Shown here in pieces: positions 1 to 64,000 of a stretch of DNA of 64,000 bases. Positions within the stretch are counted from its first letter, which is position 1. Every line of letters starts with the position of its first letter. The notes under the pieces are model-generated. The model was given only the letters and a program-made list of their open reading frames with translations. It made no database searches and was not told the origin of the DNA. The position numbers were made by a program, and so were the translations under genes. This stretch comes from Geosiphon pyriformis uo1 (lineage: Eukaryota; Fungi; Glomeromycota). The stretch spans positions 949,152 to 1,013,151 of the forward strand of contig JAAOMT010000697.1 in NCBI GenBank assembly GCA_016748015.1, in the 5' to 3' direction.

Positions 1-190
1 AAAAGTGTCTATAGCTAGTCAAAATTGATTACTAAAGTCTGAGTAGGTGAGAATTGGAGCTGTTGTCAGCTTTTTCTTGAGAATTTCAAAAGCTTTTTGG
101 TGTTTTTCCATCCATTTGTATTTGACGTTTTTAGTAGTGAACTGGTTGAAGAGTTTTGCGATTTCTGAGAATCCTTTAATAAATTTTCGG
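1..190 (-). pseudogene. Continuation of element B pol (RT-RNase H connection)
   Basis: Minus strand reads RKFIKGFSEIAKLFNQFTTKNVKYKWMEKHQKAFEILKKKLTTAPILTYSDF, contiguous with ...GLASYY at 10241. Confidence 0.9.
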
Positions 191-982
191 TGTTACTCAT
201 AGAATATAAAAAATATAATATTATTAGTCAGTAGATATTAGCCAATCAGAGGTAGATGTAGTAAATGTGGAATTCCAGAATTCCTCTCATTAGGAATTCC
301 AAGATTCCTGTTGCAAAAAATTGAGGAATTGAGGAATCTCAATTATGTATATATAGCAGTAGGATTAGAAGTTGAAAAGACAGACCTCTCAGTTTAGATT
401 TAATCTAAGCAATATTCCAGTTCCCAATAATCAAATAAATAATTATTTCATATCTCAACCTACTCTCTACTATCAACGCTTTATGTTAATAGTAATTAAT
501 ACTTAACCATGCTGGAACAATAGCCCTTGATCATGGCTATTGACAAGATACTAACAAATTGTCTTGGCTTATTTTCTCTATTTTTCTTTATTTTATTTTC
601 TTTATTTTATTTTCTTTCTTTTTGTGATTTTGTTGTTGTATACTAATTGGTTAAAAAAGATCAAGCACTGAGTTATTGACATCAAGGATAGTCTGGTAAA
701 AGACCCAGAAATAAGGATAGGATTTTATATATTATTGAATAGCTTACCAGAAGGGCCTAACTGCCAGACTAAATCCAGCCACCACACTGAGAAAGAAATT
801 GGAAAAACTCTTGGAAAGATATATTTACTATTGACACTATTGAATCTCTGTTCATTATACAAAGAACTCCATCAAAACTTTTAGATACAACACTTACAAA
901 ACATCATCAACGGAAGTAGCTTTTGAGCACCAAGTTATGGGTTTGTTATTTAATTCAACAGTAGAAATAATTATCTGTAACA
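191..982 (+). repeat. 5' LTR of element A
   Basis: Starts TGTTACTCAT, ends TGTAACA. Direct repeat of 9361-10240. TATA-like TATATATAGCAGT near 348-360. Confidence 0.95.
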
Positions 983-984
983 TT

Positions 985-1001
985 TGGTGCTCTCTGTAAG
1001 G
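985..1001 (+). promoter_or_regulatory. Primer binding site of A (tRNA-Ile(UAU)-like)
   Basis: TGGTGCTCTCTGTAAGG 2 nt after the LTR. The consensus across elements, TGGTGCTCCCTGTGAGG, resembles the complement of eukaryotic tRNA-Ile(UAU) 3' ends. The tRNA identity is inferred. Confidence 0.8.
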
Positions 1002-1044
1002 TATAATCTTACAGAAAACCAGCACTGACAACACCAAACCAAAA

Positions 1045-4000
1045 ATGACAGAATCAGAAATAATAGGGACAAACCATTTAGGATTCACAAAATTCTTATT
1101 CCAATAGTACAATCAGCAGCTAGGTCTAAACAACAACTATTACCCAGCAGAATCAGCTTTCAACTTCTATGTCAACAAAAAAATCACAGATTTTCTAGGA
1201 AGACCAGTTAACATTGAATCAACAAGAGAAAATTTCTATTCAGAACTAATCCAACACACCAACTTACCCAGAAATTACAGCTTCACACCTATCATTAGAG
1301 AAATCAACCAAGAAATTGAAAGATATACACAAAAGACATTCTCTATTACTTACCAGGACAAAGCAAAGAAAAACTACAGACATCAGCAGTAACATCCAAA
1401 GGAATACAAATTCCTAACTGGAAGAAACAAAGAATTGAATCTCTGATATACTCATCATACCATCACACACCTGGAAGTACCATCAACATCACATCAGTAG
1501 ATGCGTCTACCAGTACAAAGACACTGCTAGCAAGAATTGCATTTCAGAGTAAACAAAAAAAAATGAACTATTAGGAGCATATGGTGATTATTTTGAAAGA
1601 TTTAAATCGAGATCACCAACACCATCTGGATTTTGATCACCGTTTTATCAGCCAGATTTCGGAACTGTCAGTTCCTGGGAAATTACTGAATCAAAAAAAG
1701 AAGAAGACGAGGATTAGGAATTTAATTACCAAAATCTGATTCTAAAAAACCCGAACATTCAAATTCAGCAACATTTAGAAAATTCGGAAATCAAAACTCC
1801 AAATATTCGAACTCTGCCAAATCAAAGAAATCAAAACCCTGAGTTAATTCATCAGCAAAATCTACCTCTAGTTATTGTCATTGATCAACCACCAGTTGAG
1901 CCAATTGGTGAGCCAATTCAACCACCTCAAGTACTACTCCAACAATCGTTACCTCTTCAACAACCACTCCAACAGCCACCACAACCACCTAACTTAGATC
2001 CAATGGCCTACACACCAATCACAAAACTTGACAACTTTACCGGCGAAGAGGATGATGCTCAAGTATGGCTAAATAATGTAGAAAAGGCCATCACAGCCAA
2101 TGGATGAAATGATGCCTGGGCAATGCAAGCCATTTTCTACTTTCTCAAGGATACTGCCAATTCATAGTATCAGAGCCTGATTAATAAACCACAAGATTTC
2201 AATGCCTTCAAAGTGGAATTCCTAAAATACTTCAGCAACAATAACAGCATCAATTGCCTAATCAACACATTTACCACCATGAAACAAGGAGAATCTGAAG
2301 CAGTTACCACTTATCTGGGATGCTTCCATTGAAATTTGTGCCAAATTTAAGCAATTGATGCCAACTATTTCACAGCTTTACAGATACTCAACCAGTTTAT
2401 CTGTGGCCTGCACAGCAGCATTTTGCAACATATATGTCCATTGCATCCAGGCACTCTTCAAGATGCAGTCACATATGCCAAAGATTTTGAATCCACTAAG
2501 TCAGAGGCTAACCACACCCAAGTCATTAATCTAGTAATGAACAGATCACCTGAATTGGATTCCAAATTGGAGAAGTTTAGTGAATCAATTAATAAGAGAT
2601 TGGAAGGATACTTAGCTGAAAATTATGTCATTTATTAGCCTCCACAATGACACAATAATCAAGGAAACTCTAATTGTGCCCAAAATCAGCCATGTTTATC
2701 TTTATCGACCAATCAACAGTGGCAACAGGAAATGCATATCTGCCACTATTGTGGTAAACAAGGACATATTCAAATTGACTGTTGTTAGCATTTAAATAAC
2801 CAATGATTGGGAAACCAATATCAAAACCCCAATTGCTGGTTCCAAACTCCGAATCAGTATCCAAATTAAAACCCACCCACTTACCTACCAGTGACACAGT
2901 CATCAGTCTATCAATCTCTGATGTATCAAGCTCCAATCTATCAACTGCAGCCACAAATAATTTATTAACAACCACAGCCACAAATAATTTATCAACTTCA
3001 ACAAATCCAAACACCACTCTAAAGCTTACCACCCAATGGAATCCAAAGACCAAGAATGACTCAACAAAGCTGGAAATCAGTAATGGTAGTCCATCAACCA
3101 ATCTCCAGTTCTTCACAGCAACCATCTGGATTATGCCAGAGGAATTTGGGTGCCGGTCAACCCCAGAACCCGAATTCCCATAACTATTTAAGTTTCCTGG
3201 TTATCTCAGAAGACGCCTTAACCAATAATCCAGCATTCACCCAAAAACAACCACTCATCAGTAATATCCCACCCACTACCATTACCAAAGACAAGTTTTT
3301 GGCTGCTATATTCCCATTTGAATTTGAGGAAACAACTGCAATGCCATTATTTAGTGGAGCCGCTCTTAAAGCCAAACCAATCACTACGATGTATATTGAT
3401 GCCAAAGTTGAGGGACAATCCATCAAATTGATCTTTGACAGTAGTTTAGCAGACAGCATCATCACACAACAACTCATGGATCAATTAGGTTGCTGAGTTG
3501 ATCGAGCTGCCAGTGCCAGAATTATCACAGCCAATGGAGTGACCAAAACTCCAATCAGTGAAATTGACGACTTCCCTTTTGAAGTCAATGGCATTATGAC
3601 TCCCATTAAAGTTCTAGTGATAGAAGTCACTCAATACCAAGCTCTTGTTGGTAATAACTGGCTATTCAAAGTCAATACGACGTTAGACTAGAACACCCAG
3701 GAATTCCAGCTAACATATCAGGGCTGACACATACGTGTACCAGCCACATGTGGCCATTTCAAGACTCCTTCAAAAAAGAAACTATTGATTAAACTGGAGG
3801 AAAAGAAAAAGAAATCTATTTGGAAAGCTTACCAAGTCTCTTGGGCCAATGCCGACCACAATGAACTACCACCAATACTCTCGTGGAATGATAACCTTAA
3901 GGGAAAGCAAAAAGAGGAGCTGACCTGGGAAACAGACAATTTGATCTGGACTGATAATGAACAGGAAGAACCATCGAGTTGAGAGTGGAAAGAAGAAAAG

Positions 4001-7000
4001 GGAAAAAGAAAAGAGAGGAAGAAAGAAAACACTCAAGCCAACAACACTAATATCCCATACACCTATGGTCAACAACAATTAGCGATCTATCACCAACCCA
4101 AACTGATATGCATTGATTGTGACAAGAAATTGTTGTCAATGGGCACATGCTGTGGTGATGATGAAAAATATTAGATGGCAACCAAGTTTTATTACTGCGC
4201 ATGCCATGTCGAATGTTTTAGAAGACCAAAACAAGTGGAAAAATGGGATAATACACCATGTATAGCCTGTGAAGAAACTCTCCTTGACAAAAGAATGTGG
4301 AACAACATTCCAGGGAGAAAAGAAACGTGCGACGTGTTCTGTCAATACACGATTCTCATCAGTGACTGGGTTGAGAAAGAAACACCTATAGAAGCCACCT
4401 GGAGAAGAGCTGTACAGTAATTGGACAGTTGTCCACATAATAACAATAAATTATGGCAAATAGCAATTGCCAAAATTGAAGGCGCATTGTCAGAAGAAAT
4501 CAGGACAATTAAAAACAACCCACCAAAACCCATTAAGCTTGACTGGAATGCAGAGCCAGTCATAAATTTTCTGGAACCAAAAGAGTTCTATGAACACTAC
4601 CAAAACTTGACATCCACTAGAGAAAAACAAAAACAACAGCTAGCACAGTTAAATACAAGACTGTGTTGCCATTGTTTAATTCTCAGTGACTTTGAATATT
4701 GTGACAATTGTGACCTTATTTACAATCTATCACTATGCATGATTTACATGATTCCTAAAGAAGAAGAACCAATCAGCAGCTGTGCATTGGAATCAGAATT
4801 GCTGACCAATCGCGATCCAGACTCTGACAATGATGACAAAAACACCAGTTTTAGCTACGTTCAAAATGACAATGACAACAATAGCGATTCAAACTCAGAT
4901 TCAAACTCTGATTTAAACTATGAACAATACATTGCACTACCAGATCTCTCCAAAGAACAAGAGTTGAAATGGTATAGTGACAATGGAGAAGGTATTATGC
5001 CAGAACGCATGCACGATACTGATGCAGGATTTAATCTGAGATATCCAGAAACAGAAACCATCAAATTGGAACCACATATGCACACCTACATTGATTTGAA
5101 AATAGCACTGAAAATTCCAGCAACAACAATGGTTCAATTAGCATTTAGGAGTAGTCTAGCAAAAAGAGGAATTAATATAAGAGGAGGAATAATTGATGCA
5201 GAATATGTAGGAAATATCATTGCTATGCTACAAAATGACTCAGAAAAGATGCTATATAATAGAGCCCAACAAAAAGATAGCACAGACAATATTCCTGCCT
5301 CTGGTTAGAGTAGCTTAGTTAGGGTCAGTAGAAAAGAGGGAGGAATTAGGAATAACAGCAAGAGGAATACAGAGATTTGGATCAATGAATAGAATAAATG
5401 TATCAGTTAATATGGCAGAGGAAGAAATTGTTGGCCAAGGAGAAATTATCTCAACTGGTCAAGCTATTTCTATTTCATCATATAACCAGTACATACTAGC
5501 AATAAAAAGGAAGGAAAAAGACCAAGCACAAATTTTTGAAGCAGAAGCCAGTCTTTGTGAATCAGGAGAAATTGGACTTATCAATCTCCACATACCAGCC
5601 AAAGATTATAGCTGCATAAAAATTCCCATCTACAACAACACTGACAATGTCATCAACATACCAAAAAAAACCATCATCAGATATTTAATCACAGAAATAG
5701 AAGACCAACCACCAAACCCCATTCCAGACTTTCCACAACTTTGTGGATATGTTGACATCACATCACAAACAATTTATGAACGAGACAAATGTTATTTACT
5801 CCAACCAGAACAATTGGAACAAATGAACATAGGAAACTTAGATCCACTCTAATGTATGCAACTCAAGATATTGCTCAACAATTTCAAAGACATCTTTGCC
5901 AATGAAAATAAGTTTGGCCAAACTGATATCATTCAGCATCAGATCAAGACTGGAGATGCAATGCCAATTAAACAAAGAGCATACAGAGTGCCACCAGCCA
6001 GCCATGAGATTATTCATTAAGAGATAAACCAAATGCTTGACAATGAGCTAATTCAGCCATTAATGAGCCCATAGTCATCACCAGTGGTACTCGTCTGTAA
6101 GAAAAATGGAAAGATCCAATTTTGTGTAGACTACAGGAAACTCAATGGTGTAACTCATGGAGACAGCTATCCAACTTCACGGATACAGGAATTATTTGAT
6201 GCTTTTAGTGGGAACAAGTGGTTCTCAACATTAGACTTGGACAGTGGTTATTGGCAAGTGGTTATGGATCCAGCCGACAAAGAGAAGACAGCATTCACCA
6301 CAAGAGAAGAGAATTTCGAATTTGAAGTAATGCCATTCGGTTTAACCAATGCACCAGCCACTTTTCAATGGCTAATGGAAATTGTCTATACTGGCTTATT
6401 GTAGAAATTAGTAGTTGTATACTTAGACAACACCAATGTATTCTCAAAAACATTGGATGATTATTTTCATCATTTTCAACAAGTGTTCAAAAGACTAAGA
6501 AGAACAGGACTAAAGTTAAATACAACAAAGTGCTTCTTTGGCAAGACAGAACTAAAATTCTTGGAACACATAGTCAGCAAAGATGGCATCAAAACAGATC
6601 CAGAGAAAATAGAGATAGTAAAGAACTTTTCAGTGCTGACCAATATGACAAAACTGAAATCATTCTTAGGATTTGCCAGCTACTATCAACGTTTTATCAA
6701 GAACTTTTCCAAGATAGTGCAGCCACTCAACTAACTGCAAACCAAGAATACCAAATATAAATGGGCAGAAAGTCAACAAAAAGCTTTTGACATTTTGAAA
6801 AGAAAGCTCATTCAAGCTCCAGTACTGATTTATCCAAATTACAGCAAACCATTCATCATCACCACTGATACATCTGGCCAAGCATTGGAAGCAGTATTAT
6901 CTCTGAAAGGACTAGATGGCAGAGAACATCTAGTAGCATATGCCAGCAGAGGTTTAACACCAGCTGAAAAGAACTATAAAACACCGAAACAAAAACACTT

Positions 7001-7219
7001 AACAATATACTAGTCAGTCATGAAATAGAAAGAATACTTGAGCCAGAAGTTTGATACACAGATCACAAGGGATTAACATCACTCTAAAAACAAGAATTTG
7101 AAGATGGAAGACAGTCAAGATGGAAAATGGCACTTGCATCATACAATTATACTATAGATTACAAAAAGGGAAAAAATAACAGAAATGCTGATAGTTTGTT
7201 GCAAATAAAACAAATCTAA
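1045..7219 (+). pseudogene. Gag-PR-Cys-rich-dUTPase-RT-RNaseH polyprotein of A (many premature stops, few frameshifts)
   Basis: Capsid-like region, CCHC knuckle CHYCGKQGHIQIDC, protease LIFDS(S), dUTPase DAGFNL/RSSLA/GGIIDA, RT FCVDYRKLN...MPFGLTNAPATFQ...YLDN, RNase H TDTSG..YASRGL. Ends NADSLLQIKQI-TAA (7217-7219). Confidence 0.92.
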
Positions 7220-7281
7220 GAACATTTTAACACAAAAATATAATAAAACCAGAACAATACCAACGAAAAATATAACAAAAT

Positions 7282-8664
7282 ATGAACATACAAAAATATT
7301 AACAATTTCAATATTATATAAACACTCAACAGTTCAAGGAGAATCTATCTCAAATGGAACAAAAGAGTATCAAACAACAATTAAAGTATTTTATCATTCA
7401 CCAAAATATACTTTATTGGAAAAATAGAAAAGATCCAGATCAACCAACCAGAGTAATTACAGAGCCAGAAAAAGAGACAATATTATTTAACATGTACTTA
7501 AATCCAACAGCAGGACACTTTCACAAAGAAGCAATCATAGAAAAAACCAAAAAAAGATACTATTGGCCATCAATGTATCTAGACATCATCCAATATGTTC
7601 AAAATTGTGATGCTTGTCAGTGAAAAGAAGATACAAAATCCAGTAAACCATTAAGACCAATCAAAGTGGAACAATCATTCGACCATGTTAGAATTGATTT
7701 AGTCAGACTATTAACAATCACCAGTGGAGGAAACAGATACATAGCAGTAGCCATGGACTATCTCACTAAATGGCCAGAGGTGAAAGCAATTCAAAGAGCG
7801 GATGCAGAATCTGTTGTCAAATTTGTTCATCAGGATTTGATCTGTCAACATGGATGTCTAAAAAAATTATTATCAGACTAAGGAACTCATTTTGTGAACA
7901 AAACATTAACAGAATTGAGCCAAAGATTCGGAATTAAGAGACCATTATCATCACCATACCATCCACAAACCAATGGATTAGTCAAAAGATTCAATAGAAC
8001 ATTGTGTGAAGCAATAGCTAAATTCAGCCAAAAAAACCAGAACGATTGGGATTTGTTGATACTATCAGTACTATTTGCTTATCAAACAATGAAGTAAGAT
8101 ACTACACAAGCAACACCATTTGAATTAATATATGGTAGAACAGCAACACTACCAATGGAAATAGAAGTCAGCACATACCCAACTGAACCAATAACAGAAA
8201 AGAATTTCAAAAATACATTGTTGAGAAAAACATATGACTTAATAGAAACATTAGAAAACAAACAATGAAGAGCAGTTGATAACATACAAAAGTCACAAGA
8301 GAAACAAAAAGAAAAACACAATAACCAACTATCAGATAAACCAGTCAAATTCAGGATTGAAAACAAAATACTCTTACATCATACCAAAGTGGAAAAACAA
8401 TGGAGTGGAAAATTTGACCCCAAATGTGATGAACTATTTCACATAGAAGAAATTCTAGGAAATGGAGCTTACAAATTAAGATTGAATAACAAAATCTTGA
8501 CTAAAGCAGCACATAGAGATCGACTGAAACCATACTACCATATAGCATCATTATCCACTAGTAATATTCCACAATTAAGAGTACAGAGAATACTAGTCCA
8601 ACCAAATGAGATTCCACAAGATCTGAAACCAATCATTATTATTGACAACAACACGTCCAGTTGA
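7282..8664 (+). pseudogene. Integrase ORF of A (own ATG)
   Basis: ATG at 7282 (MNIQKY). HHCC-like AGHF...CDACQ, rve core IDLV/DYLTKWPE/YHPQTNGLV, GPY/F-like C-terminus. Confidence 0.9.
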
Positions 8665-8687
8665 TTGACAAAAGAATATATAAGAAC

Positions 8688-9347
8688 ATGGTTGACGCAA
8701 CAGAAGAGATCAGAAAAATAGAGATTATGGACAATATCCATTTACTAGTCCAACAAATTTTTCAATTAATCTAATACCAGGAGATAGAAATTACCATCAA
8801 GCAACAAACCATTCGTTACAAAAATATGGCAAAAATACCACCAAACAAAGCAAAAAAAAGACTTGAAAACATGGTCGACAAGATTATGACCAAGATAAAA
8901 TTGGTCATGAAAGAACAACAAATAGTCAGATTACACCAAGAACTTACCAGAGAAACTTGGACTTGGTGGATACAACAATTTCCAAAAAACTATTGTTATT
9001 TTTACTTGGGACAACATGTAAATATCCAGAACTTGTACACTGACAAAACAAAACAGTTATTCGACACCACCATACTGGAACAACTAGAACAATTTGTGGG
9101 AAAGAATAATCTAACCACACAAGCTCGAGCCATTTACTGGCTATATATGGGATTTCAAGACTGACCAGAAATTTTACTTAACACAGCAATGGATACAGTT
9201 ATGAGTAATCAATTAAGAAAAATAACCAATGCCCAATTTGAAGAACTACAAAATAAAATAACACAAGTAATACTCAAAAAAGAAATTCAAGAAATAATTC
9301 AAGAAGAGGAATTAAAAGAATTAGATTTCGACGGAGCTCAATATTAA
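8688..9347 (+). pseudogene. ORF3 of A (~219 codons, unknown function, not Env-like)
   Basis: ATG at 8688 is in frame with the 8826 ORF. Two internal stops. Ends DFDGAQY-TAA at the PPT. Homologous ORFs in E, F and G. Confidence 0.8.
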
Positions 9348-9360
9348 AAGGAGGGGATAA
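9346..9360 (+). promoter_or_regulatory. Polypurine tract of A
   Basis: AAAAGGAGGGGATAA immediately before the 3' LTR. Confidence 0.88.
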
Positions 9361-10240
9361 TGTTACTCATAGAATATAGGAAATATAGTATTATTAGTCA
9401 GTAGATATTAGCCAATCAGAGGTAGACATAGTAAATGTGGAATTCCAGAATTCCTCTCAGAGGAATTGCAGGATTCCAGGAATTTCAAAATTCCCTGGCG
9501 AGAAATTGCAGGATTCCTCTCATTAGAAATTGTAGGATTCCAGAAATCCCAGAATTCCTGTCGCAAAGAATTGAGGAATTGAGAAATTAAAGAATCTCAA
9601 TTATGTATATATAGCAGTAGAATTAGAAGCTGAAAAGACAGATCTCTCAGTTTAGATTTAATCTAAGCAATATTCCAGTCCCCAATCATCAAATAAATAA
9701 TTATTTCATATCTCAACCTACTCTCTACTATCAATGCTTTATGTTGATAGTAATTAATACTTAACCATGCTGGAACAATAGCCCTTGATCATGGCTATTG
9801 ACAAGATACTAACAAATTGCCTTGGCTTATTTTCTCTATTTTTCTTTATTTTATTTTCTTTATTTTATTTTCTTTCTTTCTGTAATTTTGTTGTTGTATA
9901 CTAATTGGTTAAAAAAGATCAAGTGCTGAGTTATTGACATCAAGGATAGCCTGATAAAAGACCCAGAAATAAGGGTAGAATTTTATATATTATTGAATAG
10001 CTTACCAGAAAGGCACAACTGCCAGACTAAATCTGGTCACCATGTTGAGAAAAAAATTGGAAAAACTCTTGGAAAGATACATTTACTATTGACACTATTA
10101 AATCTCTGTCCATTATACAAAGAACTCCAACAAAACCTTCAGATACAACATTTACAGAACATCATCAATGGAAGTAGCTTTTGAGCACCAAGTTATGGGT
10201 TTGTTATTTAATTTAACAGCAGAAATAATCACCTGTAACA
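9361..10240 (+). repeat. 3' LTR of element A
   Basis: Direct repeat of 191-982 with extra GGAATTCC/GGATTCC-type repeat units. Ends TGTAACA. Confidence 0.95.
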
Positions 10241-13200
10241 TCAGTAATAGGATGCTAATCCAATAAATCCTCTTAATTCTGTGGTATTTTGTGGAGTCTT
10301 GAAGTTTTTGACAGTGCTGATTTTTCCAGAGTCTGGTTTAATTCCATCTTGGCTAACAATGTGACCAAGAAAGGCCAAACTTGTTTTTCCGAAGTAGCAT
10401 TTTTTGATGTTCAGTTTAAATCCTGCTTTCCATAATTGTTGAAAAACTTCACGCAGGTGTTTTAAGTGTAGTTCAAAAGATGGTGAATAAACATCAGTAT
10501 CATCAAGATAGACAATTATTGATTTCCAAAGGAGGCCTTTGTAAACAACATCCATGAGTCTTTGGAATATTGCTGGTATATTGCATAATCCAAAAGGCAT
10601 TACATTGAACTTGTAATTTTCTTCTTGAGTGGTGAATGCTGTTTTGAGACAATCTTTGGGATCCATGGCAACTTGCCAGTATCCACTTTCTAAATCTAAT
10701 GTCAAAAAGTATTTGGACTTCCCAAAAGCATTTAGCATGTCATTAATTTGGGGAAAAAGGTAGACATCTCCAATGGTAACACTGTTGAATTGTTGATAAT
10801 TAACACAAAATCGTATCTTTCCATTTTTCTTTTTAACTAAAACCACAGGTAAAGCCCATGGACTCATTGATGGTTGAATAAGCCCATTGTTGAGCATCCA
10901 TTGTACTTCTTCGCAGATAAATTTGTGACTTTTTGGAGCAACTCGGTAGGCTTGCTGTTGCCTTGGTTTGGTATCTTCTGTATAGATTTAGTGTTGAACC
11001 AAATCAGTTCTTCCTAAGTCATTGTTGTTTTTAGCAAAGATATCAGCAAATTCTGCAATTAGCTCTTTGAGCTGGCTTTGTTGTTGTGGTTCAAGTTGTC
11101 CCATGTTGATTCGAGATAGTTTTTCCATGACAACATGGTAGTTTTCAGAGCTGGAGTTTGGGTTGATTTTTGGTAGTGAATATCCAATGATTTCCAAGAA
11201 ATTGGGAACTATTTGGGATAGTTCTTGTTGAAAGATATTACTGTGAATAACTCCAATTTCTAAGTTATTTAATAAAACTATGGGGAAATTGTTGGAATTG
11301 TAAAAAGTAACTTGGATTTTCTTTGTTCTTTCTGGAATATAAATGTTTGGGATTGAGATATTATGTTCCAAGCAGATTTGTTTATTGGACTCAAAAATTT
11401 GTTGTGTGTTTGTTGGTTTTTCACAAGTGTAAATCTCAGGGTGTTCTCTAAAGAGTGAAATAGTAATTGGTTGTGGAAGTCATAAAATCTGGTGAGATTT
11501 TTTCTGTTTGTTAAGGGCTATGTTTACTGGAACTGTGAATCATCCAGTTGAACCAAAACCTTGGGTTCTTCTTTCACTTTTTCCCAATAGTTCTCTTTGA
11601 TTGACTAATTGTAAACCCGAAATGTTAATTAAGAGTAAATAAATGGCTTGGGCAATTTTCTCAGCATGTTCAATTTTAAACGGCTTGTCAGTTTTATTAT
11701 GGAGTATTACTGTTATGTCACCAGTATATCCAGCATCAATTATTTCTCCTTTGACATTGATTCCTTTACTTGCCAGAAAGGACCAGGAGGTGATTTGAAC
11801 CATTGCTCTTGGTGGGATTTTGAGAGCAATTTTGAGGTTGATTTTTGTGAGAGATTTGGGTTTAAAAATGAGAGTATCCTTGTCTGGATATCTTAGGTTA
11901 TATCCAGCATCAATTTCATGTGCTTTTTCAGGTTTTATTCCTTGTCCATTGTTGTTGAAGTATTTGAGTTGTAAGACAGACTGATTTTCGATAAGATAGA
12001 TGAGTGTTGTTTCAATTTCTTCTGTTGCTTCAAGTTCTCCAAATTCAATTTCGTATTCATCACTTTTGCTGGTCAAAGGAATGCTAAGAGCGTAGCATTT
12101 AGAACACCATTGTTTATCACAAGGCATTATGCATTCCTTACATAATTTAATGTTCATTTGTTCTAGCCGTTAAGCTTGAACTTCTTTAATCAGGTAGGTG
12201 TGACTTGTGATTTGATGGTACACTTCTACTTCATTTTCATAATCAAATCCAGTTAATTCCATAATGTATTCAATGTATTCTGCTTCTTTCATTTGACGAA
12301 CATCTTCTTTGGTAGCTCTATTAACTAATGCCATTGCTAGGTCAAAAATCATCTCAGCATCATGGAAATAGTGATAAAGTTTGTTGAGAGCATTGTTGTA
12401 TGCTGCATTAAAGGGTGTTCCTCTTTTTACTTTTTCTGAAATTGATAAAGCATATTGGCAGGTCTGATCACAGACTTCTCCTCTTATTGCTACATCAATC
12501 CAATTGCATTCTTCTGGTAACATATCTCCACAAGTCAAACAAGGGGTGTTGTTTCATTTTCTGCTTCTTTTTATTAGATGGCCCTATTGTTCTCTGTGGC
12601 AAGTCTTGCAGTAATAACAAGTATGATTTTCATATTTTTCTTCAGGTGAAATGCAGACTCCCATTGAGAAGAGTTTCTTGTAACAGTCTTTGCATTTGAG
12701 CAGAATATAAGAGTGTTGTTTCTTTGGTTCTGGTTTAAAATATGGAATGTTCCATCCAAAGGTTTCTGGTTCCTCTGAATATGAGTTTGTTGCAAAATAT
12801 ATTTGCTCAGTTTCTTCAGCCCAGTTAGATGTTAATTCAATTGCCATAAATGTTTTGACTACAGGCTTTTCTTCCTCTTCTTCAAATTCGAAGACAGGAG
12901 CTTTCTCTGACCGTTTGTTGAATATATTACAAGTAGCAAGTACTCAGGCATGTTGTCCTTGATAGGAGAGTTGTAATTCTTGGGTTTTCCAGTCTAATTT
13001 TGCATTGGCTTTTTGGAGCCAATTATTTCCGACTAGGGCTTAATACTGGAGTGCATCCATTACAAGAACTTTGACTGGAATGGTAATTCCATCAAGAGTG
13101 AATGGAAAATTGTCAATTTCTCCTACTGGAGTCTTTTTCATGTCATCGGCAGTGATAATTACTGTTTGAGCTGGTCAGTCAACATTTCTCTTTAACTGTT

Positions 13201-16200
13201 GCATTAACTGGTAAGTGATAATGTTTCTGGTGGATCTATTGTTTAGGATCAAACGAATTGTTTTTATTTTGACTTCTGCTTCAGTGTATATAGCAGTGAT
13301 TGCTTTTTGTTTGTTGGTGGCTGCATTGCTAAGCAGGAATGGTGACTCATTTGCTTTGAACTCAAAAGGGAATATATCTGAAAGGTTGGCATTTTCAGCA
13401 ATTCTGGCTGGTGGGATTGTGGTAGGAGTATAAAAAGAGTTTTGTTGTTGTGCTGCAGCTCTATTTTATGAGAGTGCAGTATGGTAAAAATCCTGTTCTT
13501 CAGGTATTGTAAGATAGCTAGGTTGAGTATAATAATGGGTGGGTCTTGGCTGAGCTGGATTTCAGAGAACTAATTGGTTATTTGGGTTGATTTTGTTGTT
13601 GTTTGTTGCGAATTGGTTTTGTGGTGCAAATTGGTTTTGTTAAACCAATCTTTGAGCAGGTACTTGGTAATGTTGAATGGGTTGTCGATACTGTTGTTGC
13701 ATTGGCTGTGGAGCAGATTGATAGTAGTTGGTTTAATATTGTGGTCTTAATAGATAGTAAGCTGGTAGTAGTGGTGATTGGTAATAAGATTGTTGTGGCG
13801 AAGAGTAACATTGATTACTCCTATTTTGTTGGTCTCTTTGTAACTTCCTGCAATCTTTTTTCCAGTGACCAAGAATTCTACAGTAATGGCAATTTTGAGT
13901 CTGGTTATTAGAAAATGATGTGAAGTTGTTTTGATTCCGTCTTTGGAGTGGTTAATATCTTTGGGGTTGCTGTTGTTGTTGGTTGGTGAAATAGTTTTTG
14001 ACTTTTTTTGTGAGTTGGTCAATTTTCTCTTCAGCTGCTGAGCTGGTCTCTCCAATGGCTAAGTTCACAAGTTTTGTATAATTGGCTTCTTCCATGGCCA
14101 TTTCATATCTCTTTACATGCTGAATGGCAGAGTTTAAATCTTCTGGGACATGTGGGCAAATCTTTTTAATCAGTTTATCTTTTAAACCAGCGATAAATTG
14201 ATCCAAGATTTGAGCATCGAAATAATAATTATTAGTTTCAAGTTGGCAAATTTGTCTGAGAAGTTTGTTGAATTTTCCAATATAAGTCATGACAAATTTA
14301 GAGGGTTTTTGTTTGATATTGTGAAAATGATTTCGAAATGTGATTGAGATATTGTTATCGGTGAATTGTTCTAAGAAAACAGTTTTGAAAGCTGTCCAGT
14401 CATTAAAAGGGGTGGTCAAGTTTTCGAACCATTCGCCTGCTGTTTCTTTGAAAAAGTAGGAAATTGTTCTTAACATTCTGGCAGCATTCCATCTATTTGC
14501 ATCTCCAGCTTTAGTAATTTGGTTGAGCCATTCTTGGGGATTGGTTTCAATGTCTTCTCCATTAAATTCAGGGATTTTTGCGATGTATGCTGTCATTTTG
14601 TTTTCTTTGTTTTCACTGTTTATTGATTCTTTTTCAGATATTTCAGAGTCGTTTTCTTCATTCACTGCTGTCTCAGAGTGTTCACTTCGATTTTTAGCTA
14701 GAAAGTCAAGAAGATTGGAACTAGTTTAAAGGGGTTCTTGTTGTCTGGTGGGACTTCTGGGTGATGTAAAATTTTCTAATCTTGCAAATCAATTTAAGAG
14801 TGAGTTAGGTGTTTGTGCTTATGCAAGTGAAATTGGAAAAGGTGTGATAGTAAGTAGAAGTTTTGAACTGGTTCCTTGTTCAGGTGTTTGTAAGTGTTTG
14901 GCAGTTGTTTTTGGTAGTATTGGAGTATTTGGAGTGGTTTTTGAGTATTGCTTCAATTTTTGTTTGCCTTTGTTGCTTGTTTCTGTCTCTGATTTAAAAT
15001 CAATAGAATATTGAGACTGCATTGGATATGTTTCTTCACAGTACTTGATAATGTTAAAATTAAGTTTTTGAAAGTAAGTGGCAAGTGTTTCATTGTTAAG
15101 GTCTTCAGTTCCCAACTGTGAATAGTGTACTAAATTATTGTAAAGATTGCTTCTAACTTCTGAAATATTGTAATTTCCAAAAAGATAATTGTTGATGCAG
15201 TGTTACTAATAGAATTTTAGCTATTAATTAGCATGAAATTATTCTTATAATTCTTATAATTCATTAATATATTAATATCATTTCAAATTATCATTTAGTA
15301 TTTAATCAATTATTACATATCACAATTCAATTAAAATAATCCAATTAGTATAACAGAAAGTAGGATGATCAAATTACACAATACTCTGAACTTTGTAACA
15401 TTCAAAAATTCGCCGAAATTTACAGAAATTTGCCGAAATTATGAATAGTTCACCCAAATTAATCAATAGTTTAGCAAAATAACTTGTAGTTTATCAAAAT
15501 GTATCTTTAGTTTGCCAAAATTTGAGCAAAGAGAAAAAGTGCAAGTTCATAGACTAGTATTACAACAAGTTGTATAAAAGAAGAGCTTTTCTTTTTTGGA
15601 AAATGTATCTTACTTTAGATTTATCACTTAGAACCATTCTTATACACACAAAAAGAAATAAATATCAAATAAATTTGAAAAACCAAATTTTTTAATTATT
15701 GCACTTGGAAAATCCCCAAAACCCAACTAAACATTTTGAAATTGATTAGCTACCAATTTCAGTAAACTGTTAGTAACTCCAGGCCTGAATAGAAAACGTT
15801 TCTCTTGATAAAATTCTATTTCTTTTATATTTCTTTTATTTTTCTTTCTTTTCTTATTACAATCATTAGGGTAGCCTACAGATGAGATTCCTGTAGAAGA
15901 GTTGACTTTTATAGCAAAGTAACTACACATTTTAGTGAGCTTCCAGATGAGCAATTACTGGGAAAGAGTTAATGTTTACTACAACATAACTACATAAAGT
16001 AACTGGCAAGAAATTGGCCATTCCACTTATAAGCCCAGCAGTTCAAATTATAGGAGATAATTTGAAGATAAAATTTAGTTATTGGAGGTTCAACCACATC
16101 CAGAAAACGTGAATTTACAACAAACAGGCATCAACAACATTTAAGAAAAGAGACCAAAAACCTCCAATAACAGCAGTTTTTAATGTATTGGTATACTGAT

Positions 16201-16330
16201 TTCTTGACAACTTCAATTCCGTCTGGAATGTTAAATCTTTGCTTGCAGTAGATGTAAATTGACTAATAATACTTTAGAGTTGTTGCATCTGGTGTGGTCA
16301 CCACTTTGAAGTTGTTTTTGCTGTGTTGTT
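10241..16330 (-). pseudogene. Gag-PR-Cys-rich-dUTPase-RT of element B (split by solo LTR)
   Basis: ORF pieces at 13952-14665 (capsid), 12170-12847 (Cys-rich), 11540-12157 (DAGYNL, IIDAGYTG, KIAQAI, QGFGSTG) and 10241-10897 (RT). The 5' boundary is approximate. Confidence 0.88.
15201..16172 (+). mobile_element. Solo LTR of the B/G family, inverted relative to B
   Basis: TGTTACT...AATAACA, perfect 4-bp TSD gcag (15197-15200 / 16173-16176). Reverse complement of 16350-17281 and of 52421-53393. Confidence 0.93.
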
Positions 16331-16349
16331 TTTGTAGGAGAGCACCAAA

Positions 16350-16741
16350 TATTACCGGAGGTTTTTGGTCTCTTCTTAGCTCTTGTATGTTTGTTGTAAT
16401 ACTGTTAATTCACAACTATGGAAAGTGTTTGAACCTCCGATAACTAAATTTTTTCTTCAAATTATCTCTTATAATTTGAACAGCTGGGCTTATAAGTAAA
16501 ATGACCAATTCCGTGCCAGTTACTTGTGTAGTTACATTGTAGTAAATGTTAACTCTTTTCTAGGAATTACTTGTCTAGAAGCTCACTAAAAAAATATGTA
16601 GTTACTTTGCTGTAAAAGTCAATTTTTTTTCAGGAATCTTGTCTGTAGGCTACCCTAATGATTGTAATAAAAAAAGAAAAAAATAAAAGAAATGTAAAAG
16701 AAATAGAATTCTGTCAAGGGAAACGTTTTCTATCCAGGCCT

Positions 16742-16792
<51 letters not shown>

Positions 16793-17281
16793 GTTTTTCG
16801 AATTATTTGATATTTATTTTTTTTTGTGTGTGTGTAAATGGTTCTAAGTGATAAATCTAAAGTAAGATATATTTTCTCAAAGAGAGAAGCTCTTTTTTTA
16901 TACAACTTGTTGTAACACTATTCCATAAACTTGAACTTTGCTTTTTTCTACAATTTTACTAAACTAAAAATACATTTCGGCAAACTACAAGTTATTTCTG
17001 TGAACTATTAGATATTTTGGTAAACTATCAATTATTTCAGCGAATTTCTACAAATTTTGGCAAACTTTTGAATGTTATATATTTCGGGGTATTGCATGAT
17101 TAATCATTGCAATTAGGTTACTTTTGTGTTATATACAAATTGGGTTATTAATTAAATGATAACTTTGGACATTTTGCTAATGTAATAAGTGATAATTTGA
17201 ATGATAATATATGCTAATTAATGATAGGAATTATAAAGATAATTTCATGTTAAATAATATCTCTAATTTCGTTTGGTAACA
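16350..17281 (-). repeat. 5' LTR of element B
   Basis: Minus strand begins TGTTACC and ends GGTAATA (decayed GGTAACA), followed by TT-TGGTGCTCTCC PBS. Contains a 46-nt T run at 16746-16791. Confidence 0.92.
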
Positions 17282-17397
17282 CTGGTTACATGTGGAAAAT
17301 GCATAATTCATGCCTAGTTTAGATCATTTCTTTGATATATAGTACTAAGTAGTGTTTGAATTTTACTTGTTAAGCTAATAATAATAATAATAATAAT
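17282..17397 (+). mobile_element. 3' end of a LINE with (TAA)n tail; target site of element B
   Basis: Aligns by eye to the 3' UTRs of the two other LINEs (ctgg..a.atgt..aa.tgcat.a...tagttt...gtacta..tag...tttac..gttaa...taataa) and ends in (TAA)7. Confidence 0.7.
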
Positions 17398-18120
17398 ATT
17401 TTTAATTTTTAATTTTTTAATTTTTATTATTATATTTGGTTTAAATTAATTGTAATTGTCTAAAAAATAACTTTAGTACAAAAATTAAAATACATTTTTT
17501 AAAATTTAAAAAATATTATTAATATATATATATATAATTTTTAAATTAAAATATATATAAAAAAATTTAAATATAATTATTATTTAAAAAGTAAAAATAT
17601 TATTTTTACAATTATAATAAATAATAATAAAACTTTTTTAAACTAATTAAAAACTGTTTTATTTTATTAAAAAAAATATTTTTATTATATTTTATTTAAT
17701 TATTTTTAATTATTATAGAAAAAATAATAATTTTTTATTTTTGCTTTTATTATAATATAAAAATAAAATAAAAATTTTGTAATTTAACAAAAAAAATTTT
17801 TTTTAATTTTAATTAATATAATATATTGAATTTAATAATTAATTAATTTAATATATATTATTTATAATAAAAAAATTATTTATTATATGTTATAAAACAT
17901 ATTAATATAAAAATATTACTTTTTAAATTTTAAAGACAAAAACTTATTAAAAAATACTTTATTATTTATATTATTAAATTTATAATATTTTATAAATATT
18001 TTTAATTAACTTTAAACATTAAAAAAATAATTATTGTTTAAAAAATAATTTACAAATTAACTTTAAGAAAACATTTAAAACCAATATATATAATAATATA
18101 AATATAATTAAAACTACTAA
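17398..18120. other. Extremely AT-rich low-complexity intergenic tract
   Basis: Almost only A/T, no ORFs. Confidence 0.9.
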
Positions 18121-18255
18121 TAAAAGTTTCTTCAACTTCAAACCAATGCTTGGTATTGTCTATTATTGATGGTAAAAATAATATTGAAGTTTTTGTCTTT
18201 CTCAATTTGGACTCGGCAAGAAAATTTCTACCAAATTTAGGTGGAATTATCCCAA

Positions 18256-18284
18256 ACGCGTCTCAAGTTTTCAATTTGACGCGT
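18256..18284 (+). promoter_or_regulatory. Two MCB-type (ACGCGT) boxes in the TOP3 promoter
   Basis: ACGCGT at 18256-18261 and 18279-18284, 40-65 nt upstream of the ATG, in an otherwise CpG-poor window. Confidence 0.6.
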
Positions 18285-18321
18285 CTATCAAGATAGCAAT
18301 TATAACGTCAAATTTGCACTT

Positions 18322-21300
18322 ATGAAGTATCTGTGCGTTGCCGAGAAGCCCTCAGTAGCCAAGTCTGTTGCACATATTCTAGCCAATTGTCTTGCCCACA
18401 CTACCCCTCAAACGGTAAATTTGAGTGTTATAGGGGATCTAAAACCCATACCAATTTCGACTCACGAATAAGTCGCTTGTAATTTGAAGGGTTCTTCGGA
18501 AAATCAATATATAAAAAATTACACCTTTTCTTTTCAAGACAACAGTGGGAATCGTAATGAGGTCACTGTTACTGCCGTACTTGGACATTTGACCAGTATT
18601 GATTTTACCTCAGGTCATGGTTGGAGTGACTGTAATCCAATAGCTCTCTTTGATGCTCCAATAGAAACCAAAATCCTGGAGGTATTAGTGGAACTTTGAG
18701 CCTACACAATATTCTATTTATTCTATAAATAAAACAACTTTATTTTGAAAGGCAATGATAGGGGTAGCTCAAAATCTTAAGAACAAGGTATGGAGTGCGA
18801 ATTGCCTCATGATCTGGACAGACTGTGATCGTGAAGGAGAAAATATTGGAAAAGAGGTTGTGGAAGTATGTCGCCAACGAAACCCAAGGATCATTATAAA
18901 ACGGGCTCGTTTTTCGGCTATAGAGTCACGGTGAGTTTCAATAGGTCACTTGTTTGGTAGTAGGATTCTAGGCTGCCGCTAATATTTATTTAATCAAACC
19001 TCAGCGCTATTCTCAATGCTTGGTTGACTTCTGTTAACTCTTCACAAGAACAGTTAGACATGCATCAATCCGATGCAGTTGAGGCTCGAATGGAACTCGA
19101 TCTACGTGTAGGTGCTGCATTCACCCGATACCAAACTCTCGGCTTTCAAAAAGAGTTTCAAAGGCTCGATTCCGAAGGTGTAATAAGCTTTGGTAAGAAG
19201 CCAAGCATATCTCAAATTACTATGGAAACTAATTCATAATGTGCATACTTTATAAGGTCCTTGTCAGATCCCAACTCTTGGCTTTGTTGTTGATCGTTGG
19301 GAACAAAGAGAAAATTTCACCGTTGAAAAATATTGGTATATAGAAGTAATTATTAAACACCAAAATAAAGAGGTGAACTTTCGTTGGGTTAAAGAACAGT
19401 ATCAAAACGAAATTCAAATAAATGAAGCAAACAACAATCAAAAAACAAAAACAGAATACAATTGCTATGTTGAACTATTCGTTGATGCATACATAGTCAT
19501 GTTGTCTGGAAAGGACGCTATTATAGACATGGTGAAATCAGTTCCAAAATCAAAATGGTAGGAATTTTGATGGAATATCTTGTATTGACTTTAAGCTGAA
19601 GACTGAGAAGATCCATTCTTAAATTCAATAGATATCTTTTTATAAGGATCTTAGTACTCAGCTAATCTTTCGTATTGGTGATTAACCAGATAAGAAAATT
19701 TAAATTTTCATAGGAAACCGCGTCCTTTGACAACTGTAGAACTTTTGAAACTTGCGGCAAGATTTTTGCGACTTAATTCTCAATCAGCAATGATCGTAAG
19801 GAACATGTTTCTTTTATCCTTGTAATTCTTTCATTGTTTTTGCTCATCTCATTCTTTGAACGATAATCTAGTCAGCTGAACGATTATACAACCAGGGTTT
19901 CATTACCTATCCCAGAACTGATACTGATCAGTTCCCACCAAATACGGATTTTAAAGGGATTATCGGAGAACTCAAGGGTGGTGCTGAAGCTGAACTAAAC
20001 CGTGGACAAAATAATTCAACTGATCAAGGCGCTTTCGATTGGATACCGTTCGCTGAAAGGTAAAGGGCTCTCTACTTTTACGAGAACAATTAATATTTAT
20101 GATCTTAACTTAGTTTGTACTATTTCAGTTTGTTAAACGACAAGTTTCGAACCCCTCGAAACGGGCAGAAGAATGATGGAGCCCATCCCCCTATTCATCC
20201 GATAAGATATCCGTCATCCTATCTCCAGCATAGGGAAGACCAGGATCTTTATAATTTCATCCTAAAATATTTTTTGGCTTCATGTGCTGATGATGCCAAA
20301 GGACAAGAAACTATTGTTGAAATCAAGGTTGAGGAAGAAACATTTCGCGCCACAGGTATTTCATAATTATGAATTTATTATCTGCATAAAAATTCAAATT
20401 TAAGTAATTTTTTAGGTCTTGTAATTTTGGAGCGCAACTGGCTTGAAGTATATCCTTATGAGAAATGGGGCGAGCGTGATATACCTAATTTTCGAGACGG
20501 ACAGATTTACAAAGACCCAATTGTCTTGAAAAAAGAGGGGAGAACGACTGCCCCCGAATTACTTACTGAGGCCGATTTAATTACATGCCTATATGAAAAC
20601 GGAATCGGTAGGTTTAGCAATCCTTTCTGTTTGGTATAGTTTGTCATCATCATTGACAATATTTAATGAAAAAGGAACGGATGCTACGATTTCCGAACAT
20701 ATATCAAAAATATTTATTCGCAATTATGCGGATAAATTAAGAGAGGGTCAAAAAGAATATATTTATCCCTTAGAATTAGGTTTGGCTTTAATACATGGAT
20801 ACAGAGAAATCGGATATGAATCATCGTTATCCAAACCTTTCTTGAGGCGAAAAGTAACCATATTAATGATGCAAATTCAACAATTTGATTTTTCATTACT
20901 CAGCATACTATTAATTCATTGGTATCAATTTGTCGGCCAGTTAGAAGAAGAACTTCAACAAATCTGTGATAATCAAAAAACAAAAGGTGAAGTTGTCGCA
21001 ACGTTTGTTGACAAATATCGTAATATGTATTCGATGACGGTACAAGAAGAGGCAAAAATTATTCAGGTTTTTATCTCATCTAAAACGGCTCATCAAAAGC
21101 TTCAGATCAATACAAAATAGTGATACCATTAAAAACAAAATCTAGGCGTTTATGCGTCATTTCGGCCCTCCTGTTTGTAGCGATCCCGACGGATCATACA
21201 TAGTTGGATCAAGAAAAATTGAAAGGAGAAGAGTAAGGCAAAATTTCGTCTCTTAAAAAATACTTGTGTTCGATATTGTAATAATGAGTTACATTATCCA

Positions 21301-21761
21301 CCACAACCATTTTAGTCGCTCATCAATCCTTTTAACATCAAACTATACTTCGTATTTGACATCACAATTCGCCATTTTGATATTCTCATTAACGGTTTAT
21401 TAAATTCCCTTAGTTTCAAGCTCCAAATAATGTAAATGGCTCGATGAACGTCCAAAACTCTTGTTATGGATGTGGACAGGTATTAACATAATCCGCAACA
21501 CGATATAATACACATTGAATTCAATTTGAGTAGATAATAGCTGATAATTATCCTGTTATTATTTAGCCTGGTCATTTTGCCAATGCTTGTCCAAGTCGTC
21601 AAACTAGTGGAACTAGTAATGGCTCAAGTAGATCATATCCCCAAACACGTCAAAATAGCCGAAGCACAAGGGGGGTACCTTCAGGCGGCGGAACCGGCGG
21701 CAGGGGCCAGCGTAGGGGAGCTGCTAGAAGATCAAGGCAGAATCTTGATGAATGGGAATAG
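18322..21761 (+). CDS. TOP3: DNA topoisomerase III (type IA, TOP3/TOP3A-like), spliced, with C-terminal CCHC knuckle and Gly/Arg-rich tail
   Basis: GT-AG exons: 18322-18414, 18490-18681, 18752-18930, 19005-19192, 19257-19557, 19714-19795, 19872-20059, 20129-20355, 20416-20607, 20675-20853, 20941-21066, 21146-21232, (21316-21351 uncertain), 21414-21479, 21567-21761. Motifs: [40 protein letters not shown], catalytic GFITYPRT (Tyr at 19908), AHPPIHP, GIGTDAT. Confidence 0.96.
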
Positions 21762-21959
21762 TGTTTTCTATTAACATTCGAAAGTTGAGACAATTAATAT
21801 TGATTAAAAAGATCAAGCTACCATTACATAATTTTAATTCTAGTCTCAATTCAATCATTATTTTGGATAATCATGTGGTTTTTCTGTAATAAAAAATTTA
21901 TTTTCGTATGAAGGACCAGGTTAAGTTGGTTTAGATTTAATAGATTGCGATCAATGTAA

Positions 21960-22995
21960 TATTTAATTGTAACTTTAAATCATATAATTACAAGTCATAT
22001 AATATTTATTCTAAATATAATCTAGCATTATACGCGAAAAATTGGTTCCATTTTTTAATTAAAAACTTATTATTCTTATTTTTGAAAACTAACTTTTAAA
22101 ATATTATAAACAATTATATTTTTATTAATTATTATTACTATTAAAAAGCTTACAAAAAAATCTTAACATTGTTATTTAAATTTCATGTCAATTAAACTCG
22201 TAAATATTCAATGTATTGTTAATGTGAAATATAATTTAAATTTAAATATTTTAATTAATTATTAATTATTATAAAGTATTCAACTTTATAACATGTAAAA
22301 TTACAATATTATAAATAATTTTTATAATATTAATTTATAATATTAATAAAAATTTATAATTTTGTTATTTAACAAAAATTCTATAAAAAATTAAAAAATT
22401 AATAATAATAAATTTTTTTAAAATTGTTTAAAATTGTTTAAAATATAGTTTAATTATAACTTGACTTTATATAATATTATTATTATATATTAAACTTAAA
22501 ATTATATATATATTATTTTTAATCAATTATTTAAACCAATTAAAACTACTTTAAATTACTACTGTAAATTTTTTATTAAACATTATTTTTAAAAATTATT
22601 TACTAAAAATCTTTAATAATAATTAAAAAACAAAATTCTAAATTAATAAAAATTATATTATAAATAATATAATAATATTAATATATAAAATAATTAATTT
22701 TTTTAATATTTTAACTAAGTATAATTTTACCAAAATCTATTTTATTTTTATTTTTAAATATTAGACTACAGATTTAACTTATATTTTTTATAATATATAG
22801 CTAATTATTTAATAAATACTTATCTATTTTTTAAATTAAAACACTTAATATTTTAATTTTATCAAAATATTTGGCAAAAAAATATTTGTTTTTAATAAGT
22901 TTTTGTAAATATTTTTTAATTGTATTTTTATTAAACTTATTTTATTTTTTAATATATTATATATGTTTTTATAATTAATATTAAGATTAAAGCAT
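21960..22995. other. Extremely AT-rich low-complexity intergenic tract
   Basis: Near-pure A/T between TOP3 and LINE-1st. Confidence 0.9.
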
Positions 22996-23117
22996 AAAAC
23001 TTCTTTCTCTCTTACCTCCACAAATCCCCAAAAAGTGCATTTCTGAAAAAAAAGTTTTTTGTTTTTTTAGTCTCTATCGATATTTTTTTATCTAATAGTA
23101 ACCTATTTTTTGTGGAT

Positions 23118-24992
23118 ATGGAGGCTATTGCTAGTAGCACCACACTTAAGAAGAAGGCTCCTAAGGGTGCTTTTCATGGTCTTGCTGATGACTTCTTTTC
23201 TCAGAAGAAAAAAGTTGTTCTTGGTAATGTAAAACATTCTGGTGATGAAAGAGATATATCCTTAAGCAAATCTGGATCTAATGACAGTGTTTATTCTGAT
23301 GTGGAGAGTCTATCTGGTGAGGATAAGGATGTTAGCATGTCTGGGATGAATGGTGGGTCTTTTTTGGGTTCAGCTGCTATTACATCCAAGACAAAGCAAG
23401 TCAACACTGATGTTGGTTTTGGTTCTCCGCTTGGCTCTCCTAATTCTTATATAGATAATGATGAAGTTGTGCTCCCTTCTTGCTTGCCTATCTCTTTAAA
23501 AAAAAAATGGATTGACCCTAAAATTATCAAGACTCTTGTGGAAGTGTTAATTAGAAAGTCATTTGCTTTGGATATTAATCTCTCAGCTATAGAGGATAAA
23601 TCAGCAATGACAAAAACTCAGTTAATTAGAAAATTTTTTTCAATGGTTAATGGTTTTGGGGGGGGCACTACTCCCTCAAAATTTGAAGAGATCATCTGAT
23701 TAACATTTATGTCAGAAAAAAGCATGAAGATAACCACATTATTGGCCAGGAAAAAGGAGATCAACGTAAACAGCAATCTTAGGAAACAAGAAATAAGGTC
23801 AGATCGGGCTGTGGTGATCAAAGAAATTCCCATGGACATGTCTAAAGACATGATCATTGCTGCAGTCACCAAGTTTGGAGAAATTAAGTCGATTAAAATT
23901 CAGTTAATTGGCATATGGCAGAAAGCTGTGGTGGAGTTCATCAAATCAAGTCAGGCCGATCAGTTGGCCTTAAAATAGTCATTCCTAATCAGAAAAGATT
24001 CAGTGCATGTGGCCAAAGCTGTAGGTAATCATGACACCTGAACATTTAGGGATCAGTTTAGGGCACTGTTGTTTACTTTGCTGGTGGGAACAACTGCACA
24101 TAATCTTAGTACTCTTTTGAATAAGACTGGTGGAAAAACTTGCACTATTAATTGATCATTAACAACTAGCAATAGGGTCTATTGCACAGTAGTTGGTTTT
24201 AAGTCTGAAGTGGATTTGGAATCTGCTTTTTGTACTGTGCCTGTTTTTGGTGATGTGTAACTTTCATGGACTAGGTTGGATTTGGTTTGGTGTGAAAAGT
24301 GTGGGAGATTTGGTCATTCGGCCTTGAAGTATGATGCTTCTGATGTTGCTGTTCCTGCACCTGTTGTTTTTTTTAAAAGAAATGCTCCTGGTATTAATCA
24401 TCTTCAATTAGCCAAGTTGTATGCGAAGAAAAATGTTCCTATCTCTTGCTTCGCTGTCTTTGGTGGCAAATTGTGGGCTCAAGTAGTCTCTCTTGCTTTC
24501 TCTTCTGGTAGGTCTCCTTTTGGCTCTGGTTATGGTTTAGGCTTCTCTTCGTCTGGTGCTTTGAGATTGGGTGGTGGTGCTCCCTCTCTTCTATTTGATA
24601 AGTCTCCCTTGGTTGCTTGTTTGGCATCTTTGGAGCACTCTCTTGAACTTTTGGCTGACCAGATTTCTGGTATTCTTAGAAAATTGAGTTTTTTTGAATT
24701 GGTGCTCATGGTACCATCTTCTGGTGCTCCTTCTTTGGTTGGCTCAAAGCTAGTAACTTCTGTTTTGAATTCAAATATGGCTTTGGATGGTGTGTTGGCT
24801 TTGTCCCCTTCTTTTTCCTCAAGTGTTAAGTTAGATGCTGGTTTCAATTCAAGTAGTTCAAAGGTTCTGACCACCAAAATAGGTGGTTTGGAGTCTAAAA
24901 TGTCAGCTATGGAGGCTTTGGTCAGTTCTGTTTTGGTGAAATTGGATCTCTTATGTTCTGATTCAGGTTTCTCTCTACCTCATTCATCCTAA
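23118..24992 (+). pseudogene. LINE ORF1 (RRM-like region, degenerate CCHC knuckle, coiled-coil-like C-terminus)
   Basis: Same-frame pieces 23112-23699, 23709-23978 and 24276-24992. AVVIKEIPMD...FGEIKSIKI...AVVEF (RRM-like) and CEKCGRFGHSALK. Confidence 0.85.
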
Positions 24993-27900
24993 TGAGTGGT
25001 CTGGTTTGGAAATTTGCTATGTGTAATGTTTGTGGAATCAATGTTCCTGCCAAGCAAAAGGATATTGTGCATTGGCATCGAGATTCTGGCAATTTGGTCT
25101 CATTCATTACAGAAATGAAGTTGAGGTCTTCTACTAAACCATGGATTGCGAATAAGTTTGATAGAGTGTGATTTTTTCTTCAGGATTAGATAAAGGTTTC
25201 ATTGATGCTGGTGTTGCTATAATTATGGACAATTCTTTGGCTCATTATGTTTCTAAGGTGGAGGAGGTTCCTAGTAGAGTTGTTTCTGTTCAGCTTTTAT
25301 TCAGAGGCAAGTTCTTGGTTACTCTTTTGGGATTATATGCTGGTGCCTCTTTTGGGACTAGATTTGGTTAGGCTTCTGAGATTAACTCTCTTATTGCAAA
25401 AGCTGTCAACTCCAGCACTCATGTTGTCTTGGGTGGGGACTTTAATAAGAATGGATCTGGTAGAAGTGCAAGTTTCAAGTTCTGTTTGGGTTTGGATTTG
25501 GTCAATTTATTTGGCAGTCATTATTTAGCTGGTTTTCATACATAGAGCAATTCAAGAGGAGTTGTAAAAACAATTGATTACATTTTTGTAAGTGGCAGCT
25601 TGTCTTTTGCTGTTGCTGGTTATCAGACAATCTCTGTTTCAAATTTCTTTGACACTGATCACAGGGCAGTTATGGTGTTAATTAGTTTGGGTGAGCTTCT
25701 GGATGTTCAATTGAATAGCTTGTGTAAGCAGGCAAATAAGGATCATTGAAAATTCAAGTTCAAAAATACTGACAGTGTTAAATGGGCTAAGTTTAGGGAT
25801 CTATCCTCGGCAAAACTCTTGTCATTGGGTGATGTGTTCTCTGGTGCTGAAGTGTGTAGTGATGTGGATGCTATATGGGCAATATTGCAGAAGGCTGTGT
25901 TAGGATCTGCTGATGAGACATTTTCAAGACATTGGTTTAGCAAATTTAGGCATTCAAAAAACAGGCATTCTTCCAAGTTTTTTGGTTTGGAATTGTTGGT
26001 GGCTAAGATTGTCAAGAAATTTTGCTCTGGTGGCTTGTCTGATGTTGATCTTCTTGTGAGTAAGTGGTTAACTCTGAATAATGCCAAGGCTCGTGTTTTC
26101 AGGGACTTGATCAGCTTAGATGTCAAATCTGATGCTATTGTTAAGCATTTGTTGTTGGTCCACAAAGATTACAGGAAGGCAAAAATGTTTGAGTTGAGGT
26201 TCTCTGAGGAAACCTCTATTAGAAAGGCAATTGATAAGCACATGGAAAATTTCTGTTCTGACAAAGATAGTATGATTAGAAGTGTGTTGGACAAACCTTT
26301 TCACAAGATAGTGTTGAATCACCTGGTGATTGATGATGAATTGGTTTTGGAGCCTGAAGAGGTGAAAGTGAGTGTGGACAAAATAATAAAAAGATGGACA
26401 AGAAAACAATCAATGCATATGATGATCTCTGATCTTTGGGCTCGGCAGTATGCGCCATTAAGCTATGTTTGAAACGATGTCTTTTCTGGTATTATGCGTA
26501 AAATTAGCATGGGTGAGTTGCTTTCTGTCATTAGTGATCTACCTGATGGCAAGGCTGCTGGTTTGTCCAGTATTCCAAATGAATTGTGGAAACAAGGTGG
26601 TTTTGGGGTGCATATTAGCGCTATTTAATGTGTGTTTGACTGCTGGTGTGGTGTCTGTTTTGTGGAAGAAGATGTGGGTTTCAATGATCCCTAAGCCTTA
26701 CAACTGGGATGGGGTTCTTACAAACACTTGGCCCATTGCTTTGATTGAAACTGCCAGGAAAATTCTGTCTAAAGTTCTGTTTGATCATATTTCGGTGGCT
26801 TGCAGTAAGTTTAATGTTCTTCAAAATGACAATTTTTTGGTGTTGAAAGGTATGTCTACACAATCTCTGGTGTTTGCTGTTGGCTTGGTGGTTAAAGATG
26901 CTCTTGAAAAAAATTAAGAGGTTTGGTTGGTTTTGCAAGATATGCAGAAGACTTACAATTTAGTTGGGTGACACTATTTGAGGACTAGCTTACAGTCTAT
27001 CAAGATGTGTAAAAAGTTCATAAAGTTTTTTGGCAGTATTTATGAGAATAGGGTTAACAGAGTAATAACTAACTTTGGTTTATCTGGTGGTTACAAGGTG
27101 CATGATAAACTAGATCAAGATGAGATTTTTTCATTCCTTCTGTGGAGGATTTTTTATGATCCACTTTTGTGTAAGGTTAAAAGACACGAACAAGTGTGTG
27201 AGTACTAAATTGATACTAAGTTTGTTTTGAAAACTGGCAGGATCGAGGGTGGTAGTGGTTTGACTTCATACTTTTCAGCTGGCGCATTTGTTGATGATAC
27301 AATCTGGGTTGGAAATTGTCAGGCTTCCACTTAATATGCATTGAATATTGCCAGTGAGTTTTTTATGATCAATGATATTTCTATCAACAGTAAGAAGACA
27401 GTGGCTATTCCCATAAATTAAGATGTTAAGATTGCTAAGCTGAGTATTTGTGGTCAGCCAATTTTAATTGCTAAGAAGGGTAAGGCTTATTACTATCTGG
27501 GTATTTTTTTGTCAACTGAAGGGCTGTCCAAGCCAAGTGTTGTCAGAGCTCATGCAAATGTGCACTTTTTTGTCAATATTGTACTTAAAAAAACGATTAC
27601 AGACAAACAGTATTCATATTTAGTGTCAACTGTCCTACAGCCTATTGTCAGCTATCATATTTAGTTCAGTTTTGTTTCTTCTAATGTTTGTTGCAAGTGG
27701 AATGTCTTAGTTAGGAAGAGTCTCAGGTCTAAAGCTTGTCTTCTTCATGATTTTCTTGATGCTGCTTTGCATCATCCATCATTGTATGGCCTGAAACCTT
27801 TTGAACAGGTGCAGTTCAAAAGAAAGATGGCTGCTTTAATAATGTTTTCCAATGCTTTTGGTGTTCTTGGGCATTTGTTTAGTCATAGATTTTTGGATTT

Positions 27901-29566
27901 GCAGGTTCTTGGTTAGGCTCCTTTAGATCCTCTGCAGTTTCCCATCAGGTTGCATGTCAGTCTGGTGAACAACTTTTTGGCTGGGTTGGTAAAAATCTTT
28001 TTGGACAATGGACTATCTCTAGTGAACAATCTCTCCACTGTATTTCATAATCCTGGTCACTTTCCTATGTCTGCTATTCTTGGGAAGTCTCTGTATTTTG
28101 ATTTGATCATCTCTCTTAGGTGCTTTGGTGTTGTTTTTGGTGATCAACTTTTTGATAAAAAAGGTGGTTTGATGGATTGGAAGACATTTCGCCATTGAAA
28201 AAGGTTAGATCTGTGTGGTCCTGTGCCTTGTTGGTTTGCAGTTTCTTCTGAGTTTTTGAGGAGTAAGGGTTTCTCATCTTTTGGTTCTGCTGACTCTGTT
28301 GAGCTGCTTGGGTTGGACATTTTGGGGTTTGGAGAGTTCTCTGCTGTGAGGGATGGATTGCATAACATGTGGTCCAGTTTTTTTAAGGTTTTTATGGATA
28401 GATCTTTGAAGAATTTTGGTTCTACTGAGGTTGCCAGTGGTACTGCTGCTTATTTTCTAGCCTTGGATCTGAGTGTTGACATTGCTGTCTAGAGTCTCTT
28501 GTTGTCTACTATGGCCGAATTACAGACTGTTGCTTTGTCTTTGGAATGTGTTTCTTCTTTGTGCATTGTGGTGTTGCATCTTGACAGCCAGGCTGCTATT
28601 AATGCTTGTGTGTCTGAGATGTCTTTGGCTGCCCCCAATTTTCATAATCAATGCTGGATAGAAAGGCATTATATTTTCAATTTGGTTAGGGATAAAGATC
28701 TTAGTATGAGTTAGGTTAAGATGAAGGGTCATTCTGGGGTTCTTGGGAATGTGGAGACTGACTTGGCTACTGGGGCTGCCTTTGGGTCTCCTTTTTTCCT
28801 GTCGGCTAGAGTGTGTGAACACTTTCTGGTTGTTAAGGGTACTCCTGTCTCCGGTAATATTCGTTATTTTGTCAGGAATATTTTTTATTCTGTTTATCAT
28901 GCTCATTGGGAAGCTGGTCTTGGTTTCAATGTAGTTCTGGAGGTAATGATTGTTCACATAAACTGGGTTGTCACTGCGATAATGTGGCATCCTGATTCTC
29001 ATATGTTTACTGGTTTCACTAGTTGTAAGTTCTTAGTGCTTCGGACTTATCTTATGAAAGCTGTTTACAGGAGATTACCAGTGGCAGTTAGGAAGAGATT
29101 GTATGACAGGCATTACCCTGGTGTGTTGTGTTTGTTGTATGGTGGTGTGGAGTTCTCCGACCATTCTTTTACTTGCACTTATGAATCTGGTGTTTGTGAA
29201 GAGATCTTGGTTGAGACTTCTGCCCATTGGTCTGTTTTGGCTGGTGTTTCTAGGTCTTCTGCTTCCGCTGTGTTACAGGTTTTATTTCGATGTTCCATTA
29301 ACGTTGGGCTGTATGCTTTGATTTGCAAAGGATTTGTGTTGAATGAGTGGTATAAAGAGACATGTAGTGTTTTTGATGATAGGAAGGTAGCTGTTGCACA
29401 GATTACTGACTTTGTAAAATTTGTTGTGGAATTACATCATGCTAAAGTGTGGTTGGTGAGATCTATCCACCAGATAAAAATAGAGAAGGCTGGTTTGGTT
29501 CATGATGGCAGTGTCATTTCTGGACTTGCTCATGGGGTGTTTTTGGTTTTGGCTAGCCATATGTAG
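24992..29566 (+). pseudogene. LINE ORF2: APE endonuclease-RT-RNase H-Zn finger
   Basis: ATG overlaps the ORF1 stop (TAATG). APE motifs CNVCG, GVAII, LGGDFN, IDYIF, TDHRAV. RT motifs PIALIE, QDMQKTYN, AFVDDT. RNase H motifs FMDRS, AELQ, LDSQ, KGHSGVLGN. Zinc finger CLLYG...HSFTC. Confidence 0.92.
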
Positions 29567-29663
29567 GAAGTGCGTAAGTCACATTTAGTTTGAGCCTCTT
29601 AGTTTGGCTTTATGTATTAGATAGTGATTGGACTTTACTCGTTAAATGCGTAATAAAAAAAAA

Positions 29664-30392
29664 TATTAAATATTTTTAATATTTAATGTTATAATTATTT
29701 ATTTTTTAAGTATTATGTTTATTTTTAAAATAAGTAAAATTTTTAAGCATAATAATAATTAAATTATTAATATACTTAATTTAAGTTTTTAAAAATAAAG
29801 CAACTTTTAATATTTATAATAAAATTAACTTAAATAATTAAAAAAAAATTAAATTTACTATAAAACTAATTTTTACAATTATAAATTCAATAACAACAAA
29901 TAAATTTTGAACTTGAATTTTAAAAAAAACTAATTTAGACTTATAAGTTTTATTAATAAAACATTTAAAAAACCAAAATAAATATAAGATATAAATTTAA
30001 TAAATTAATTAGCTAAAATTTTAAATATAATAATAAACTTAAAAAAAACAATAAAAACAGTTTTATAAACAAATTTATTAACTTAAAACACCAAATTAAT
30101 AATTTTTAAAGCTGTATAATTGAAAAAAATTAATTAATTTGAATTTAAATATATTATAAATAACTATAATTTTTATTATTATTAAAACAAATTAGTAAAT
30201 AAATATAGTATTAGTAACTTTAAAAAACTTAAAATACATAATAATATATTGTTACAATTATTAAATTTCAGTTTAATATTTAAAAAAAATATTTAAAAAA
30301 ACATTATACAAATATATAATAACAAAAACAAATATTTTACAATCTTAAAAATAATAATAATAAAAATTAAAACCTTAATTAATAAAGCTATA
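29664..30392. other. Extremely AT-rich tract between two tail-to-tail LINEs
   Basis: Near-pure A/T, bounded by the two LINE poly(A) tails. Confidence 0.9.
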
Positions 30393-33300
30393 TTTTTTTT
30401 TTATTATGCAATTAATGACTAAAGTCCAACTGCTATCTAGTACATAGAACCAAACTAAGTGGAATAAACTAAACACAGTTCATGCACTTATTACATATGG
30501 CCAGCCACTCAGGCCAGACAAGACTACACTATACATTTATCTAAACAGAAAAATCACCACCCAAACCAGAAAAAAAATGACACAGCCTGTGTTTACCAAA
30601 GCTGACAGCAAAAAATTCAACAACACCAAGCAAATGAACTACCTCATCTGACAAATTAGACACCAAACAATGAGACAGGCCTAAAAACATGCCATCATTC
30701 TTAACCAAGCCAGCTCTTTTTATATCCACTCTATGCTTGAATCTGACAAGCCACATCTTAGTATAAAACAATTTGACCACAAACTTAACAAATTCAGTAA
30801 TAGTTAATGCAGTTTTTCTCTTTCTCTCAAAAACCAAAGCAGTCTCAACATATCAATCTCTTAACACAAAACCCTTGTACATAGCAGTAAACAAATCCAT
30901 GTTCAAAGAATATGCTAAAAGCAAGCACAAGACAGCTAATGTAAACAAGCAGAAAAAACCCACCAAAAACAACCACTTCTTAGTAGCATCAGCCAAAATG
31001 TCATCACAGAGTCTAGCATTATCAGAGCAAATGAAAGTATGGTTAGACACCTCTACCTTCCCACACAGCAAGCACAGCACTTCAGGATAATACACATTGT
31101 ATAACTTTTTTCTGACAGCCACAGGCAACCATCTATGAACAGCTTTCATCAAATAAGTACACATGTTGGCCAAGCTCCTGCTAGTAAAACTGGAGAGCAT
31201 GTAAAAGTCAGGATGCCAGACCTTTGAAGTAGCTGCCCAATTTATCTCCTTAATTATAACACTTGGAACAATATCATAACTAGGACCAGCCTCTCAATAA
31301 GCATGGCAAATTGACTGAAAAAGATCACAAATGAAATGACGAGTATTGGCTAATACAGCAGTATTCTTAGCAACCAAAAAATGTTCTTGAATCCCAACAA
31401 ATAGAGAAAATAGAAAAGAAGCAGCTTTTTCAGCCAACTTATTAGCCCTAATATTGCCCAGAACCTTTGAGTGTCCTTTAATCTTTACTTACCTAACTAA
31501 AATGTCTTTTTTCTTGATAAGATTAACAATATGTGATCATTCAATCTAGCATTAATTATGGAAGTCTGGTGTTATAACTAGAGACTCCAACACACAAGCA
31601 TCAATCACAGATTGGCTGTCTGAATACAGAACCACAGAACAAGAAGAGAAAATACACTCTAAGACCAAAGCAATGGCTTGTAACTCAGCCAAAGTAAATA
31701 ACAAAAGTCTCTGGACTCTGACTCCAATATCCATGTCTGTAGCTGGAAAATAGGCAGCTGCACCACTTGTTACCTCAGCCATACCAGCTCCTTTCAAGGA
31801 TCCATCCATGTAAGCTTCAATATAATTTGACCAAACCTCCAAAAGACCTCCATAAACACAAGCAAATGCCTCAGAATCCAAGACATTCAGCATTGGTAAT
31901 ACATGATTACTGGCAGATACGACTTCTTCAGAAGCACACTTGCTCATAAAATCAGCTGTCAATATAAACCAATAAGGTACTGGGCTCTTTAGATCCAATC
32001 TCTTCCACTGCCAAAATGTCTTCCAGTCCAATATCTTATCTTTCTTGTTTAGAAGCCTACTACTAAAAACAACACCAAATCATCTCAAAGAGAGGACAGA
32101 ATCATAAAATAAGGAATGATCCAGAATATTAAATATTGGGAACCTGCCAGAATCATGAAAAGCACTGGGCAAATTATTTATCAAATATAACTCATTTTTT
32201 AACAAGATTCTTATCACACCAGCTAGAAAATTATTCACTGAATTTATCTTCAATCTGACAGAATGCTGCAAAGGATTCAGAGATAACCATCTTAGAACTT
32301 GTAAATCCAAAAATCTGTGTTCAAATAAATACCCAAAAATGCTGTGAGCATTGGAAAAGAAAACCAATGAAGCCAACTTTCCTTCAGATTGTACTTGTTT
32401 GAACAGTTTTAAATCATACAAAAAAGGGTGACACAAAGTCTCATTTGGAAAATCTTTTGGTAACTCAGCCTTAAATCTGAGACCCTTTCTAATCATAACA
32501 TCTCACTTGTAACACACACCTAGTGAAACATAACTAATCTGCATCCGATAGTTAACTATAGACTGAAAAACAACTGAGACCAAGTACGAGAATTGTTTGT
32601 CTGTAATAGTCTTTCTAAGCATCACATTTGAGAAAAACCTAACATCTGCATAAGTCTAAGCCAAACTAGGCTTAGAGAGACCCTCTGTGAACAAAAAAAT
32701 ACCCAAGTACCTGTGTGATTTGTCTTATTTAGTAATTGAGATTGGTGAATTATTGATTGAAAATAAGGCAGTCTTGATACTTTGATTGATTGGAATAGCC
32801 ACTGTCTTATCATTATTAATAGAAATGTCATTAACAACAAAAAACCCACTAGCAATATCTAGAATAGTCTGTGTAGAACTCTGACAGCTCCCAATCCAAA
32901 TTGTGTTATCAACAAAGGCACCAGCAGCCAAAAAAGAAGTCCTTCCTCCAACAGACTCAACATGACCAGTTTTGGCCACAAACTTTGTATCAATACAGTA
33001 GCCACACAAGTGCTCATGTCTCTTAATCTCACATAAAAGAGGGTCATAGAATATCTGCCAAAAGAGAGAAAAGAAAACCTCATCCTGATTCAAACTATTA
33101 TGTACTATGTAACCATTTGAAAGACCAAAATTTGTCATCACTCTGTTGATACAATTCTCATAAATTCCACCAAAAAAATTAATAAACTGACTGCACATCT
33201 TAATATGATGCAAATTAGCCTTTAAATAATGTCAGCCCACAGAGTCATAAGCTTTGTGCATGTCTTGCAAAACCAACCAAAGTTCCCTATTCTTTTCCAA

Positions 33301-34423
33301 AGCATTTTCCATGACTGATCCAACAGCAAAAATTGGCAACTGAATAGAAGTATCCTTTAACACCAAAAAATTGTTTCCACAAAGAACATTGAATCTGCTG
33401 CATACCAAAGAAATCTGATTAGAAAGAATTTTAGACAAGATCTTCTGGGCAGTTTTAATCAGAGCAATAGACCTAGTATTGGTCAGGACACCATTCCATT
33501 CATAGAATTTAAGAATTATCGAAACCCATGCTCTTCTCTAAGGAATCAGAACTACTTCCAAGATTAAACACAAATTCAACAGCTTTAAAAAATAAGATAA
33601 CATTTCATCACCACAGTGCCTCCAAAGTTCATTAGAAATTCCTAATAATTCAGCAGTCTTATCATTTAGCAAGTTATTAACACACAAAAGCAACTCATCT
33701 ATATTGATTTCTTTCATCACACCAGAAAAAGCATCATTGGAAACATAGTTCAAAAGCATATATTGATGGGACCAAAGAATGGGCATCTTTAGGAGAACTG
33801 TCCACTTTCTTGTTCATTCCTTCATAATTTCATCTACTTTAAGTTTCACCTCATTAGACTCAACCACCAACTTATTATCAACTACCAAGTGATCCAAAAC
33901 AACCTTGCAAAATGGCCAATCAAGGATACTCTTAATTATAAGTCTCTTGTTAAAACAGAAATTGTCCATGTGCCAGTCAATTGCTTTCCTAATGGCTACA
34001 TCCTCAGATGCCTTCGACTCAAGATACTTAGACTTTCAATATCTTTTCTTCACTATAGACAAATGCTTAACAACCTCCATTGAACTCACACCAACCAGAA
34101 CTATATTAGCAGTCTTAGAGGCCTCTATTTCATCAATTTTTAACCAGACTCTGATGAGATGGTTAAAATCCACAAGATCTCCAGAAACCCAAGCTTTAAC
34201 AATTTTTGCGATTAGCAGCTCCAATTTGAAAAATTTCAAAGATTGTTTGTTTTTTGAACAATCAAATGCACTATACTAATGTCTAAAAAACACTACATTA
34301 GCAGCCTGTATTATAACATCCTTTAGCACCACCCACATTGCATCCAAATTACCATTATATCTTGTATTCTCAAACACATTTGACTTTGTTACTAGCTTAG
34401 CAGAAACTCATTCTTTAAAATGT
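30393..34423 (-). mobile_element. LINE-2nd (same family), 3' part: RT, RNase H, Zn finger, 3' UTR, poly(A)
   Basis: ORF pieces with QDMHKAYDSV, AFVDNT, YMDGSLK, AELQAIAL, YSDSQ and CLLCGKVEVSNHTFIC. Poly(T) at 30393-30402. Interrupted by element E at 34423. Confidence 0.93.
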
Positions 34424-35240
34424 TGTTATAGGTGATTTTTCGGTCATTGGAGTAAATAACAAACTCATAATTTGGTGCTCAAGGCTGTTGTTAATGATAG
34501 AAATCTGAAGGTGTGTTTATTTGAAGGTTTTGGTTGAGTCTTTTGTATAATGAACAGAGATTCAGTGGTAATAGTTTTATTCGTAGTTTCCTGAAACTGC
34601 AGTTTTGTCAATTTCTTTCTCAGCATAATGGCTGGTGTTTCTCCTGGTAAGCTAATCTTAATCAAGTGTTCTACCCTTATTTCTGGGTCTTTTATCAGTG
34701 CTATATCCTGATGTCAGTATCTTGCATGTTAATCCTCAATAGAGTTAATAATAACAATTAAGACAAGAAAATAAAAAAAATAACAAAAAATAAGCCAAGG
34801 CAATGAACATATTAGTATTTTATCAATAGCTGTGATCAAGAGCTATTAGTCTAGTGTGGTTATGTATCAATAACTATCAACATGAAGTATTGATAATGGA
34901 GAGTGGATTTGGATGGTGAATGATTTATTTATTTATTATTTGTGAATAGAAGATTTCTAACTAACTGATTCTGCTTTTTTTACTTCTAATACTACTGCTA
35001 TATATACATAATTGATGTTCTATGAGATCACTCATATTTCTGAGCAATGTGCTATAATTTTTTGAGCAATGCTCACATTGCTGAGTGATGTGCTCTAATT
35101 TTCTAACATTGCTTCACATTACTGAGCAATGTGCTGTGTTTTCTAATATTGCTCTACATTGTTGAGCAATGTGCTCACATGCTAAATACTATTTTCTCAT
35201 TGGTTTGCTATTTTCTATATCTGTTTTTTTATGAGTAATA
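34424..35240 (-). repeat. 3' LTR of element E
   Basis: Direct repeat of 51406-52262. Contains ~41-nt repeats with the palindrome ACATTGCTGAGCAATGT. Confidence 0.94.
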
Positions 35241-35253
35241 TTATCTCCTCTTT

Positions 35254-35912
35254 TTAATATTGAGCTTTGTCAAAATCTTCATTTTGAATTAATTCTAATA
35301 CTTTTTTTTCAAGTATTGTTTGTTCACTCTGTTTTTCATGTTTTCTACTTGTGTATTGTTTATTTTTCTCCATTGGTTAATGGTTATGGTTTCTATGTCA
35401 GAGTGTAACAGTATTTCTGGATAGTTCTGAAATATGTTGTATAGTCGGTACATTGTTTTAACATGTAGTGTTGAATTAGTTTTCTTTCTGATAAATTCTT
35501 TAATTTGTTGTATCATGTTTTGGTTGAATATTTTCTTGGATTTGTCAATATACAACTCCTGAATATTCAACTTTCGACCTAACTGGTAGTAGCAATATAA
35601 TATTGGAAGTTGTTCTGTCTATTGCTTCCAATTTTCTTTTGTAAGCTCTTTTGTTGGTGCCATAATAGATATTTTTCCAAAAGTATTCTTCACTTTTCTT
35701 ATTAAGTTATCTGTCCAGTTTTTATTATTCTTTGGTGGCTGCTGATATGATGTATTCTTTGTCTTTTTTTTTGTGTTTCAATAGCAAATTGTTTGGTTGT
35801 TAATAACAATTTCTATGTCTAACTGTTGTTGACTTAATGCCTGGGACAGTTGTTGAGCTATGGTATGAATGTGATCTGGTATTTCCATTTTTCTTGGTTG
35901 TTTTTGTTGCAT
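35254..35912 (-). pseudogene. ORF3 of E
   Basis: Homologous to ORF3 of A (YCYYQLG..NIQELY.DK...VKTMYRLYNIFQNYPEILL). Ends DFDKAQY-TAA at the PPT. Confidence 0.8.
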
Positions 35913-35943
35913 GTACTGTGTCTTTATATACTCTTTTGGTTGT

Positions 35944-37326
35944 TCAATTTGATGTGTTTGGTTCAATAACTATAATTGGTTCCAGATCTTGTGAAATCTC
36001 ATCTGGTTGAACTATTATCTTTTGTACTCCCAACTGTGAAATGGTATTGGTAGATGATAATGCTATCTGGTGATATGGTTTTAGTCGATTACCATGTGCT
36101 GCTTTGGCTAAGATTTTATTGTTCCATTTTAATTTATAAGCTTCATTTCCTAGAATTTCTTCTATGTGAAATGGTCCATCCCATTTGGGATCAAATTTTC
36201 CACTCCATTGTTTTTCTGCTTTGGTACAATATAACAGTACTTTGTCTCCAACTTTGAATTCAACTGGTTTGTCTGGTAGTTGATTATCATGTCTTTCTTT
36301 CTGTTTTTTTTGTGCCTTTTGGATGTTATTAGCTGCTCTTCACCGTTTATTTTCTAATATTTTCATTAAGTCATATGTTTTTTTTAGCAATGTTTCCTGA
36401 AAATTGTTTTCAGTTATTAGTTCTGTTGGATAAGTGGTAACTTCCATCTCAACTGGTAATGTTGCTGTTCTACTATATACTAATTCAAATGGTGTTGCTT
36501 ATGTAGTGTCTTGCTTTATTGTTCAATAAGCAAATAATACTGATGATATGAACAAATCCCATTCATTCTGATTTTTTTGACTGATCTTGGCAATTGCTTC
36601 ACATAATGTTCTGTTAAACCTCTCAACTAACCCATTTGTTTGTGGATGATATGGTGATAATAATGGTCTTTTGATTCCAAATCTCTGACTTAATTCTGCT
36701 AATGTTCTGTTTACAAAGTGAGTTTTTTGATCTGATAATAGTTCTTTTGGACATCCATGTTGACAAATCAAATCTTGATAAACAAATTTGGCAATGGATT
36801 CTGCGTCCACTCTTTGAATTGCTTTTGCTTCTGGCCATTTAGTGAGATAATCCATGGCTACTGCAATATACCTGTTGCCTCTGCTAGTTATTGTTAATAG
36901 TCTAACTAAGTCAATTCCAATATGATCAAATAGTTGTCCCACTTTAATTGGTCTTAATAGTTCACTGGGTTTTGTTCCACCTCTTTTCTAACAAGCATCA
37001 CAATTTTGAACATATTGAATGATATCTGGATATATTGATGACCAATAGTATCTTTTTCTGGTTCTTTTTATGATTGCTTCTTTATAAAAATGTTCTGCTG
37101 TTGGATCTAAATGCATGTTAAATAATATTGTCTCTTTCTCTGGTTCTGTGATGACTCTTATTGGTTGATCTGGATTTCTTCTGTTTTTCTGGTAAAGTAT
37201 ATTTTTATAATTGATAAAATGTTTTAATTGTTGTTTGATATTATTTTGCTCATTTTAAGATAATTTCTCTTTGAACTATTAAGTATTTATATAATGTTGT
37301 AGTTGTTGATATTTTTGTATGTTCAT
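35944..37326 (-). pseudogene. Integrase ORF of E (own ATG)
   Basis: ATG at 37326 (MNIQKYQQLQHY). rve core at 36523-36942. KWDGPF motif. Confidence 0.9.
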
Positions 37327-37387
37327 CTTTTGTTATATTTTTGTTGGGTTTGTTCTGGTTTTGTTATATTTTTATGTTGAGATGTTT

Positions 37388-39618
37388 TTAGATTTGTCTC
37401 ATTCGTGACAAACTGTCAGTATTTCTATTGTTTTTTCCCTTTTTATAATGTATAGTGTAAGTATATGGTGATAGTGCCATTTTCCATTTTGATTGTCTTC
37501 CATCTCCAAATTTTTGTTTATAAAATGTTGTTAATCCCTTGTGATCTGTGTATATATCAAACTTCTGGCTTAAGTATTCACTCTATTTCATGACTGCCCA
37601 ATAAATTGCTAAGTGTTCTAATTCTGGTGTTCCATAATTTCTTTTAGCTGAAGTTAAACCTTGGCTGGTATATGTGACTGGATGTTCTCTTCCATCTGGT
37701 TCTCTCTGTGATAGTATTGCTTCCAATGCTTGGCCTGATGCATTGGTGGTAATGATGAATGGTTTGTTGTAATCTGGATAGATCAGTACTGGAGTTTGTA
37801 TAAGCTTTCTTCTTAGAATATCAAAAGCTTCTTGTTGTGCTTCTGTCTATTTGTATTTCACATTCTTGGTTTGGAGATGATTGAGTGGTTGGGCTATCTT
37901 GAAAAAGTTTTTGATAAAGTGTCAATAATAGCCTGCGAATCTCAAAAATGACTTTAACTCTGTTATATTGGTTGGTACTGGAAAGTTCTTGACTATTTCT
38001 ATCTTTTCTGGATCTATTTTGATGCCATTTTTGCTTACTATATGCCCTAAAAAGTTTAATTCTGTCTTGTCAAAAAAGCACTTATTGGCATTTAACTTTA
38101 GCTCTGCTCGTCGTAGCCTTTCAAACACTTGTTGTAGATGATGCAAATGATCATCAAATGTTTTGGAGAACACATTGGTGTCATCTAAATAAACGACTAC
38201 TGATTTCCACAACAAGCCAGTATATACTATTTCTATTAGCTGTTGGAATATGGCTGGCATATTTGTTAAGCCAAATGGCATCACTTCGAATTCAAAATTT
38301 CTCTCCCGTGTTGTGAATGCAGTCTTTTTTTTGTCCACTGGATTCATGACTACTTGCCAATAACTACTATCTAAATCCAATGTTGAGAACCATTTGTTTC
38401 CCCCAAAAGCATCAAATAATTCCTGAATCCATGAAGTTAGATAGTTGTCTTTATGCATGACTCTATTAAGCTTTCTGTAGTTCATGCAAAAGTGGATTTT
38501 CCCATTCTTTTTCTAGACGAGTACTATTGGTAATAACCATGGGCTCATTAATGGCTGAATTAATCTGTTGTCAAGCATTTGGTTGATTTCTTGACAAATG
38601 ATCTTATGGTTGGTAGATGGTACTCTGTATGCTTATTGTTTTATTGATATAGCATTTCTAGTTTTAATCTGGGGTTGGATGATGTCAGTTCTGCCGAATT
38701 CATTTTCACTGGTGAAGATGTCATTGAACTTGTTGAGCAACATCTTCAGCTGCATGCATTGAAGTGAGTCTAGATTCTCCATGTTCATTTGTTTCAATTG
38801 TTCTGGTTGGAGCAAATAACATTCATTTCATTCATATATTGTTTATGATGTAATGTTAACATATCCACAAAGCTGTGGAAAGTCTGAAATGGGGTTTGGT
38901 GGTTGGTTCTCTATTTTAGTAGTTAAATGTCCTATGATGATTCTTTTTGGTATCTCTATAACTTTTCCAGTATTGTTGTAAATGAAAATTTTGATGTGGC
39001 TATAGTTTCTGGCTGGTATGTAGAAATTGATGAGTCCAATTTCTCCTGATTCACAACATGCTGCTTTTGCCTCAAAAATTTGGTTCTGATCCTTCACTTT
39101 CCTTTCTATGACTACCATATACTGGTTATATGGTGGAATAGAAATTGGTTGACTGATGGAGATAATTTCTCTCTTGTCAATAATCTCTTCTTCCATCATA
39201 TTAACTGGTATATCTACTCTACCCATTGATCCAAATCCCTGTATCCCTTTTGCTGTTATTTCTAATTCTTCCCTATTTCCTACTGATACTAACTGAGCTA
39301 TTTTGACCAGAGACAGAAATATTGCCTGTGCTATTTTTTCATTTGGCTCTATTACATAGGCCTTTTCTGAATTGTTTTGTAGTATAGCAATGATATTTTC
39401 CACATATTCTGTGTCAATTATTCCTCCTCTAATGTTAATTTCTTTTTTTGCTAGACTACTCCTAGATGCTAGTTGAATCATTATGGTTGCTAGAATTTCT
39501 AGTGCTATTTTCAGATCAATGCAAGTGCACAAATGTGGTTTCAATTTAATGGCATCTTTTTCAGGATATCTCAAATCAAACCCTGCATCAGTATCATGTG
39601 CACATTCTGGCATAATAC
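37388..39618 (-). pseudogene. dUTPase-RT-RNase H part of the E polyprotein
   Basis: ORFs 38843-39613 (DAGFDL, RSSLA, GGIID, EKIAQAI, QGFGS) and 37922-38485 (YLDD). Ends DSLSRMRQI-TAA at 37388-37390. Confidence 0.92.
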
Positions 39619-40262
39619 TGTTATGGATTGGAGTAACAAGTTAATGGATAGCAAGGGAGAACAGGATTGTAGGGTGATGAAAATAATCAAAGGAGATTCA
39701 ACTTCAATGAGCGAATTGAATGAGTATGGATTCAATGTGCGAGATCAATCTCATAAAATATCTCAGTCGCTATTCTTTTTAAAAGGTAACAAGGAAATCT
39801 GAAGGTAGAGGGATAGTTCTTATTATCAACAATTAATAACTGCTGGTATAATTTTATGTCTCACGTCAGCACTCTTAGAATTCAATATCAGATATCAACT
39901 TGTGCTCTTCAGTCATATTTATTCAAATAATCTTCAAATACTGCAATTACACGTTTCAGGAAAGTGCCAACAAGTAATTTTTTATCCAAAAGATGTTCAG
40001 ATACTTGAAGGTAGGGAAAGGGAAATTAGCAATAAGAGAGTAATTGAGATAAAAGTTGTTATTTTTATTTATTTGATTCTTGTCTGAAAAATGATTTTCT
40101 ACAGCTAAGAGACTTATTGCTTATATAGCTAATAAAAGTGGTCAATGACTAGATCAATAATCAGGTCAATGATCACTATCTAAAAATAGAGTGGCTAATT
40201 ATATGACATCAGTGGCTAATACATATAATAACTAATAAAAATTATGGGTTTCAACCATAACA
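39619..40262 (-). repeat. 3' LTR of element F
   Basis: Direct repeat of 46589-47292 with TGTTA...TAACA termini. Confidence 0.95.
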
Positions 40263-40271
40263 TCATCCTCT

Positions 40272-40925
40272 TCAAAGAGATTGAGCTCCAGTGAAATCAA
40301 GCTATTTATAGGGTATTTTAATTGAAGGGTTTTGTCTAACTCAAAACTAACTAGTTTGTTGAAGTCTTTTGTGGATAGAGTATATAGTACTTAAGGCGAA
40401 ATAAGCTTTGTATCCAAGAGACCAAATCTTTGTATAAGAGTTTTGGCTCTTTTTGCAATGGTCAAAACTCTTGGAACATCTAAACATATAATGCCCAAAA
40501 TTTCCACTTGTATTTCTAAAGTTGTTTTCTTCATGAGTTTCATTTCTTCTATGATTTCACCAAGATGACCATAGAGTTCTAGTTGCCTTCCATATGACAA
40601 GTTTTTGTTTATGGGCAAGATTTCTTGTATCATTTTTCCAATTGTATTGGAAGGTGAAAGTATTGCTGCTGTTATGCTTTTCAGCAGGTATTTATCCATT
40701 TTGCCACCAATTTTTTCTCTTCTAGTAGTTGTTTTTTTTGGTCTGATAACAGTGTGAGTTCCACTGTTGTCTGTTATGGTGGTTTGTTTTCTGATAGTCA
40801 AAGTAGCATTTGAATAATTCTTGATTCAGTACTCATAGAGAGTATAAAAAGCATTTTGAATGTTTTGATCCAGGAAATAATTGTTTATGTCGATTGAAGA
40901 TACCTCTGTTTTGGGAATGGTGCAT
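40272..40925 (-). pseudogene. ORF3 of F
   Basis: Includes ORF 40391-40801 (YGHLGE...AKRAKTLIQRFG). Ends LDFTGAQSL-TGA at the PPT. The start is uncertain. Confidence 0.7.
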
Positions 40926-40929
40926 TTAT

Positions 40930-42243
40930 TTATATCTGATTTTTGCTGATCATTTGGGTTGGTATTACCACAACAGGTAACCAATCAGGTCATTTGTGAT
41001 ATTTCTTGAGTCGTGTGTCATGAACAGAGTAATCACTGAATATTGTTCTATATTGATTTTGTAGGATATATGAACCATTGTTCAAAACTTTGTTGACTAT
41101 AAAAAGTCTTTTCCAGTGGCTGGAGAATTTATTACCATAGACATTGTCTCTGTCTGAATGGTATTCCAAAACTAAGTCACCAATACTTAAGAAAAGTGTT
41201 TTATAGGTCTTTTTCTTTTTGAGCTTCTCTTGGAACTGTTTTATCTTTTCAAAGGCAATTATTCGTGCTTCTACCAATGAGTCAAAAATGGTACCAAGTC
41301 TTTTTTGCAAAATGTCCTTGTAATCTCCTATTGTTATTTCTTCAAAAAGTATTGTTTCTATATCCATTTCTATTGGTAGAGCTGCTATTTGTCCATAGAA
41401 CAGATAAAAGAGTTCATAACTTGTTATGTTATGATTTACAGTTCTGTAGGCAAACAAAGCTGAAGGCAATGCTTTGTCCCATAGGTTGGTTTTTTCACTG
41501 GTTTTGGTTAGAGTTTCACATAGTGTTCTATTGAAACGTTCTACTAGGCCATTTGTTTGTGAGTGATAAAGAGAAGAGAGTTTATGATGTATTCCCATTT
41601 TTCTGCAAAGTTCTTTAATCAGTGTACTGAGAAAAGCTCTTCCTTTATCAGATAAAAGTTCTTTGGGGCAGCCATTGTGACAGATAATATCTTTATAAAT
41701 AAAATTGGCAATTGAGACTGCTGTTTGATCTGGGATGGCTCTTGCTTCTACCCACTTTGTAAGATAGTTGGTAGCTGTGATAATGTATCTGTTGCCATCA
41801 GGAGTAACTGTTAAAGATTCAACAACATCTATACCAATTCTGTCAAATGGTTGACCAACAGAGATCGAATGGATATCTTCCTTGTGATTGAGTTTTCCTC
41901 TTCTTTGGCAGGTATTACAGGTTTTGATGTATTCAGCAATGTCTTTTCCCAAGGTAGTCCAATAATAGCGAGCTAAAGTTTTCTGAATTGTTTTTGTTTT
42001 TCCAAAGTGTCTAGCTAATGGATCAGTATGCATATTGTAGATCACAATTTCTCTTTCTTCAAATCTAATGACTCTCTGGGGGTGGTTAGGATTTTTTCTA
42101 TTTTTTTTATATAACTGGTTCTGGCAAATCAAATAGAAATTTGATTGTTTGTGCAAATGTTCTCTTTACTGTCGAGTATAGTCCAGTGGGTATTGTCCTT
42201 TACCCAAAAATTCTATTAAGGCAGAGTAGTTGTCCAAGTTCAT
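40930..42243 (-). pseudogene. Integrase ORF of F (own ATG)
   Basis: ATG at 42243 (MNLDNYSALIEFL), in frame with ORF 40990-42156. H..H..CNTC zinc finger and GIDVV/SDKG/GLVERFN (DDE). Confidence 0.92.
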
Positions 42244-42308
42244 TATCGTGTTTATTTGTGGGAGAGTTACAAATAATTAAGTTGGTTTGGTTTGAGAGAG
42301 TTTTACTA

Positions 42309-45300
42309 TCACTGGATGGTAAGTCTGGAGAGAGCATTGGCATTTTAATGATTAGCTCCTTTGTGGTGTTGAATGTCATAGTCGAATTCATCCAAGTGGA
42401 GTATCCAGCGAGTTATCCGTTTATGTTCCAAGTTTCTTTTGTTGCGTAGCCAAACCAAAGCTTGGTGATCTGTCATCACCAAAAATTTCACATCCTTAAG
42501 ATATTTGTTCCAGTAGCTGGTAGCCCAAACTGCTGCTAAGCATTCTTGCTCAGTAACTAAGTAGTTTCTTTCTGCTGGTGTGAGAGTTCTACTGGCATAT
42601 GCTACGACATGTTCCCTGCCATCTTCATCTTTCTGGGAAAGAACAGCACCAAGTCTATAGCCAAATGCATTAGTATGGAGGATAAAAGGTTGATTCAGAT
42701 TAGGTTGCATGAGGATGGGTTCTGTAACCAGTTTTTCCTTCAGAATTTCAAATGCTTTTTGTTGATAAGTGCCCCAGTGATAATTGATGTTTTTTCTAAG
42801 TAGCTGATTGAGAGAAACAGTGATTTTGGAGAAATTCTTGACAAACTTGCGATAATAAGAGGCCAAACCAAGAAAAGAGCATAGTTCATGAACATTCATT
42901 GGTTGTCTAATGTTTTGAACTTTTTCAATTTTGGCTGGATCAGGGAAGATTTCATCTTTTATAATAAGATGGCCAAGGAACTGGGTGGATTGACATCCAA
43001 AAAATGATTTGATTGGATTGATCTTGAGGCCAGCATTTCTAAGGAGGTCAAAAACCTTTTGCAAATGTTCAAGGTATTCATCCCAGGTTTTTGAGTATAC
43101 TATTATGTCGTCCAAGTAGACTAGAACAAAGTTTTCTTTTACTGATTCAAATATTTTGTCCATTAAGCATTGAAAGGTGGGAGGAGCATTTGTGAGACCA
43201 AAAGGCATGACTGTGAATTCATAGGTGCCATACTTGGTGATGAAAACAGTTTTCTTTCTGCTTTCTGGATCCATTTTTACTTGCCAGAATCCAGCAGTTA
43301 AGTCAATGGTTAAGAAGAAAGTGGCACTATGGAATTGGTCTAGCATTGCATCAATCTTGGGAAGTGGGTACATGTCTCTTTCAGTAATGGCATTTAATTG
43401 GCAATAGTCAACACAAAAGCATAGGATTCTTCTTTTCTTAGATACCACTACAACTGGGAATGCCCATTCACTTTTGGTTTCCTGTATGAATCCAAGGTTT
43501 TTCATTCGGGTTATTTTCTTTTTGATAAACTCATCATTGTGCTGGTTGGATTGATAGGGCTTCAAATGGATGAGGCGAGTTTTTCTGGTGATGATGGTGT
43601 GTTGTATCACATGTGTACGTCCAGGAGTTTCACCTTTTTTTGAGATAACTGGGCTGTTTCTAGCCAGCAGGTTTTCAATGTCTATCTTTCTTTCTTCTGG
43701 AAAGGGTTTTCTTTGTTCTACAACCAGTGATTGGATTTCAGGTGGTTCATTTTCAAAGGACTTTTGGACTTCTTTTATTTCCTCACGGGGTATCAAGCTG
43801 ATTGGTTCCCAATCTTTGTAATAAATCAGGCAGGACATGCATTTATCACTAGAAGAATACAATAGTTTGTCGCACTAGCACCAGGCACAAGGACCATGCC
43901 ACCAATAACTGTATTTGGCTTTCTTGCCTGGCTTTCTATTAAAGGTTCTTCTGAGCATGTCATAATAAGACCAACAGATCAGCTTGCCATTGACAATAAT
44001 TTCTTTTTTATCTGCCTTGACATTATCCAGTGGTTTGTCATTGCTGGTAAAGATGGTATAGGCAAGTTCAGCAGTTTCTTCTTGTTCTTCTTCTTCCTCA
44101 CTTTCTTCATCATCTGATTTGTCTGATTTATTTTTTTCTGGGCTCTGCTTGGGTACTGGGGGAGTTGTCCAATGGCGACATTTAACCACAATGGGTTTCT
44201 CACTACATTTGATGATTAGTTCACAGAGTTCATAATCAAGCAAAGCTTTTGCTTTCTTGAGCCATTCATTGCCAACAATAATGGTGTATTCTTTCACTTC
44301 AGATACTTCCATATCAGTTTTAATGTTGATGCCATTGATGCAGACAGGAATAGCTTTGGCTATGCCAAGTCCTTTCTTCTTATCACCATGCACATTGGTT
44401 ATTGGTCGTGTGGATGGTTCATCAATTTTTCTGCCAATTGCTTCAAGAAAGTGTTTAGCAATAACACTAACAGATGATCCACTGTTTAGAATCAAATCAA
44501 TGAAGTAGCCAGCCACTTGGGCTTTGCAAATTAAAGAAGTAACATTGCTATTGTCAGCAAGTCCAGCTTGGCAAGGGTGTTTGTTGGTTTTGGGTGTTTT
44601 TTTCTTTGGAATTAGAGATTTGCGAAGATCTTTTCTGAATTGTGGATAGGTCATTAATTGACCAAAGGTTATATGTGCTGAGGTTTCCATGAGGTCTTTG
44701 ACAACAAAATAGGGCTGAATTTTTGTACTATTTCTGAGGATTCCAACTTTGGAGGGTTCTTGAAAACTTTGGCTTTTGGGGACTCATTGTTGTCAACAGT
44801 TGATGTAGAAGTTTTATTGGAGTCCAGAACAAAATCAACTTTGGCTTTCTTTTTCTTTCTTGTGGATTCAGAGGGGTTGATTGCTAGTTCATCCATGTCA
44901 TAGTTATTATTAGTTAAGTTAAAAGCGTAAAAGAGGTTTTCTTCTGATTGGCTTGCACTCTCACCCTTTGGAGGTGTGCCTACCAGTTTAAAGACTGATA
45001 AACAGTGGCTTCAATTAGGGAATCCTCTCCAAAGAAATTGATGTTGGCATGATTGGGTCTTTGATTGGGGACATTGTTGTTGTTGTTGGGTCTGTTGTTT
45101 TGGTTGTCATTGTTTCTGAGAGTTAGAGGAGGCAGTGGAGAATTGTTACAATCTCTTGAATAATGTCCAGTTAATCCACAATGATAGCACACAGGTGGGC
45201 CACAATTTTGCTGTCTTTGATAGGGAGGTTGCTGGGGCTGGTTAAAACGAGGTTTGTATTTAGGTCTTGGTGGTTGCTGGTTATCTCTGACTGTTTGTGC

Positions 45301-46536
45301 CAAAGATTCTAATAACTGGACAAGATTGGCTGTGAGTCTATCAATTAATTGTTCATTTGGATCTTGAGTTTGGGTAGCAAAAAAAGCAGCAGCCATTTGA
45401 AGGGCAGGAGCCATGACAGGAGCAAAAGCAAAAACTGGAAATGTAGATCCCAAATGTATTCTTTGGTTGTCTTCAATTTGTTGAGCAAGTTCAATGGCCA
45501 TGTCCATTGTAGGGTTGTTTTTTAGGGCCAAGAGAGACCAAAAAGCATAAGATAAATCAGTTCTCAATTTTTTTGTGAAGGAATAAATCTTTTGTTCTTC
45601 TGTCCAGTTTCTCCCAGAGTTTACATGTTTGATTAGCTTTCTAATAGCTTTGGCATATTCAGTCACTACTTCTCCAGGGCCTTGGGTTCTTCTTTCCAAT
45701 TCTATGCACCATTTGGATATTAATATTGGGGTTCTGAACTTGGTCTCAAATCGAGTAGTGAAAGAAGTATTTTCTTCTCCAGCATTGATTAGTGTCCATC
45801 TGATTATTCTGTGTTAAGCATTGGCATCTGTTTCTTGTGAGAACCAGATAGCAGGAAAGCCTTGAAGGTAGCCACCAACAATTTAGAACTTGTATTCTTT
45901 ATTATACTGGTTGGCTGTGGCAGCTCTCTTAAAATCATCTAACCATTCAATTGGATCTTGTGCATTATCTCTAAATAGTGGTAGTGAGGTATTGTTTCTT
46001 CTTTCTAGAGCAATTTGTATACCTTGGAGAGCAGCCAGAATGTTTGCTTGCATGGGGTCATTAGTCATTGGTTCAGGGGTAACTGTTTGTGTAGACGAGT
46101 CTAATTTGCTTGATAAAAAGTCAAAAACAGGAGCAGTTTGGTAGCTTTCTTCTTCTGTTTCAAAGGGAGTTTCAGTTGCTTGATGGGCAGCAATCCAAAT
46201 GTGGATTTGATGATTCGGATATTTGAAATCAGGAGGCTGTTGTTCAAAGGTTGCAGAATATAAGAGCTGATTGATACTGTTGTTTCTTTCTTCAAAGTTA
46301 TTTTCAAAATAAGCTTGGTTAAAGTAATAGGTTGTATAAGCTGTGTAGGTTTCAGCTGAATGCTTATTCAGAACCCAGTTCCAAAAGTCTTGGAATTGTC
46401 TACTGGATTGTTCTTCAAGGGAGAAGCAGATCAAGCAGGAGGGCAGAGGATTAAGTTTAATGAAATCTAGGTCATTTCTGTTGTGTGCTGCAAAGTGTTC
46501 TTCTGATTGCTGTGACAGATATAAGTAATCACCCAT
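42309..46536 (-). pseudogene. Gag-PR-RT-RNase H polyprotein of F
   Basis: Capsid-like region, CYHCGLTGHYSRDC, LIL(D>N)SGSS, YLDD, RNase H. Ends NALSRLTIQ-TGA-TAG-TAA. Confidence 0.93.
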
Positions 46537-46588
46537 ATAATGAGGGAATAAGTAAATTTTGACAACCTCACAGGGAGCACCACTTTTA

Positions 46589-47292
46589 TGTTACGGGTTG
46601 GAGTAACAAGCTAATAGATAGCAAGGGAGAACAGGATTGTAGGGTGATAGAAATAATCAAAAGGGATTCAACTTCAATGAGTGAATTGAATGAGTATGAA
46701 TTCAATGTGCGAGATTAGTCTTATAAAATATCTCAGTCGCTATTTTTTTCAAAAGGTAACAAGGGAATCTGAAGGTAGAGGGATAGTCTGTACTGTTAAC
46801 AATTGATAACTGCTAATATAATTCTATGCCTCATATTGGTGCTCTTAGAATTCAATATTAAGTATCAACTTGTGTTCTTCAGTCATGTTTATTCAAATAA
46901 TCTTCAAATACTGCAATTACACATTTCAGGAAAGTGCCAACAAGTAATCTTTTATCCAAAAAATGTTCAGATACTTGAAAGTAGGGAAAGGGAAATTAGC
47001 AATAAGAGAGTGATTGAGATGAAAGTTGTTATTTTTATTTATTTGATTCTTGTCTGAGAGATGATTTTCTATAGCTAAGAGACTTATTGCTTATATAGCT
47101 AATGAAAGTGGTCAATAACCAGATCAACGACTAGGTCAATGATCAGATCAATGATCAGGTCAATAATCAGGTCAACAGTCAAGTCATTGATCAGGTTAAT
47201 GATCACTATCTAAAAATAGAGTGGCTAATTATATGACATCAGTGGCTAATACATATGATAACTAATAAAAATTATGGGTTTCAACCATAACA
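46589..47292 (-). repeat. 5' LTR of element F
   Basis: Repeat of 39619-40262 with more 12-nt TGATCAGGTCAA units. Confidence 0.95.
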
Positions 47293-50200
47293 ATATCTTT
47301 ATTATTGTCACTAAACCATTTTAGTTCTTGCTTTTTGGTAAGATCAAGAGTGCAATATATTATTCATAGTTTGAATCGGAGTTTGAATCTGAGTTGAAAT
47401 TGTTGTCATTGTTATTGTTATTTTGAACAGAGCTGGAACCATTATTTTTGTTGTCATTATTGTTGGAGTTTGAGTCAGGATTGAAAATTGATTCTGATTC
47501 TAATGTGCAGCTGCTGATTGGTTCTTCTTCTTCTGAGATTGTGTAAATTATGCGGATCGGTAGGTTGTAAATGAGGTCACACTTATTACAATATTGAAAG
47601 TCACATGGAATTAAGCAGTGGTCACATAATTAAGTGTTTAGCTGTGCTAAATGCTCTTCCTGTTCTTTTTTGGTGGGTGCCAAGTTTTGGTAATGCTCAT
47701 GAAAGTCTTCTGAGTTGGTTTTTATGTCAAGAAAGGTGTTTGGATTTGGAACGAAAATGATGTCAATCTGTTCAAGCAGGTTGTTTTTAACTTCCAGAAT
47801 TTCACTGGGTGTGGCTCCTTGGACTTTGGCATTTATCATTTATCAGATCTTGTCCTCGTCATGTGGGTAGCCATCCAATCAGTTAATCACTTTATGTTAA
47901 GCTGCTGTTATGGGCATGCTATAACTTACCCAGTCACTGATGAGAATTGTATACTGGCATGAAGTGTCACATGTTCCTCTTTGACCAGGAATGTCGTTCC
48001 ACATTCCTTTATCGAGTAGCTGTTCACCACAAGCGAGACATGGTTTGTTGTCCTACTTGTCTTGGTGCTTTGGATATCCATAGCATTTGCAATAGCACAG
48101 TTTGCAGTAATAATATGTTCGCATCCAGTGGTCTTCATCTGGTGTGATCCATGCTTCCATGAAAGAGAGTTTCTTTCCACAGTCTTTGCATTTAAGTGGA
48201 ATAAATGGTGGCTGTGATAGTGGCTGGCAAACAGAGTATGAACTTGTCCATCCTTTGATTGTGTCTTCTGTAAGTTTGATTTCTTCAAGTACATTTTCTT
48301 CTTTTTTCTTTTCTTTCCCTTTTTTCTTTCAGCTTATTGTTGATAGCAACTTACTTTGGCTGTTGTCAGTCCAAATGTCAATGGTAGTTCCCCAGGTATG
48401 TTCTTTTCTTTGTTTTCTTTTTTTATTGTTATTGTCATTTCAGGAAAGTATTGGCAGTAGTTCATTGTGGTTATTGTCAGCCTATGAGACTTGATAGGCT
48501 TCCCAGGTAGGTTTTTTTTTTTTTCTTAAACTTGATGAGTGATGCTGGTGTATTGATGGTCTTGAAGTGACCACACGTGGCTGGTACACATGTATGTTGA
48601 CCATTTTGGCTGAATTAGAGCTTTTGTGTTGTCCAATCCAGTATGGCATTTGTTTTAGTGAGCCAGTCATTACCAACTAGTGCTTGGTATTGAGTGGCTT
48701 CCATCACTAAAACTTTGATAGGGATTATGATGCTGTTGACTTTAAAAGAGAAGTCGTCAATCTTGCCAATAAGAGTTTTGGTTGCTCCATCAGCTGTGAT
48801 AATCTTTGCACTGGCAGCTCGGTCAATTCAGCAACCTAATTAATCCATGAGTTGTTTGGTAATGATGCTGCCAGTTAATCCACTATCTAGAATCAGTTTG
48901 ATATACTGACCATTGACTTTGACATCAGTATATATTGTGGTTATTGGTTTGGTGTCCAGAACAGCTCCACTGAATAATAGAACTGATGTAATTTTCTCAA
49001 GTTCAAATGGAAATATGGTAGCAAGTAATTTGTTTTCAGTGCTGGCAACTGGTGGAATGTTGCAGGTAAGTGGCTTCTGGTTGGTTTTCTGTTTGCTGAA
49101 TACAGCATCTTCTGGGGTAATCAGAAGACTTAAGTAGTTCTGAAAACTTGGGTTTTGGTTATACCCGGTTCCTGAACTCCACTAGTATGATCCTGATAAT
49201 TGATTTGATGAACTGGGAATCAATTAGTAAACCACCATCGCCGATCTCCAGTTTTGGGTTACTCAAGATCTGGGTTTCTGAATGTTATCATAGATGAATT
49301 TTGGAGCAGTGTTTAAATTAATTGTTGTGGTTAATAGACTATTTGTGGTTGTAATTGATATATTACAGATGGCTGTGGTTGATATATTTGAGGTTAATAT
49401 ACTGGTGTTTGATAGATTGGCAGTAGTGTCATTGACAGATAAGTAGATTGATATTGATTTTAATTTGAGTAATGATTCGGAGTTAAGAACTGGCAATTGG
49501 GATTCCAATATTGATTTCCTGATCATGAGTTACTATAAGCATGGCAATCGGCTTTAATATGACCTTGTTTACCATAGTTGTGGCAGATTTGCGTTTCTTG
49601 TTGCCACAGCTGATTTGTTGATAATAATGGACATGACTGATTTTGAAAACAATTCACATTTCCCTGATTATTACATCATTGAGGAGACTAATAAATTGGG
49701 CAATTGTCAGCTAAGTATTCCTCTAATTTTTGATTAATGGAATCACTAAATTGTTTCAGTTTAGAATCCAAGTCAGATAATCCATTTATTACTAAATTTA
49801 CAGCTTGGACATGATTGGCTTTTAACTCAGCAGTTTCAAAATCTCTAGTATGAGTGACTGCAGTAGAAAGGTCTACCAGATGTATCGGACATATTTGTTG
49901 GAATATACTGCTGCGTAAGCCTCTAATGAACTGATTTAAGATTTGTGGCACTATAAAGTAATCAGCTTGGATAGCTTGGATTTGGCACAGATTTCTGTGG
50001 AAGCATCCCAAGTAGGTGGTGACTGCTTCTGTGTCCCCTTGTTTTAGGATGGTGAAAGTACTTGCCAGGTGGTTGATGCTGTTATTATTACTGAAATATC
50101 TTAGGAATTCTGTTTTAAATACATTAAAATTTTGGGGTTTCTGGGCCAAGCTATAATACCATAAATTAGTGGTATCTTTTAAAAAATATGGGATGACTTG

Positions 50201-51346
50201 CATTGTTTTTGTGTCATTCCAATTATTTGCAGTGATGGCTTTGGTGACATTATTGATTCATGCCTGGGCGTCATCTTCTTTGCCAGTGAACTTCTCAAGT
50301 TTTGTGATTGGTGCAAAAGCTATTGGCATGATTAGTTGTTGTTGTTGTATTGGTGGTTGAAGCAGTTATTGTGGTTGCTGAACTGGTTGCTGGATAAGTT
50401 GCTATAGTAGTAGCTGTTGAAAAAGTATTTGCTGCTGTTAAATCAGTTCAATAATCAGTTCAATTGGTGGCTGATCAATAACGATATTTGAAGATAAGTT
50501 TTGTTAATTAATTAAGTTAGGGTTTTAGTTATTCTAATTTGGTGGAGTTTTGATTTCTGGATTTTCTAAATTTTGATCTTGCTAAGTCTAAAAATTCAGG
50601 GTTTTTATATCCAGGTTCTCAGTAATCGGGTTCTGGTAAGTGAATTTTTGATCTTCAGATTCTTCTTCCCCTTCTTTTTCTTGTTTTTTTTCTGATTCGG
50701 TTGATTCCCATGGATTAGTAATTCCGAAATCTGGTTGAGGTGGTGATAATCGAACTCCTGATGGCATTGGTGATCTCAATTTGAATTCCTTGAAGTACAT
50801 GCCATATGGTTTTAATAGATCTTCTTTTCTTTGTTTACTTTGGAATGGAAATCATTCAAATATTGATGTCATGTTTGATGTAAACATGCCTGCTGATGTG
50901 ATATTAATGACATTTCTAGGAGTATAATGATATGATGGATTTGTAGGTGATTCAATTCTGTGTTTCTTCCAAGTGAGTAGTTGGATCTATTGAGGTGTTA
51001 CTGCTGGTGTTTGTAATTTTCTTTTGTCTTTACTGGCATAAATGATTGGGTATTTTTGTTGTGTGTGATGTTCAATTTCTTTATTAATCTTAGTGATAAT
51101 GGATGTAAAATTATAATTTGTTGGTAAGCTGGTGTTTTGGATTAATTTGTGGTAAAAAGTTTCTCTTGCTAATTCAGTGTTTACTGGTGTTTCTAACAAA
51201 TAGGCAATTCTTTTATTGACATAGAAATTGAAGGCTGATTTTGCTGATATCTGATTGTGGTTCAATCCCAAGTGTTGACAATAGTGTTGAAATAAAGATT
51301 TTGTAAATCCTAAATGGTTTGCTCCTATACTTTCTAATTTTGCCAC
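47293..51346 (-). pseudogene. Gag-PR-Cys-rich part of the E polyprotein
   Basis: ORFs 50987-51346 and 49688-50203 (capsid-like), zinc knuckle, protease LILDSG, CxxC clusters. Rejoins 39618 across the TSD of F. Confidence 0.9.
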
Positions 51347-51405
51347 TGTTAATTTATTGTTGATCCTGGTTTTTTGTAGAATTATATCTCATAGGGAGCA
51401 CCAAA

Positions 51406-52262
51406 TGTTACAAGTGATTCTTCGGTCATTAGAGTAAATAACAAACTCATAACTTGGTGCTCAAGGCTGTTGTCAATGATGAAAATCTGAAGGTGTGTTT
51501 ATCTGAAGGTTTTGGTTAAGTCCTTTGTATAATGAATAGAAATTCAGTGATAATAGTTTTATTTGTAGCTTCCTGAAACTGCAGTTTTGTCAATTTTTTT
51601 CTCGGTGTGATGACCGGTGTTTTTTCTGGTAAACTAATCTCAATCAAGTATCTTACTCTTATTTCTGGGTCTTTTACCAATGTTATATTCTGACGTTAGT
51701 ACCTCACATGTTAATTCTCAATAGAGTTAGTAATAACAATTAAGACAAGAAAATAAAAGAAATAACAAAAAATAAGCCAAGGCAATAAACATGTTAGTAT
51801 TCTGTCAATAGCTGTAATCAAGAGCTATTGGTCCAGTATGGTTATGTATCAATAACTATCAACATGAAATGTTGATAATAGAGAGTAAATTTGGATGGTG
51901 AATGATTTATTTATTTATTATTTGTGAATAGAAGATTTCTAACTAACTGATTCTGCTTTTTCTACTTCGAACGCTACCACTATATATACATAATTAATGT
52001 TCTATGAGATTGCTCATATTTCCGAGTGATGTGCTATAATTTCTTAAGCAATGCTTACATTGCTGAGTGATGTGCTCTAATTTTCTAACATTGCTCTACA
52101 TTGCTGAGCAATGTGCTGTGTTTTCTGATATTGCTCTATATTGTTAAGCAATGTGCCATGATTTTTGACATTGCTCTATATTGCTAAGCAATGTGCTCAC
52201 GTGCTAAATATTATTCTTTTATTAGTCTGTTATTTTCTATATCTGTTTTTTTATGAATAACA
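51406..52262 (-). repeat. 5' LTR of element E
   Basis: TGTTA...TGTAACA on the minus strand, followed by TT-TGGTGCTCCCTATGAGA. Confidence 0.94.
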
Positions 52263-52420
52263 ACATAACCAAAAGATCTTATCAGCATGTTTTATCTTGA
52301 ACTTCCACTAGTCCTGATTGGCTTGTTTGTAAACACTATTTAGATAAGCATCCAAGAGTTCTCCCAAACCAATCACAACTGAAATTGCCTTATGATCCAT
52401 ATTGAAAAATTCTGACACAT
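52263..52420 (-). mobile_element. LINE-2nd internal fragment (end of APE domain) between elements E and G
   Basis: Reads VSEFFNMDHKAISVVIGLGELLDAYLNSVYKQANQD*WKFKIK, homologous to LINE-1st 25635-25770. Joins 34423 across the TSD of E. Confidence 0.9.
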
Positions 52421-53393
52421 TGTTACCAAAGGTTTTTGGTCTCTTTTCTTGAATATTGTTAATGTTGATTTGCTGTGAATTCATGTTTCCAGGAAGTAGT
52501 TGGACCTCCAGTAACTGAATTTATCTTCAAATTATCTCCTATAATTTGAACTACTGGGCTTATAAATGGAATGGCCAATTCTTTGTCAGTTACTTTATGT
52601 AGTTACATTGTAGTAAATATCAACTCTTTCTCAGAAATTGCTCGTCTGGAAGCTTATTAAAAATGTGTAGTTACTTTACTGTAAAAGTTAACTCTTCTAC
52701 AGGAATCTTGTCTGTAGGCTATTCTAATGATTGTAATAAGAAAATAAAAAAAAATCAAAGAAATATAAAAGAAATAGAATTCTGTCAAGGAAAACATTTT
52801 CTATCCAGGCCTGGAGTCACTAACAGATTATTGAAATTAGTAGTTAATCAATTTTAAAATGTTAGTTGTGTTGAGAGAATTTCAAGTGTAATGATTTTAA
52901 GGATTTGGTTTTTGAATATTTAATTTTTATTTGAATGTGTAAAAGGTAATTTGTTCTAATTAAGATATCTAAAATAAAGTATTTATAATAAGATACTATA
53001 AAAAGATACATTTTCTTGAAGAAAGAAGCTCTTCTTTTATACAAATTGTTGTAGTACTAATCTTTGAACTTGCACTTTTCTCTTTGTTACAATTTGGATG
53101 AACTAAAGATACATTTCAGCGAATTACAAGTTATTTCACTGAACTATTTGATTATTTTGGCCAATTTCTATTAATTTTGGCAAATTTTGACTATGTTAAA
53201 TGGTTCAGGGTATTGTGTAATTTGATCATCTTAATTTTTAGAGTACAAATTGAATTATTGATTGAGTAATGATATTTGATAATTTGATTAAATAATAAGT
53301 AATAATTGAAATAATAATAATGTATGCTAATTGATATTAGAAATTATGAAGGTAATTTCATGTTAATTAATAGCTAAAATTCTATTGGTAACA
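52421..53393 (-). repeat. 3' LTR of element G
   Basis: TGTTACC...GGTAACA, homologous to 15201-16172 and 16350-17281. Confidence 0.93.
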
Positions 53394-53404
53394 TAATTTT
53401 CTCC

Positions 53405-54081
53405 TCAAAACTGAGCTCCATCGAAGTCCAAGCACTATCTGTGATGTTAAAATAATGGTCCAAGATAATTGAAGTGATCTGGTCTGAAAATTGTTGAAAT
53501 TTCAGTTTTGTGAGCTTTTCAATGTATTGAATCTTCATTGGATGAAGTATTAGATTTTGTAAGACGTTTTCACAAGTGTTGAATAAATTATAAAGTCTAA
53601 ATGCTGCTCTAAGTTTGTAGCACATGTTTGTTAGTCCAGCTGCTGTCTTGAATTCATTGTAAATTTGTTTTTGTATAGTCTCAAGAGTAATGTTGGTTGC
53701 TTCAAGTTCCAGTTTTTGTTCATAAAGTGCTTTTCCAATATGAAAATATCTATATATGAGAGTATGTTCATTGTTCTGTTTATTAAGAAATAGTAGAAGT
53801 TTTTGTTAAATTGTGATATTTGGTGGAATGTCAATAGGGGTAATTAAAAGGTTTTCTTTCAGTGCTTGCTTCAAAAGTTCTGGTAACCTATTTTCAAAGT
53901 GATCTCTTGTTTTTCTCCTATAAGAGTAATAGTTCTGAGAATTATTTACTATTGGGACTGTGGTTTCTTTCTGAATGTAATTAATTTGACTTCTATTAAT
54001 TGTTATGAATAGGTTAGGAAGTGTTTTCAAGACTAACATTAATTTTTGAAATATTTGTTGAATATTTCGGGGAATGATCAT
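53405..54081 (-). pseudogene. ORF3 of G
   Basis: ATG at 54081. FYYFLIN...LRAAFRLYNLF...IEKLTK. Ends LDFDGAQF-TGA at the PPT. Confidence 0.78.
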
Positions 54082-54222
54082 GATAAAAAAATGACTAACT
54101 AACTAAACAAAAGAATAAGGAAATTATTTTTGGATGTGAGGGTTTTTTATTGTAATTATTTACTATTTTTGTTTTTGTTTTTGTGTTTTTATTAAAAAAA
54201 ATTATTGTAAAAATATGTTGAA

Positions 54223-55607
54223 TTAAGTATTCAAGTTTGGTTGTTGTTCTATTATGATTATTGGTTCTAAATTTCAGGGAATATCTTCAGGATTAATTAA
54301 AAGAGAATGTGTACTAATTTGTGGAATTAGTGATTCAGGATTGTTTCTGGAATGATAGTGTTTCAATCTATTTCTATGTGTAACTTTTGCTAGTACTTTG
54401 TTATCAAGTCTTAACTTGTATGATCTATTGCCTAGAATTTCGTGAATATAAAATGGTCCATCTCATTTATGTTCAAATTTTCCACTCCATTGTTTTTCAG
54501 CCTTAGTTCTGTGTAAGAAAACTTTATTTCCAACTTTAATTTGTTGGTAACTGGTGGCAGTTTGTTGTCATGTCTTTCTTTTTGTAGGGCTTGGGAGTGT
54601 TTAATATGAGTGACTGCTATGTGTCTTTTTTATTCCAATGTGCTAAGGAGAGTGTAGGCTTTTCTTTGGAGTGTTTCTTGGAAGTTTTCTTTATTGATTG
54701 GTTGCATTGGGTATGTTTCCACTATGAAATTAATTGGTAGTGTTGCTGTTCTTTCATAAGTTAAATCAAATGGTGTGTGTTTTGTAGTATCTTGTTTTAG
54801 TATTCTGTATACTAGTAATATTGATGGAATAAAAATATCCCATTCCTGCTTAAAATCTGTTGAGACTTTGGCTAAAGATACACACAATGTTCTGTTGAAA
54901 CATTCTACAAGTTTATTTGTTTGGAGGTGATAAGGTGATGATAGAAGTCTTTTGACATTGAATTGTTCACAAATTTTTTGTATCAAGTTGTTTACAAAAT
55001 GTGTTTTTTGATCAGATAAAAGTTCAATTGGGCATCTATGTCTACAAATAATGTTTTCATAGATGAAATTTGCTACTGATTTTGTGTCTGCTCTTTGGAT
55101 GGCTCTAGCTTTAAGCCATTTGGTGAGATAATCTATTGCAACTGCAATATAACAATTTTCTTGGATTGTGATAAGTAGTGGTCCAATTAAATCAATTCCA
55201 ACTCTGTCAAAAGATTGTTCAACTTTGATTGGATTTAAAGGTTCTGTGGGGTGAGTTTTTTCTCTTTTTTGACAACTATCACAAGATTTTACATATTGTC
55301 AAATGTTTTTTTGCATGTGAAGCCAAAAGTAATATTCAAGGGTTCTTTGGATTGTTTCATCTCTTCTCAAGTGTGCTGAAAATAGATCTGTGTGTATTTT
55401 GTATAGGATTGTTTTTTTTTCATTCTTTTGTACTAATTTGAGTGGTTGGTTTGGGTTTCTACAATTTTTGTAATAGATTTTGTTGTGGTGTATGAAATAT
55501 TGTTTGAATTGGTGTTGTAACTGATGTTTTTTACTTGGAGACCAATTTTCTAATATGGTAAAAGTCTCCAAATAGTTTTTAAGATTGTTGTAATTTCTGA
55601 AATCCAT
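54223..55607 (-). pseudogene. Integrase ORF of G (own ATG)
   Basis: ATG at 55607 (MDFRNYNNLKNYL). rve core at 54630-54986. Ends LEPIIIIEQQPNLNT-TAA. Confidence 0.9.
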
Positions 55608-55661
55608 TGTGTTTTGTTGTTTTGTTGGTAGTAGTAAGTTGTAGTGGAATTGTTGGTGGTG

Positions 55662-56759
55662 TTAATCTTGTCTTATTCTTGAGAGACTATTAACATTGAT
55701 GTGTAGTTTTTCTGGTTTGTGGTGTACAATATATTTGTAGTCTGCTAGGAAATTATTTTATTGAGACTGTTTGGCATTTTGTTCAATTTTCTTTTTATTG
55801 AGCCATTTGAGGCCAATGTTGTCAGTTATGATATCAAATTCTTTTTCATTCTTCAAGTATTGTTGAAAGTTTTTAAGAGCCCAGATGACTGCAGCTGTTT
55901 CTAATTTAGTTGAACCATATTTGAGTTCTGTTGGTTTGAGTGTTCTACTAGTATAAGCAATGACTTGTTTCTGGCTATTTTCATCCAATTGTAATAGGAT
56001 GACACCAAAAGCTATGTGTGAAGCATTAATGGCTAGTTGAAACTGTTTGTTGAAGTCTGGATAAGTAAGAACTGAGGCTGTTATTAATCTTGTTTTGAGG
56101 GTTTCAAAAGTTTTTGTTGTTCCTCTGTCTATTTGTATGACACATTTTTGTTGGTGAGATAATTGAGTGGTTTGGCAATTTCTAAGAATCTTTTGATGAA
56201 TTTTTGATAGTAGAAGGCTAATTCTACAAATCCTCATAGCTCTGTAGTATTTTTGGGAGTTTGGAAGTTTTTGACAGCACTGATTTTTCCAGGATTTGGT
56301 TTGACTCCATCTTTGCTCACAATGTGTCCAAGAAAGATTAAGCTTGTTTTTCCAAAGTGACATTTCTCAATGTTTAACTTTAATCTTGCTTTCCATAATT
56401 ATTAAAAAACTTCTCACAGGTAGATAAGATGAACTTCAAAGCTTGGTAAGTACACATTAGTGTTATCCAGATAGACAACTACTGATTGTCACAAGAGCCC
56501 TTCATATACAACATCCATAAGTTGTTGGAATGTTGTTAGTGTATTGCAGAGTTCAAAAGGCATAACATTGAACTCATAGTTTCCTCCTTGGGTGGTAAAT
56601 GCTGTTTTGGATCAATTTTTTGGGTCTATTTCGACTTGTCAGTATCTACTTTCTAAGTCTAAAGTTGAGAAAAACTTGGTTTTTCCTAAGGCATCCAGCA
56701 TATTATCAATTCTTAGAAGAGGATAGGCATCTCCAATTGTCACACTGTTGAGCTGCTGA
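55662..56759 (-). pseudogene. RT-RNase H of G
   Basis: STLDLESRY, MPFELCN, YLDN, NASHIAFG, AYTSRTL. Ends NSLSRIRQD-TAA. Confidence 0.9.
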
Positions 56760-57588
56760 TGTTACTCATAGAAATATAGGGAATATATATTAGCATAGTT
56801 ATTAGTCAATCAGAAGTAGACATAGTAAAATGTGGAATTCCAGGATTCCTCTTAGAAATTGCAGAATTCTAGGAATTACAGGATTCTCATGAGGAATTGC
56901 AAAATTCCAGAATTTCAGAATTTCTCTCAAAAGAACTGTAGGATTCCTGTTGTGAAGAATTGAAGAATTAAGGAATCTTAATTATGTATATATAGCAGTA
57001 GTATTAGAAGCTGAAAAAGACAGACATCCAAGTTTAAATTTCATCTAGACAACCTTCTAAACACAATAAATAACTATTTGGTATCTCAAACCTAATTCCA
57101 CTATCAACTCTCCATGTTGATAGTAATTGATACTTAACCACACTGGAACAATAGCTCTTGATCACAGCTATTGATGGGCTACTGACTTGCAAAATTGCCT
57201 TGGCTTATTTATGATTTTTTTTTATTTCTTTTTTTTATTTTATTTTGATTTTATTGTTGTGCACTAATTGGTTGAATAAAGTGCTAGATTATTGATGTCA
57301 AGAATTGCCTGATAAAAAACTTCTGTGAAAGGGTAGAACACGTACAGAAGATACAGAATACTTACCAGAGAATTGCTGGCCATCATGCCAAAAGAAGAAT
57401 TGACAGAATTGCAATTCTGGGAAGCTATAGATAAAACAACTATTGAATTTCTGTCTATTATATAAAGAACTCAAACTGAAACCTTCAGATACAAAATCTT
57501 TAGATTAATAACATCAACACAAATAACTTTTAGCACTAAGTTACAGATTTGTTATTTGATTCAACACCTTAAATAATCACTCATAATA
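56760..57588 (+). repeat. 5' LTR of element H
   Basis: Homologous to the A LTRs, including the GGAATTCC/GGATTCC repeats and the TATATATAGCAGTAG box. Confidence 0.92.
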
Positions 57589-57650
57589 TTTGGTGCTCTC
57601 TGTAAGGTATAATCCTACAAAGAACCAGCACCAACAACCTTATCTAAAAA

Positions 57651-60600
57651 GTGGCAGAATCAGAAAATGTCGGAGCAAACCATCTAGGATTTGTGAAATC
57701 CTTATTTCAACATTACTGTCAACATTTGAGATTAACTCATAATCACATATTAGCAGAATTAGCTTTCAATTTCTACATCAATGAAAAGATTGCCTATCTG
57801 TTGGGAACATCTGTGAATATTAAATCAGTAAGAGAAACTTTTTACAATGAATTAATTCAAAACACCAGCCTATCCACAAATCATAATTTTGCATCCATTA
57901 TCACTAATATCAACAAAGAAATTAAACACTACACACAGCAAAGATACCCAATTACTTATACAAATAAAGGCAAAGGAAAACTACAAACACCAGCAGTAAC
58001 ACCTCAAAGGATACAACCACCCACTTGGAAGAAAACTAGAGTTAAGTCACCAAACAACTCATCCTACCACTATACCTCTGAAAGTGTTATCAATATATCA
58101 TCAACAGATGCATCCACATCAAATGCGACATCAACATTTGAACATTTCCCATTTCAAACTAAACAAAGAAAAGAGGATTTACTAGGACTATATGGTGAGT
58201 ATTTTGAAGAATTTAAATCTTGATTGTTAACGCCATCAGGATTTTGATTACTGCCATCTCAACTGAATTTTAGAACCACGAGTCTGTGGAAAATTACTGA
58301 ATCGGAAGGAAAACAAGAAGTAGAAGAGGAAAAAGAATCTGAAGATCATGAATTTACTTACCAAAACCTAATTCTAGAAAACCCAGAAAGTGAAACTCCG
58401 AACTTTCAAACCCAGCCAAATTTAGACAATCAGGAAAATGACACTCCGAATATTCAAACACCACCAAATCAGAACAATTCAAACTCTGAAATAATTAATC
58501 AATACTTATTTCCAGTTATCGTTATTGATCAACCATCTATTGAACCAATTGGCCAGTTCATCCAATCACAGAACCAACAACAACCACCACCAGTACCACT
58601 TCAACAATAACAACAACTTCTACTACCACAGCAACAACAAATGGCTTACACACCCATCACAAAACTTGACAAATTCAATGGTGAAGAAGACAATGCTTAT
58701 GTCTGGTTAAATGATGTAGCCAAAGCCATTACAGCCAATAATTGGAATGATGCTAGAGTGATGCAAGCGATCTTTTATTTTCTCTAGGATACTACTAATG
58801 CATGGTATTAAAGCCTTACTGTCAAACCCCAAAATTTTAATGGATTCAAAACTGAATTCTTGCAGTACTTTAGCAACAATAATAGTATCAACAAATTAGC
58901 CAACACCTTTACAACTATCAAACAAGGAGATACTGAAGCAGTCACTACCTACTTGGAACACTTCCATAGAAATCTATGCCAAATACAAGCCATCTAAGCC
59001 AACTATTTTACAGCATCACAGATTTTAAATCAATTTATTAGAGGATTGCACAGTAGTATCCTACAACAAGTACGTCCAATGCACCTAGTAGACTTTCCAA
59101 CCACAGTCACCTATGCCAGAGATTTTGAAGCAGCTGAACTAAAAGCTAATTACACTTAAGCTGTGAATCTAGCAATGAATAAATCATTTGAATTGGATTC
59201 CAAATTGAAGCAATTCAGTAATTTAATTAATCAGAAATTAGAGGGATACTTAGCTGACAATCGCATGATTTATCAACCTTCTTAATGGAGTAACAATTAG
59301 GAAAATGCAAATTATTTCCAAAATTAATTACGTCTATCATCATTATCCAATCAGTCATGGCAGCCAGAGATGCATGTCTACTACAACTGTGGTAAACAAG
59401 GGCACATCAGAGCCAACTGCCATACTTATAGCAATTCACGATCAGGAAATCAATATAGAAACCCCAATTGCCAGTTCCAGACTTCAAACTATTACCCGAA
59501 TCAAGACCAATACCAACCCACTTATCTGTCTATGATGCACCAACCAATCTATCAACCACCAGTATATTAACCTCTAATTTATCAATTACAGCCACTGGTA
59601 ATTTATCAGCTATAGCCCCAAATAATTTATCAGCCCCAACAACCAATTCAAACACCACTCCAAAACTCCACTCAAATGACATTAGGAAACCCAAGACCTA
59701 GAATTACTCAAAACTGGAAATTGGTGATGGTTGTTCATCAACCAATCTCCAGCTCCTCTTACCAACCACCAGGCTTTTGACAGTGGAATCCAGGTATTGG
59801 TTCCACCCAAAACCCAAACTCTCAGAACTATTTAAGTTTTCTGGTTATCCCAGAAGATGCTACCACCAACAACTCGGAATCCAACCCACCCCAAACAACA
59901 CTCATCAACAATATTCCACCAGCAATGGTCACCAAAAACAAATCTCTCACAGCCATCTTTCTTTTCAAATTGGAGAAAACCATTAACCCACTTTTGTTCA
60001 GTGGAGTAGCACTCGAGGAGAAACTCATCACCACAATATACACTGATGCAAAAGTTGATGATTACTCCATCAAACTGATCCTAGATAGTGGATCAGCTAG
60101 CAGTATCATCACAAGACAACTCATGGATTAATTAGGTCACCAAGTTGATTGTGCTGCCAGCACCAGGATTATTACAGCCAATGGAGTGACCAAAACACCC
60201 ATTGGAGAGATTGATAATTTCTTTATAGAAGTTAACAACATTATAGTACCAATCAAAGTACTTGTCATAGAAGCCACTCAATATCAAGCACTTGTTGAGA
60301 ATGACTGGCTGTTCAAAACCAATGTGACCCTAGATTGGAACACCCAAGAGCTCCAGCTTAGCCAGAATGATTGACACACATGAGTACCAGCCACGTGTAG
60401 CCACTTTAAATCCATCATCACGCCATTACCACCACTTATCAAATTCAAGGAAGAAAAAGTGAAACCCACCTGGGAAGCGTACCAAGTCTTATGGGCCAAT
60501 GTCGACCACAATGAACTGTCACCAATACTCACCTAGGACAACAACAACAACAGAAAGGAGAAAAAAAGAGAAGAACCTACCTGGGAAGCCACCATCAATG

Positions 60601-63600
60601 CTTGAACTGACAACAACCAAAGCGAGATGCCACCAATTCTAGATTGGGAAGAAAAGAACAAGAAAAAAGGGAAAAAAAGAGAAGAAAACATATCTGAAGA
60701 AACCACCACTGCAGAAGGAATAACTAGTGGCTGGGAAAGGGAATACTCATGTGAACCAATAAAAAAGCCGCCATATATATCTCTCAAATGCAAGGACTGT
60801 GAGAAGAAACTGTTCTCAATAGGAGCTTAGATAGCGCCAGACAAAGACTACTGGATGCAAACCCATTACTATTGCAAGCCCTGCCATAGGGAATAATATG
60901 ACTACCCAAAAAGACAAGGCAAGTGGGACAATGAACCATGTCTTGCTTACGGCAAACAATTACTCGACGAAAAAATATGGAACGACATTTCTGGTCGAGA
61001 AGGAATGTGTGACACTTTGTGCCAATACATGATCCTCATCAGTGACTGGGTAAGTCATGGTATGCCCATCACAACAGCATGGCACCAAGCTATATCCTGC
61101 CTAGACAGCTATTTACATAACGAGAACAAGATCTGGTGAATGGCCAATGCCAAAGTAGAAGGCACTTCGCCCAGTGAAATTCTAGAGATCAAGAATAACT
61201 CTCCAAAACCAACAGACATTGTTTTGGTTCTTAACCCAAACACCTTTATCGACTTAGAAAACAGCCCAAAAGAATTCCATGAACACTATTAGAATCTAGC
61301 ACCTATGAGAGAAAAGCAAGAGCAATGCTTAGAAGAAATCAACATCTGATTATGTGACTACTGTTTGATTCCATATGACTTCCAATTCTGTAATAAGTGT
61401 AACCTCATCTACAATCTACTACCATGTATGATCTACACAATCCCCAAAGAGAAAAAACCAATTAGCAGCTGCACATTGAAATCAGAATCACCATTCGATC
61501 TTGATTCAAACTCTAACAATGATGACGATGAAAACACCGGTTTTAGTTTTGTTCAATATGGCAATAATAACAATGACAATTCCCACTTAGATTTAAACTT
61601 CAATTTAAAATATGAACAATATATTGTAATCTCTGACCTCACCAGAGAATTGGAACTAAAATGGTTCAGTGACAATAATGAGGGTATCATGCCAGAATGC
61701 ATGCATAATATTGACGCAGGATTTAATCTAAGATATTCCAGAAAAGACACCATCAAATTGGAACCACATTCGCACACCTACATTGATCTAAAAGTAGCAC
61801 TGGAAATTCTAATAACAACTATGATTCAACTAGCATCTAGGAGTAGTTTAGCAAAAAAAGAAATTAATATAAGAGGAGGAATAATTGACGTGGGATATGT
61901 AGAAAATATCATCGCCATGCTACAAAATGACTCTGAAAAGGCCTATATTATAGAGTCAAATGAGAAGATAGCACAGGCAATATTCCTGCCTCCAGTTAAA
62001 ATAGCTCAGTTAGTTTCAGTGAAAAATAGAGAAAAATTAAGGATAACTATGAGAGGGATACAGGGATTTGGATTCATGGGTAGAATAGACATACCAGTCA
62101 ATATGGCAAAAGAAAAAATTATTGGCCAAGGAGAAATTATCTCAACCAGTCAAACAATTTTCATTCCACTATATAGCTGATACATATTAGCAATAGAAAG
62201 GAAAGAGAAGGAGCAAGAACAGATTTTTAAAACAGAAGCAACCCTTTGTGAATCAGGAGAAATTGGACTTATCAATCTACACATACCAGCCAAAAGCCAT
62301 AACCATATCAAAATTCCCATTTACAACAACACCAGAAATATTGTAGAGATACTGGAAGGAACCACTCTTGGATATTTAACCACAGAAATTGAAGATCAAG
62401 CACCAAGCAGCATTCCAGATTTTCTACAGCTTTGTAGATATGTGAACATTACATCACAAACTATCTATGGACAAAACAAATGTTATCTGTTACAGCCAGA
62501 ACAATTAGAACAAATGAACATAAGAAATCTAGACCCACTTGAACAGATGCAATTAAAGATATTACTCAATAATTTCAATAACATCTTTGTTAGTGAAAAC
62601 AAATTTGGCAGAACTGATATTATCTAGCATTAGATCAAGACTGAAGAGGCAATGCCAATTAAACAGCAAGCATATAGGATACCACCAGCCAGCCATAAAA
62701 TCATTCGTCAAGAAATCAACTGAATGCTTGACAATGAGTTAATTCAGTCATCAATGAGCCCATAGTTGTCACTTATAGTACTCATTCATAAGAAAAATGA
62801 AAAAATTTGATTTTGTGTAGACTACAAGAAACTCAATGGTGTAACTTGTGAAGACAGCTATCTAACTCCATAGATACAAAAACTATTCAATGCTTTCAGT
62901 GGAAACAAATAGTTCTCAATGTTAGACTTGGATAGTAGTTACTGACAAGTAGCCATAGATCCAGCTGACAAAGAGAAAACAGCATTCACCACAAGAAAAG
63001 GGAATTTCGAATTTGAAATAATGCCATTCAGCTTAACCAATGCCCCAGCAATCTTCCAATGGCTAATAGAAATTATGTACACTGGCTTATTGTGGAAATC
63101 AGTAGTTGTGTACTTGGACAACACCAATGTATTTTCAAGAACATTTGATGATCATTTCCATCATCTTCAACAAATATTTGAAAGACTGTGACAAACAGGG
63201 TTAAAACTAAATGCTACCAAATGCTTCTTTGACAAAACAGAACTGAAGTTTCTGGGACATATAGTCAGCAAAAATGGTATCAAGACAGACCCAGACAAGA
63301 TAGAAATAGTAAAGAACTTTCCAGTACCAACCAATGTGACTGAACTAAAATTATTCTTGGGATTTGCAAGCTATTATTGTTACTTCATCAAAAACTTTTC
63401 TAAAATAGCTCAGCCACTCAACTATCTACAAACCAAGAATATGAAATATGAATGAATGAAAATGCAACAAAAAGCTTTTGACATTTTAAGAGGAAAGCTT
63501 ATTCAAGTGCCAGTATTGATCTATCCAGATCACAACAAACCATTCATCATTATTACTGATGCATCAGGTCAAGCATTGGGAGCAGTACTATCTCAGAGAA

Positions 63601-63914
63601 GACCAAATAGAAGAGAACATCTAATAGCATTTGCCAGCCGAGGTTTGATTTCAGCCAAAAAGAACTATGAAACACCAGAATTAGAATATCTAGCAATCTA
63701 TTGGTTAGTTATAAAATAGAAAAAATACTTGAGCCAAAATTTTGAAGTATATATGAATTACAAAGGATTGACATCACTCCAAAAACAAGAATTTGGAGAT
63801 AAAAGACAATCAAGATGGAAAATGGCACTTGCATCATATAATTATACTATACATTATAAAAAGAGAAAAAACAACGGAAATGCTAACGGTTTGTCATGAA
63901 TGAGACAAATCTAA
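57651..63914 (+). pseudogene. Gag-PR-Cys-rich-dUTPase-RT-RNase H polyprotein of H
   Basis: YNCGKQGHIRANC, LILDSGSAS, dUTPase in 61365-62180, RT, TDASGQALGAVL. Ends LS*MRQI-TAA (63912-63914). Confidence 0.92.
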
Positions 63915-64000
63915 ACATTTCAACCCAAAAATATAACAAAACCAAAACAATATTCACGAAAATATAACAAAAGATGAACACACAAAAATATCAACAACTT

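Follow-up and report, generated by a model that had tools for sequence, protein, structure and literature searches.

The 64-kb window (the whole stretch of DNA analysed here) consists of nested, decayed LTR retrotransposons, with element A inserted in B, F in E, and H in G. A Pfam scan of the window identified gag, protease (PR), dUTPase, reverse transcriptase (RT), RNase H (RH) and integrase (IN) domains, all in Gypsy order. The dUTPase was found in A, B, E and H, directly 5' of RT in A/E/H and in B; none was found by Pfam in F. Element A occupies positions 191-10240 on the plus strand. Its 5' LTR (191-982) has TG...CA ends, is followed by the primer-binding site at 985, and is 94% identical to the 3' LTR (9361-10240) over 793 aligned bases. 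Between them lies a decayed pol (4421-7216), recognized by Pfam matches to dUTPase, RVT_1 and RT_RNaseH and by translation of its tail, which ends with a TAA stop (7217-7219) 4 codons past the RNase H end. A spacer of 62 nt (7220-7281) comes next; it is rich in A and C, contains neither AUG nor GT, and is predicted to be unstructured. It is followed by a decayed stand-alone integrase ORF (7282-8664) that has its own ATG, an Integrase_H2C2 match and a tblastn match from residue 1 of protein P0001. The ATG of a third ORF, also decayed (8688-9347), is located 23 nt past the IN stop, and this ORF ends at the polypurine tract (9346-9357) just 5' of the 3' LTR.

The same arrangement recurs in four other elements. 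Element E (minus strand, 34424-52262, LTRs at 52262-51406 and 35240-34424) is split by the inserted F. Its Pol stop TAA (37390-37388) and 61-nt spacer together cover 37327-37390 and precede a decayed stand-alone integrase ORF (35944-37326) with Pfam matches to H2C2, rve and SH3_Tf2-1. Element F (minus strand, 39619-47292, LTRs at 47292-46589 and 40262-39619) is the least decayed copy. Here a TGA stop (42311-42309) and a 65-nt spacer starting TAG TAA (together 42244-42311) are followed by a stand-alone integrase ORF with 2 internal stops (40930-42243, 3' end approximate) and, 3' of it, by an open stretch representing the third ORF (40394-40825). In G, on the minus strand, the TAA stop (55664-55662) and a 54-nt spacer with zero G (together 55608-55664) lead into a decayed stand-alone integrase ORF, the aligned part of which spans 54549-55607; its third ORF is an open stretch (53377-53805) that reaches the 3' LTR (53393-52421). 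Element H starts at 56760 on the plus strand (LTR at 56760-57588), and its TAA stop, 59-nt spacer and IN ATG (63974) lie at 63912-63976, with IN cut off by the window end.

The LTR pairs of A, E and F are 89-94% alike, and all three elements have a primer-binding site and a polypurine tract. A primer-binding site starting TGGTGCTC is common to A, E, F and H (985, 46582, 51403, 57591). The differences within LTR pairs are nearly all transitions (transitions to transversions 43:3 in A, 46:0 in F and 76:10 in E, the E pair compared over 51406-52190 and 34424-35208). They hit every C context, CA most often, and CpG is at 0.23 of expectation. This bias may reflect methylation-linked or RIP-like mutation, in which case an age read from LTR identity would come out too high. 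Target duplications of 4 bp are present, blurred by transitions. Three related LTRs of the B/G family occur at 15198-16165, 16352-17284 and 52421-53393, two of them adjoining in opposite orientation. The window also contains pieces of a gene for a type IA DNA topoisomerase, spread over several frames (19256-21117, plus strand) and either decayed or intron-split, and an inverted pair of another repeat (26138-29249 and 30956-34073, 66% alike) within which a weak RNase H match was found at 31555-32079. AT-rich palindromic repeats lie between the inverted copies near 29550-30507, and similar repeats at 17342-18121 and 22285-22991.

The initial annotation had proposed that in these elements Pol stops 3-5 codons past the terminal RNase H motif and that integrase restarts at an ATG beyond a short spacer. 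The stop, ATG and spacer values that it gave for A, E, F, G and H are exact. The Pol tail indeed measures 4 codons in all five copies, but the xDxLSR motif by which the RNase H end had been recognized is degraded in four of the five, and in H an additional stop lies within it. The assignment to three families also holds: the RNase H tails of A, E and H are about 80% alike while those of F and G are 55-58% alike to the others, so that the five junctions count as three independent observations. The triple stop TGA-TAG-TAA reported for F is present, although its second and third stops are partly copy-specific. Among the variants listed for contigs of run X1, which is possibly the window's own source and thus not independent, these two stops vary in about 31% and about 45% of the depth, and the variant listed at the first stop is still a stop codon. 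For junction A, compared in 2,348 run X1 contigs, the listed variants of at least 15% include none at either the stop or the ATG. The window IN ATGs align with residue 1 of intact stand-alone integrases in tblastn, and A occupies position -3 in all five copies. Together the five spacers contain 10 G in 301 nt, compared to 14% G in the IN coding sequence, and zero AUG; they fold at 0 to -3.6 kcal/mol and are predicted to be unstructured. The window copies are dead, with 47 stops in 3,885 aligned codons (12 per 1,000), and the window junctions alone are therefore suggestive rather than decisive.

Relatives were examined at both protein and DNA level. A protein search with the F integrase returned 841 proteins of 215-685 aa. 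Among the best 120 of these, 87 start at the same M-D/E/N, 55-80 residues ahead of the zinc finger, 23 begin at a more internal position, 7 are extended and 3 are fragments; none has an RNase H motif upstream of IN. Three N-terminally longer cluster members (P0328-P0330) were considered as RNase H fusions and rejected, being gene-caller extensions. Two Rhizopus proteins (P0127, P0262) have the conserved Met as first residue and a long extension at the C-terminus, with no RNase H upstream. Because such proteins are gene calls restricted by length, the junction DNA was checked in 80 metagenome loci fetched by similarity to the IN core (the best 80 of 528). Of these, 35 span the junction from the RNase H end into IN; the two are split in 34 loci and fused in one (L067). 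The split loci form 30 clusters at 80% identity, with a median IN identity of 49%. Outside the junction, the aligned parts of 22 of the 34 are free of stops and frame changes, and as background the relatives show 15 lesions besides the junction across 23,500 aligned codons (0.64 per 1,000). An example is L006, which has a gag-pol frame of 1,621 aa, an IN frame of 426 codons and a third frame of 162 codons. Named relatives are from Geosiphon pyriformis (66% identity, part of IN), Rhizophagus, Cetraspora, Entrophospora and Rhizopus; most of the fetched loci carry no host name. Since these names, Rhizopus apart, belong to the Glomeromycota, the window elements likely come from a fungus of that group. 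A search of IMG/VR gave no IN relative. The intact loci bear out the view that the split is not random decay, and we consider it almost certainly a real, inherited trait of the lineage.

The junction sequences restrict how IN can be produced. Among the 34 split loci there are 7 overlaps of stop and start (-14 to -1), 20 spacers of 24-97 nt, 4 of 158-163 nt and 3 of 365-727 nt; L019 and L024 belong to the 24-97 nt group only after skipping a premature stop in the Pol tail. Spacers from -14 to +727 nt that fall in all three frames (classes of 10, 14 and 10 junctions) exclude readthrough and a fixed frameshift, as had been proposed from the window alone. The initial annotation had named splicing of RNase H to IN as one of the competing outcomes. 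Splice donors were sought in 24 junctions with a tail of at most 40 aa and a spacer of at most 200 nt. In 9 of the 24 the interval from the catalytic Asp codon to the stop is free of GT, and a donor-like site exists in only one of the 24; the window junctions have no donor-like site in this interval. The missing donors exclude a splice fusion that keeps RNase H whole. The start codons, by contrast with internal ATGs, are in favourable context: a purine is found at -3 in 49 of 55 IN starts versus 189 of 309 internal ATGs (Fisher p 2.5e-5) and G at +4 in 49 of 55 versus 90 of 309, p-values in this comparison being generous since the rows are related. All 55 have D, E or N as residue 2 of IN, and N-termini of the type Met-D/E/N are substrates of NatB acetylation. 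These sequence patterns indicate that the context of the IN start codon is under selection. The conserved AUG, its selected context and the lack of a rejoining route agree with the proposal that IN is an ORF of its own rather than a Pol domain, and IN is very probably made from its own AUG.

Fused forms were looked for among longer proteins (282 matches). Two NCBI gene models, P0121 and P0122, fuse RT-RH with IN, each at a different position; both lack the final RNase H motif as well as the N-terminus of IN, and both nest among split elements in the RT tree. Their joins are likely gene-finder introns. True fusions are P0124, which has RT-RH-IN and the third ORF in a single frame, P0126 and L067. 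In the IN tree split rows group with the true fusions (SH-aLRT 94), and P0124 stands beside overlap-type loci (91). The fused P0124 and L067 are located inside or beside the split group, which means that the split is not universal. In a careful RT tree, built from the fetched proteins and covering 52 of 117 RT rows, the backbone is open and 3 changes between split and fused are needed; 0% of 200 bootstrap trees had a single change. One split clade was not rejected under LG+G4, a simpler model, in a test on 38 rows (20 versus 18; p-AU 0.75). The split is old and clustered, and a single origin with later re-fusions is plausible.

One subclade carries a distinct sequence at the junction. A hairpin motif of about 40 nt occurs in 22 loci, as a single copy per locus, and lies 0-15 nt 5' of the IN AUG in 21 of them (32 nt in L037). 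The model was built from 20 of the 22 loci, the other two being near-copies; L012 is a weak extra. In the 20 sequences 7 of 9 pairs vary on both sides and 98.9% of cells are paired, the structure having been drawn from the same sequences that were used to score covariation. None of 500 shuffles reached the observed pairing, and slid controls gave 26-60%. Folded singly, the sequences are not exceptionally stable (z -1.7 to +0.2). The presence of G-U pairs indicates that the plus-strand RNA is the form that folds. In 16 hairpin loci scanned to E 5 no Rfam 15 match was found at the hairpin, and nothing in the window reached the Rfam gathering score. Neither the window nor most of the lineage has the hairpin, and its exact pattern did not occur in viral contigs or prokaryote genomes. 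Of 19 carriers in the IN tree 18 fall in one group (support 95). The exception is L042 (1-50), whose IN groups with L040, far from the other carriers; module exchange or a chimeric contig are possible explanations. At least one subclade therefore keeps a dedicated RNA element at the IN start, though its placement 0-15 nt 5' of the AUG could equally fit an internal entry site or a protein-binding site.

Six hairpin carriers (L006, L017, L019, L026, L037, L044) have an acidic Pol extension of 216-315 aa past RNase H, with a Cys/His motif common to L006, L019, L026 and L037 and no Pfam match. Even with tails of this length the Pol stop is still near the AUG (spacers of 62-93 nt). The long spacers of 365-727 nt in L014, L045 and L041 contain 7-12 upstream AUGs. 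Those of L014 and L045 include small ORFs of about 80 codons, possibly further cistrons that shorten the distance to the IN AUG. The 727-nt spacer of L041 (6706-7432) includes a 10-mer repeated three times and the two halves of the hairpin motif with their order exchanged; comparison with Rfam gave no useful match. Apart from A-rich words, no k-mer 5' of the AUG is common to the 32 non-hairpin junctions. The UGGGA tether of calicivirus-type TURBS was found within 100 nt of the stop in just 2 of 39 junctions; the fungal rRNA target of such a tether may differ. Five loci also have an in-frame TGA between protease and RT, in all five followed by CTA (L014:870, L038:3290, L039:902, L041:3358, L060:1585). 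This is a readthrough-type context and, judged from sequence, likely a second recoding point, between Gag-PR and RT-RH.

A third ORF follows IN. In intact loci the product of this ORF, here called ORF-X, is about 150 aa long, and in many of them the ORF ends at or near the polypurine tract; at 50% identity the family falls into 544 clusters. In some loci the ORF-X start codon overlaps the IN stop or lies right next to it (-8, -4, -1, +2), and in others the distance is tens to more than 1,000 nt, with two of them at more than 1 kb. In A, E, F and G an ORF occurs at the same place. Profile-profile comparison of the window third ORFs with the ORF-X family gave a modest match (E 2.3e-4, probability 44%), the sole link between them, and hmmsearch with two ORF-X profiles did not detect the window third ORFs at a useful E-value; the third ORF of A is likely a distant family member. 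The predicted ORF-X model is all-helical (pLDDT 95). No Pfam family was found in 12 stretches and the ESM Atlas gave no usable match. Against solved chains there was no Foldseek match at E 0.001, and the best VIA-align hit had Z 4.5 and rmsd 3.0 over 69 aligned residues; these results do not establish a new fold. The polycistronic layout suggested for the window is in this way supported and extended by a conserved ORF 3' of IN.

The elements are clearly of Gypsy type, with Pfam matches to RVT_1, RT_RNaseH, H2C2 and rve and the domain order PR-RT-RH-IN in the window and the loci. The best match of the IN profile to a solved structure is Ty3 Gag-Pol (E 9e-52). Yeast Ty3 and canonical Ty3/Gypsy elements (Metaviridae) have the same LTRs, primer-binding site, polypurine tract and order gag-PR-RT-RH-IN. 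In the accessible part of a survey of fungal LTR elements IN is a domain of the pol polyprotein (PMC3248453). Here, in contrast, IN has its own ORF and AUG with a further conserved ORF next to it, and the canonical frame with IN inside Pol is absent from all five window junctions and from 34 of the 35 loci. PosPlaTy3-5 of Postia placenta is a fungal Gypsy element with a dUTPase, like window elements A/E/H and B; the available text describes one fused ORF or gag plus pol and no separate IN (PMC2864245). In Tat elements an additional RNase H forms a separate ORF within a Gypsy element, and its function poses a similar question; in the sections available it is an accessory domain in rare structures (PMC10508981), whereas here an essential integrase is concerned across a whole lineage. 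Ginger/GIN DNA transposons have a stand-alone Gypsy-type integrase ORF without gag, RT or LTRs. Identity with these was rejected, since IN here lies in full LTR elements. No chromodomain was among the Pfam matches of the window IN stretches or of the best 120 stand-alone INs. The claim that the layout is undescribed stands for the literature searched, where no separate-IN Gypsy layout was found, and only for it; subscription papers, Repbase and GyDB were beyond its reach. Reports of a 'separate ORF' concerned other domains in the portions at hand, and the part available of a study on Rhizophagus transposable elements did not treat ORF layout (10.1101/2021.03.30.436303). New here are the covarying hairpin in one subclade and the conserved third ORF after IN.

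In view of the above, several routes to a separate integrase can be considered. We give an even chance to termination-reinitiation on the genomic RNA: ribosomes would terminate at the Pol stop and restart at the IN AUG past a short unstructured spacer, with restart at LINE-1 ORF2 across 63 nt as a model, and in its subclade the hairpin would tether or position the ribosome. What favours this reading is that the Pol stop has kept its place next to the AUG through the gain of long Pol tails, and that seven loci have overlapping stop and start while LINE-1 crosses its spacer likewise. An enzyme ORF behind a long ORF, with an overlap or a spacer of about 60 nt, is also found in SART1, caliciviruses, influenza B, where restart 63 nt downstream is described, and fungal viruses, according to the sections available of a paper which also states that reinitiation past long ORFs requires special elements (PMC5972666). 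Those systems are non-LTR elements or RNA viruses; here LTR elements are involved, and they lack the UGGGA tether. No special element is evident in the window families, simple scanning could not cross the AUG-rich spacers of L014, L045 and L041, and ORF-X as a third cistron would need a second restart, which at two loci has to bridge more than 1 kb. Short spacers could also just mirror genome compactness. IN, and ORF-X with it, could instead be made from subgenomic RNAs, through an internal promoter or a 5' leader spliced upstream of the IN AUG. The strong, scanning-type start context fits this possibility, which has precedents in env and foamy virus pol; long AUG-rich spacers would be accounted for and separate RNAs make a third cistron easier. 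We nevertheless hold it doubtful. It leaves unexplained why the Pol stop tracks the AUG after tail gains and why seven overlaps exist, and for the spliced version the spacers of G and L004 contain no AG, while the sole AG of F is within a stop codon, although an acceptor could still lie inside the RNase H coding sequence.

Internal ribosome entry at the IN AUG, by the hairpin in one subclade and by A/C-rich unstructured spacers elsewhere, window included, is distinctly unlikely. The covarying hairpin just 5' of the AUG in 21 of 22 loci and the G-poor window spacers would suit it, but the hairpin is not unusually stable and most of the lineage does without it, and internal entry does not need a nearby stop. 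An intron, readthrough or frameshift that rejoins RNase H and IN into an ordinary Pol polyprotein is very improbable: P0121 and P0122 would be examples, and the TGA-CTA loci show that recoding likely exists in the lineage, but the two joins lie at different positions and cut away the final RNase H motif and the start of IN, and neither the near absence of donors nor the spread over three frame classes fits rejoining. An origin of the stops in the decay of dead copies, or in assembly error, has hardly any probability left. The stop density of the window copies and their transition-dominated LTR differences would agree with it, yet it is ruled out by the 22 relatives that are intact save at the junction against so low a lesion background. 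Sublineages may differ in mechanism. With termination-reinitiation as the preferred route, free IN would bind the RNA from which it is translated and so enter the particle; alternatively it would meet the cDNA after reverse transcription, or ORF-X would carry it. Foamy virus Pol offers a parallel as an enzyme precursor made apart from Gag with another packaging route. It shows that packaging independent of Gag can work, though in the accessible text IN stays in Pol and is required for Pol encapsidation (PMC3407527), whereas here IN itself is the separate product. In its fullest form the proposal is rather unlikely: a large, old fungal LTR lineage with a three-cistron genomic RNA (gag-pol, IN and ORF-X) in which IN is translated without a polyprotein, driven either by a small RNA element of a new class or by an unstructured spacer, and the helical ORF-X protein loads free IN into the particle or onto cDNA.

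The layout has consequences for annotation, as intact copies in mycorrhizal fungi risk being scored as broken or joined by false introns, like P0121 and P0122, and their integrases being named free transposases. It also provides a compact system for eukaryotic polycistronic translation, a candidate RNA element outside Rfam and, in the 544 ORF-X clusters, a protein family that is still unstudied. Both the dose of integrase and its delivery to the particle are governed by the polyprotein in retroviruses and LTR retrotransposons. A separate integrase would have to enter the replication particle by an unusual path, and a widespread lineage without the polyprotein link shows that another route of integrase supply works.
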